Positions 1-64,000 of a stretch of DNA of 64,000 bases are shown here, piece after piece (the stretch's first letter is position 1; every line of letters begins with the position of its first letter). The translations under genes were made by a program, and so were the position numbers. This DNA comes from Bispira polyomma. Its lineage: Eukaryota. Below the pieces are notes generated by a model, which worked only from the letters and a program-made list of their open reading frames with translations, was not told the origin of the DNA and made no database searches. The stretch lies in contig OZ287756.1 in assembly GCA_965649765.1 (NCBI GenBank), forward strand, positions 682,001-746,000, in the 5' to 3' direction.

Positions 1-1863
1 ATAATTAGAGATCAGTAATTCCTGACTAATGTGGTGCCAATTGCAATTTTTAAGGAATGTTACTTTTGTCGTATTTGTGCCACCAGAGTGCGCCCAACGA
101 GAAAGGATATCGGCATAAATATTTGTGACTCCACTAATATGTTCTATGGAAACATCTATGTTATGCTTTGCTTGCAATAGCCATAGTGTGTGTGCACAGG
201 CATTTAAAATATCATCCCTACAAAGCGCCCTATTAAGAACATGAACCACTGCCATATTATCACAGTGAACAGCTATTTTTAAATTGGACCATTGTTTAGT
301 CCACAAGCAAAATGTGACCACAATATTTACCATCTCAAACTGAACAATGGTCAATGTATTGTGATATTCTTGTGGAATGTTCATCCAGTAAACATTATTG
401 TTCCAAAAGGCCCCCATTGCACTTAGCAAGGCGTCCATAAATATATGGTGTGTAGCTTCTGACACTCTATTCATAGCCGTGATACCATTGTACTCGTCTA
501 GGAATTGGCAAAACCAATTAATGTCTTTGTGGAAATCAACTTTTAGCCCTATAGAGACATTGGGGTGGTTCCCCTTAGTACTGCTAAAATTCTATTCACA
601 AAGAGCCTTGCTGGATTTACACAACTATGGATGTAAATGAATTTACCCAGTAGTTTTTGCAGACTCCGTCTGGTAGCCTTAGCCTTTGTTGATCATTGTT
701 CACACAATTGTTTTGCTTCTAATAATCTATCCGTGGCAAGAGTCAATATTCCTGTTTTGGCATTAATATTGATACCTAGACAGGTGAAGCTTTTGGTGGG
801 TGCATCTACCTTATCTTGATTTATTGGTAACCCAAGATTGAGAATTAGATATTTTCGTGTGATAAGCGTTGTTAGCCTTTCCTGGGGGCGCAACTCCTAT
901 ACAGTCATCCATATACGAACAACACCAATGGTTTTTTTTCAACATGAGGTATGTAATTATGTCCGATGTAATTTGGCAGGCGCATGTATCAGAGCGTAGG
1001 CCAGAGGGTATGCTGACATCAACATAGTAATTATTATTTCAATTTAGGACCAGGACGGGTTGGTCAAATGGATCGACCTTAAATTCATATAAGCCGGTTG
1101 CAAATCAATTTTGTACAACAACGTTTTGGGCCCAAGCCTGGCTATTTTGTCTACTATGTTATCTATAGTCGGATATTTTAATTCGAATTGAATATCATCA
1201 AACGCGTTTAGGGAATACCAGAGTTCACACTTGTGCCATGTGGCCACGAGAGATTAACTATAATGCGTCTTGAAGCATTTGGTTTTGGCCATGACATCAT
1301 GGGAGAAACATGAAATGGTTTATAAGGAGGGTCTGTTTAAGGCTCGACAAAGCTTTGTATTTACTCTCTGTGTTTTAAGTCTCAACTAAGTCTGGGAAAT
1401 TTACTGCAGAAGCATGATTCTCAGGACTTTGGTTGTACTGAAAAGCACTATAGTTCAAGGAAAGGGGAAATCCATATTTCAAATATTCGCAGAGTAGAGG
1501 GAAATCATAATCATCTATGTACACACGCCAATTATCAATGTTTAGCTGAGAAGGGACTGGCACCCTGGCCTCTTTATAATTAGCCACATCTCGCAATTGT
1601 GTTGCATTATGTCCCTCCTTTACCCATTGTAACATATCATTGTTATTCAACATGCCAGTATAGTATGTTTGAGACACATTCTCCCCAAGCTTGGTAGTAG
1701 TTCTGTTACCTTTTAACTTTAGATTTGTATCTCTAATGTACCACTCACAATAGCAATCCCCTAGGTGTTTATTCCCCCAGAATTGGTTCAAAACCCCAAA
1801 GCTGTAAGAGCCGTTTATATGTATCAAGACAGGAATTGGGAAACAAGGTGTACTAGCTACCAC
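1..1863 (-). pseudogene. DIRS copy 1 RT/RNase H (frameshifted)
   Basis: ORFs 1375-1863, 1044-1247, 693-893 plus the open-ended RNase H frame. Confidence 0.85.
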
Positions 1864-2490
1864 TGATCCTTCTTCACCCCTGCTTCCTGAGTAGCAGGAT
1901 TCGCTTTAACTTTGCGACTGCATTTTGATTCAGGATGTACATAGTTCTTGTGTACTGTCCTATAACAATACCCGGACGAGTGTTTGAGAAGCTTTCCTCC
2001 CTCGTAGTGGTCACCTTCAAACTTACAGTACCCTTTTGAGTATTTATTGCACACTACTGCTAATGTAGCCTGCTGGCTATTTGGTTTTAATGAGCGTTGT
2101 GCAAACCGTTGTCACACTCGGTCGATACCATCAAGGTCCTCCCAAGATAGATTGCCCAGCTCAATCTCTAACTAGATGTCTGCATGTGCCCTTTTGGTTG
2201 TGGGCCATGAGAGATCCAGCGCATCTTGCATGAGCAAGTATTGATAGTGTAACATATGTTCTTTTTAATTTCTGGGTCCCTCTCGTGTAGCATACACCAG
2301 GCGAAGCCCAGAACCCATTGAAAGATGTTCAGTTCCTCGTATGTGGGCATTTTGAGATTCTCACCTGACATACATAGCTCATGTGGCCATGGGATGAACA
2401 CTTTAATCCTTTGATCACCAATCCAGTATCTACCAGACTTAACAGTACGTGTAAAACCCATACCTGGAATGTCCTCTCACAAGAAGTCCT
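1857..2490 (-). pseudogene. DIRS copy 1 gag C-terminal remnant
   Basis: Two ORF pieces homologous to the gag of copies 2 and 3 (KS[G/Q]R, WP, QWV, Cys/His cluster). Confidence 0.8.
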
Positions 2491-3510
2491 CATATTGCTT
2501 CATTCTGGGTTTATTGAGTTAAACCCAGAATAAAGCACTGGGGGCATTTTAGAACCCCAGGAGGGAACTTTTGGCGGGAAAATGTGGTGACCCCAGTCCC
2601 TAGCTGGTGAACCCTTTTTATTGATACTGCTAACAAAGTTGACAAGTTTGTTTGCCTACAATAGGTTCAATGTTTGACACTTTGACAGGGTGACAAGCTG
2701 ACTAGGTAGACCTGTTGTGGTCTACTTGTTGTTATACTAAACCCAGTAAACTTATCCCCTGATGCTACTCACTGTACGCAATCAAAACATTTATCCGCTT
2801 TAAACCGTCACTAGGTTTTTGATGCCAAAATGTCAAACACGTCATAAACCCCTAATTCCAACAAAAGAAAATGTCAAAATCTGGCAAAATGTCTTCATTA
2901 ACTTCAACAATTTTGCAACAATAAATATCAGGTGCAGCTAAAAAATCTTGCTTACAAAAATGTCAATTATCGTTTGGAAAAAGTGCCAGTTCACGGCAGT
3001 ATATAGTGTCAAAAACTGTGAAAACGTTCAATTTTAGTCACAAATATACTGAAAACATTGTAACCTGTCGCATGGTTCAAGTAATTTCTGGTTATTAATT
3101 ATTTTTATTCTCAGAACTGAATTGCTGAATTTGAGTAAACTGTATCTAAATAATTTGTAACAGTGGGGGACTGTCTTATACATAAAATTAGATAACCAGA
3201 AATATTATTTATTATTTTAATATAGAGCATTACCTTTCAAGCAGAATTTTAGTATGAACTGATTTTAAAAAGTTACTTTGATAAGTATAAAAATATCTTT
3301 AAATCATTGTCTTTGGTATCACAAATAAGTCAAAATACAACGATTATGCCGCACAGTTCCCCTGTGTAGCAGGCCAAGGGATTATTAAAGAATTCTTAGC
3401 TTCTTAGTTTAACCAAGCATAAATAATAATGAGCCCAGTTTGCGGTAATAATATTTATTAGTTACTATGTTAAAACACTAACAGCTAATATTTACAGTAG
3501 AGTTTGAGGT

Positions 3511-3756
3511 GGGCATAAGGTCACCATAGCCTAAGGCTTAAAAAGGAGTTTAAGTTGAAATTTTACTTTTAGTCCAAACTTAAACCTTAATTTAAGTAAA
3601 TTTTAACTTTAAGTCCAAACTTAAGCATTAAGTTGAGGATTTGAGTTTTAGTTCAACTTAATGTGTTTTTGTACGTTCAACTTAAATTTTTGGTTTTAAG
3701 TTGAACGTATATTTTAAGTACAATCTGTACTGGTTACTAAAGGTGACCTTATGCCC
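3511..3756. repeat. Inverted-repeat cassette 3' of YR, DIRS copy 2
   Basis: Perfect 15-bp IR GGGCATAAGGTCACC (3511-3525) / 3742-3756; inner perfect 15-bp IR 3672-3686 / 3695-3709. Confidence 0.9.
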
Positions 3757-3806
3757 TGGGACAGTAATAACTTTTGTTACTGTCTAGTTGACTGTTATAA
3801 ACATAT

Positions 3807-4835
3807 TTATCTTGTTTTGTTCCAGATTTCCCTAAACATAAAATGTGTTAGACCACCAAACCCCAATAACCTAGGAGTTATGTAGGATGGAAGCCCTAAA
3901 GAATCCGCCACCTGGGACCCAGCAAACGCCGAATCAGTAATATATCTCCAGACGCAGTCAGACGTCCAAGTGCCCTGTCTCTGTATATCTTGGATTCTGA
4001 CATTATTATTAAATGCGAACGTGGCACCTGAACGTCTGAAAGCATGAAAAGTGAGACCAGTATGCTCACAACCTAACATTTTCAGAACATTTTTTAAATG
4101 TCTACGTACTTTGGAATCAGTGAGCGGAACCCAATTTTGCCCACATTTGAACTGAAAGAGGGGAAGATTACCCCCTTGAGGAGTGATGGCCAGGACATTT
4201 TTAATAGCTGTAACTGGGCAGATGCTGGAACCAGGAAGGGCTGGAATGGTTATAAGCTTAACAACATCTTTAGTTTGAAGGGTTTTTGACCACTTCACCA
4301 ATATAACAGCATAGCCTGGTTTAAACATAATGTCAGCTCGTGCTAGCTGTTTCAAAGGGTCAAAATCCCTGACAGAATGGGGGCACAGATTTGACAAACG
4401 CAGGAAACTGAAAAAGCTAGTTAAATATACAGCTTTGAATACTAGTCCCATATACGTTACATTACATTTCTGGATTAATCTTTCCAGCAGTGTGATATCA
4501 AACAGTGACTTCAATTTTGCTTGCAGAGGTTTACTGACCGCCAGAGCCTTGTTAAAATACTTAATTCTGGTATCGGAAAATGCTTCTACTTGTACATGAA
4601 ACAACACACATTTAGCCTTTATAGCAGAAAGGTAGTTTGCAATTTGTGAAGCTGATACTTTATTACTGTACAAGAACTCTAAAAAGGAGAGCAACTGCAA
4701 TACATTCACCTTTTTCGGGCTCCAATCCATGAAGATCCCAAAAGCTATGAAGGTCCTGAACATTCTATCATACGCTCTAGAGGTAGACAGAGAGAAGGCT
4801 CTGTGAGCTCTTTCACAAGCCTGTCTAGCCAACAT
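3807..4835 (-). CDS. Tyrosine recombinase (YR) of DIRS copy 2
   Basis: 342-aa ORF with the catalytic set FLRLSN (R), KWSKT (K), FHAFRRSGAT (HxxR), QGTWTSDCVWRY (W, Y). The extreme C-terminus is probably frameshifted. Confidence 0.93.
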   Translation of the reverse strand: MLARQACERAHRAFSLSTSRAYDRMFRTFIAFGIFMDWSPKKVNVLQLLSFLEFLYSNKVSASQIANYLSAIKAKCVLFHVQVEAFSDTRIKYFNKALAVSKPLQAKLKSLFDITLLERLIQKCNVTYMGLVFKAVYLTSFFSFLRLSNLCPHSVRDFDPLKQLARADIMFKPGYAVILVKWSKTLQTKDVVKLITIPALPGSSICPVTAIKNVLAITPQGGNLPLFQFKCGQNWVPLTDSKVRRHLKNVLKMLGCEHTGLTFHAFRRSGATFAFNNNVRIQDIQRQGTWTSDCVWRYITDSAFAGSQVADSLGLPSYITPRLLGFGGLTHFMFREIWNKTR

Positions 4836-4882
4836 AAACTCTCCCGGGTGAATGCCTGCAATATATACTATACCATAATTAA

Positions 4883-7439
4883 TTATATGTTCTCATTAAC
4901 ACTGAGCAATGCATCATGCACGGGCAACCATTGGACAGGGCCTAGCAAGTCATGCAATACTTTGTGATCTCTGTTGGTATCAGTCCATCTGGACAACAAA
5001 TCTGCTACTTTGTTTTTTACCCCCAAAATGTGAATGACTTTAATGTCGATGTCAAGTTTACTGACTAGCATATAAATATTGCACGTGTATGTGGCTAAAG
5101 TAGGATCCCTTGTAGATCCGCTTTGCAAAACAGTAACAACTGCCTGGTTATCACACTTAATTAATACACGTTTATTTTGCCAGAGCCGGGCCCATAGTTT
5201 AATTGCCACCAGTATGTTCAACATTTCTAGGTACGCTATGTTTAGTTCAGTCATATGAGTCGGGAGCTTTAGTTGGTACACTTGATTTTGATAAACCCCC
5301 CCCATACCTTTCAAACACGCGTCGAGCTCTACTTGGGCTGTAACTGGAATATGAGAGAAAAAGGAAACGCCATTAAATTGCTGTATAAACACAGAGAACC
5401 AATTTAAATCTCTCCTGAATTCCTGAGTTATGTTTATACGTTTACTGGTCTGATTGTCTCTCAACAACTGAAGCATACGATTTAAGAACGCCCTTGCATA
5501 CTTTACACATTTTGACACGTAGAGTAACAGGCCTAGCAGGGATTGAAGTTCCCGTTTAGTACAAACATTTTTTGTTTCCCATGCTTTGCACGCATTCTTG
5601 ATTGCTTGCAATTTTTTCAGGTGGAATCGAGGTAGTGAGGTGAACTGTGTCTATAGTAATACCCAGGCAGACCACAGATGTGCCAGGATGTACTAACTTT
5701 TTCTCACTGACGGTTAAACCGAGCTCTGTCAAGAGTTCTTGTAATCTCATATACGTTTTCTGTATTTTGCTGGGAAGCGAGACACATAAAAAATCGTTAA
5801 TATAATTGTGGACGTTATAAATTTTCTGTTTTCATAATGTACCTCACGGCATCCGAAATTCTTTGAAAAATTGTGCTGCCGTTCTGATAACCGAACGGCA
5901 GCAATTTATCTGTGTAGTATTTTGTCCAATTTAATCCTAATAGGTCTAGGTCACCAGGATCTATGGGCACGTGACGAAAGGCCCTACTAACGTCCACTTT
6001 AAAGATATGACAACCTTTACCCATTTTAATGACTTCTTGCGTTAGACTGTCCACTGAAGGATATGACAATAGAAACTCAGTGCCTAAATAAGAAGTGGGG
6101 GATACCCCTGCATTTACTGAGTGTCCTTGCGGCCAACTAAGGTCCACAATGACTCTTCTGTTTTCCGAATTTGCTTTATTTCTCGTCATTAGGGGGGGAG
6201 CAATGTAAGTTTCTGATGGGCGGGTCTTCAAAAGGACCTAACATGGCCCCCAGTGCACATTCTTCTGCCATATAGAAGTTTACATGAGTGGGGAATTCAG
6301 TCGCAGATTTATGATTATTTCCATCATTGCGAGTTGTATTTTCTCGACAAAAATCTAACGGAAAGCCATGCTTGATCAGTAAAGGCAACTGTCCCAATAG
6401 TTAATCAAATATTTGTCCCATGCTTTAGTATGTAGCTGCGATTTAACCTGGAGCTTAAGGCCATTAAAGTTAAACCTGCCATCCGCCCTGACACGCTTAT
6501 GTATTTGTAACACGTCTAGTTGTTCAGTTTTCGTGTTTTCTGTGTTATCAATGGGCATGAAATCAGAGAGGGGTGTGAACCCATAAGCCACATCATTCTA
6601 TGCCTGCCAACTTTTGTAATTGTCATTATCTTTTGCCAAGTCTAATAAGAGACCTTTGTTTTTCCTCTGTTTTAGTTCCCATGTGTATTTATCTGAAGGT
6701 ACAATGTACTCATTAGTATTGTCCTCCTTATTAACGTTCTCTTTAGTAGCCAAGCCTGTGTGCAATCTGGTGTTATTGTTCTGAAGCAGGCCTTGGCCCT
6801 TTTGTTGGCTTGGCGCCATTTACCACCATTGCTGTGTTCTGTCTGTGTGTTAGCCCTTGCTGTGTTAACACTAACAGGCCCAGTGTGAATGGCACTTCTG
6901 CCCCTCTCACTACACCTGACAGACACTTTGTGTTTTTTGTTCTTTATTATGGCAACTTTTACACTGGGAATTTCAGATTGATTGTTGTCCCCTTTCCCCA
7001 TTGTGTCAGTGTGAGCCAGAATTGCAAACCTATTATGTAGTGGGAGGGAACCCCGGGTTGAATTGTGTTCACACCTCCTCCCATGTTTCTTGTACACCCC
7101 TTTTGTCCCTTTGTCAATAGCACTCACAATAGGATTGATTTTGTTCACGCCTACCTGCGCTACACCGCTGGGTGAATTCACTTTGTCACACTTGTGCACC
7201 CTACTGTGTGTATTACCTGTTTGTAACCCTCTGTGCATGTGACTTTCAATAGATTTAGTATTGTTAGTACTCTTTTTTACTACGTCGCTATACTTGACAG
7301 AAATACTCTTGCCTCTTGAACATTTTCTGTACAACCGACTTTTGAAATAAAGCTACATCCCTAAACTGCGTATTATATACAACTCTAGTGAAGACTTTGT
7401 TGTTCACATTTTGATCCACTGCACTTATGCAGTGGCCCC
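4883..7439 (-). pseudogene. DIRS copy 2 pol (linker + RT + RNase H), multiple frameshifts
   Basis: RRVIVDLSWPQGHSVN, KVDVSRAFRHVP, LPFG, NYIND (catalytic D>N, ~5795), LDACLKGMG, KCDNQAVV, HILGVKNKVADLLSRW. Confidence 0.93.
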
Positions 7440-7449
7440 TTAGTTTTTT
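7416..7449 (-). promoter_or_regulatory. Candidate -1 ribosomal frameshift signal, DIRS copy 2
   Basis: A_AAA_AAC in the gag frame, 7-nt spacer, stem CCACTGCA-TAAG-TGCAGTGG. Confidence 0.7.
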
Positions 7450-8419
7450 ACTGCCTTTTTGGGGCACATGCTGCTCCTGTGACTACTGTCACAGGTTTCG
7501 CATGTATGTTTATAGAACTGCGTACCGGTTTTATGACTAGCCGAATGTTTGCATGTGCCATCCTGAAAATACCGACACGTGACCGTCCCCTGTTTGAAGT
7601 TATTTTTCTTTTGACTATTTCCCAAAGTACGAGTGCCTGCCCCTATACCGGGTTGACCTGAATGCAAATGTCTCTGAGCATGGGCTCTATGGATTCTGTC
7701 TACCTTTTCAATGTCGGACCATTTTAACTTGTCCATTTCCATATTCGTAAGCACGACTGCATGGCAAGCTTTAGCAGCCTCCCAGGAAAAATCCTGGGCA
7801 TCCTCCATCAAGCCAGCCATGTAGTCGAGCATAGCATTTTTATTCTCTTCCGATTTCTCTTCTTGTATTATTCTCGTAAAGCCACACACCCATTGAACCA
7901 CAGTTAAGTCATCATAGCTGGGACGTGCTTTGATACTGCCCGATAGAACATGATTGTGGGGCCATTCTACAGTTCGTTTAACCAGAACTTCCGATCCCCC
8001 TCCCCTCTGGGATTTGATCTTACCTTGGGAAGGGCTCTCGTTAATTTGTCATTGGGAACAATACTGGTCTCAGGTATTTCGGCGCTCTGACGGCTATCGC
8101 CCAAGTTTACAGAACTGACCCTCGAGACTGAATTTTCACTTGCCTGATTGTTAGAATTTCCCGCCAGTGCTGCCTCTGTGAGCTGAACCAGTCGATCCAT
8201 GCTCTGAACTGCCTGACTAATCGACTGCAACTGTTTCAATATAACAGTCGACATATCTCCCTCACCAGACACTGACGCTGAATCCGACGGGTCCACCTCA
8301 GCTGAGTCAGCACCTGCATTCTCCAAAGATATGTCCAAAACATTACAATTTCGACCAACAGGCCTTGGGTGTTTCCCCAAACATTTGGAGCAGTACACAC
8401 TCGAACAACGTGGCATCAC
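7440..8419 (-). pseudogene. DIRS copy 2 gag
   Basis: N-terminal CSKCLGKHPRPVGRNC; GKIKSQRGG..VEWPHN; C-terminal CRYFQDGTC..H..HTCETC..H..C. Internal deletion/frameshift near 8050. Confidence 0.88.
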
Positions 8420-8439
8420 TGAGAATTATAGAAGCAACA

Positions 8440-10232
8440 ACTAAAAGGGCAGTCCATATTTAAGAAATTTCAGTTTTAAGTGGGCTGATACTGGACCCTG
8501 CCATGAGGTAGAACTCACTAAGTGCCAATATCCCAAACAAAATCACCATAGTTGAAAGCATTGAGGCCCCAAGATTGTAGACTAGTATTTCCTGATAACC
8601 TTTTACATGTTAAAAACCCTGATGTGGGGCCAGACTAAACACCCAATTAATATGCACAGGTTCATTTGGGGGTTAAGTGTTTCTTGGTATGTCCAGGGTT
8701 TGTGGCCCATTCCATGTAATGGTCTCTGCACAATTAGCACAAAACGACAGTGATATATCTTGACTGTATTGCAATAGCATTGCAAACTAGGAACATAGTC
8801 TGTCCATGTAAAAAGCAAATATCTGTCTAGGATGGGGGGGCACCCCGAGTATATTGTGAACATAAATAGTAAAATGGGGCTGGGGTTGAGGGGTCCTAGA
8901 TTCTCCCGGATCTGCCAATGAACTTGAATTTAGTTGTGTTTGCTTCACTTTCAACTGCTAAGGTTTTATCATGATTGGCTGATTTAATTGGTTGTTGGAG
9001 GAAAACAGTTCTGAAGCAATGTAACCCAATGATATATGACATTTAGCTGACAATCTTTCAAACATGAAGTAACAAAATATGTTGCTCCTTTGTTGGGTTA
9101 CTGAAATAGTCTGCCTTGAATCTTGCATAATTGCAAACAATTTTTAAATGTTAATAAGACCCCTGCAGTCTTTGTTGATTGTGTATATGTTTGTCTGAAC
9201 GAGAGGGTTTTTGTTTGGTCTGTGTATTATCATTGCTTTGTGTTGTGCTCATCCTCTCAAATCACAGACAACAATTACCATTTTTTCCAGGTAGAAAACG
9301 CCAAATACCCCTATGTCTTTTTTTGAGGACATTAATAATGTCAATGTACTTCGACTGCCTAAGGTCATGTGTAAAGGGTTACTTTGGCACTCTATAATGT
9401 CTGTGATTTAAATTTAAAACAAGCTCATTGTGTGTGTAGGTCTGTGGAATAATTCCTATAATTGGAACATTGTGGTAAGCCATTGGGGTCCTTTGACGTC
9501 ATCCTGTCTTCTAGAAGGACATGAAGGTAACCATCTCCTTGATTGGGAAATGTTCAGATGTCATGATCTCCAGCAGTGGATGGAGATATAAGTAGCTTTT
9601 TTTAAGTAGTAGGAGGGTTTATTGTTTAGAGAAAACAATAACAGGTATTCTCAGAAATACATGAGGACTAAAAGAGGACAGGTTATTTGAGGTTAATAAG
9701 AAAGTTTGAGTAGCTTCCTGGGGTAATCTCAGTGTGAATTTTTTGGTGGAGTGGCGGTTGAATGGCGTGTGAGTCTGACTAACCTATTATATGATAGACC
9801 ATATTACAGTGGAATTTAAGATTTAGTTGGTCCTCATTTCACAACGGTTGGATTTAATGTGAATAAAACCTGTGCTGAAGCACACTGTAAGCCACCGAGC
9901 TAAGGCAAGTACCTAAAAAAGTTTCCCTCATGAAGGTACAAACACAATACAGACTCACATTGGGGAGAGGCCACAGAACGTATCCCCATATCTTAGGTGT
10001 ATTTATTTTTTTCACATTCAGTTCATATCAGTGTAAAACCTCTATATAACGGTCCAACCAAATATATTCACTAATCAGAGGTACCTTACAATTAACACAA
10101 ATATCAAAACTGAACCAGAAAGAAGTGTTCACTATATTGAGGTGTTCACTATAGCAATGGTGTCAACTCTGTCAGGATATGTGACCTCATCACACTGCCT
10201 TGGATGTTGTTATATTTAGACAATATGGCTGA
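8440..10232 (+). repeat. 1793-bp direct duplication, copy 1 (X1)
   Basis: Matches 12109-13901 at offset 3669; no differences spotted; ORF translations identical. Confidence 0.97.
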
Positions 10233-10459
10233 ATTTAATGTTACTTTATAATAATAATTTAAAAATAAAATAATTTTACATTGTAAGTTAATCCTATTGG
10301 TGATTTGTTATCTATACAGCAAATTGTACAGCTATAAACCTCTACCAGACATTTAACACGTCTTAATATAATATATATAATACAAATGTAATTGATTCTA
10401 TTTTGTTTTAGCATTGGGTTTCTGTTACCTGTACACTACAAGTTTTGTTATACACATAC
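10230..10459 (+). repeat. 230-bp direct repeat Y1
   Basis: Matches 15637-15866 with a few differences (e.g. gacatttaacacg vs gacttttaacatg). Confidence 0.95.
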
Positions 10460-10926
10460 TCTGTAACTGAATAGGATTACTCTAAACTATAACTGTCACT
10501 TTTAGAAAAACACCTAAGAATAAAGGTCCTTTTCAAAATTGGTATTGTGTTACTGATTGACTTTTAAATACATATTTAATATTGTATCCATTGATTTGCT
10601 CTAGTTATATCAAAATGTGTTCGGTCTTATGTTATGCACAAAGATATTTATAGTTCTTTACTCCTATAAACATTCAAAATATTTGTACTAATGTTTTTGT
10701 CAAGTTTCAATAATGTGAAAATACTTTTATGCTTTTAAAAATTAATTGGGTCACTTCCTATATATATATACAAATAAAAGTAGAAAGTATGTGACTGCTT
10801 TTGACTGTTTTACCAGCGCAAGGTTTTTGACAGTTTTTGACGGTTTAAACCAGTTTTTGACAGTTTTAACCTAGTGTTTAATAGATATTCAACGTCTAAA
10901 ACCCAACCCTGAAATATACACTTGCA

Positions 10927-11390
10927 CTATTTCATTATAACTGAACAGGTGGTGTGCACTATTTCATTATAACTGAACAGGTGGTGTTTGCCATCAGTTA
11001 GAGGTCCCTCTAACATTTCATTGTAATCAGACTTATGAATGGTACACAAAATGCCAAACTGAACATTGAAGATTTTAAAGGTATCATATCTATCTATATT
11101 AAAAATATAACAAATCAACCTTAAATTATTACTAAGAGATAAACCACTGTCTTGTTTAAATAGCTGGTAGCACATATTTACAGCTGAGTTGTTTGTTGAT
11201 ATAACATTTTTATAAAACTTAATGAACCTGTAGTACAACCTTGTGTCAATATGATAATCATTTGCAATCAAATGTAAAAAAGAGTTTTGACAGATTCTAT
11301 TTTATTTCACTACTTTCTGATACACTGTCTCCATCTGGTATAAAACATCTCAATATATATATTCTTTACTAAGATAGAGTCACCATTATT
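10927..11390 (-). mobile_element. LINE ORF2 C-terminal remnant (Proto2/RTE-X-like)
   Basis: ORF ..HLIANDYHIDTRLYYRFIKF..STNNSAV resembles the C-termini of these clades; clade assignment tentative. Confidence 0.45.
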
Positions 11391-12108
11391 GCCGCCTGTG
11401 TTCTATGTCATCTGGCTAAAGTATAATTTGTGAGAGGTTACACTAAAGAGCTATAAACACATAGCTCAGCACAGGATGTCCTTGGTGTTTGCGGTTAAGA
11501 TATCTACCCTGCTCAGGGTTTTCTCAAGTGTCCAAATACAAGATTAACTTAATTAAAATCTAGGATATGAAAGCAGATTTTGCAAACTAAAGTACTCCTT
11601 ATATCAATTCTTTAAAACACACATTTTTCACCAGCAAGACAGGCACACCTCAAAGTGATTAAATGTTAAACATTTTGAATGATAGAGGGTTGGAAATAGG
11701 AGGATGTGTCAATCAAATGTAAAAGAGAGTTGTGACAGAGATTATGTAGTGGTTTGTGGAGAGTCTAGGTTTGTACAAAAATCCAGGGGAATAAGTCACA
11801 ATAAACACTATATTCCACAACTAAGTCAGGAGGTGTCTTTATTTTACAGAGGTTACAATGTGTACTTGTAGGAAGTCTAGTTATATGAATTTGCACAAGA
11901 ATAGTTATTTGCAATTCTGAAAATTGACCCTGTACTGATTTTCTCCACAAGAAAAAAACAGCTTGATGTTACAAAACATGTGTGTGGAAAGTTACAACTA
12001 CAAAGACAGACAAATAGGGTCAACAAAAAAGTACCCCACAAAAAAAACCCACAATAAAATTACACCTCCAATAAATTTGATAAAGCAAACTTTGGATATA
12101 TAGGTTGG

Positions 12109-13901
12109 ACTAAAAGGGCAGTCCATATTTAAGAAATTTCAGTTTTAAGTGGGCTGATACTGGACCCTGCCATGAGGTAGAACTCACTAAGTGCCAATAT
12201 CCCAAACAAAATCACCATAGTTGAAAGCATTGAGGCCCCAAGATTGTAGACTAGTATTTCCTGATAACCTTTTACATGTTAAAAACCCTGATGTGGGGCC
12301 AGACTAAACACCCAATTAATATGCACAGGTTCATTTGGGGGTTAAGTGTTTCTTGGTATGTCCAGGGTTTGTGGCCCATTCCATGTAATGGTCTCTGCAC
12401 AATTAGCACAAAACGACAGTGATATATCTTGACTGTATTGCAATAGCATTGCAAACTAGGAACATAGTCTGTCCATGTAAAAAGCAAATATCTGTCTAGG
12501 ATGGGGGGGCACCCCGAGTATATTGTGAACATAAATAGTAAAATGGGGCTGGGGTTGAGGGGTCCTAGATTCTCCCGGATCTGCCAATGAACTTGAATTT
12601 AGTTGTGTTTGCTTCACTTTCAACTGCTAAGGTTTTATCATGATTGGCTGATTTAATTGGTTGTTGGAGGAAAACAGTTCTGAAGCAATGTAACCCAATG
12701 ATATATGACATTTAGCTGACAATCTTTCAAACATGAAGTAACAAAATATGTTGCTCCTTTGTTGGGTTACTGAAATAGTCTGCCTTGAATCTTGCATAAT
12801 TGCAAACAATTTTTAAATGTTAATAAGACCCCTGCAGTCTTTGTTGATTGTGTATATGTTTGTCTGAACGAGAGGGTTTTTGTTTGGTCTGTGTATTATC
12901 ATTGCTTTGTGTTGTGCTCATCCTCTCAAATCACAGACAACAATTACCATTTTTTCCAGGTAGAAAACGCCAAATACCCCTATGTCTTTTTTTGAGGACA
13001 TTAATAATGTCAATGTACTTCGACTGCCTAAGGTCATGTGTAAAGGGTTACTTTGGCACTCTATAATGTCTGTGATTTAAATTTAAAACAAGCTCATTGT
13101 GTGTGTAGGTCTGTGGAATAATTCCTATAATTGGAACATTGTGGTAAGCCATTGGGGTCCTTTGACGTCATCCTGTCTTCTAGAAGGACATGAAGGTAAC
13201 CATCTCCTTGATTGGGAAATGTTCAGATGTCATGATCTCCAGCAGTGGATGGAGATATAAGTAGCTTTTTTTAAGTAGTAGGAGGGTTTATTGTTTAGAG
13301 AAAACAATAACAGGTATTCTCAGAAATACATGAGGACTAAAAGAGGACAGGTTATTTGAGGTTAATAAGAAAGTTTGAGTAGCTTCCTGGGGTAATCTCA
13401 GTGTGAATTTTTTGGTGGAGTGGCGGTTGAATGGCGTGTGAGTCTGACTAACCTATTATATGATAGACCATATTACAGTGGAATTTAAGATTTAGTTGGT
13501 CCTCATTTCACAACGGTTGGATTTAATGTGAATAAAACCTGTGCTGAAGCACACTGTAAGCCACCGAGCTAAGGCAAGTACCTAAAAAAGTTTCCCTCAT
13601 GAAGGTACAAACACAATACAGACTCACATTGGGGAGAGGCCACAGAACGTATCCCCATATCTTAGGTGTATTTATTTTTTTCACATTCAGTTCATATCAG
13701 TGTAAAACCTCTATATAACGGTCCAACCAAATATATTCACTAATCAGAGGTACCTTACAATTAACACAAATATCAAAACTGAACCAGAAAGAAGTGTTCA
13801 CTATATTGAGGTGTTCACTATAGCAATGGTGTCAACTCTGTCAGGATATGTGACCTCATCACACTGCCTTGGATGTTGTTATATTTAGACAATATGGCTG
13901 A
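12109..13901 (+). repeat. 1793-bp direct duplication, copy 2 (X2)
   Basis: Matches 8440-10232. Confidence 0.97.
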
Positions 13902-13959
13902 GATAGACAAGCCATTCGACTATCCCACATGTGGTATAATATAACAGTAATATATCTGC

Positions 13960-14125
13960 AACTGTGTCACAGTTGGTAATGCCTTCACCTAGAATGCAGA
14001 GAACCTAGGGTTCAATCCTATACACATAGTGGTTTGAATAATCCGTTAAATTGCTTGTCCTCTATAATTAGAATACATCATCCATGGCAGGCTAAAGAAC
14101 CTTTGGTGTTGGTAAACAGTGTCAT
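13960..14125 (+). mobile_element. tRNA-derived SINE remnant
   Basis: A-box-like CAGTTGGTAA and B-box-like GGTTCAATCC at tRNA-like spacing; no complete cloverleaf. Confidence 0.5.
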
Positions 14126-14319
14126 ACTCAAGCCTCAGCCACAATTTTAAAAATCTGGTAATAGCATTACCTTAGCAATACTACAATAGTTGGTCTAACT
14201 GTCTCTTAGGTGTGAATAATTTTATACCTGACTTTTATTCATTGCTATCAATAATCTACCCATTGTGACATTGTATGCAGTTATTCTATAATATAAACTA
14301 ACTAATTAAAATAGATTCC

Positions 14320-14439
14320 TATAAATCATCGTTATGTTCCCCTCTGTATGTTAAATTGCCATTCTACCCAGCAAAATTGGGTATAAATCATCGTTATGTT
14401 CCCCTCTGTATGTTAAATTGCCATTCTACCTAGCAAAAT
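14320..14439 (+). repeat. 62-bp tandem duplication
   Basis: TATAAATCATCGTTATGTTCCCC...AGCAAAAT occurs twice. Confidence 0.95.
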
Positions 14440-15636
14440 AGTGCAAGGATTGGGAAATACCACCCTCTTTATTATACCAGTTTAATCAAGGAATTATAGT
14501 GAGACAAAATGCCTTTCTTACTCTAAATGAATACAACATGAAACTGTGGATAAATGGATGTAGATCAAAGGATTCTGAGTGTAGCTGAATTTAGTATGAT
14601 GGATAATGCAGGATGAATTATATGTAAAATCCACATTTTGTGATGACATCTTATTAGCTCACACACAGGACAATAGTTGTGGACAGACCAAATTAAAGGT
14701 ATATATCGGGGTGTTTTAGTCAGCCCACAATTAGATAATGACTTTGTTGTTTTATGCTGACCACATACACTACTAGTTAATTAATTAGTTTGTGCTACCT
14801 CAGGGTACAATGTAAACATAAATACTAATTACCTCTGAAATTAACAAGGCCAGAATTCATGTTATTGGCACAAGCTGGTCGAGTGAAATGCTGTACTGAA
14901 TGACCTGAAATAGTTGTAAAAACCCATCGTATTGAAATTTTCTGTTCATTGATACACCAATGACCTCACAAATACTTATGATTTACATACAGAATCTATG
15001 GTAGTTTATCCTGGTTGTCAGATAATAATTTCTGTAATAAACAATAACTCCTCACAACTCATGTACCACTATTGCTACCGGAACAATTGCTTAAAGATAA
15101 AAACTGAAGAGAAAACAGCAAGCTTTAAACTCATTGTGTTTCCAGAATGCCATATAAGATGACACCACCTAAAGAACAGTCTCTGTAGACGATTGCTAAC
15201 CAATAGTACTTCACTTTTAATAAAGTCATGAAATTCATCTTGAAAATAATAGACATTTGTTAAAGAACATCATACTAGACATACTAAAGACAATAACAGA
15301 GAGCTTTAAAAATCAAACTCAACCATTCTTAAGTCATGCTTTCACAGCAGATGTATCCTAGTGGTACGGGGTTTCCTTTAATGTTCTGACATGTCAAAAA
15401 GGCTTGTCAGCCACCTAATGGGAAGTATAAGTATCGGTGCTTTCTTCACTGACAAATCTCCATTGTGTCTAAAACTACCACTCATTGTATACAAGCAGAC
15501 AGACGTTCTCCTCTGTCTGAACAGCACCTCGTGTCCAACAAAGCATCTCACCTCCAAGATGACAGGACAGCAGATGAGACATCACATCTCATTTAAAAAA
15601 AATGGCATCTCAAACTCGCCAAATCTCTGCATTTGT

Positions 15637-15866
15637 TGAATTTAATGTTACTTTATAATAATAATTTAAAAATAAAATAATTTTACATTGTAAGTTAATC
15701 CTATTGGTGATTTGTTATCTATACAGCAAATTGTACAGCTATAAACCTCTACCAGACTTTTAACATGTCTTAATATAATATATATAATACAAATGTAATT
15801 GATTCTATTTTGTTTTAGCATTGGGTTTCTGTTACCTGTACACTACAAGTTTTGTTATACACATAC
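15637..15866 (+). repeat. 230-bp direct repeat Y2
   Basis: Matches 10230-10459. Confidence 0.95.
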
Positions 15867-16515
15867 ATGTACTTTGTAACAGATTTGTACCTCTTATTTA
15901 TCTTGGCTGATGAAAAGAAATACTTGTTATATAGAAATAAATTCTGTGAATAGAATAACCTGTTTCCCAGGTGGAAAGTCGGTGGTGTAATCCCTTCTGT
16001 TTGTGATTGAAAATCTGAAACTGTTCTTGCAGTAAGTGTATAGAGTAATGTTACGACTGCATTTTTGCCAAGCTAAAATACTGCTGGTATACTGCCAAAC
16101 ATCAACACACAAAGTGCCTATAATTAGTCTGATCTTACTATTTGATTTCATGGTCCCTTATCGATATTGTGTGGCATTAACAAACATATTACCAGAGTGG
16201 TTGATTATTGTTGCTTGTTAGTTTACATGGGAAAAGCAGCAATAAATATAGTGGTTGTAAATCATATACAATAGTCCGAAGTTTTGTGTGTGTACAATTA
16301 CATTTAACTCTATAACCATAATTAAGGAAAGGTACAAATTAATAAATCAGAGTGCTTGTTGCTAGTGCTGATGAAATAAAATGTAATACTTGTTGATATA
16401 TGGTTGAAACATATCTTACAGTGACGGAATTCAGTATAAATAGGTGACAGTCACATGAATAAGTAACTGCTGATGATTTAATTTTTGTCCAAAACTTTAG
16501 ATATTGGCATTATTA

Positions 16516-16594
16516 TTGATTCTGCTGCTGCGCTTGAGAAGTTGCCTAGCATCAATAAAGCACGTTAAAAAATCATAATAATAATAATAATAAT
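16516..16594 (+). mobile_element. Very short 3' end of an L2/CR1-group LINE with (TAA)n tail
   Basis: TTGATTCTG..GCGC..CCTAGCATCAATAA matches the 3' UTR end of the adjacent minus-strand LINE. Confidence 0.7.
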
Positions 16595-16759
16595 TATTTT
16601 CTTGTTATGTCCAGAAGTTGTTTGCAAAATTGCACCAAATGTTTCACGTTTTTTGTTTGTAATCCTTTTCCTAGGTGTGTAAATTAGTTGAACAGAATCA
16701 GATTTCTGGCAGAATTTTATTCTTAGCTTTTGAAAAAGGTTGAAGTTGGTTAAATTCTT

Positions 16760-18130
16760 TTGCATTGTATTGTATTTTACATTTTTAATGCGCCTTATTG
16801 ATGCTAGGGATCTTCTGAGGCGCAACATCAGAATCAATCAGCCAATAAAAAATGACAAAAACATAGCCAGGTTGTAAGGATAGATGCGTCAGTGCCCAGG
16901 AAGAGGACTACGTCGGATGGGCTAGCCTAAAGAGATAAATTTTAAGCCTTTTGCTAAAACCAGAAAGCGTATCAAGCAGTCTAAGTTCAACTGGAAGACT
17001 ATTCCATATTATAGGGGCGGCTACCGAGAAGGCTCTAGATCCAACCCTCTTAGTGGGTTTATTAGAGGAAACAGAGAGTCTTTTGCCCCTTTTAAGGCTG
17101 CTGAAGGAGAGCTTAGTAGCGAGGTAGTGAGGCTGTTGAGAGACAACAGCTTTAAAATCAGTTTTGTCAGGGTTTAGTTTCAGTTTGGAGTAGTTCATCC
17201 ACGCCTGAACTGAGGAGAGACAGTCGGCAAGTAAATCCAGGTTGTATCCGGCATTCTGAGTGTTAAGGGAGAGATAGATTTGAGTGTCATCAGCATATAT
17301 GTGATGTTTAACATTGTGATTATTGATGACTGCACTGAGAGGATGGGAGTAGAGAGTAAACAGTAAAGAGCCGAGAACCAACCCCTGGGGTACTCTAAAT
17401 GGTAGGTTAAAAGAGGATGGAAAGTGGTAGCCAAATTTGATTTTTTGGGTTCTATGAGCAAGGTACGATTTGATCCAATCAAGGACAGTACCATTAAGAC
17501 CAAACCACTGCTTTAGGTTGTCAAAGAGTAAGCGATGGTCGATGGTATCAAAAACTGCGAAGAGATTGAGAAGAGTGAGGGCTACAGTTTCATTATAATC
17601 CAAGGCAAGGTTAATGTCATCACTGATTAAAAAGAGAGCACTTTCCGTGTAGTAAAATTTTCTATAGGCAGATTGGTGGCAGTTTGCTAGATTTTGTTTA
17701 TTAAGGTGGTTATGAATTTCTTCAGCAACAGCTTTCTCAAAAAGTTTATATACAAAGCTGACGTTAGAGACTGGTCTATAGTTTTTTAGTCCATTTTTTA
17801 AGGCCTGGTTTTTTTCAGTAGGGGGCGACATATGCAGTTTTGAAACAGGAGGGAAATATACCATCTCTAAGCGAAAAATTTATGATATTGGTGATAGGAG
17901 TTATGAGAATGTCTAGACATTCTGTGAGAACAGCAACAGGGATAGGATCTAGTTCACAGGGTTTGATGTCATTAGTTTTTATGAGTTTGAGAACATTGTT
18001 TTCGGAAAGTGGGTTAAAATGTAGCAGATTTGAGACTTTATAGCTAGGGGATGGTGGAGAGAACTGTAGCATTGTTGAAAAACCTTCTCAAATTTTAGTT
18101 ATTTTTTCAATGAAAATTTTTCCAATTTTC
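16760..18130 (-). mobile_element. L2/CR1-group LINE, 5'-truncated, internally deleted
   Basis: CELDPIP, NYRPVSN, QSAYRK, FDTIDH, VPQGLVLG, YADDTQIY, LKLNPDKT, RAFSVAAPIIWNSLP; 3' UTR with (TACAA)n tail. Confidence 0.93.
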
Positions 18131-20184
18131 TGCAAGAAATGTGAGGCAATGTTTAACCAGAAAATTTAAACCTCAAGTTTTCAATAAAGCCTAGTCGAGT
18201 TGCCTTGTATCAAATATGAACTGGAGAATGAATTCAAGTAAAACAGTTCTCACGGCTTTGTGTGAAATTGTATTATGATGACACATAAATCAAATCTAAC
18301 TTCATTGTTAGATTTAAGGAAGCAAACTAATAACTTCCCTGTCCATAGGGTAATCGACCTAGAGATGACAGCTGATCCTGATCGATCCAGTACCTGATTA
18401 CACCTTCAGGGATAGACTACCATTCTTTATAGGAGAGGGAGGAATGTAATGAAACTTCATATCGGCAATCTCTACAAACTCTCGTGCTTTATGAGATCTC
18501 AATGAAATATCCCTCTTCACGATCAGGAGTAGCGAGAGTTAGCAAAAGAGAGAGTTGTGAAAGGAGAACATTGCGAGACATTGAACAACACACATCTACT
18601 TGTGGAGCAAAGTCAGACCTAAATTCACTTCAACCCATAAGTATGTATGTATGAACAATTGCATATTTGTATATGTGTTATAAACTTTAGCTAATTCTTA
18701 ATCTTTAAATATCACCAAAAGAGCTTTTTATATGTCCCCTCATAAGTTTAAGAAAGTACTTGATGTGAATAGATACAAACTATGAAACCATGTTGATGAG
18801 GAGATTGTAAATGTAAAGACTAATAATGATTTGATACATATGTGAGATGTAAATCAGAGTAATTCTATGAATAAATATGTTTGTATTTTTTTTCTCTTTT
18901 TTGTTTGTTTATTCTTTACTTTATTTTGTTTTATAAATAGTAAGATGAAGATTGCTTCGCCAGTTTACGTTTTACTGACACAGTTGGGCTTTTTATTTTG
19001 GTTCTTAATGTAATTTAAGCAAGGGCACATCACCCTATATTTACGATTAAATTATTACAAAGTATATAACACACAAATATATATAACAGTGGACTACTGA
19101 TATATGTATTCAGCGATAAAACAACAATATACCATATTTGGAATTTAGACTATTAGCTGATTCACAGAGAACAAACCAAATTAGCTCACTACTGATGAGC
19201 AACAATTTTGTTTAATTAAAACTATTGTATATTGCTCTAATGAAAGATCTGCATGTACAATGTGAGTTACAGACACACACTAATGTGGTTAGTTTGTAGT
19301 AAGTCATGTTACCCTTACCTTCTCATTGCTACCATTAACATGATTGCAGGGTCAAGTTTTTAGAATTTGTAGACTTTTTAATTTTGTTTAGAACTTGTAG
19401 ACTTTTTAATTTTTATTTTTTTGTCTTTCAGCTGCAATCACATCATTTTACTTTCCAAAAAAAGGTAAAAAATATAAAGATAACTGTAAAGGTTGTGTGA
19501 GAAGAACGTTTCATTAACATGAGGGTTGCAACAGCTGACATACAACAGTCTATATATTTCTACCCAAACGAATATCATCGCAAAACCTAAACATTTAACA
19601 TAAAATCTAAATCCTGCTTTAAATAACATTGAGACTTAACCCTAAAATGGCTAAACATCCCAGTTGCTGTTTAGTTATTTTCCCCTTCTGAATCAACTTA
19701 TGCACTAAACATGTTCATTCCCAAGTTAGGTGTCGCCGAAGGTATTTTTTCTTGTACGTAAACTGAATGTGGGCAGAGTTGATGTGTTAGTCAGGACCAA
19801 AGGACAACTTTAATCCCACACCATCCCACCGGTACACAGATATTAGTAAAGCTATCTATTTCACAGATTCTGATTGTAGTGTGTCAACAACCATCCTCTC
19901 ATCTATTATGTAATGAGGGTCTCAAGTGAGTGAGTCAGTCAGAAAAAACTCTCCATCAGTTGATGTCAAGTGTCAATGAACCTTGTCAAGAATTATTCTA
20001 AAACAGAAAAACTTGTGTTTAACACAAATAGCGTTTCTGTTTTCATTCCATAACCTTCTTGCCCATTGTGGCTGGGATGAGTAAGTAGTTAGTAGCGCCT
20101 GCTCCAGAATTGCTGGCATTTAAACAATATGCATTCAAAACCCATTCATTCCTTCATGTACTTCAGGTACTTGCAGTAGGTCAA

Positions 20185-20280
20185 TGCTTTACGGTGTTTC
20201 ATCACTGGTTTTCTTCCACCATTAAATCAGGCTGTCATGATATTACCTGAGCTGTTCAAAGAGACTTAGAAACCCAGCTA
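20185..20280 (+). mobile_element. V-SINE-like core/tail remnant
   Basis: GGTTTTCTTCCACCATTAAATCAGGCTGTCATGATAT...GCTGTTCAAAG..TTAGAAACCC resembles invertebrate V-domain SINE 3' halves (recognised from memory, not searched). Confidence 0.45.
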
Positions 20281-21581
20281 TAATATTTTAAATGAAATCA
20301 TTTCCTGGATGTAATGATAAATTAGAAAGATACTCAGTTGAGCTGATACCTCTCCCAAGGTTACACAGTGCCCATATCAGTCAAATAAGAACGTGTATTT
20401 CTTTAGTCTTTCTTGGTCGCTACCTCTTCCAAATTAATGGAATGTGTTCAGTTGTTTGTTAGTGTAATCCTGTTGATAAACAAATAATAGAACCAATGGA
20501 TACAGGCAAAAACTTAATGTTTGTGGAGAAGGCGACTAAAAATACTCTTCTTATATATATCATAATATTGTGTGTCAGCAAAAGAGAATAATATATGAAA
20601 TCATTAATCTTATCAACCCGAGATTATGCGCATTAAACGAAAGTGTAAGTATTTTATTCATATTCTAAAATAGTGAAAGTTAGATTTTATCAAATAACAG
20701 ACACTTTCCATCTGAAATGTATTATAACACGGTTCCATGTCATGGACATTTCATCATACATACATGACAACTAATTTTGCAAAACAAAACACATTTAAAA
20801 TACACCAAAAAATGTCGATTATAAGATTATAAGAGTTTATTGAAAATTAGGTAAGAAGTTTTATTTTATGGCGATACTTTTTGTTGCATCAAAATATTTG
20901 AGAAAAGGCCAAGATATTTTAGTTTAAATAGGAGTAGAGTGTATTGCACAAAGATAGAACAGCCACACTTTATCTACAGTGTTTATACATTTTTACATTG
21001 GCAAAAGACGTGTTTAAAAGCATTGAGCAGCTTACCATTTGAATATTGATTTTATTATTTTCTGAATACATTTTTTGTTACATTTGAATTAAGTTTTGTA
21101 TCCAATAAATCTCACAGCATTGTTTCATTACTCTTCTCAGACTTCACAAGAGACAGAAAGTGGGTAGTCATGTTGTTCTATTTGTAACAAATAAAAAGGA
21201 AAAATAACATAAAATAAACAGAAGGCAAACCTCATTTCCCCAAACAAATCTCTTCATATCAAGCAGAGAGTCTCAACAAGTGTTTGGTGATAAGAACAGC
21301 AATAACAAATGTTGGCACTAATGAGGTGGATATTTTTATTTGATGTTTGAAATCAAAGATTTGTAACCAGAGCAGAAAAATCGAATCTACATTTAACCAA
21401 AAACTGATGTAATTCTTGTTACAGTTAAGTTTTTTATTGTAAGGCAGTGGTTTGGATCAGATGTAGACAGTGTCAAGTTGTCAAGTTTCTTATTGCCATC
21501 ATTTTTATGTAAGAAGTGCATGTTTCATCCTTGATAATTTGGACTAAGTCCCTCCTCTGAACATAAATATTGCCCTGGGAG

Positions 21582-21744
21582 GAGTCCATATACGATCATT
21601 GACAGACACATTGAGGTCCAATTACGATCATTGACCGACACATTGAGGTCCAATTACGATCATTGACAGACACATTGAGGTCCATATACGATCATTGACA
21701 GACACATTGAGGTCCATATACGATCATTGACAGACACATTGAGG
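21582..21744 (+). repeat. 32-bp minisatellite, 5 copies
   Basis: Unit GAGGTCCATATACGATCATTGACAGACACATT. Confidence 0.97.
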
Positions 21745-23652
21745 GCAGGTATTCACAAAGATTCTTAAATTTTTGTCCCAACCCATTTCATTGCCTTAAA
21801 ATATTGTTTCTATGAATCATATTGGCTGAGACTGAGAAAGTTCTAAGAATGTTTGTTAATATAATCCCTAATTAAACTATTATCCAGTAAAATGAAATAC
21901 AAGCTTGTGGGGATATTACAAACAGAAGTTTTGTATTGATATAATAAACATATTATGTATAAATGGTTCCACACCAATAACTACACCCAGAGGCCAAGGA
22001 AGGTCCTAGTATTCTAACCGGAGCAATTGCTGTTCATTGCAAGCAATTTAACACTAATGCATTATGCATGGAACCATTATGTAGAGAGCAGTGATATACT
22101 GCCGATAGGAAAGGTGAAAACCATGAAATGCAGACGAAAGGACATTATATGAGGTCAGTTTGACATGACAGATTTAGACATCAGCTCAGTAAAGGACAGC
22201 TGATAGTCAGTGACGGGGGATATTATAAGTACAACTACTATTTGATGATCTAATGGTAGATTTGAAATATAACTGGTTGGAGAAAAAATTATATTGCTTG
22301 ATTGTAATTTATCAAACTAAATAAATCGAGCATAACCAGTTCGAGCCAAGTCTCTGCTGGAAGTCATCTGTTGGTAAAATACAAGCAATGTAAATATTTG
22401 AAGGATGTTTGGTTATAAGTAATAAATAAGCGATTTATTTTCCTTACTGACCGTAATTCTCTAGGCTATTGAAATGTGCAACAAAAACGACAGAAATGGT
22501 GTGATTGTGCTAACTAATAACTAGATTGATTAGCAAGCACAATCGATATTGTTTAAATGTATAACTTAATAAGTACCGGCTGTTATATATTTTTAGAAAA
22601 CATTAACTCCAGTCCATTGACCCTGCACACTTTTTGTGGGGGCCAAAATGCCCATATACCCAGGGTGTGTCCAGTAAGTTGACAGATTACAGCCATTCAA
22701 GAATCAATGTAGTTTTAATTAATCACTATCTATGTCAATAAATAGAGTCACATCTTAAATATTTATAATTCTGTACCATGTATAAGGTTTAGTTGGCCCA
22801 CAAAACATCCATTGCACTCCTTGTGATTGTCTATTGTAAGATCTTTCTATAAGAGTAATTGTGTTTTAGAAACATTGGCAACCATAGCTATGTTAGTAGT
22901 TGAATATATTAGTATTTTATTGTATAAACCAAATTAATGCTAATTCTCCACATATTTCAGGGCAGTCAACAAATATATTAAATGTCACCATTTGACTAAT
23001 TTGCTGCCCTTCGCCTTTGTCTCAGTTTCCATGTTCCCTGCCAAGTCTCAATTGTACCACAACAACTATAGCAACACTCGTCAGCAATAGCCAAAGTTAA
23101 TGACATAAACCTTACTGACCCTAGCAACTTGCTCATAAATCCGACCTGGACCTTGAACAGAAGATGGTCAGGTTACTTGATTGCTTAGGACGATTCTGGT
23201 TTATCTCACAACATTGATATGAAGGACAAATATTGTGTTGTAGAACTGGGTGTCTACTATGATTCTCATATATTGGATACATTAGTCCATTACATTCAGA
23301 CGTCACTGTTTTTAGCAAAAGGTGCTAATAAAACATTCATACTGTTCATTCATCAATTAATAACGTTATGAATGGATTTATTTAAATACAAAATATGGAA
23401 ATTATTCTCTATAGTAACCACACTAAGAGTTTTACATAGTAACACAACTCACTCTAATCAAATGTAATAAAATTGGGTAAAAACCGGTTAAAGAAAAAAT
23501 CACAAAATCCCTAGCCTCTGACGAGACCTTTAATAGATAAACATATGTGCAAATAAAATATACATATGTTGAGTGAGATCACTTGAATTTTCACAGACAT
23601 TATTTTTTTTATTTGTTCTGAGAACACATTACCATGTCAAAGATTGGGCTCA

Positions 23653-24768
23653 CAGTCATTTACCTCACAGCCATACAGTCATTCTATATAACTACGCCAG
23701 ACGTTAATACACCTTCAACAATATGACAGTCATTTACCTCACAGCCATACAGTCACTCTATATAACTTCACCAGACGTTAATACACCTTCAACAATATGA
23801 CAGTCATTTATCTCACAGCCATACAGCCACTCTATATAACTACACCAGGCGTCAGTACACCTTTAACAATATGACAGTCATTTACCTCACAGCCATAGAG
23901 TCACTCTATATAACTACACCAGGCGTCAGTACACCTTCAACAATATGACAGTCATTTACCTCACAGCCATACAGCCACTCTATATAACTACACCAAGCGT
24001 CAGTACACCTTTAACAATATGACAGTCATTTATCTCACAGCCATACAGTCACTCTATATAACTACACCAAGCGTCAGTACACCTTTAACAATAAGACTGT
24101 CATTTACCTCACAGCCATACAGCCACTCTTTTTAACTACACCAGGCGTCAGTACACCTTCGACAATATGACAGTTATTTACCTCACAGCCATACAGTCAC
24201 TCTATATAACTACACCAAGCGTCAGTACACCTTTAACAATATGACAGTCATTTACCTCACAGCCATACAGTCACTCTATTTCACTACACCAGACGTTAAT
24301 ACACCTTCAACAATATGACAGTCATTTACCTCACAGCCATACAGCCACTCTATATAACTACACCAGGCGTCAGTACACCTTCAACAATATGACAGTCATT
24401 TACCTCACAGCCATACAGTCACTCTATTTCACTACACCAGACGTTAATACACCTTCAACAATATGACAGTCATTTACCTCACAGCCATACAGCCACTCTA
24501 TACAATTACACCAGGCGTCAGTACACCTTCAACAATATGACAGTCATTTAGCTCACAGCCATACAGTCACTCTATTTCACTACACCAGACGTTAATACAC
24601 CTTCAACAATATGACAGTCATTTACCTCACAGCCATACAGTCACTCTATATAACTACACCAGGCGTCAGTACAGCTTTAACAATATGACAGTCATTTACC
24701 TCACAGCCATACAGTCACTCTATATAACTACACCAGGCGTCAGTACACCTTTAACAATATGACAGTCA
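23653..24768 (+). repeat. 74-bp minisatellite, ~15 copies
   Basis: Unit ACAGTCATTTACCTCACAGCCATACAGTCACTCTATATAACTACACCAGGCGTCAGTACACCTTCAACAATATG. Confidence 0.97.
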
Positions 24769-25309
24769 GGCCTTAAGGACAAAAAACTGAAACGGAACAA
24801 ACACAAGACTAAAATTCGCCAACAGAAGAGAACACAGATTAAAAAAGCCATACTTGGTTTTGTTAGTAATGTGTAATCTTATCGATATTTACAAGCCCTT
24901 GTGCCTTGCAATAACTATCAATAAATAGTTTTATTTAGCATCCAGGATTTTTCACTTTTTCACTCATGAAGAAGAACAGTGAAACCTGTTAGACGTCAGG
25001 GGATCCAGCCCAAAACCAAACTGACTTGATCCCATTGATTTGAGGAAGAGACATTTACCCTGGTATCCTACCAAAGGGGGAAATCCATTGATAGTCACAT
25101 AAGCCATACATTTATTTATATATGAGATATAAATAACCTTGAAAATACTAAAATCAAAAGGAACAAACATTGTACTTTGATTCACAGCAAAGTGCAGGTT
25201 TATCAGAATTACAGTAAACCCACATATTTATATTTCAAAAGCTGACAAAGGGGTAGTACTGAACATAGCAGACTACATCAGAGAAGGCTTCAGACAACTC
25301 AGTGACACT

Positions 25310-28245
25310 TTTTTCTTTTGTTACATATATATTTTTTATATACACTAAGTGGGTAGTTTTACTACTGTTTATGTTCTTTTGTTATATATATATATATTTT
25401 TATATACACCACGTGGGTAGTTTTACTACTGTTTATGTTCTTTTGTTATATATATATTTTTTATACACACCACGTGGGTAGTTTTACTACTGTTTATGTT
25501 CTTTTGTTGTATATATATATTATGTACACCACGTGGGTAGTTTTACTACTGTTTATGTTCTTTTGCTGTATATATATTTTTTATATACACCACGTGGGTA
25601 GTTTTACTACTGTTTATGTTCTTTTGTTGTATATATATTTTTATATACACCACGTGGGTAGTTTTACTACTGTTTATGTTCTTTTGTTGTATATGTATTT
25701 TTATATACACCACGTGGGTAGTTTTACTACTGTTTATGCTCTTTTGTTGTATATATATATTTATATACACCACGTGGGTAGTTTTACTACTGTTTGTGTT
25801 CTTTTGTTGTATATATATTTTTATATACACCACGTGGGTAGTTTTACTACTGTTTATGTTCTTTTGTTGTATATATATTTTTATATACACCACGTAGGTA
25901 GTTTTACTACTGTTTATGTTCTTTTGTTGTATATATATATTATATACACCAAGTAGGTAGTTTTATTACTGTTTATGTTCTTTTGTTGTATATATATATT
26001 ATATACACCAAGTAGGTAGTTTTATTACTGTTTATGTTCTTTTGTTGTATATATTTTTTATATACACCAAGTAGGTAGTTTTACTACTGTTTATGTTCTT
26101 TTGTTGTATATATTTTTTAAAAACACTAAGTAGGTAGTTTTACTACTGTTTATGTTCTTTTGTTGTATATATTTTTTATATACACCAAGTAGGTAGTTTT
26201 ACTACTGTTTATGTTCTTTTGTTGTATATATATATTATATACACCAAGTAGGTAGTTTTATTACTGTTTATGTTCTTTTGTTATATATTTATTTTTTATA
26301 TACACCACGTGGGTAGTTTTACTACTGTTTATGTTCTTTTGTTGTATATACATATTATATACACCAAGTAGGTAGTTTTACTACTGTTTATGTTCTTTTG
26401 TTGTATATATATACTATATACACCAAGTAGGTAGTTTTATTACTGTTTATGTTCTTTTGTTGTATATATATATATTATATACACCAAGTAGGTAGTTTTA
26501 ATACTGTTTATGTTCTTTTGTTGTATATATATTTTTATATACACCAAGTAGGTAGTTTTACTACTGTTTCTGTTCTTTTGTTGTATATATTTTTTATATA
26601 CACCACGTGGGTAGTTTTACTACTCTTTATGTTCTTTTGTTGTATATATATATTATATACACCAAGTAGGTAGTTTTATTACCGTTTATGTTCTTTTGTT
26701 GTATATATTTTTTATATACACCAAGTAGGTAGTTTTACTACTGTTTATGTTCTTTTGTTGTATATATATACTATATACACCAAGTAGGTAGTTTTATTAC
26801 TGTTTATGTTCTTTTGTTGTATATATATATATTATATACACCAAGTAGGTAGTTTTATTACTGTTTATGTTCTTTTGTTGTATATATTTTCTATATACAC
26901 CAAGTAGGTAGTTTTACTACTGTTTATGTTCTTTTGTTGTATATATTTTTTATATACACCAAGTAGGTAGTTTTACTACTGTTTATGTTCTTTTGTTGTA
27001 TATATTTTTTAAAAACACTAAGTAGGTAGTTTTACTACTGTTTATGTTCTTTTGTTGTATATATTTTTTATATACACCAAGTAGGTAGTTTTACTACTGT
27101 TTATGTTCTTTTGTTGTATATATATATTATATACACCAAGTAGGTAGTTTTATTACTGTTTATGTTCTTTTGTTATATATTTATTTTTTATATACACCAC
27201 GTGGGTAGTTTTACTACTGTTTATGTTCTTTTGTTGTATATACATATTATATACACCAAGTAGGTAGTTTTACTACTGTTTATGTTCTTTTGTTGTATAT
27301 ATATACTATATACACCAAGTAGGTAGTTTTATTACTGTTTATGTTCTTTTGTTGTATATATATATATTATATACACCAAGTAGGTAGTTTTATTACTGTT
27401 TATGTTCTTTTGTTGTATATATATTTTTATATACACCAAGTAGGTAGTTTTACTACTGTTTCTGTTCTTTTGTTGTATATATTTTTTATATACACCACGT
27501 GGGTAGTTTTACTACTCTTTATGTTCTTTTGTTGTATATATATATTATATACACCAAGTAGGTAGTTTTATTACCGTTTATGTTCTTTTGTTGTATATAT
27601 TTTTTATATACACCAAGTAGGTAGTTTTACTACTGTTTATGTTCTTTTGTTGTATATATATACTATATACACCAAGTAGGTAGTTTTATTACTGTTTATG
27701 TTCTTTTGTTGTATATATATATATTATATACACCAAGTAGGTAGTTTTATTACTGTTTATGTTCTTTTGTTGTATATATTTTCTATATACACCAAGTAGG
27801 TAGTTTTACTACTGTTTATGTTCTTTTGTTGTATATATTTTTTAAAAACACTAAGTAGGTAGTTTTACTACTGTTTATGTTCTTTTGTTGTATATATTTT
27901 TTATATACACCACGTGGGTAGTTTTACTACTCTTTATGTTCTTTTGTTGTATATATATATATTATATACACCAAGTAGGTAGTTTTATTACCGTTTATGT
28001 TCTTTTGTTGTATATATTTTTTATATACACCAAGTAGGTAGTTTTACTACTGTTTATGTTCTTTTGTTATATATATATTTATATACACCACGTGGGTAGT
28101 TTTACTACTGTGTATGTTCTTTTGTTGTATATATATATTATATACACCACGTGGGTAGTTTTATTACTGTTTATGTACTTTTGTTATATATATATATATA
28201 TTTATATACACCACGTGGGTAGTATTACTGTTGTATTCTTCTTTT
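25310..28245 (+). repeat. ~59-60-bp minisatellite, ~49 copies, with higher-order structure
   Basis: Unit TATACACCA(C/A)GT(G/A)GGTAGTTTTACTACTGTTTATGTTCTTTTGTTGTATATATATTT. Confidence 0.97.
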
Positions 28246-31200
28246 GCGGTTTTTTTTTTTTTGTATTGTAAATCTGTGATTCAATAAAATATTGGAAAAA
28301 ATATGTATAATAATTGTTTAATGTATTTTGGGGGTGACATCTTTTATACCTCAAATATGGCGGTAGCATAAAAATTATTACTGCTAGCTCCTGACAATAA
28401 ATAACCATGTAACCATTTACTTTTTTAACTGGAATTGTTTTTACATGGTTTATGAGAACATTCTTTAAAGTTCACTAAAGTGATTTATGTTTGCTTTAAT
28501 TTTTAATTATATATTACTCTTGGGTTTATAGGGATTTAGAAGTTTTTCAGGTAATTGTGGACAGATTGCTGTGCTCTACAAAATATGTAGATAGTAATAA
28601 CCTTATTCATTGCCCTGCAGCTCCTCCTTTCTGTCTCTTGTCAAATATCAGCCAAAGAATAGCCAAGTCATTCAATTATATTCCTTCCTGACACCAAAAT
28701 CTCCAGGGTCTTCAAATGTGCAACAAAAATAAAAGAAAGGAAAACTGTGATTGGGCTAACCAATCATGAGAACGATTATTAACCACAGGCTATTTTGTTT
28801 AAATGTATAACACAATAAATATATATTTAAATAATATATTGACTCCAGTTGATCTTCCCTGTCCCCTTTTGTTTAAGGCCAGGCGGCCAATATACACAGG
28901 GTGTGTCTAGTAATGTGTCATTAAGGGCCAGTGAACGAGCAGTGGAGCTCTAATTAATCACTATCCCTGCCATAAGTGTCCCCAATGGTCTCTTTGAGAC
29001 CGAAAACCTCCAATTGAGAAGGATTTGTGAGACATTAATAAAATACCCAAAGCACACAGCATGTACTTGTAATGAGCTCTACTTTACAGTATTGAGAAGA
29101 GCCTATAGCCAATATTATTCTTGTTATTAGCATTTTTAGTACAGATTTAAAAGAAAATAGATGACACTCATTTTAGAATGTGCTGTTAAATCAGTGTCAT
29201 TGACACGTACACGAAAGGCGGAAAAAAGTTTTAAAAGAAACTTTATTGATTTGTATTGATTCATTTATTTATTTACAATAGGTACGTGACACAACCAAAT
29301 TAACAGCATTTAAACGACTTACACAGTGTACGAATTTGTTGGCCAGTGTTACTAGATTTGTATATAGATTTAAGGAATTAAATCAAAGTATTGTCAGATA
29401 ATATTCTTCATCTAGATTTGTAGGAACCCTTGTTTTCTATAATTAAACCAAGATATTTATACCTGTCCACAAATTTAAGATCGGTAGGATTAAATTATAA
29501 ATTGTCGTAACTGAGAATACCGTAATATGGAAAAACATGGGCAAAGATTTATAGATATTATAGAAATTGAAAACTGTAGTGGAAATGTTTTAATACTGGT
29601 ATGAATATTTAGCTTATACCTGAGAGAATGCTTTTTACTGTCACATAATATGTGATGTGGCAGGCTAATCTCCAGAGTAGGTCCATCAGCAGAAGATTAG
29701 ATTACATTGATGTATTTTGGTTTATATGTAGGGAATTGTAGATATTGAAATGGTTAAATACACTTGCAGTACTGTATTATGTTCTAGCTTGTCCTTTTCT
29801 ATTCCCTAAAATACACAAATACTGACGTCAATCATTCCACTACAAAGGACACGCAACTTACACTCTTCCCAAAACCTTTATCAAAAGAAATCCCCTAGAC
29901 TCATAAATAGACGCTGGAATTTATATACATATTGGTTTTTAGCAAGTAATGCATCAATGAACTCACAAGGACCTAATTTAAAGCTGTTATTTTTTCACAA
30001 TTAAAAAAAGATCGCACACATTCTTGTATTGTCTAATTATTTGATGTATAAGACATGTAAATGCCAGCTCTCCACTTATTTCTAGACAGTCAACAAAAAT
30101 ATCAGGTGTCACTACTTTGGTCTGATTTGCATTCCAATTCCTCATTGTCTCAATATAGAACAGTTTTCGTGTTGGCTGCCGTGTACGAGTAGTACCTGCA
30201 CAAAACAACACTCGAACTGTCCAGAGTAATGAGCCCTACTCAGGTGAAGCCAGTAATAGGTGGGAGATGTTTGGACATAAACCTGTTAAACCGGCAGCAG
30301 ATTGGTCCTGTATCAGGCTCTAACACAGGGAAGCAGATGGCCAAATGACCTGCTTGTTGGGCGATTTATTTTTGTTGTTATTATAAACATTGATACAAAG
30401 GACAACAAGTTACAAGTTTAAATAATTTGCATGTTTTGTAAATTGTTATATATAAAATTTTGCATATCATACTATTTGTTATATGTCAATTAAATAATGT
30501 ACCTGTAATATATTGTAATTGTGTATTTTTTAGTCTTTGTTTCAAGCTTTTGGTGCTCTTAGCTGCTCTGTATCAAGTAAAAATAAAACAAAAAATATTG
30601 GACCATATAATAAATAGGTTATCAAATGACGGTCACTTTGATTTCACAGCTCACTCAACATTGATAAAAATAAAATGAGTCAGGTCAAAACTGCAACTTG
30701 ATGATGACAATCGCCAACCTGTTATTACTAATTATGCAGGTTTCCAGTGGAAATAGAGATATCTTTTTTACCAGTTTACCCTGCAGGAAGTTATAAAAAT
30801 GTTGTAGTAGCTTGCATTTATTTGTATCATTGCTGCTAGCTCCTGACAATTACTTATGGTCCCACTAGTTCTTTTTTATTGCTGTAAAAGCATGGTTTAT
30901 GAGTATTCTCGAAACAACAAAGTTTTTTTTCTTGGTTCGTGATTTAGATATTGTCTTTCAACTACTTACTACTTTGTTGCCTTACGATGGGTTATAAAAC
31001 TGGAGGTAAATGATCTCGACCAACTACTGTGCTCCATAATATATTGTAAAGTCAGATATCAAAAAGTAAGTTTTAAATAATAGTACATGTACAATTGTGG
31101 TGTACTATCACTCTGCAAATTTTTTTTCTGGTTAACCAATTTTATAATCAAAAACTTTATAGCCAAATAATTCTGTATTCTTGTTTAATAGAGCCATCAA

Positions 31201-34200
31201 TAGTAATTATGTAGGAAACATTAATGACAGAAGCCCATTCTTAGTACTTCCAGGCACGAGATGGTTATTATTAACAATTAAAAAAGTTACTTTGGCCAAA
31301 TTTGCCCTTACTTTTTTACAATTTATTATTTGATGCAATATAATACAATGGAATAAGATTCAGTATTTAGGTATATTGAACGAAAATTGGTATAACTAAA
31401 GCATTTACATGCACACATAAAAAACTGGACCTAGAGGCCAAGGCAAGTTTAAGTAATTTCATAACCTCACAACCAATTCTATGCTAATCCATTATGCATA
31501 GAACAGTTAAATAGAGGCTGATGATAAATGGCAGACGCAAAAGACAAAAGGCATGAAATGTGGATGAAAGGACAGTTATGAGGTCAGTCGGACGTGAGTA
31601 GAGATATTAGTTGGAATGTGGGTAGAGAGTTATTGTGAATGAAGTTGCATGTTAAATGGGTGTACGTTAAATAAATCCTTACTTTGGAATGACATGTTGC
31701 TCACATGAAATATAACTTGTAGTTAAAAGAAGCTACAACTTGTTTTAGCTATAGAAAACAACTAAAATAGAAAAAAAAAACATAATCTCTTCAAGGCATA
31801 TGTCTTTGTTGGACATGTTTCTGCACAATTTAATAATTGCAAGAGTTTATATGAGGGTTTATGTTGGTACAAGTGATACCCAATTGGTTATATTGTATTC
31901 TTACTATTGCTTTCAATTGTCACATTTGGTCCAACAAAAAGAAACAATGTTTAATGTGCCTAAGCTACTGGAAAACATGACATTGAGATTATAAGTATAT
32001 GCCGTATTGATAACCATAGACAAATTTAAAGAGCTTTGTCCAAATCTACAGTTAGCTCTCAGTTGGACTCAAGGTAATTGACCCTGACCACTTCTGTTTG
32101 TGACCAATGTGTTTGTATGTGGCAGTGGAGTTCTAATTAATCACAATTCTCACTGATATCTTAGTTAAAGAAGCCTGACATCTATAATTAGTCCCACATC
32201 AATATAAGGCCCCAAAACAAGCAGTAACAGTTACTGTCAAGGATCACATGCTATTACTCTTCAATATATTGTTATTATTAGTTTTCTCATTGCACATTTA
32301 ATGCAATAAGGGATATCTATAGAACTTTTTACACTTAATCTTAGTTTTAAGTTACTGTTCACACAAATATTGAAAAGCATAACCAGTACCAAAAAGAGAT
32401 TGTCATTGAAAACAACAACAAGGAAGAACATAATGCTTTATTAAAAATGAGTTTTAGCATATTCCTGAAGACCTGCAATGTCCCGTCAGGTCTAATGCTT
32501 TGTGGTAGTCTATTTCATAGAGTAAGTCAATTACAATTAAAACCATTGTCAAGGTAATCCATAGACTGATGTATTTTAAGTTTATTTGTAGAGAAGTGCA
32601 TGTATGTAAACATAAATGTTTAGCACTCAATCACTGTATTGTAGATGTTCCTATTATATTGATTCTGGCTTTAGCTTGGTTGGGAACATTTTATAAACTA
32701 CAGTTTGTAATGATGCAACCAGTCGCTCTTTGTAAACCCCTGACATGTGTTTGACCTTCCCTAGGTCAGAACAGACTGACCTTGCTAACTTTAAGGCGAA
32801 GTTTGAGTAAAAAGTCAGATAGGAATATTTATTTAAATTTTGTATTTTGGGAATATTTATTTAAATTTTGTATTTACAACTTTTAAAATTTTTAAAAGTA
32901 GTGTATTATCTTATTTTTTCAATGTATAAGACGATGTATCTTTGCATTTATTTGCCAGGCAGTTTAGATCTTTGTTGGTTTGATTTGCAATCCTCATTGT
33001 CTCAATATCATGGCTGTGATAAACATGAGCTTTCTGTGTTGGCTGTTCTGTAATAACTACACCAAGAACTACCACAACGATGGCCAGTTAACACGTCACA
33101 CTATTAATAGGAGGCAAGAGTCGGGTTCCCGATCCGAGCAGATTAGTCATAAATCAATCACTAACCCTGGAGAGCAGATGGTCAGGTTTCCTGATTGCAG
33201 GGAGTATTTTTTTTTTTTTTTTTTTATGAAGAGCAAATATTCTTCAAAAGAGCAAGGCTATGATTTAGCTAAAGTAGTAGTTTAAAGTAACTTTTAGACC
33301 ATATACCACAGTTGAAGATAGTTATAGATTATACTATTGGGACAGTAAACTTGTCAGCCTCTGTTTAGTTTTTACCTAATAGGTTTCAACATAGCGATTT
33401 TAAAATGTGCACATGTTCATCTGTTGGACAAATATATTATTGGTATTATTTTTGCAAATTTATTGTAACTGTTTCACTTTGAACTGTGACAAATGGAAGC
33501 ACTTTGTCTTTCATGTACATTACAAAGTCTTTGTTTACAGAAAATCATACAGATGTAGTAGCTAATTCAGTCTGTTTTCGGTCTGTCTCCGGAAGCACCA
33601 CTATCTGAAAGACTTTTATGTAACCCAGTCTGTCTTTGTCCCTGTCTTATTCTTTTAACAGTTCATACAGAAGAGTGAATTTGTTCTGCATTTTTTGGGG
33701 GCCATTATTCCACCCTTAGTCAGGTCAGTAACCAGATGTTTTAGTCTTTTAAGACCCTCATACTACAAATAGTGTGTTTAGAGTGGAGATAATGGTGTTC
33801 AACATAATAAGACATATTAATGTAATGCTAGGGCTGACTGTCACACAAATCAAAATGATTCATACTGTCACCAAAACTTCAACTAGAACGGGGTGTCAGG
33901 TTTAATATCTAGGGAGTGTGCATAGTTGAAAGTATGGTGGTGATAAAAACACTTTAAAGAAATATTTGATATTACACTCCTCAAACAGAAAGTATGTAAT
34001 ATAAACAAGAAGAGTGATATATTGTCACTGACTATGTCCTATTTTAAATATTTTATATTATAGTTACAAATGCTTGAATTGTTGACATTTCATTTAATTC
34101 ATATATTGTTACATTTAGAATATTGGATATAATACTATGTAAATTCATTTTTTTTAAATTATATATCTGAAATACATTATATTTATGTATTTTAGTGTTT

Positions 34201-34339
34201 TTAATGCTTAGGTAATCTTTTGATACTTACTTTTAACCCAACTTTATAATTTATAAATTCAGTAAATTTTGGAGCATATAATATGGTATAATATGGATGT
34301 CACTTGTTTACTTCTTTCACTGGATAATACTTAAAATGC

Positions 34340-35415
34340 CTTTTTTTGTTATTATGGATTTTTAAGGCTCGATATTTTGCTAGGAGACATTTAGAAGTTA
34401 CTGATGTTGCTAAAAGAATTCAGTGCTTAAAGAAGGGCTAGCCCAGAGGGAGGTAGTCGGGCTTGGCTATGGGGTAGTGCTGTCAGAAGCTTTTGGTTAC
34501 GGTATCAACCAATAGGTCAGTATGGCAGGAGACGACCGGTAATTAGACCAATTTTGAGGCGCGTCACCAGTTGGCTTGTGTACAATTTGCTTAAGATCAT
34601 TAGCATTGGCAGCCGCATCAATGGTCATCTGTACTCTTCACAGATGAGTCAAGATTCCATATTTCCCATATTGATGGACGTAAAAGAGTGTGACGCCATC
34701 CTGGAGAGAAATATGCTCAGGCCAATATTGTTGAACGTGATGGTTTTGGTGAGGGTTTGTGGTGGTTTGGATTGGCATATGCATTTAAGGGTTAAAAGAT
34801 TTAATCGCATTGCAGGTGATGCGTTTACTGCTGTCAGATATCAAAATCAAATTCAAGACACTGTTGTAAGACCCAATGTTCTGTTAATGCATAACAACAC
34901 AATATCAGACACAACTAGAGTGTGTTCAGACTATATGAGCATGGTATTGAGGTAATAGCTTGTTTGTAGCCCCAATCTCATCCCGATTAGACAATCGGTG
35001 GGACTTGTTTAGAAGGGAAGTTCAGGCCCGGGCAAATGCTCCTTCACCCAGTTACACAGGCTTTAATTGGGGGTGGGGTAAAATTTTGCCACAAATGCCT
35101 AGACGATACATAAAATCATGCTCCAACATTGTAGCGAGTTCATTGAGGCTAGATTTGGTCACATTCATTATTAAGCAGCATAAATCCACAGAAGAACACT
35201 CGTCTTGAAAGATTTTGTTGTTGAAAAACTGAAAAATGAACTCTATTTTGAGGGTGTAAGTCTTTAAACCGCCGTGCTCTTTTTTTGATTCGGGTATTTC
35301 TGTTTCTTTTCAAGTTTTTTTGTTATTGAATTATGAATAGTATACAATATATAATTCATTTATAACGATAATTTATACTCATTTTTCTATTTCACAATTT
35401 GCCCCTTCAATTTGT
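34340..35415 (+). mobile_element. Tc1/mariner transposon remnant
   Basis: Frameshifted transposase motifs QREV, PGE(K)YAQANIVERDGFG, TAVRY, LLMHNN, WDLFRREV; absent from the paralogous unit at ~52625-52690; TIRs not clearly seen. Confidence 0.85.
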
Positions 35416-38400
35416 ATATATTAAATTGACTATCAAACACCATTGTTTGCACTAAAAATACTTATAAAACATCCATACTATTAAATAAGGGAAAAATTCA
35501 ATTGCTCCAACCTATTACCACTAAGTATGGCAAGTTTCCTTTCAAAACACATCTTTCTCCAATACTTGTTTATCCTGCAGGAAGTTATAAAATACAATGC
35601 AAATTTCGTGGTAACATGCAACATTCTAAGTATTTTTTGTACCAATGTTATTAGTTCCTGAAAATAAGTTACTGTCTAACCATTTACCCTTTGAACTAGT
35701 AAAAAAATGGTTATTATTTCTTCCTGTAAAAAGGATGGTTTATGAGTACATTCTCTAAACATCACAGAAGTGATTTATCGTTGCCTTAGTTTTTAATACC
35801 AAGTTTTTTTCTTGGTTAATGATTTAGATGTTTTCTTTCAACTACTGCTTATTTTGTGCCCTCTGATGGGTAGTAAAAATTAGAGGTAGGTAATCGTGGC
35901 CAATTACTGTGCTAAACATTAAATGTGTAAGGCCAGGTTGTAAAAATGGTAAAAAAAAATATCAAAGCTATGTATGTTGAATCACATACATTCACATTAC
36001 TAGCTGTACAAATTTGGTCATTGTATGGAAATAAGGGACAATCTGATCCTCATGCATCACACGCACCCAGTGACTCTATAACTGTAAATTATTTAGAGTG
36101 AAAATTGACTTTAGTAAACATCTCAAAAATGTAAATATATCTATTTTTGAACTTATTTGAGAAAAAAAGTTACTATAGTAATAATAGCTAATTTTATATA
36201 GCCCTAATATTAGATAATTATGTGGGTTCGCTAGCGCTCATGTAAAGACTAATAAAACAGAAAAATATGCACAAGTACAATATTGTAGATTAAATTGACA
36301 TACAATAAGCTCTTCTGAAAAATATGACTTTAATTGTTTTTGTAAGGAAGTCTCTAATTTACAGTTTTGTATGTCTTCAAAAAGTATAATTCTTGTGTGG
36401 TGCTTTGTCACCTTATCTGTTTAAATTAGAGTAAGAAGGTTAGTGATCTATTCTGGTCAGTTCTGAACATCTACCAAGGATTTGTGAAGATGTTCAAGGC
36501 ATCAATTTCCATGTTTGGGGGAAGATGCACGCACATGAATCTGTGCATCATTAGCATAGAAATGATACTTTCACAAACTCTATGAGGAGATCATTTTACT
36601 GAATGATGTGGTATTTAGAGAAACCAGCCTTGGTCCAACCAAGAACTTACATAGTGAAATAACTTTCTGTTTTTATCATTTTGTCATTACCATAGATCAA
36701 CTATTAAGTCTAGGACTAGTGGCCTATCCTTATACATGATGTATGATACAAAGTCATTGTGTCAAATTGGTACTAGAATGAGAGTCATAGCAGATATCTT
36801 GGTTCTTACACAAAATATTTGTTGTGCACATCAATTATCATTTGTAACATTGAACCTGTACACTCCCCAGCAATCAGGTAACTTGATCATCTGATTTCCG
36901 GGGTTAGGGACTGATTCACAACCAATCTGTCGGCAGTTGGTTATGTTTGAATTTCTCCTCCATATTACTCGCTGGACATGAGTGCTGACCATTACTACGT
37001 GTAGACAAAGTGTTGTTGTTGTGTTTATTATTTTGGACAGGAAAACACTAGACGTCATGACAAGTTTTAGGCGTTCAAAAGTATTTGGAGGCATTAAATG
37101 ATCACTTTAATGTTATACTATCACTTTCTACAAATACTAAAAGTATTAATAGTAGAGTGACTGTAATTTTTTTGGTAATATATGGTACACATATAATATA
37201 ACGTTATATGTATAGTAAACTAAAGTAGGTATAACTAAATCATTTATTAATGGTCCTTGAGAAATAACTGCACATAGAGGCCAAGGCAAGTGCAAGTAAT
37301 TTTGTAAGATCACAACCAATTCTATGCTAATCCATTATGCATGAACTAGTTAAGTAGAAGGTGACGATAAATGGCAGATAGAAAAGATGAAAGCCATGAA
37401 ATGTGGATGATAGGACATTTATGAGGTCAATCGGACATGAGTAGAGATATTAGCTGGGATGTGGAAAGATATTTATTGTGCATGAAGTTGTGTGTTAAAT
37501 GAACTTTTAGTTTGGGATGACATGTTGCTCACGTGAACTATAAGTGGCAGGTGAAAGAAGCTATAACTTGTTTTAGCTACAGCATACAACTAACATAACC
37601 ATAATCACGTCATGATAAACAAGTATTTGTAATGTAATCCCCACTGATGTTATTAATTCTCACACTAGGTTCAACAAAAGAAACAATGCTGTTTGGTAAT
37701 TTTAAGTCATTAGAAAAATAAGAAATTGAGATAACTAATCATAGGATTTATTGATATCCATTTTATAACCTTTAAGTACAAGAGGTACAGGTAACACTCA
37801 GTGAGCATTCAAGTTATGTCTTTTTTAGAATGTTGAGAAGGCTTAAACCTAATTCTCACTGCTGCGTGAGATTACTGTTTTGCAGTAGAGTTTTTAATTA
37901 ACAATCATTCTAAATGGTATCTTAGGAAGCCTGACATGTAGAATACTTTATACCACACCAATGCAAACTTCTAAACCTGACAGCAGGGTACAATCAAGGT
38001 AAATGCGCTATTATTATTTTTAAATTGATAGAACGTTGGACAGACAACCAAGAAGAAAACAAAAGTATGGGGAAGCTTCATTAAAAAGGAGTTTTGGCCT
38101 ATTCTTGAAGGTCTGCAATGTACTGGCAGTTCTAATGCAACGTGGCAGTCTATTCCACAGGGGAGGTCAATTACAATAAAACCCATTGTCAAGGTGAACT
38201 TTAGATTGATGTATTTTAGGTTTATATGTAGTTAATTAGACAGAAAGATCCAATGCCCTATCATTGTACTTTGTAGGTTGCTATTATATTGACCCTGGCT
38301 ATAGCTTTGCTTGGAACATTGGACAAACTACAGTCTTTAATGATGTACTATTTCCGCAACTTAGTATAATTCTAGTCAATAAATAATCTTACATCTTTAA

Positions 38401-38734
38401 AATCACTTTATTTCAATAAAAACAGCTGATATGTCACACTGGCCATGTATAATACCACTCTTTCAAACAGTCAAAATGTTGCTTCCTTTCTGTTATCATG
38501 TATAAGACAAATACAAGGTGTAAATAGTTCCTCTTCTCTGACAAAAACATAAAAGAGCTTTCACTTGTATTATTGTATTTGAAATTATTTGCTAATTTTT
38601 GTTCATGAATATTGAATTATTCAGAAATAACAATCTTTTTGTTACAATGAGTGTTTATTTAAAATAAAGAAATTTGTGTTTGTTGGGTAGTGTTTGTGGG
38701 GTAGTGTTTGTAGGCTAGTGTTTTTTTCCAATAT

Positions 38735-39485
38735 GGCTCTTTCAGATCATGTATCCCAAGTGACTAAGTCTATTCGAATCCACATTAGAGATCTTTATAG
38801 GACTCGCCACTAGGTCGACTTCAAAACAGCAGTCCTCCTTGTAATTGCTCTTGTCAGCAGCGGACTTGACTGCAATTACCTGTTTGCCTTACTCACTAGA
38901 ATTTAAGTTCACGAGGCTCCAGTGGGTCAAAACCTAGCTCTGCCGGGTAGTGACTCAATCTTCCAGGTTTTCTCATGTAACACTAGAACTGGAAAATATC
39001 CATTGGCTACCAGTTAAACACAGGGTACAGTATAAAATGGGGCTGATCTCATACAAGGTCCTAAAAGACAGCCAACCAGTATATCTTAAGAAATGCACCA
39101 TCCTTATACCTCGTCTTGAAGCACAAGACATAGGTGCCCAAAATTAAAATTCCCTGAAGTACCCTCTTTTAACTCGAGAATACACAAATCCCACAAATAT
39201 TTCATCAAATCTTTTAGCCACCATGCACCTACTTTCTAGAACTCTCTCCCCCTTTTTGTAAGAACTAGTCCCTCAGTAACATCTTTTAGGAAGCACCTTA
39301 CCACCCAACTCTTCAAATTTGCCTTTCCTACCTAGCACTTTCCCTCCATCATACCCACAACCCTGGATTACTGACCTGTTACGTCTCTCAACTATGATTT
39401 TGGATTAATCTCTTTGTTTGTTTAGCACACTGAGTTTCCTTTGTGGGGTAGATTTTGCTCATGCAAAGCAATGGATTTAGATTTT
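38735..39485 (+). mobile_element. L2/CR1-group LINE 3' fragment
   Basis: SDHVSQVTKS..HIRDL, ALVSSGLDC, FSHVT..IHWLPVKHRVQYK, FRKHL..LFKFAF; absent from paralog ~53800. Confidence 0.88.
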
Positions 39486-39786
39486 CGTGTTAGTGAGCCA
39501 TTGAATTGGACATTATTGCAGACATAACTTGGATAATTTCATATTTTTAATCAACAACTTTTCACGAGTAGTACAGTATTAAGTACAGAATTAAATATTT
39601 AGTGTTTTAATACATATCCCAAAAGTCTTTTTTATATATAAAATTAGACCCAAAATAAAATTAATGTTTGAATAAGGAACATAGCATATTAAGAATACCT
39701 ATAATTAAACAGATAAGTTAAATCTAGTTACATTTGCCCCTCAAAAAGTTGATGGTATACAATAAAATACAAGGCTAAAAGTTAAA

Positions 39787-42742
39787 AGTTACACATAACA
39801 TACATGTACAACAAATCATATTATACAAGTTACACAAAACATACATGTACAAGAAATCATATTATACAATTTACACATAACATACATGTACAACAAATCA
39901 TATTATACAAGTGATACATAACATACACGTACAAGAAATCATATTATACAAGTGATACATAACATACATGTACAACAAATCATATTATAAAAGTTACACA
40001 AAACATACATGTACAACAAACCATATTATACAAGTTACACAAAACATACATGTACAACAAATCTTATTATACAAGTTACAAAAACATACATGTACAACAA
40101 ATCATATTGTACAAATGATACATAACATACATGTACAACAAATAATATTGTACAAGTTACACAAAACATACATGTACAACAAATCATATTATACAAGTTA
40201 CACAAAACATACATGTACAACAAATCATATTATACAATTTACACATAACATACATGTACAACAAATCATATTATACAAGTGATACATAACATACACGTAC
40301 AAGAAATCATATTATACAAGTGATACATAACATACATGTACAACAAATCATATTATAAAAGTTACACAAAACATACATGTACAACAAATCATATTATACA
40401 AGTTACAAAAACATACATGTACAACAAATCATATTGTACAAATGCTACATAACATACATGTACAACAAATAATATTGTACAAGTTACACAAAACATACAT
40501 GTACAACAAATCATATTGTACAAGTGATACATAACATACATGTACAACAAATCATATTATACAAGTTACACAAAACATACATGTACAACAAATCATATTG
40601 TACAAGTGATACATAACACACATGTACAACAAATCATAATATGCAAGTTATATATAACATACATGACACAACAAATCATAATATGCAAGCTATACATAAC
40701 ATACATGTACAACATATCATATTATACAATTTACATATAACATACATGTACAACAAATCATAATATACAAGTTACACATAACATACATGTACAACAAATC
40801 ATAATATGCAAGTTATACATAACATACATGTACAACATATCATATTATACAATTTACACATAACATAGATGTACAACAAATCATAATATACAAATTACAA
40901 ATAACATACATGTACAACAAATCATATTGTACAAGTTACACATAACATAAATGTACAACAAATAATATTGTACAAGTTACATATAACATACATGTACAAC
41001 AAATCATATTGTACAAGTTACACAAAACATACATGTACAACAAATCATATTATACAAGTTACACATAGCATACATGTACAACAAATCATATTATACAAGT
41101 TACACAAAACATACATGTACAATAAATCATATTGTACAAGTGATACATAACACACATGTACAACAAATCATAATATGCAAGTTATATATAACATACATGA
41201 CACAACAAATCATAATATGCAAGCTATACATAACATACATGTACAACATATCATATTATACAATTTACATATAACATACATGTACAACAAATCATAATAT
41301 ACAAGTTACACATAACATACATGTACAACAAATCATAATATGCAAGTTATACATAACATACATGTACAACATATCATATTATACAATTTACACATAACAT
41401 ACATGTACAACAAATCATAATACACAAATTACAAATAACATACATGTACAACAAATCATATTGTACAAGTTACATATAACATACATGTACAACAAATCAT
41501 ATTGTGCAAGTTACACAAAACATACATGTACAACAAATCATATTATACAAGTTACACATAGCATACATGTACAACAAATCATATTATACAATTTACACAA
41601 AACATACGTGTACAATAAATCATATTATACAAGTTACACATAGCATACATGTACAACAAATCATATTATACAAGTTACACAAAACATACATGTACAACAA
41701 ATCATATTGTACAAGTGATACATAACACACATGTACAACAAATCATAATATGCAAGTTATATATAACATCCATGACACAACAAATCATAATATGCAAGCT
41801 ATACATAACATACATGTACAACATATCATATTATACAATTTACATATAACATACATGTACAACAAATCATAATATACAAGTTACACATAACATACATGTA
41901 CAACAAATCATAATATGCAAGTTATACATAACATACATGTACAACATATCATATTATACAATTTACACATAACATAGATGTACAACAAATCATAATATAC
42001 AAATTACAAATAACATACATGTACAACAAATCATATTGTACAAGTTACACATAACATAAATGTACAACAAATAATATTGTACAAGTTACATATAACATAC
42101 ATGTACAACAAATCATATTATACAATTTACACATAACATACATGTACAACAAATCATATTATACAAGTGATACATAACATACATGTACAACAAATCATAA
42201 TATACAAATTACAAATAACATAAATGTACAACAAATAATATTGTACAAGTTACATATAACATACATGTACAACAAATCATATTGTACAAGTTACACAAAA
42301 CATACATGTACAACAAATCATATTATACAAGTTACACATAGCATACATGTACAACAAATCATATTATACAATTTACACAAAACATACGTGTACAATAAAT
42401 CATATTATACAAGTGATACATAACATACATGTACAACAAATCATATTATACAAGTGATATATAACATACATGTACAACAAATCATATTATACAAGTGATA
42501 CATAGCATACATGTACAAGAAATCATATTATACAAGTTACACAAAACATACATGTACAACAAATCGTATTATACAAGTGATACATAGCATACATGTACAA
42601 CAAATCATATTATACAAGGTACACAAAACATACATATACAACAAGTCATATCATACAAATTACACAAAACATACATGTACAACAAATCATATTATACAAG
42701 TTACACATAACATACATGTACAACAAATCATATTATACAATT
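39787..42742 (+). repeat. 41-bp minisatellite, ~72 copies
   Basis: Unit TTACACATAACATACATGTACAACAAATCATATTATACAAG. Confidence 0.97.
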
Positions 42743-42773
42743 TTCTTTTAACCTGACATTTGTCACACCTTTA

Positions 42774-43219
42774 TACCCTGGTCCCACCAGCCGCCATGTT
42801 AGGAGTCGTTTAAAAATTAATTTGCATAGGTTTTGAGTGGTATTTGCGGGAGCTGACATAATATACATAAGCATACATAACCAGGCGTGAGAGTTGAGTT
42901 TGAAATTTGGACACGCAAGAGATGCAAAAGTATGATGTACTAAAACGTGGATATGCATCACAGTGTGTAAATGTGCGTCATTATGACGTCATTTTACATG
43001 TATTGACGTACTCATACATGTACTTGGATGTGAACTTTTGCATCCCCTGAGAGACTTTACAGCTTTTGACGTAATAATACATGAATTTAAACGTCTGTTG
43101 ACGCCTTCAACGTGGAGAAAATCTTTAAATTCTAGTTTTGCATGACGTTTTGCATCAAATAATTTACAAGGCCATGTGTGACTTACATATCCTGACATAA
43201 ATCCGGTGGGACCAGCCCA
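42774..43219. mobile_element. PIF/Harbinger-like MITE
   Basis: Terminal IR 12/15 match (core CTGGTCCCACC / GGTGGGACCAG), flanked by TTA at 42771-73 and 43220-22. Confidence 0.7.
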
Positions 43220-43379
43220 TTAGGGTCGAATATACATGGACGTTTTTGCTTCCGATTCTGTCATACATCAAAAAAACTGGCCGATTTTTCTAGTATTGAT
43301 TTCTTTTACTACCAGTGTTCAAATGTAAATAATATTGTGTGTCTGTTTAATGATCACATAATTTGGTGTATATTCACTA

Positions 43380-44210
43380 TTGTTTTTATTTTATTTTATA
43401 AGTTTCATGACATACACACACATATATATATATATATACCTATACAATGTATATAAGCAATTATTCGTACCTACAGTTACAAGTACATATATTATCTAGA
43501 GGGAAAACACGAGTAATACAATTGAAAGTATTAGGAGATAAAAAAAATCAATTTCCACCTGGCCTAACATTTTGTAAAGATATCATTCATTTTGATTATT
43601 AACTCTTGAACTCATTTTGATTATTGATTATTTGGTTAAGCATTGAACAAAATTTTGAGAAGACAATATTCTTATTGAATTTCTTACATACATAGATGGA
43701 CCATATGGCATATATAATAGTCAAGTTTACAACACTTAAAATTGAATACCTATTACATGGTATACCTAAGAGCACCTGCAAAATGGTAAAATCTAGCTTA
43801 ACATGAGAAGTGTTTGTGATTAAATCTTGAATAACTTGGGTTCATTACATGTAATTCCGGGCAACTTAAAGATCTGGGTCCGGTCAAGAGTTTCTGAAAA
43901 AGGATAATATTTTAAGCATTTTTTCACTGCAGAAGGAAATGATTCAGAGAATGTCAAATATTGATCCATATCTTTACTCTTAACACAATATATGGCTTCT
44001 TTATGTGAAAAATCTTGTACCATGGACTTGTTTATAAAAGCAATTTCTCCAAAGTGGGAGTTGTAAGTCATGATGTTTTTCTTACAGAGTAGCACATTTT
44101 GATCTTGTATGCCACATATTTATTATCAGTGATATTTATAACCATTTATTTGCATTGAGCTTTGTCACACCCATTATCTAGTATATAATAAGCGCTTTCT
44201 GGTGATACTA
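43380..44210 (-). mobile_element. L1/Tx1-group LINE ORF2 3' fragment
   Basis: ORF pieces QIFKLP..CNEPKL and VLLGIP..VVNLTIIYAIWSIY are typical Tx1 C-terminal segments. Confidence 0.65.
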
Positions 44211-44583
44211 AAACAAACATTTTAGGCAAAGTATTGACATAGATACAGCCATATTCCGTCCTTTATCCCCAAAAAATCCCCAAAAAACTGTCTTTGACCG
44301 ATTTTGAAAATTTGGTTCTCGATTTTCTTAGATTTAAATGTTTTCGGATGACGGAATTGGACGTCCAACGTAATAACACACAATGCGTACTTGATTTGTA
44401 CTCATTGACCAACAGTCTTCTAATTGTAATGTGAAACATGGTCCTTCTCAGTAAAGCAATGGAAACAGTGCCCTGACCTTGAGTTGGATTTTGACCTTCA
44501 GTAAGACAAGCAGTTGGGATAATATTTTAATCTACTTCTACACATATACTTAAACTGTTAAAAATTTAAATTTTTTATAATAA

Positions 44584-44793
44584 TTAAGGCCACCTTAGTG
44601 CGATGAAGATAAGGTTAGTGTAAGTTCACATTAAGTGTGACTTAAATTTAAGGTGAACATAAAGTAAAATTTTGATATTATATTTACAGAATGTAAAGGT
44701 AATCTTAAAGTTTTACATAGTTTAAGTCTGGCCTTAGCCTTACATTTCTCTATTTAAGGTTACCACAAAGTTTAGACTATAAGGTGGCCTTAA
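44584..44793. repeat. Inverted-repeat cassette 3' of YR, DIRS copy 3
   Basis: Perfect 14-bp IR TTAAGGCCACCTTA (44584-44597) / TAAGGTGGCCTTAA (44780-44793). Confidence 0.9.
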
Positions 44794-44857
44794 GTAAATT
44801 AGAAAAAGTTAAAGCTTGTAAAATATAATAGATAAGAGAGTAACCACCAAGGCCCAA

Positions 44858-45849
44858 CTAGACAGTAGGGGACGGGTTAAGGAGAGACTGAAGGGCCAGA
44901 GCTACTTGGTCGGAAGCAGCGTGGTCTTGAGTTATGTACCTCCATACGCATTCAGACGACCAAATGCCCTGGCTCTGAATGTCCTGGAGGGGGACATGGG
45001 CATTGAAGGCCAGTGTCGCTCCAGAGCGGCGGAAGGTATGAAAGGTAATATTAGCCTCTGATTTTCCTGCCCTGGTAAGAATATTTTTTAAATTTGAACG
45101 GATTTTAGAGTCTGTTAATGGAATCCAGGTGAGATTATTCTTAATTTGAAACAAAGGAGAATTTGTGTTACCAGGTGTGATGGTAAGTAAAACCTTTACA
45201 GCCCTGACTGGGCAAATGATAGTATTCTATAAAGAAGGAATTTTTATTACCTTAATGGTATTTCTGGACTGTAAGGTTTTTGTCCACTTAATAATGATAT
45301 GGGCACCAGGAGGGGCGAAGATTATGTCAGCCCTAGCTAACTGGTGTAAGGGTGAGTATGTAGCGATGGAGTGGCGGACTAGATTCGAGATACGAAGAAA
45401 GGAGAAGAAAGCTAAAAGGTAGGCAGCTTTATATATTTGTCCCATAAACATGGAATCACATATTATTGCTATCTTTTGCAACAGTTCAATATCAATGATA
45501 CCATTTATTTTTGCTCTAAAGGGTTTCTGTAAAATGAGAGCTTTCTGAAAGTATTTAATTCTCTGATCTGCAAAGGCCCCCACTTATAATCCAAATAACG
45601 ACATTTGGGCCTTAATGGCTGAGAGATAATTAGATACTGAAGTATGAGAGGTATTATTGACCACTAGCACCTCTAAAAATGCTAGTAATGACAGTGGAGT
45701 AACATTCTCAATAGAAATGTGAGCAAAACATCAATAGGCTAAAAATACTCTAAACATGGCTGAATATGCCTTTTGAGTAGATGGTCGGAAGGCTTGCTGA
45801 GCTCTATTGGCTGCCCTGTCCACAAGCCTAGTCACCCAGGTTGAAGTAC
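44858..45849 (-). pseudogene. DIRS copy 3 tyrosine recombinase (stop + frameshifts)
   Basis: AFRPSTQKAY, FLRISNL, KWTKT, FHTFRRSGAT, QGIWSSECVWRY. Confidence 0.93.
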
Positions 45850-45865
45850 CTGAAAAATTTTACAC

Positions 45866-48225
45866 CTAAATAGACCAGTTTATGTCTAGGAGGTCATCTT
45901 CGATCTGAAGCCATGTGGGATTTTCCATTACTTGACTTAGTTTGTGTTTGTTATTGGGTGTAATTGTCCATTTAGAGGGGAGATCAGTTATAATGTTTCT
46001 TTTACCTAAGATATGTACGGTTCTGAGCTCTATGTCGGCTTTTGCCGCTTCCATGAAAATATTTCGAGTCATAGCGGTCAAGGTGAGATTATAGGTCTTA
46101 CCTGAATTCAAAATTGAGACTATGGCCTGGTTATCACAATGAACCAGTAACTTTTTGCCTGACCATTGATTTTTCCAGACTTTTATGGCAACTAAAATAT
46201 TTAACATTTCCAAATGTACAATGGTATAATCTTGAAAACCCAGAGGGATTTCTTTGGTGTAGACTTTATTATTACAGCAAACACCTAAGCCCTGAAGGCA
46301 GGCATCCAGGTGGACTTTATTAGTAACCAGTTTGTGATCAAAGAATGCTACTCCGTTAAAACTAGTGAGAAACATATTAAACCAGTTTAAGTCTTGCTGG
46401 AAAGCCATGTCTAATTTTATATTGTTAGCTTCTCTAGCCCCTCTGTGTCTAACATCCTATTGAGGTATGCCCTCGAAGTTCTGACACATTTTGAGACACA
46501 AAGAAGTGAACCTAAAAGTGATTGAAGTTGTCCTTTTGTACAAACTTTTTTGTCTTTCCAAATTTGACATATCTGCTTGATTTCCTTTAATTTGGCATCT
46601 GGAATTGAAACTGTGAAGTCCTCAGTGTTTACTAGGACACCTAAACATACTACTTTGGTATCAGGGGCTACCACCTTTTTCTCACTTATAGCAAAACCGA
46701 GTCTATGAAAAACTTTTTTTAATAACTCAAATGATTTGGAGACTGTGGCCGGAAGTCCGTAAGCAATGACGTTGTCGATATAATTTATTACGTCGCGACC
46801 CTTTGACGTCATGATAAACCTTATGGCGTCACTGAGTCTTTGAAAAATGGCGCTACCATGGCGATGGCCGAATGGGAGACAAGTGTCAATATAATAGTCC
46901 CCAAGTTGTAATCCTAGTAAATCATAGTCTTCTGAATCTATTTTTACATGTCTAAATGCACGGCTAATATCCAACTTGTACAGAAGAGAACCTTTGCCTA
47001 ATTTAATTATATTTCTAGTAATGTAGAGTCAAAATAAATGGAGTACCTAAGTATTGTTCTTTTTCTATGGCTGAGTTTACAGCACAACCCTGTGGGAAAC
47101 TTAAGTCAATAATCACTCTTCTATGTTTTGCTTCCGGCTTTGGGTGTGTCATGAAAGGTGAAACGTGAAGATCAGGTAATGGAAGTTCTTTAAAAGAACC
47201 AATTATCACCCCAAAGTGTTTTTCCTCCTTAAGATAAGCCTTGACGTCGTCTTTATATTGAATAGCCAAACTATGATTATCCCCCTTGTTTTCTGAGGGA
47301 GAGGCTCTATCAAAATCTAAAGGGAATCCAAATTTTATCAGATGAACTAATTGGCGATCCCAATAGTGTTTCAGTAGAGTTTCTCACTCTGCAACATTTT
47401 ACTGTGATTGAACAGGAATTTGAGCGCCTAGGTAATTTGGTAGGCTATATCTTTTTTAACCATGTTGTTCTTTGCACGAGCCTTTACTTGTTTGGGCAAT
47501 TTTGCATCCCCCAAGGGAATGAAGCCAAACTTTTCTTTATTTTAAACATTCCAAGACTTAAACAGAGCATTAGCTTGTGCCATTGACACAGCGTCTCTAT
47601 GTTTCCTTTTAACTTGTAATTGGAGTTCATATTTATCCCCCATTTGTAAACTCGAGTTTGTTTGATCAGAAGTGTTTACATTGGTTTTACTATCATTATC
47701 ATCATCTGACAAGTTCTGAAGGGTTAAGAACCTATTGTGACAATGTATTTGATTGTTGACACTTTTTGTTACACCTTTATGAAAGGTGCGACTTTGACCA
47801 TTGTTACCCAGTTTGGACTGAGAAGGGGGGCTTTTTTGGACAAGTTGGGGTTTCACACTTTCCCGGAAGGTGTGACTTTTGCTTTTTACATCTGAAATTC
47901 TGTAATTGAAAACATTATTTGAACACACATTTGAATACATTTTGTTCTTAATATGTGGGTGACAACTGGAGGCCCGACTTTGTTTATAGATTTGTTCTTT
48001 TCTATTTTGATGTTGGTACTGATTACCCTTATTTTGAGCCACAACTTGTGCCTAAGATTTATTTGCAAACCTAGCCCAATTGGCCCTCCAGTTGTCACTG
48101 CATCCAGCATACACATTTGCATTATGTACAATCTTTGAAGAACAATACTTAGTTTGATCTTTGATATATACAGTATTAGTACAAGTATCTAATATGACAT
48201 TTGTGCACTGCTGTACTGCAGTGCC
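45866..48225 (-). pseudogene. DIRS copy 3 pol (linker + RT + RNase H)
   Basis: RRVIIDLSFPQG, DISRAFRH, CLPFG, NYIDN, LDACLQGLG, HCDNQAIV. Confidence 0.93.
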
Positions 48226-48238
48226 CTATTCGTTTTTT
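48205..48238 (-). promoter_or_regulatory. Candidate -1 ribosomal frameshift signal, DIRS copy 3
   Basis: A_AAA_AAC in the gag frame, 7-nt spacer, stem GCACTGC-AGTACA-GCAGTGC. Confidence 0.7.
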
Positions 48239-49287
48239 GCGACATTTGTTTCTAAACCTTTGACTTTATTTCTGTGACAATCCTTAGATGCATGGCGAAA
48301 GGATTTGCCTATTGTAAAGCAAGTGGAACAAACGTGTAAATACATTTGTCCTTTAGTCTCGTGATCCGCTTTGTTTGGGCACGAACCCTTTTGAAAGTAC
48401 CTGCAGGGGATTCCCCTATCAGTGCTGGCCCTAGTTTTGCTATATTGAGATGAAGAAATCGTATTGTTGATAACCTTTTGGGCATGTGCCCTTCTTATCC
48501 TATCGATTTTGGCAGTTTCATCCCAGGAAACCTTACCCTCTTCCATGCGACATAATAATACCGCATGGCCGCTTTTCGCAGCTGGCCAAGAAAAACCGTG
48601 GCAATCCTCCATGAGATTCTGGACATAGTCCAGCATTGCATTTTTTGTGTCAACATTACTCTCATCCCTTACTATGGAACAGAACCTTGCTACCCACTGA
48701 GCCATTGAAAGGCTAGCGTATGTTGTCCTGGATTTAGCAGTACCACCCAAAATGTTATTCTTAGGCCACGCAACCTGACGTTTGACCCATACAGTTTCGT
48801 TTCCCCCTCTTTGAGACTTGAAATTACCTTTCTCGTTTAAGTTGGCTAGATCTCGCAGTCTGGAGTCAACAGCATTCTGGAGGTACTCTGATTTCTTCAG
48901 TGTCATCAGAGAAGGAACCAACGTATCATCTGTGCTCACAGCCACTGCCGGAACTGCCGGGGGGGGTGGGAACCATCATCGGCGTTGGAGCCGCCTGACT
49001 CGCACTAGCTGTCGGCACGGGAAACACAACAGGAGCAGGATTTACAGGGGTTACAGTAGAACTATTAACACTTTGTCTATTCTCAAATTGCTCTACTCTC
49101 TTTTCCATGGCCGACATTCTGCCACTAAGGCCTTTAAGTTCTTCCAGAATATGTGCATTGATAGACATATCAGAAGTGTCATTATAGTCATTGTTCTGTG
49201 GTTGGTTTACAAACGGACAGTTATCATTAATTGCTCTTTGTGGCTTGATTTACAAGCTCTACATTCATGATTTGCACGGGGTGCCAT
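48226..49287 (-). pseudogene. DIRS copy 3 gag
   Basis: MAPRANHECRACKSSH (CxxCxxxH); GNFKSQRGG..VAWP; CRYFQKGSC..H..HVCSTC..H..C. Confidence 0.9.
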
Positions 49288-50477
49288 TCTATAAATATAA
49301 ATTACACACTGCTTTGGGAGATGCGGATTTTAAGTTGAGGTTGTGATGCTTTTGAAAATGAATATATAATAAATTTCAAATCAAATTAAGTACAGCCCTC
49401 AACTGTAGCCCTAAACAAAGAGCAAAATTCACATATGTCAAAGCAATGACAAACAACACTCCAGTCAGGTGCCTGCAAGCTTCAGTCTATATCCAAACTG
49501 CAACCATCCTATGCCTATAACACAGATAATAACTCGGTTACTTATAATAACCATTTAAAAAGTAATATAAAAGCAAGAAGTAAAAAAATAAAAGTAAAAA
49601 TTAAAAGAATTGAAAGTTTTAAAATGGCGTTGTGCCCTTCCAAATTCTAATTTTAAAGTGAGGTTATTGAGATTTTAGCGGATGTAGGCCAACTGCCAGC
49701 CAATCACTGTAAGAGGTCACTTAAACCAGAATAGATCTTAAAAATATAATTAGGGTCGGCACTGAACCCACTATCCCCGTTGAGACTACCTAGCACAATG
49801 CAGGACTATAGAAATTTCTACTTTAAAACTGACACTTTCTAACATTGAAAGGAAATAAGGCAAACACATTCTTGTATTGTCTAATTATTTTGATGTATAT
49901 GGCAGGGTAAATGCCATCTCTTCATTTATTTCAAGGCTGTCAACAAATCTATCTGCAACAACACTCCAACTGTCCACACAGTAATATCTGACACAAATTG
50001 GGAAACCTGATCCCACAGATTGGTCATAAATCAGTCCCTAGTCCAGGAGAGCAGATGGTCAGGATACCCGATTACCCACTTATTCTGGTTTAATGTTGTA
50101 TCAATGTTGTGTAAAAACCAAGGTGGTTGGCGAGTATTTTCTATATGATATGATATAGTAGCAATTTAAATAAATTTTAGACCATATACCATATTTGAAG
50201 ATTGGGTACTAGTTATCGATTACACTCACCAGCAAAAAAACTTGTCAGCCCCTGTTTCAGTGGCTACACATTGGATTTCCACATAATTATGTTTAAATGT
50301 ATACATTTAGGTCTGTTGGACAATGATATTTTTTGTTTACTTATGCTACTCGATCGTATATGCCTTGTCTGTGTAAATATGTCCCAACTGGTACTCTGAC
50401 AAATAGAACCAGTTCATTTGGCATTTTACCTATAGTACCAAGCCTTTGTGTAGAAAACCTACCAAGGTAGTGAATAA

Positions 50478-51988
50478 TTGTTCCACCGGAGGAGTAACTA
50501 TGGATTATTCATTGTTACGCCGCAGCCGTGGCCAACAAAGCCGCAGCCGTGGCCAACAAAGCCGCCGCGTCAGTGTGTGTAGAGATTTTACCGTTACCGC
50601 TCTAATCGAAAAACTTTTGCACCTAGGCTCCTAAAATTTACAGAAATGTTCTTTATTACAAAACCTTGCTTGGGAAAAATTTTGGCCTCATTTTGACAAA
50701 CAAAATGGCCGCCACGGGCATTTGTTTGAAAATAATCAGACTTTTAACTGTGTCTGTTTCTCAGCTGTAGAAGGTTAAATCTCCTTACGGGTGATTTGTT
50801 TTACGGATGTAAATGTCCTTTATAAGCTCTCAGACATTTGACCTTGAATCTCCTCATTCAAGCTCATCCACAGAGTGCCAAAGTACCCCAAGTGACTGAT
50901 TTTGGCCAAACTTTCCCAAAGTGCCTATATGTCGCTTAATATTGGTCCTAGAGGTTTGGGATCTGAAACAAACGTATCGCAAATCATGGGCTCTGAATCT
51001 TTTTATGTGGTCTGATTTGACCTTGGGCCCCCTGTTCAAGGTCAAATGCGGCTGGCCAAACTTAAAAGTGCCTATATTTCGCTTAATATTAGTCATAGAG
51101 GTTTGGGATCTGAAACAAAGCTATAGGAAATCATGGGCTGGGAATCTTTTTATGTGGTCCAATTTAACCTTAGGCCCCTCGTTCCAGGTCAAATGTAGAT
51201 GGCCAAACTTAAAAGTGCCTATATCTCGCTTAATATTGGTCCCACAGGTTTGGAGTGCCAAACTAACTCATAGAAAATCATGGGCTGGGAATCTTTTGCT
51301 GTACGCAGATTTGACCTTGGGCTCCTCATTCAAGGTCAAATGCGGATGGCCAAACTTAAAAGTCCTTATATCTCACTCATTATTGGACCCAGAGGTTTGG
51401 AGTACCAAACCAACCTATTGAAAATCATGGGCTGGGAATCTTTTGATGTACTCAGATTTGACTTTTGGCCCCTCGTTCAAGGTCAAATGTAGATGGCCAA
51501 ATTTAAAAGTGCCTATATCTCGCTTATTATTGGCCCTACAGGTTTCAAATATGAACCAACCTGTACAATATCAAGGTCTAGGAATCTTTTGATGTGGTCT
51601 AATTTGACCTTTGGCCCCAGGTTCAGGTTCAGTCTTTGTCAAACTTAAACGTGCCTATATCTCGCTTATTATTAGTCGTACAGGTTTGGGATTTGAAACC
51701 AACCTATCGGAAATTATGGGCTGCTATTCTTTTGCTGTGGTCAGATGTGACTTTATATCCCTCGCGCAAGGTCAAACAGGTAGGCCAAACTTTAAACTGC
51801 CTATCTCACACTTATTGGTCCCAAATGTTTGCAATGTGAAATTCGCTTGTGTGATTTAAGGCAATCATAGGCTACTAGCTTTGGTGCTAGCTAGGGTGCT
51901 TTCTACCTAAGGTGCTTGTTACCAAGGGTGCTTTGTCTTTCTGGTGGATACAAATATGCATCGGTTCTCCGATGCGCTAGGTCTAGTT
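50478..51988 (+). mobile_element. Non-autonomous Helentron/Helitron2-type element (HINE/DINE-1-like) with internal tandem repeats
   Basis: 5' TTGTTCCACCGGA pairs with subterminal TCTGGTGGATACAA (~51940-51953); hairpin GCATCGG-TTCT-CCGATGC (51958-51975); ends CTAGTT; TT context; flanks rejoin to match paralogs at ~33560 and ~55250. Confidence 0.8.
50895..51850 (+). repeat. 147-bp tandem repeat, ~6.5 copies
   Basis: GGCCAAACTT..AAAGTGCCTATAT at 50904, 51054, 51201, 51348, 51494, ~51640, 51783. Confidence 0.95.
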
Positions 51989-54900
51989 ATGATATGTTAT
52001 CTTTTTGGAAGCACCACTAACTGACAGTGTTTTGTGTGAGCCAGTCTGTCTTATTCGTCTGACAGTCAACACTGAACAGTTCATTTGTTTTGCAATTTTT
52101 CTGGCCATTAGATATATCTGTAACATACTCAAGACATATTGATTTAATACTAGGCATTACACTGTGATAACAATCAAAATAAGTCATATTGTGACAAAAA
52201 AAAATCACAAAAAAACTTAAAGGCAGTGTCAGGTTTGCCATCTAGGGAGTAAGTTCACTTTATATATGCAATATTACACTCCTCAAACAGGAAGAAAGCG
52301 ATATGAACATGAAGTGTGATATATTGTTACTGACCATGTCCCATATTAGGTATTTCATATTACAGTTACATATGCTTAAATAATTGACATTTTATATATT
52401 TCATACCAGATATAATAGTTAATATAAGTTTTTAATGTCAATAAACTTTTTTAACTTATATATCTAAAATAAGTTCTATATTTATGTATTTTACTGTTTT
52501 GTACGGTCTAGGTAATCTGTTTGATACTAAAGTTTAACCCAACTTTATAATTTCGAAATAAACATATGGGTGTCACTTTGATAATATAATTATCATTACA
52601 AGTGATCACTTGCTGACTTTGCTCACTGGACGGTATTTGAAATGTGCATGACATAACGTAAAAGTATATTACATTGAATATGCAGACCATTGTTTTCAGT
52701 AAATATCCATACTGTTCAATACTAAAAAAAATTCAATTGAAACCCTTATTTTACATCAACTTTCTCGATAGGATGACAAGTTCCAGTCTATTACAACTAA
52801 TTAGGCAGGTTTCCTTTCAAAACACAGATTGATTTTAAACTTGTTTACCCTGCCATACACATAATCAAATTAAAACGTATAGACTAAGTTAATTGCCCCT
52901 GCTCACTTTTGTGTGAGGCCATTTTGTTTACAGTAGAGTAAAATTAATCACCATCCTCACTGGTATATTAGTGGCGGGAAGCCTGAAAAAATAATTAGTT
53001 CCACATCAGCACAAGCTCCCCAAACCAACAGTATGTAGAAGCAGTTACTGTCAAGGCACACATGCTCTTGAATATATTGTTATTATTCTGTATCTTTTAC
53101 CACATTTAATGTAATACAGAATATCTACAGCACGTGTTTTTACACTGACCCAAAATTGAAAGTAATTATTCAAACATGTATCGAAAGGAATAAAACAGTA
53201 GCAAAAAAGATTGACATTGAATAGACTATTATGAAGAAAACAGCAACACTGGGGAAAAGCTTCATTAAAAATTAGTTTTAGCACTTAATGAGAGATGTCA
53301 CTACCGCCTTAGCATATAACTGCCGGATAGCTATGTATTTGGCTGTTCTAATATCACCTGACACTCTATTCCATAGAGTTGGTTAATCATAATAAAACTA
53401 TTGTCAATGTGAATCGTAGACGTATGCATTACAGGTTTGTATGTAGATACCTGCAGATATTTCAATAGAAAGGATTCAGTGTTCTATCATTGTACTGTGT
53501 TTGCTCCTATTATATTCATTCTGGCTTTAGCTTGGCTTTTTTACAAACTACAGTCCTTATTGATGCATAATTTGATAAGATGGTATAATTCTAGTCAATA
53601 AATAATGCCACATCTTTAAAATTATTCTGTTTCCATCTTACAGCTTATATGCCACACTGACTGTGTACAACACTACTCTTTGTAACAGTTAGACCAATAC
53701 AAGGTGTAAAGAATTCATCTTCTCTGACAAAAACATAAATAGCTTTTACGTGTATTATTGTATTTGATTCTTTGTGATAACTTTTGTTGAGGGATATTTC
53801 ATTTTTCAGAAATACATTACAAGTACTGAATTAAATATTAATTGATTTGATATATATCTATAAAGTCTTTTCTATATTATGTCAAAAAGTTTGACATATA
53901 TATCACGTTTGGTTTATGACACACATTCGAATTTTTTTCTGGGAATTTATCGTGATTCTGGGAATTTATCGTCAAATTTTGACCAAAAATGTAGTAAATG
54001 TTCATTAATGTTAAAAGAAGAACACATAATGTTAAGAATGCTTGTAATGAAACAGATTAGTCCAATTTAGTTACATTTGTAACGTACAGGAAAAACATGG
54101 AGAGTATTGAAAAAAGATGTAATATAATTTGTTTTACATTTATGTTATTTGTAACTTGTTCCTATTAAAACTGCACTGGTTTTGTTTGATCTATAAAATA
54201 AACGAATAAGGCCATCTGGCATTTACAATATCTTATAATTTATCATCATAATTTTGATCCTGGTTTAAAGGACTTTCAATTTACATAATGACCGCATTAC
54301 TAATAGCATCCACACAAGTGACCTCCTCAACTGGAGTCAGAGTTAGTGGTTTGACCATTTTGGTCTTGATGAAATGTAGTTTCACTTAACCTTAAAGCAT
54401 TCAAGAGGGTGTTGGCCAATTAGAAAATTTAGTACAGTTTAAAAGACTTGATCTAAAACCCATTTATGTCAACATGCTGGTAGAAATAAAAAATATTCGA
54501 AACATGTTGATAGACCTTAACCTATTAACCCACGATTTGTCACACCTTTAGGATTCACCATTTTTTCCCAAACACTTTTACAACCTGCCAATTATGTAAT
54601 AATGTATACTAGACTTGCACTCATTGACCAACAGTTTTGTAAATTCCTACCAAAGCAATGGGGCACACATTTCTAAACTTTTAAACCTAATACTTTCTCA
54701 CATTAAAAACTAAGACTAATTATTTTGATTTTCATGTATAAGGCATGTAAATACTGTCTCTCCACTAATGTCAACACTCTACAAATCCATCTCTATTGGT
54801 CTGATTTGCGATCTTGTCCTTATTGTCTCAATAACATAGCTGTGATAAACATGGAGTTTTCGTGTTAGCGGCCATGTATTAACTACACCGAGATACCAAC

Positions 54901-56854
54901 AGTCACAACACTCGAACTGTCCACACAGAGTAATGGCCAGCACTGACGTCACACAAGTAATAGCTGGCAAAAGTTGGGGACATAAACTTGCCAGATCCCA
55001 GCAGATTGGTCGTAATTCAATCCAGGAGAGCAGATGGTCCGGTTAGCTGATTACTTGGAAGATTCTGGTTTTATGTTATAAAAAGATATTGATAGGAATG
55101 AAAATATAGTGATTTTACAATGTACACCTTGTTGTTTGTCTGTTGGACAAATATATTATTCTTTTTCGGTCTTTCCACTTCAAACTCTGACAGTGTAGGT
55201 ATTTTACTCATAGTAAAAAGTCCCTGTTGGCTGAAAAGCCTATTGAAGTAGCAAATAATTTTGGTCTGTTAGCTTTCTGGAAGAACTAGTACCTGAAGTT
55301 TTTGATATGAGCCATTCTGTCTTTGTCCCTGTATTATTCGTTGGATAGTTCACATTGAACAGTTAATTTGTAATTTTTTAGGCCATTATTCTAAACCTCG
55401 TCAGCTTAATAACCATATGTCTCTGTTTTTAACACCCTCATACTACAAATAGTGTGTTTAGTGTGGAGATAATAGTGTTCAACATAACTAAGCCATGTTG
55501 CTGTAATACTGTCAAGTGGTAGTCGTTTCTTTATTCAGATGTTTCTGTAAATTTGGCTCTACGGTAGTTTTTTGTTTTCGCCGGGATTCCACCCCTTGAC
55601 AACAGTTGAAGTCTAAAGTAATAAGAGTCTGTTTTGTAATCCTTTTCGTTATATTTTATTTCTCCAGTTAATACACTTTAAAATGTTTAATAAACAACAG
55701 TTGATGGTACTTCTATGTGGAGCCTGATGTAACTGGCTACTGGCCTAGAATGCTGTTCTTAAAACTATATGATATGATCTCTCTCTTAGTCTCATCTAAT
55801 CTCATTATACATCATATTGTCTGGAGCATGTGCTGCTCCATATATACACAATATTGGCATGCATACAATGAGTCACACAGAGATTACAGTTTCTGGAATT
55901 TTACAGGAAACACTAATCATATGATTATAGAACATAAGTAAAATTGTCAAATATAGAAGTCACATGATCAGGGATTTAGTATGTTTAGTAAAAGTTGATG
56001 CATTGATTGGTCATGTGATCAAAACATTGTCTGATATGGTATTAGGAAGAGTCATGTGACTTGGTGTGCATCAAAATGTTGATAGTCATGTTTGTAATTT
56101 GTTTCCTGTGAATTTCCGTACTGGAGTGAGAGGAAGCAATAAATATTTTCAGGTTATGTGGCTTTATTACATTGTTGAAATGTCATTCTCATAGCATCCA
56201 TAAAATTTTTACAAAATCTGCCATGTTTGAAGGACAAGTAACACAAACACCAAATTGATAAAATCATATACTTGTAGACAACAGAGAACATTTCACTAAG
56301 ATATGTAAGCTTGCATTCATTGACAAAAGTGTCTAGCTTTTGTTGTAAACCTAGATTTATAGTCTGTTTACAGGTTAATTTCTTAAACATATATCAGGAT
56401 ACAAAACAATAAAATTGGTTCAACATCATCAGGATTAATAGTGTAATTACTGAGAAAATAAAATTTCTTTTAATTGTACCATTTCCTTCCCTAATAAAAC
56501 TAAGCATGACACGGTTGCCAAAATAAAAAATAATAACATACTTACACAACTGGAATAGGAGTATCCGGTTTAATATAGGAAATGTATCATTCATGGGTAT
56601 CATTCTGTGTATTAAATGTCAATAACCTTTTTAAAATCATTTGTTTCTAAAATAAGTTATATTTGTGTATTTTGGTCTTTTAACAGTCAGGTAAAATATT
56701 AATGCTTTTAACCCGCCTTTATAACATGCAAATACAAAAACTATTGGAGTGTATAATAAATCGGTTAAATGATGGGTGTCACTTTAATCTCCTGATTATC
56801 ACTAGTTATCTATATGAGTCTGTCATTCTCTTCGTTCACTGAATGATTTTTGTG

Positions 56855-59800
56855 ATATCAATGTTTTGTGCCAAAAGCACTGTGGATTTTAGAGGTCTAT
56901 CAATCTTGTCCAACTTTTATGGGTGTAAGATTCAATACAATGAAGTAAATATCACTCAGTTGAACAAGCCTACCAATATACACAAGAGACTACAATAGGA
57001 TATGAAGACATAGCCGGGAAAATACATTCCTCAAAAAATGGGAGAGAAGCAAAACTGGTATCAAAGGAGATTCCAGAGGATGAGGCATGGGACATCATTA
57101 AGCTTGATGTGATGTCAGATCTTGTGACAATGAAAATGGAGTCTTGCCAAGAGTTTCAAGATGCTCTACTTCACACAGAGAACCAAATACTTGCTGAGGC
57201 CATATCTGATTGCTTCTTTGGGAATGGGTTGTCTCCGGAGCTCACTCGGTGTACTAGACCAAGTAATTACCCAGGAAGAAATAAACTTGAGAAGTTATTG
57301 ATGGAGCAAAGTGTCTATCAACTTTTGACTAAACTTGTGACAACAAGGGCTTCAGTACAAGATGAACCAGTATCACACAATGACAGTGTATTTATTCATA
57401 AAGAAGGAGATTTCCCAAATGGACTGACCACTTAAAACACATGTGATTTAAGAGACATGCATACAATACCACAAATTGATTCTTCAAAGGAAGCTACCAC
57501 ATCAACAGTAAAAGAACAAAGAATATCAAGAAACATCAAAAAAGTTACTTCTGCTGTTCGATCCTCCAGTGTACCAGTTAGAAAGTCACAGGTGGATATG
57601 TCAGTGCAGGAGGCAACAAGTGATATTACAAAGATTGGTATAAAGAAATATTTAACTCCAAAAAGACACTCTCTTGCACACTTACTAGGATATGCACCAC
57701 AGAGGATGCCGATCGATTGTGGATCGATTGTGGCATTATAGAAGTAAAATCGTTAACATTAGTGCCGGGAGTGTAAAGTGATTCACTTGTTTACTGATTC
57801 ATCTCACTCAAGGGGTGTTTGTGTTATGTTATATGATCACTTAAAATCAGACATTTTGGAATATCATACTGATCAACAAGGCAGAAAGTTCTTTGTTAAA
57901 ATCAAAATTGGAGCAGATATATATTATATCATAAATGTATATGCACCCAATAATATTACTGAGAGAAAACATTTTTTTATATCACTACATGAATGGGTAG
58001 GGCATCATCTTGCTGATAATTACTATGTAATACTTGCGGCCAATTTCAATACTGCCATAAATAAGGAAGATGAAAAGTCAGGTATAATTGACTCCTGTTC
58101 TAAGCCATTAGTAACCCTACTAAATAATCTGGGTGTCATTGATGTATGGAAAAATCAGAATCCTAATATTATTGAATATACATGGGAAAGTCCTGGTAAC
58201 TCAAACTTTAAAAGTAGAATTGAGTATATATTTTTATCAAAAGAATTGTTGTCACTAACTGAAAAATGCTTAATTGCCCATGCTCCTGCCTGTGATCATA
58301 AAGGAGTTCTTTTAAAACTGAACAACAGTCATGATAAACGAGGTCCTAACTATTGGAAATTAAATATTTCTGTCTTAAAAGATGAAAATTATTGCACTAA
58401 TAAAGAAATGTTTAAAGAATATGTTTGACCAAGTTTACAGGAATGTACAAATCTGTGTATGAGTAAAGGCACAACATGGGGTCTCTTTAAAATAAAGGTT
58501 AAAGAGTTCTCCATCAAATATGGTCAGGCAAACTCAAAAAATACTAAGGATGAAATTGATCAAATGGAACAAGAAATACAAATATTAAACAAAGCTATAA
58601 ATAAAACAGATAGCCATATATTAAGAACAAAAAGGGAGAGATAAAACATAACATGTTAAAATTAATAAATACTAAAGCAGTAGGAGCACAAATACGTTCA
58701 CGTGCCAAGTATGTAGAAGAAGGTGAAAAATCGACATCACATTTTCTCAGATGAGAAAAACATAGGCAAGCTAATAATAAAATTTCAAGGTTGATATCAG
58801 ATGGAAATGTAATAACAGAAACTGGTGACATATCAAAGAGTTGTGAAACATTTTATAAGAATCTTTACACAAGTACACAACCAGACATTAGTGATATAAA
58901 AAAACATTGTAAGTAAATGTAAATTACCTAACATCTTGACTGATGAACAGCAAGATGTATGTGACAGACCTATAACACTGGATGAATGTACACAAGTTGT
59001 TTATGAATGTATGAAGCCAAACAAAACCCTTGGATTGGATGGGATTCCTTTTGAATTCTACAAAACCTTTTGGCCATCACTAGGTTCATTTTTGCACAAG
59101 GTTATCGAAAAATTAAATTTTTAAGAAACATTTTGGCCAACACTAGGTTCATTTTTGCACAAGGTTATCAAAAATTTTAATTTTTGGGAAACATTTCAGC
59201 GTTGGGTTAAAATACTTCATGCAGAGCCTGAGGCAATTATCAGAAATAATGGATGGCTTTCAGAGGGTTTTAACCTGTCTAGAGGTAATTGACAGGGTTG
59301 CCCCCTCTCTGCACTATTGTTTATTTTTGCTGTAGAAATGCTTGCTATAATGTTGCCACTTGACAAAGGCATTAAAGGCTTTAAAATTGTGCAAAATAAA
59401 CAAGTAAAGACAAATAAAATTTCTCAATATGCGGATGATTCGGTCATTATACTTCAAAATATTCAACAGATAAAACCCATCTTGGAAACTGTAAACAAAT
59501 TTGGTGGACTTTCTGGACTAAAACTTAACCTTGACAAAACAAAGGTTATTTTGCTGGTGCGTTGGAAGGATCTATGGCCAGCTGTGAAAACATAGAATGT
59601 GTAGATATCATTAAAAGTTTAGGAATATACGTTGGAAATGACAAAGACTTATGCATTAAAATGAACTGGACAGACAAAATCACTACAATGGACAAACTGT
59701 TACAAAGATGAAAAGAAAGGTCACTCAAACACTATTGGGAAAAATTTTGATTATAAAAACCCTAGTTTTGCCAATAATTCCCTTTTCAGCATTAAACTGC

Positions 59801-61145
59801 TATACTCCTTTGTGAATATCAAAGACTGTTGCTAAACTATTCTTCAAATTTCTGTGGGGTAACACTGATAAAGTTAAAAGAGAAACAATAATAGGTGATA
59901 TTGAGCAAGATGGTCTCAAAATGATAGACATTGAAGCACATTTCCATGTTCTAAAGGCTGCTTGGGTGAAACACATGTGTAATACAGGAGATGATAGTAC
60001 ATGGTTATTTATCCCATGATATTACTTCAACAAGCTCCACACACTGCATATTATCAATCAAAATAACATCCAAAATACAGCCAGGTTTGAACATTTGCAA
60101 TTGATACCATCTTTTTACAGACAGGTAATTGAGGGTTATCTCCATAGTAACAAGAAATTGGTTATTAAGAAACATGATATTCAATCAATAAAGGCAACTT
60201 GCCTATGGGGTAATGAACAAATAGTGATTACCAATTAATAAATACAGTACTATCCAAACTGGATTGAAAGCGGTATGATTAAAATATAGGATTTAAAAAT
60301 TATAAAAGGAAAAATCTGTGAAACATACATTCTTTCAAAATTAACAACCAAATCGAACTATTTAAGTAAACTATATCGGGTAATATATGGGCTAAACATT
60401 TACTTAATGAAAATATAACAATTCTTCCCCTTGATAACATACATAATGCAAAAATATAAATCAACACGAGAACACTACATAGAAATTGTTAAACAAAAGA
60501 TTATTCAACCCAAGTCTTGGGAATACTTCAACAATTTGTTGAATTTAGTTCATTATAACTATGTCACAACATATAGATTTAAAATGAAGTATATCTCTGA
60601 TAAGAAGTTGTGTGAATTTAACTATGAGCTTCTAAGTAATATCTTACCATGTTGAAAGAGTCTTTTTAAGTGGAGGCTTATATCAAACGATAGGTTTTGC
60701 TATGTGGAAATATAGAAAGAGTAGAACATATGCTTTTTCTATGCCCACATAAGATAATCATTTGGAAAAGATTATCTTAGTACATAACTTAAATTTCAGC
60801 TTAAAAATATTGATACCAGGTATGCAAAATATAAAAATTAACTGGGTATTTTCGATTGTTCAGTACTGTATATATAAATAATGGGCTAGCAGTATTGACA
60901 ATGTTGCGTGTTGCTTTGTGAAAATTTTGTGAAACATATAACCTCAAAGTTAAAGATATTCATTAATGTTTATACAGTGTGTGGATTTATTGATGTTGTT
61001 AGCATATTACAAAAGATACTCTGCATTATTAAGCATGACATTAAGAGTGAATCTTCTATTTTGATCTATTGTTAATGTTCAACACCTTTTTTTTTTAAAA
61101 AAAATAAATAAATTTCTGTGGTAATAATAGCAATAAAAAAAGAAA
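56855..61145 (+). mobile_element. L1/Tx1-group LINE, decayed, 5'-truncated
   Basis: APE motifs SRGV, DQQGR, NVYAPN, DVWK..NP..YTW, SRIEYIF, DHK, GPNYWKLN; RT motifs GLDGIPFEFY, QGCPLS, QYADD, SGLKLN; C-terminal EHMLFLC; A-rich end. Confidence 0.92.
56882..57310 (+). pseudogene. NADAR (YbiA-like) domain coding segment, one frameshift near 56948
   Basis: FRGLSILSNFY / HSVEQAYQY / AKLVSK..WDIIKLDVM / ALLHT..LAEAISDCFFGNG / PGRNKLEKLLME follow the YbiA motif order SNF, SEHYFQ, W..VK..VM, LL.T, LVE..D.YWG.G, G.N.LG.LLME. Confidence 0.85.
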
Positions 61146-64000
61146 TCCCTATGATGAAACCCTGTGATTTATCCTATTATTCTGCATTTCAAGAGAGGAA
61201 AAATAAAAATAAAATAATAATCTAAATTATGACTATTGAAAAGTAAAAATCCAGCAATTGTGAATGCCAGCAATGGTTTGTGCATGAGGTAACCTATATC
61301 TATTGAATTCATTATTCAGATACCATTGTTTGCATCTAGAGGCACCAATAAAACATCCACACTGTTACCGAGGTAAAAACTTCCATTGGAACCTTATTTT
61401 CGATCACCCTTTACTTTATGGTGACAAGTTCCAAGCTATTACCACTAATTATGCAAGTTTCTTTTCAAAACACAGATTTCTTATCAGCTTGTTTACCCTG
61501 CAGGAAATTATAAAATACAATACAAATTTGGTAGTGTCATGCAAGGTACAAAGTTTTATCGTTTGGTTTTTTTATTATTGATGGTAGCTCCTGACTATAA
61601 GTTACTGTGTAGCCAATTACCTTTTGAACTAGAAAAAAATTGTCACTCTTTATTGCTGTGAAGAAGTGATTTATCTTTGCCTCAGTTTTAAATAACAAGT
61701 CTCTTTTTCTTGGTTAGTGATTTAGATGTTTTCTTTCAACTACTTGCTAATTTGTTGCCCTGTGATGGGCCGTAAAAACTAGGGGCAGGTAATTGTGACC
61801 AATTACTGTGCTCAACATTAAATGTGTAAGGCCAGGTTGTAAAATATAGCAGTTTTAAAGAAACAAGATTCAATACATTTCTATTTGTTGTTAACTGTGC
61901 CTCTGATGTATCTCCTTCCCAGTATGGTTCTATGGCCTAAAACATTTATTGCAATAATATTTTGCAATTATGGGGGACATTTTCTCAATGTAAAAGGTGT
62001 TTAATTTTATGTGTAAAGCAATTTTGGGGCTTTTTGATCTTGCCTTTGTGCAGAACTAGATGTCAAGATGTGACAACACTTGTGACCTGTTGTAATTCTT
62101 TTAAACAATACATATTTACGTGATGTGTGTTGACTCACATATATTCATATTAATTGCTATCTTATCATAATGCGTCACATACAACCAATGACATATCAAA
62201 AGATCCATAGTAAAAATTAAATCTAGTGAACTGTTCCAAAGAGATTTTTTTTGCCAAAAAAACTAATACATTGTTGAAGGAAGTGAAGGTGAAGTTAGTA
62301 TTATATTTTTTACTTGAACTGTAAACCATTGGAAGTACAGAACACTATTATGCCTGCTTTGTAACCACCATCCTTAGAAGTGAGAAGAAAGTGATTATGC
62401 ATTGGTAGTCCTAGGCTGTTAGGCCAAGCATTAGTTAGACTTCCATGTCACAAAGACGTCTGAATACATTTTCTTTTAAAACACTCAATATTGTTAAAGT
62501 TTGTACTTTTATTGGGCCACAATCGTTGACCAGGCATCCCTTGTGCCGAACATCCTAGTTGATAGAAAAAGAATAGTCCCAAAACAGGTTTGTAATCAGA
62601 GTCAAGTCATAACCAGCAAGTTTGTATATATAGTCCACCACTGTGATATCCTTATTTCTGATTGACCTGACTGGGATACAATTTTTAACATGTATTTGGT
62701 TAGACGTTAAAACCTGGATTTACCTGAATATCACCAGATAAAGACAGGTCTAAAGAATAAATTATAGAAGGTTGGATCCAGAGTGTACATGGTGATGGTG
62801 ATCCTTTGACAGTTGGGGCTAATCTAATCCACATAAAGGCAGCACAGTAAACCTGGAGCAGGTGAGTACTTCACCTCTCATAAGTGACTTAGTGAATCAA
62901 TAAACACATAGAATCAGAAAAGCATCCTGTTTTAGTCATGCAAGTAATAAGTGTTGCCATTATTGAGCATGCAGCAGGCATTTCTGACGGTGTCTGATAG
63001 GTTTCCGCTCAAATGCTTTGGCTAAGCTGCACATAAATCTGTGCTTCATCAGCATAGAAATTATACTTAAATAAACTATAAGAGGAGAACTAGTCACAAT
63101 ATTTTTAAATGTCAATTGTAGTGCTAATAGTATTGTTATACTATGTCCAACCTAAGCCTTAAGTGCAGTCAATCAGAGGCTGTAATTAATTATTTTATTT
63201 AATAAAATTGAAGTCAATCACCATCAATTCCACACCAATTAGAATTGCTTGGACATCACACAATATAACTTGGGAATTATAAGCCCTTGGAGTAATTCAC
63301 TTTGTCATACACACTAATATATGTTAGTCGAATCACCAGCACACGCCAGACTTTATTCAATACTAACTTTACTCAGGGACAATTTCTTAGAGAAAATAAG
63401 TCTTTTCAGCAGAACAATAGATGCATTGCTATGGCAAGTTGCAATAACCCAGATATTATTGAGGTAGTGGATTTTGTTAGTAACTCTAGCTTTGTGTGTG
63501 ACTGTGTTGTATTAAGGTGTTATTGGTGTGAGGCCTTGGCTTGTCTTACCCAATGATTTGATTTGTATGACAAATGACCAGAATGGGGAAGAGGGGGGGG
63601 GGGGGTGTCTGACACAGCTGTGACACAGATACATATATAACTAGTAAAGATAGAGGATAAGTCTGGATTGATAAAAACATCTGTGCATTTGAGAAAAAAA
63701 ACACCCAAGGTGCTGGCATTTTCATTCATGGTCAAAAGTCAAACCCATTTTTGCGGCATATACACAAGACAATTAGACTTCATTGCATTAGAAAGATAAT
63801 TGGATGGAGATCTTATGTTAAATTAAGTTTCGTCCAAGCCAAGCCAACAGAATCCTTGATTGCCTTTTCTAGAAATGACCATTCAACCCACAGAGGACAG
63901 AATGGGATTTAATTTAGCAGTGGCATAAATCATGATATATCCTTACATTGCACCCAGCTGACCCCAAGGAAGTTTTAGCTGAGGACTGAAGGATTGTCCC

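Follow-up and report, generated by a model that had tools for sequence, protein, structure and literature searches.

Decayed retrotransposon copies in the window

The window, that is, the whole stretch of 64,000 nucleotides of Bispira polyomma DNA that was analyzed (contig OZ287756.1, positions 682,001 to 746,000), contains three copies of a single kind of element, all of them decayed and on the minus strand. They are retrotransposons of the tyrosine recombinase (YR) type, and their features are as follows.

1..2789, minus strand: copy 1, clade II, deleted and running off the window; donor CAG|GTATGG, intron start 2463
3354..8446, minus strand: copy 2, a decayed YR retrotransposon; repeat A1 (5' end) missing, 3' limit where B1 ends (by blastn with L034 and L031)
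3354..3856, minus strand: copy 2, repeat B1, matching B2 of L034
3807..4855, minus strand: copy 2, tyrosine recombinase frame, predicted exon 2; weak Pfam matches to Phage_integrase and SAM-like, Cre-like model of a relative
4855..4861, minus strand: copy 2, putative splice acceptor TTGCAG|G, phase 1; intron end 4856
4856..8023, minus strand: copy 2, predicted intron of 3168 nt with gag-C and all of pol, placed by its coordinates
4883..7455, minus strand: copy 2, pol (RT, RNase H), broken; stop at 4885-4883
7417..7449, minus strand: copy 2, heptamer A AAA AAC where gag stops, with a hairpin after it; predicted signal for a -1 frameshift into pol
7440..8023, minus strand: copy 2, gag-C with a helical domain and two C-terminal zinc fingers
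8018..8026, minus strand: copy 2, putative splice donor AAG|GTAAGA, phase 1; intron start 8023
8024..8416, minus strand: copy 2, gag-N, coding part of predicted exon 1; CCHC zinc finger, coiled coil, and start of the PSxxFL helix, interrupted by a deletion of 64 nt
44465..49801, minus strand: copy 3, clade III, decayed; donor 48827, frameshift-type signal 48206-48238, acceptor 45850

The original prediction proposed that the recombinase is expressed by splicing from gag. The donors on which it was built, CAG|GTATGG (2463), AAG|GTAAGA (8023), and AAG|GTAATT (48827), are present, and each splits a Gly codon after its first base. The two acceptors, TTGCAG|GC (4856) and TTTTTCAG|GT (45850), are likewise found in phase 1 of the YR frame, 27 nt and about 16 nt past the RNase H stop, respectively. 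As an example of splicing, copy 2 does have the sites, but it is decayed: compared with L031, its closest relative, it lacks 64 nt at 8051/8050 (blastn), which shifts the donor out of the frame set by the copy's own gag start. Being frameshifted upstream of the donor, copy 2 cannot make the fusion, and the test therefore needed relatives. Most of gag-N is gone from copy 1, whose YR falls beyond the limits of the window.

Element family and class

The host assembly contains hundreds of related copies. Our sample comprised 120 long loci and copy 3 of the window (121 records), with loci picked for long open frames and variety rather than at random. Complete copies read A1-gag-pol-YR-B1-A2-spacer-B2 with direct repeats, as in L085 (A1 2249-2401, B1 6997-7453, A2 7454-7606, B2 8336-8793), and the same arrangement, with the internal repeats 3' of YR, is found in L034, L084, L087, L092, L096, L099, and L106. 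Gag, RT/RNase H, and YR follow one another in that order on one strand.

The DIRS label of the original prediction did not hold in its strict sense, as the terminal repeats are split and direct, whereas DIRS1-like elements have terminal repeats that are inverted, together with an internal complementary region. Gene order, the A1-ORFs-B1-A2-B2 repeats, and the lack of a methyltransferase are those given for Ngaro-like elements (order DIRS) in the definitions taken from PMC4157794 and PMC8547959. The elements share split direct repeats and a Gag zinc finger, here with invariant Cys/His columns, with the PAT-like echinoderm form (SpPat1) as described in PMC4157794, but PAT encodes a methyltransferase after RNase H. 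In the three pols searched, only the RT and RNase H families of Pfam were matched, and pol stops after RNase H, with 6-35 nt left up to the acceptor and no room for such a domain. The elements are thus Ngaro-like and not DIRS1 proper, an assignment made by published layout definitions. They differ from the Ngaro-like description in carrying a putative splice acceptor, Gag zinc fingers at both ends, and no constant -1 overlap of YR with pol. This overlap with the RT/RH end, quoted for Ngaro in PMC13003380, describes the group more than it strictly defines it, and PMC3783388 states that the frame varies in fungi.

In a quick YR tree, clade II (copy 1) stands deeply apart from clades I (copy 2) and III (copy 3), at about 30% identity. 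The residues R153, H271, R274, and Y305 are conserved in the YR alignment, and the YR model resembles Cre from end to end, with a two-domain fold for which Cre is the best match (E 8e-8, TM 0.65). Relatives were not found in viral or prokaryote collections, nor was a solved structure found by sequence search.

Many copies (among them L035-L037, L041, L044, L056, L059, L083, and the window copy at 3354) stop exactly where B1 ends, without A2-spacer-B2, as recombination between B1 and B2 would produce. L031, L034, L044, L045, and L059 are inserted inside tandem satellite arrays. Repeat A also contains a TCCCGCCA-like motif with TCAGTT upstream of it, present in both clades read (5' leaders of L085, L034, L081, L103, L099, and L096; window 2573-2580); we take this motif to resemble an E2F site.

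A conserved donor in gag

The linker motif of Gag could be read in 96 records, and 93 of them carry the donor G|GTA. Its Gly codon is GGT in 16/16 families, whereas at 24 other conserved degenerate gag columns the commonest third base reaches at most 57%. The flanking residues vary (Q, S, P, T, or K before; K, M, T, I, or N after) while the flanking bases, A and A, are constant, and the resulting A-GGT-A pattern occurs at only 2 of 117 other Gly codons. Position -3 is A or C in 29/29 families. Further into the putative intron the consensus is looser, with G at +5 in only 8/29 families and a mixed +4. A donor this weak beyond +3 would leave much of the RNA unspliced, as expected if most of it must stay unspliced.

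No other G|GTR site is shared by all of the 16 intact gags scanned; the runner-up, at a conserved Trp-Val, occurs in 10. The motif was recognized in 102 of 120 outside gag homologs, many of which may derive from a single other assembly; the linker Gly is present in 101 of the 102, followed by R, T, K, M, or N in 98 of the 101.

With respect to the protein, the donor falls after helix 130-147 in a low-confidence linker between predicted Gag domains (weak model, mean pLDDT 59). The original prediction placed a CxxCxxxH zinc finger in the N-terminal part of Gag; a finger is indeed there, but it extends to C-x2-C-x3-H-x7-C, with four invariant ligands in the alignment. Given the position of the donor, a fusion protein would keep this CCHC finger, the coiled coil, and one helix, and would lose the helical body and the C-terminal fingers. 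The coiled coil has a nearly invariant R-V-x-x-x-E, which resembles the RhxxhE trimer motif of LINE-1 ORF1p. Fold searches with Gag gave only matches of Z 6 or less, and the Atlas search returned unnamed clusters only.

A conserved acceptor before the recombinase

The YR start could be located in 118 of the 121 records, with an AG at the homologous split codon in 113. Among the five misses, the AG of L089 is displaced by one base because of a downstream indel, and the other four are further decayed. The 113 copies fall into 33 clusters that share less than 80% DNA identity (mean 50%), and one copy per family was counted; L099 and L100, one family split by a deletion, count as two of the 33. 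The motif TTnYAG is present in 33/33 of these families, which are related and not independent events. Selection of the sample favored the AG but not T-6, T-5, or Y-3, each of which is also found in 33/33 (Y-3 being C in 17 and T in 16), and TTnYAG occurs at only 0.29% of pol positions. Otherwise, the spacer from the pol stop to the AG varies (6-35 nt among the 25 families with a placeable stop). A branch-point-like YTRAY lies 5' of the acceptor in 21/33 families, against a background of 25%, partly within RNase H codons. In outside YR proteins that reach far enough upstream (22 of 120, a loose test), an F/Y/L-rich run followed by a pair of the type SG, TG, LG, or SD was mostly seen.

Site and phase in intact copies are thus conserved across three deep clades, as the original prediction required, and by family counts the conservation of donor and acceptor exceeds chance and is far wider than the window shows. 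The predicted intron measures 2416-3744 nt in 92 copies.

In more distant metagenome loci (L111-L115, L119, and L121, about 30% YR identity), YR is likewise preceded by a pyrimidine tract and a phase-1 CAG|A or CAG|G, and three gags of this kind carry AAG|GTACG, also in phase 1. In three of the loci, however, the candidate donor is found some 25 codons further along, which counts against the fusion reading. In L113 and L114, gag and pol form one frame separated by a single stop.

Start codon and reading frame of the recombinase

The first in-frame Met of YR is at residue 30 or later, or absent, in 22/33 families, none of which has an in-frame Met upstream, in agreement with the predicted lack of a conserved ATG. 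A start at such a Met (residue 30 or later) would drop model helices 4-18 and 23-43, as it lies within or past a core helix. It could be argued that YR is nevertheless translated alone, either by reinitiation past the pol stop or by use of an internal promoter and a start that is non-AUG or variable; the two motifs would then be other RNA or DNA signals. The 11/33 families with a Met within the first 15 codons and the complete Cre-like fold modeled for the YR frame by itself would suit such an explanation. We consider it decidedly improbable, given the 22 families that lack this Met and two motifs that are in the same phase and follow the splice consensus at positions that were not selected.

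A second possibility is a Gag-Pol-YR polyprotein made by frameshifting or readthrough at the end of pol. For Ngaro, Poulter and Butler 2015, as quoted in PMC13003380, took YR to be probably made by frameshifting, and here most families have a YR frame that either overlaps the final few codons of pol or shares the pol stop. But the pol stop stands in all three offsets to the YR frame (13/7/5 among 25 families), L051, L056, and L096 have a second stop in the YR frame 3' of the pol stop, and a conserved slippery site was not seen at the pol end, unlike at the gag-pol junction. A polyprotein would also account for neither TTnYAG nor the frozen GGT, and we regard this option as highly improbable. 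Frameshifting, readthrough, and an internal ATG do not fit YR, since it has neither a conserved ATG nor a fixed frame relative to pol.

The gag-pol junction serves as an internal control, as here the frame is fixed within each clade and a recoding signal is kept. In clades I and III, A AAA AAC stands at the gag stop and precedes a hairpin of 7-8 bp, in which one C-G pair is swapped for G-C between the clades, with pol in the -1 frame; this is a predicted -1 frameshift signal. It is found in 54 of the 93 donor-bearing copies, a total that includes clade II copies, which lack it. In clade II (L091-L110, L122-L141, the family of copy 1), Gag ends in R/K-V-stop, always encoded as GTT-stop, and pol is in +1, which suggests a likely +1 frameshift at the stop codon. 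Clade II has thus switched its type of recoding, yet it kept both splice sites. A second splice acceptor leading into pol was also considered and set aside, as the frameshift signals fit better and no YAG column was shared near the pol start beyond the GCAG of the hairpin itself.

Proposed expression of the Gag-YR fusion

The sequence comparisons support the original proposal of a spliced fusion of gag-N to YR. In this Ngaro-like family, the phase-1 donor in gag and the acceptor before YR are probably joined, giving a GagN-YR protein read from the gag start codon. A single transcript would start in repeat A1 and encode Gag. Left unspliced, it would yield Gag and, by programmed frameshifting, Gag-Pol, and would also be the template for reverse transcription. 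The host spliceosome would remove about 3.1 kb, namely gag-C and pol, from a fraction of the transcripts, and the spliced RNA would encode a predicted GagN-YR of 480-550 residues, including 150-215 residues of Gag. The shared Gag head, with its zinc finger and coiled coil, might tether YR to Gag in the particle or aid target choice, which is a guess.

We infer the pairing of donor and acceptor from their phase and uniqueness and from the lack of another start. As phases would match by chance in one case of three and the junction is itself inferred, the acceptor could be real but joined to some other exon upstream (from a leader donor, a host exon, or a trans-spliced leader), with the gag donor serving some other event. 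An exon devoid of an in-frame ATG would leave YR startless in 22/33 families, though. In addition, the six 5' leaders read have no common donor, one of them having no GGTR at all, and the gags, pols, and YRs scanned have no second donor common to all. This arrangement is therefore improbable in our estimate.

Regarding the joining of gag-N to YR, sequencing reads from three runs cover an intact relative evenly over the whole element, including the A2-B2 spacer. This suggests that the reads are DNA, and it says nothing on expression; the donor-acceptor joint is not among the best 15 of 64 joints in these DNA-like reads. By open-frame length, no intron-less DNA copy was found among the 150, 124, and 150 YR matches and the 150 and 150 gag-N matches listed (the lists overlap). 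One candidate, L122, with a long YR frame (680), still has the intron layout; 37 of 40 exon-end matches also run on into the intron, and L127 keeps the donor. The absence of intron-less copies would fit a packaging signal in the intron or a cis preference, and it removes a possible proof. No annotated Gag-YR fusion protein was present among the matches listed, and the extension of P0354, a candidate, is not gag. These protein records look like ORF calls on DNA, and so could not hold a spliced product.

Relation to known systems

In retroviruses and in Drosophila gypsy, env is a third ORF expressed from a spliced subgenomic RNA that drops pol, and gag-pol is made by recoding; some of these env proteins take their first codons from gag. 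In the elements described here, by contrast, the spliced product would be the integration enzyme, and it would keep 150-215 Gag residues with folded domains. The short GAG RNA of plant Ty1/Copia elements, in the account that we draw from PMC5580714, is a case in which conserved alternative splicing balances retrotransposon proteins. It differs in that splicing with early termination gives Gag only, and integrase comes from the full-length RNA. Spliced expression of YR was not reported in the literature searched, and GagN-YR is new in that literature; Poulter and Butler 2015, Goodwin and Poulter, and the Repbase notes lie outside it.

If the fusion is made, it alters which protein should be studied, explains why gene callers scatter the start methionines of YR, and gives the host a splicing switch on integration. 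It would also offer a route by which ORF1 could steer insertion, and a link between ORF1 and insertion was suggested for Cafeteria Ngaro elements in PMC8547959. More tentatively, and with slightly less than even confidence, we propose that splicing to a Gag head is the general mode of YR expression in animal split-repeat YR retrotransposons, the head delivering YR into the particle and helping target choice. Annotated YR ORFs of this group would then be the second exon only, and the enzyme a chimera of a zinc-finger/coiled-coil head and a Cre-like recombinase. The retroviral three-product plan (Gag, recoded Gag-Pol, and a spliced third gene) would have been reached independently, with the integrase as the spliced product.

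Other features of the window

An exact duplication of 492 nt (8440-8931 and 12109-12600) begins at the truncated 5' end of copy 2, and further near-identical repeats are found at 10230 and 15637. A fragment of a non-LTR type reverse transcriptase lies at 16908-17879 on the minus strand. At 56944-58428 on the plus strand, a frame with a NADAR domain (Pfam E 2e-16) stands directly 5' of an endonuclease-like frame that has no Pfam match; judging from these frames, this is probably a LINE with NADAR in its ORF1.

What the first reader, a model, noticed from the sequence alone, without database searches (positions are those of the whole stretch)
7416..7449. Conserved -1 frameshift cassette at the DIRS gag/pol junction
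Seen: copies 2 and 3 both end gag with A_AAA_AAC, exactly 7 nt of spacer and a perfect 7-8-bp stem with different loops (7416-7449; 48205-48238), though the flanking linker does not align. The -1 frames read KLRGHCISAV and KRIGHCSTAV; in copy 2 it stays open ~50 codons while frame 0 stops at once. In copy 1 the pol frame (1863-1375) overlaps the gag end in the -1 frame, though no heptamer survives. Established: A_AAA_AAC is a known retroviral slippery site (e.g. MMTV gag-pro). Caveat: in copy 3 the -1 frame closes after ~19 codons and frame 0 is mostly open, so stop readthrough is an alternative. With the splice, one promoter could yield Gag, Gag-Pol and GagN-YR.
Basis: partly seen in the sequence, partly recalled or inferred. 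Interest (0 to 1): 0.75.

Follow-up and report, generated by a model that had tools for sequence, protein, structure and literature searches.

The report
Frameshift signal in Ngaro-like retrotransposons
A family of tyrosine-recombinase jumping genes carries, at the end of its first gene, the same kind of slippery sequence and RNA hairpin that retroviruses use to make ribosomes slip back one letter, which most likely explains how these poorly understood elements make their reverse transcriptase.

Summary
Confirmed, on the minus strand. Two decayed copies end ORF1 (gag by position) with A_AAA_AAC, a 7-nt spacer and a 7-8-bp hairpin; among 803 slippery-type heptamers in the window only these two have such a stem. 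Homologous proteins show a family-wide signal: 22 of 26 gag clusters end in KN(E/D); intact pol ORFs open in the -1 frame across the hairpin; natural gag-pol fusions run on through the site only in -1, whereas frame 0 and +1 close within 34 codons. Copy 3's open frame 0 reflects a break just after the hairpin, so readthrough is rejected there. The elements lack the methyltransferase and look Ngaro-like, not DIRS1-like. Copy 1 is another lineage without the cassette, and three distant relatives instead have gag and pol in frame across one UGA-C, a readthrough-type junction. The recombinase ORF follows a splice-acceptor-like site in 5 of 5 elements examined. Programmed -1 frameshifting is well known in retroviruses and was surmised for Ngaro elements; I found no defined cassette in the papers searched. 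No RNA or ribosome data were available.

The parts
7443..7449 (-). Copy 2 slippery heptamer A_AAA_AAC, in phase with the last two gag codons (K N)
7436..7442 (-). Copy 2 7-nt spacer; its first three bases are the gag stop TAA (7442-7440)
7416..7435 (-). Copy 2 stimulatory hairpin, 8 bp with 4-nt loop; encodes HCISAV in the pol frame
   Evidence: DNA-level conservation boundaries at 7416 and 7449
48232..48238 (-). Copy 3 slippery heptamer A_AAA_AAC in gag phase
48225..48231 (-). Copy 3 7-nt spacer containing the gag stop TAG (48228-48226)
48205..48224 (-). Copy 3 stimulatory hairpin, 7 bp with 6-nt loop; encodes HCSTAV in the pol frame
7440..8416 (-). Copy 2 ORF1 (gag by position; C-terminal Cys/His fingers), broken near 8045
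   Evidence: no Pfam family
4883..7449 (-). Copy 2 pol (about 300-codon linker, RT, RNase H; no methyltransferase), broken at several places (near 7315, 6800, 6400, 6240, 5830, 5620); RT frame is net -1 to gag
3807..4855 (-). Copy 2 tyrosine recombinase ORF, behind a YAG acceptor-like site ending at 4856
48226..49287 (-). Copy 3 ORF1 (gag by position), broken; upper end approximate
45866..48238 (-). Copy 3 pol, broken; first break lies within about 20 codons after the heptamer
44858..45849 (-). Copy 3 tyrosine recombinase region (broken), behind a YAG acceptor-like site ending at 45850
1857..2476 (-). Copy 1 gag end (other lineage; no heptamer or stem; stop TAG at 1859-1857 followed by CTAG)
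1..1905 (-). Copy 1 pol pieces (short linker, RT, RNase H), heavily broken, cut by the window edge

Best explanation
The 34-nt element is a canonical eukaryotic -1 programmed ribosomal frameshift signal that expresses pol of a Ngaro-like tyrosine-recombinase retrotransposon clade. Ribosomes translating ORF1 meet a short GC-rich hairpin 7 nt after A_AAA_AAC; most continue to a frame-0 stop 0-6 codons later and release Gag; a minority slip back one base (tandem slippage of tRNA-Lys and tRNA-Asn) and make Gag-linker-RT-RNase H. Shown: the motif, its phase, its family-wide conservation, and the -1 offset of intact pol. Inferred: that ribosomes actually shift, the rate (probably a few to about ten percent for a simple 7-8-bp stem; my estimate, no call), that the fusion stays uncleaved because no protease is encoded, and that it fixes the Gag to Gag-Pol ratio. 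The two window copies are themselves dead.
For: Only 2 of 803 window heptamers carry such a stem, both at gag ends. Of 78 homologous gags reaching the last finger (of 120 listed), 54 end in KN(E/D)* or KN*, 13 more carry KN(E/D) plus an extension; the residue before KN is S/A/T/P/L in all 67, never one that cannot end in A (17.5% of neighbouring residues); 22 of 26 clusters at 70% identity; 81 of 100 further cluster members with the finger. In 647 fetched proteins, six read through the site as KK[RL]xxHCxxAV and continue 61-840 residues into pol, while all 24 frame-0 readings end within 20 and all 9 +1 readings within 34 residues. HCxxAV occurs 29 times in 262,304 residues, always at this junction; in 13 of 13 distinct peptides the next residue has a C-starting codon, as pairing with the 5' G requires. 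Of 2,183,742 gag-end/pol-start overlaps tested per shift, one fits in -1 (P0013/P0212, same listed contig length) and forces A_AAA_AAC, 7 nt, GCACTG; none fits +1. 33 of 37 long pols with the linker motif start M-[PQLHR], the GTG-C of the stem's 3' arm, and in 33 of 37 the first internal Met lies after that motif. In copy 2 the -1 frame matches the start of intact pols P0233/P0203 and RT is net -1 to gag. Divergent contigs match exactly 7416-7449 and diverge outside; depth peaks there in 3 of 3 runs. A_AAA_AAC is among the most shift-prone heptamers and 5-9 nt is the usual spacer (PMC5009743, passages).
Against: No RNA, ribosome or reporter data; no RNA holder listed. DNA of the cassette is in hand for two copies only, plus one inferred from a protein pair; covariation rests on one pair. 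The hairpin is short (about -13 kcal/mol; z only -2.2 in copy 2). Many homologues share contig lengths and probably come from few assemblies, so the clusters are not independent hosts. The fused ORFs may be mutated copies or homopolymer assembly errors (they still report the frame). One pol cluster (P0202, 48 members) keeps KKR in -1 but not HCxxAV, so the stem is not universal. ORF1 has no Pfam hit and no clear fold match, so 'Gag' rests on position.
Confidence: 0.9

Rival explanations
1. Stop-codon readthrough: pol is in frame 0 and the hairpin stimulates readthrough of the gag stop, as in gammaretroviruses.
For: Copy 3 has TAG-G and a frame 0 open for 57 codons that carries the pol linker motif. 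Distant relatives L052-L054 do have in-frame gag-UGA-pol junctions.
Against: All 24 frame-0 readings end within 20 residues; intact pols carry HCxxAV in frame with RT; the stop lies 0, 1 or 5-6 codons after the heptamer in different families (for example 12 listed members of the P0007 cluster end KNESGTA*) while the heptamer-stem distance stays 7 nt; copy 2's frame 0 has four stops in 32 codons.
Confidence: 0.02
2. Termination-reinitiation or non-AUG initiation: after the gag stop ribosomes restart in the -1 frame at the AUG of an AUGA overlap or at the GUG in the stem, giving a separate Pol.
For: Four pol clusters begin MRHC, which is the AUG of a GAA-UGA overlap; AUGA stop-restart is used by victoriviruses and caliciviruses (PMC3542737, passages).
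Against: Copies with TAA or TAG have no AUG there (both window copies); it does not explain the invariant A_AAA_AAC in slippery phase at a fixed 7 nt from the stem; the GUG is buried in the stem.
Confidence: 0.04
3. The conserved CAG in the 3' arm is a splice acceptor for a spliced pol message.
For: CAG|TG is present in both copies; the same elements appear to use splicing for YR.
Against: U content before this CAG is 0.19 and 0.12 against 0.44-0.81 before the five YR acceptor-like sites, and copy 3 has three AGs in the exclusion zone; it explains neither the heptamer nor the complementary 5' arm.
Confidence: 0.02
4. The dyad CACTGC-N6-GCAGTG is a DNA or RNA replication or recombinase site (arms plus 6-bp core resemble tyrosine-recombinase sites; recalled), and the K-N-E end is a protein motif.
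For: Perfect dyad with a fixed 6-nt core in both copies and in all 13 junction peptides.
Against: Arms of 6-8 bp are short for such sites (recalled); a protein motif would not force AAA-AAC or a preceding A; pol would still need a way to be translated in -1.
Confidence: 0.02

Closest known systems
-1 programmed ribosomal frameshift signals of retroviruses (MMTV gag-pro, HIV-1, RSV) and animal Ty3/gypsy elements
   Same: X_XXY_YYZ heptamer in gag phase, 5-9-nt spacer, 3' RNA structure, pol in -1 (PMC5009743 and PMC3542737, passages). That MMTV gag-pro uses A_AAA_AAC is recalled; the passages read call it among the most shifty heptamers.
   Different: Stimulator looks like a simple 7-8-bp hairpin with a variable loop, not the MMTV wedge pseudoknot; host element has a tyrosine recombinase, no protease and no DDE integrase.
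Ngaro-like retrotransposons (order DIRS)
   Same: gag, RT/RNase H without methyltransferase, YR in that order with little overlap (PMC3266345, PMC9210276, passages). Relatives L052 and L054 show direct repeats and a GDSL/SGNH hydrolase ORF after YR. Frameshifting was surmised for Ngaro by Poulter and Butler 2015 (seen only as a quotation in PMC13003380).
   Different: That quotation concerns the RT/RH-to-YR junction and names no signal. Here the defined signal is at gag/pol, and the pol/YR junction looks spliced. Split direct repeats were not found around the window copies.
Totivirus Gag-Pol (yeast L-A)
   Same: -1 frameshift gives a Gag-Pol fusion at a set ratio and targets the polymerase to the particle (PMC3542737, passage).
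   Different: dsRNA virus with an RNA polymerase; particles of YR retrotransposons are not shown here. That L-A lacks a protease is recalled.
DIRS1-like and PAT-like elements
   Same: RT/RNase H plus tyrosine recombinase.
   Different: They carry a methyltransferase domain after RNase H; absent here.

Membership tests
Canonical eukaryotic -1 PRF signal | X_XXY_YYZ heptamer in the phase of the upstream ORF | tested here: met
   K-N ends in 22 of 26 gag clusters
Canonical eukaryotic -1 PRF signal | 3' RNA structure 5-9 nt downstream | tested here: met
   7 nt, 7-8-bp stem, z -2.2 and -4.6; one compensatory pair only
Canonical eukaryotic -1 PRF signal | Downstream ORF in -1, open from the heptamer, without its own conserved AUG | tested here: met
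   an AUG does occur in four clusters with a UGA stop
Canonical eukaryotic -1 PRF signal | Ribosomes shift; transframe protein made | not testable with these tools
   no RNA holder listed; needs a reporter or profiling
Order DIRS (YR retrotransposons) | RT and RNase H with a tyrosine recombinase ORF | tested here: met
   RVT_1, RNase H-like and Phage_integrase hits in copies 2 and 3, several below Pfam's cut-off
Ngaro-like | No methyltransferase after RNase H | tested here: met
   48 of 51 pols with the RNase H end motif (of 120) stop 33 residues later; no Dam hit in 8 of 8 long pols at E 0.1
Ngaro-like | Order gag, RT/RH, YR with little overlap | tested here: met
Ngaro-like | Split direct repeats A1-B1-A2-B2 | tested here: inconclusive
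   none found around the decayed window copies; direct repeats of 455-460 bp flank the distant relative L052
Ngaro-like | RT/RH groups with reference Ngaro elements in a tree | not tested
   no named reference sequences were available; tree holds unnamed relatives only
DIRS1-like | Methyltransferase domain in pol | tested here: not met
DIRS1-like | Inverted terminal repeats and internal complementary region | tested here: inconclusive
   only short inverted repeats downstream of YR; no match to the 5' side
Retroviral-type Gag | Capsid-like fold in ORF1 | tested here: inconclusive
   model pLDDT 82; best Z 5.1 against unrelated helical proteins; no viral match at E 0.001

The most novel reading that the evidence does not exclude
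Tyrosine-recombinase retrotransposons have arrived at the whole retroviral expression toolkit from one transcript: one Ngaro-like clade makes Gag-Pol by a -1 frameshift at a minimal 34-nt cassette, sister lineages make it by readthrough of a UGA-C or UAG-CUAG stop (so the recoding mode has switched within the group, as between beta- and gammaretroviruses), and the recombinase comes from a spliced message rather than from the second frameshift assumed in the review literature. With no protease, an uncleaved Gag-RT-RNase H made at a fixed ratio would point to particle assembly in a group where particles are not established.
Probability: 0.45. Interest if true: 0.75.

Novelty: new member of a known kind. 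Interest (0 to 1): 0.58.

Why it matters
How YR retrotransposons express their second and third ORFs has been guessed from overlaps, not defined. This gives a precise, 34-nt, directly testable frameshift cassette conserved across gag families only about 45-60% alike, extends canonical -1 frameshifting to a retroelement order where I found no mapped signal, and corrects annotation: gene callers start pol at the stem's GTG. The readthrough-type junctions in distant relatives and the splice-like YR junctions suggest a general expression scheme for Ngaro-like elements. The mechanism itself is textbook, which caps the surprise.

Tried and rejected
No whole genome is held for the window. Gag-based scans for DNA of relatives found none: viral contigs, metagenome contigs, prokaryote genome contigs; an RT-based scan of viral contigs found none. 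A cassette pattern scan of metagenome contigs gave 51 loci, 0 of 51 with gag or pol homology: chance or unrelated, dropped. The pattern count in the window (2 found, 0.01 expected) is circular because the pattern came from the two copies; not used as evidence. No RNA holder listed. The read-laying tables were cut (288 letter rows, 361 loose-end rows not shown), so per-base conservation inside the cassette could not be read. Terminal repeats not resolved; the 1,793-bp exact duplicate upstream of copy 2 has no partner at the 3' end and was rejected as a split repeat. Fold searches of ORF1 and the protein-atlas look-up gave no named match. Cluster look-ups gave no usable names, so host range is unknown. 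The careful gag tree did not finish; the quick tree was used. Earlier scan findings: none by sequence or by the full word set. Poulter and Butler 2015 is not held.

Full report
Observation. The finding lies on the minus strand. Copy 2 reads heptamer A_AAA_AAC (7449-7443), a 7-nt spacer that starts with the gag stop, and an 8-bp stem with a 4-nt loop (7435-7416). Copy 3 reads the same heptamer (48238-48232), a 7-nt spacer holding the gag stop one codon later, and a 7-bp stem with a 6-nt loop (48224-48205). A scan of both strands for any XXX-AAA/TTT-[ACT] heptamer with a perfect stem of at least 7 bp at 5-9 nt returned these two sites only, of 803 heptamers (criteria chosen after seeing the finding). 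Folding z-scores are -2.2 and -4.6. The outer pair is C-G in one copy and G-C in the other; with two sequences this is a single event and the shuffle control says nothing. The -1 frame is open 53 codons in copy 2 and 20 in copy 3.

The elements. The window is AT-rich eukaryotic DNA with satellite arrays; the host is not known (probably an invertebrate animal; inference). It holds three decayed elements with ORF1, RT/RNase H and, for copies 2 and 3, a tyrosine recombinase. Intact homologous pols end 33 residues after the RNase H end motif in 48 of 51 that show it (of 120), and none of 8 long pols hits a methyltransferase or protease family. By the definitions in PMC3266345 and PMC9210276 (passages) this excludes DIRS1-like and PAT-like and fits Ngaro-like. 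Split direct repeats were not found around these old copies, and no tree with named references was possible, so Ngaro membership is likely, not proven. ORF1 is gag by position only: no Pfam family, and the fold searches were inconclusive.

Family-wide signal in gag. No DNA of close relatives could be fetched, so I read the signal from proteins. Of 120 listed gag homologues, 78 reach the last finger; 54 end in KN(E/D)* or KN*, 13 carry KN(E/D) with an extension and 11 end otherwise (several visibly truncated or shifted). The residue before KN is S, A, T, P or L in all 67, never one whose codon cannot end in A, although such residues are 17.5% of the neighbouring tail. At 70% identity, 22 of 26 clusters show the end; among 132 further cluster members, 81 of the 100 with the finger do. 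Among representatives below 50% identity the KN end dominates a supported clade (SH-aLRT 98; 38 of 47 database rows) that contains copies 2 and 3, and also occurs outside it (quick tree). Contig lengths recur between families, so many of these proteins probably come from few assemblies.

Frame of pol. Among 647 fetched proteins, six cross the site as KK[RL]xxHCxxAV and continue 61-840 residues, into the conserved pol linker; all 24 that cross it in frame 0 stop within 20 residues and all 9 in +1 within 34. Some of the six are gag-pol fusions that may be mutated copies or assembly slips in the A run; either way they show which frame is pol. HCxxAV occurs 29 times in 262,304 residues, every time at this junction, and the residue after AV has a C-starting codon in 13 of 13 distinct peptides, as the stem's outer G-C pair requires; the pol clusters nearest copy 2, whose pair is C-G, start with A, E or D instead. 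Testing every gag end against every pol start (2,183,742 overlaps per shift), one pair fits in -1, none in +1; the pair shares a listed contig length and forces A_AAA_AAC, 7 nt and the 5' arm. The gene caller starts 33 of 37 long pols at M-[PQLHR] (22% expected); fused forms show V at that place, so the 'start' is the GTG of the 3' arm, and the first internal Met lies after the first conserved motif in 33 of 37. In copy 2 the -1 frame matches the start of intact pols and RT is net -1 to gag.

DNA-level support. Contigs of three runs (at most two samples, one study) laid at 80% likeness peak in depth over 7392-7479 and over the most conserved gag motif; in run X1, 12 contigs have loose ends at 7449 and 6 at 7416, the exact borders of the cassette. 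Depth is not copy number and the tables were cut, so this shows an island of conservation and no more. Length differences to sibling contigs near 7315 and 6800 mark where copy 2 is broken.

Mechanism. Shown: motif, phase, conservation, -1 offset. Inferred from established work (PMC5009743, PMC3542737; passages): the hairpin at the mRNA entry channel delays the ribosome on A_AAA_AAC, tRNA-Lys and tRNA-Asn slip back one base, and a minority of ribosomes make Gag-linker-RT-RNase H. The stop sits 0, 1 or 5-6 codons after the heptamer in different families while the heptamer-stem distance is constant, which fits frameshifting and not readthrough or reinitiation. An AUGA overlap in four pol clusters keeps reinitiation alive as a minor rival; the stem's CAG is a poor acceptor. 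Against: no RNA or ribosome data, a short stem, and one large pol cluster (P0202) that keeps the -1 KKR but not the HCxxAV stem.

Limits of the cassette. Copy 1 groups with gags that do not end in KN (12 of 13 database rows in a weakly supported group; best hits 42-47%), has a short linker, no hairpin and a TAG-CTAG stop context. Three more distant elements, found as host-like contigs inside bacterial genome bins (RT 36% identical), have gag and pol in one frame across a single TGA followed by CTA-G, CCT or CGT; UGA-CUA is a type II readthrough motif (PMC3542737, passage). Two of the three are close relatives of each other, all have an AUG within 12-50 codons, and no 3' structure stood out, so this is a lead. 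One carries a GDSL hydrolase ORF after YR, a feature reported for amphibian Ngaro. In 5 of 5 elements examined (copies 2 and 3, L052-L054) a YAG acceptor-like site in the same phase follows the pol stop within about 30 nt, which favours a spliced YR message; no RNA joint was seen.

Prior knowledge and novelty. Nine full-text searches found no mapped gag/pol frameshift signal in DIRS-order elements. Passages read: PMC6681497, PMC3266345, PMC3783388 (also sections 14, 15), PMC8547959 (also section 11; its listing counts one 'frameshift' that the held text does not show), PMC9210276, PMC13003380, bioRxiv 2022.06.16.496473, PMC3542737 and PMC5009743 (first 300,000 of 449,034 characters, no hit for DIRS, Ngaro or tyrosine recombinase). 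No supplements were read; family tables in them may bear on frame offsets. Poulter and Butler 2015, seen only as a quotation, already call programmed frameshifting probable for the Ngaro RT/RH-YR overlap; I recall, unchecked, that the original Ngaro papers say much the same of the gag overlap, and the library lacks most subscription papers. So the idea is probably not new; the defined, conserved cassette appears to be. Verdict: real, about 90% likely a functional -1 frameshift signal in active members, a new member of a known kind; interest 0.58.

Noticed in passing
L052:3878-3884, L053:2905-2910, L054:1708-1713: Distant YR elements have gag and pol in frame across one TGA followed by C (TGA-CTAG in L052), a readthrough-type junction instead of the frameshift cassette.
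   Followed up: partly
window 1853-1859 (-): Copy 1 gag stop is TAG followed by CTAG; its lineage may use readthrough and the present -1 offset may be decay.
   Followed up: partly
window 4856-4875 (-), 45850-45868 (-); L052 near 5705, L053 near 4795, L054 near 3603: YAG acceptor-like site in the same phase just after the pol stop in 5 of 5 elements; suggests YR is made from a spliced message rather than by a second frameshift.
   Followed up: partly
window 7476-7495 (-): Perfect 8-bp hairpin 26 nt upstream of the copy 2 heptamer (60-nt region z -5.8); absent in copy 3. Could be an attenuator or chance.
   Followed up: partly
window 8440-10232 and 12109-13901: 1,793-bp 100% identical direct duplicate ending 24 nt before the copy 2 gag start; recent duplication or assembly artefact.
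   Followed up: no
window 3511-3525/3742-3756 and 44558-44597/44780-44821: Short inverted repeats and many CTTAA/TTAAG motifs downstream of YR in copies 2 and 3; no partner found on the 5' side.
   Followed up: partly
proteins P0202, P0273, P0248, P0090, P0322: Subfamilies that keep the K-N (or -1 KKR/KKQ) signature but have a different downstream peptide, suggesting the same heptamer with a different stimulator.
   Followed up: no
L054:4694-5269: Fourth ORF with a GDSL/SGNH hydrolase domain after YR (E 2e-12).
   Followed up: partly
L052, L053, L054: Eukaryotic-type retrotransposon contigs sit inside bacterial genome bins of GTDB; probably host contamination.
   Followed up: no
window 7291-7400 (-), 48030-48150 (-): The long, variable pol linker holds a short conserved block (R-V-x-Y-N ... 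N-W-R-x-D-W ... Y-A-Q-V-V) of unknown role right after the shift site.
   Followed up: partly
window 16908-17879 (-): Unrelated reverse transcriptase fragment (RVT_1, E 2e-26), probably a non-LTR element.
   Followed up: no
window 56944-57435 (+): NADAR domain ORF (E 2e-16) with neighbouring ORFs to 58428.
   Followed up: no
window about 21550-21780, 23500-24840, 25300-28200, 39700-43300, 50900-51850: Tandem arrays with periods of 32, 74, 59-60, 41 and 147 nt.
   Followed up: no
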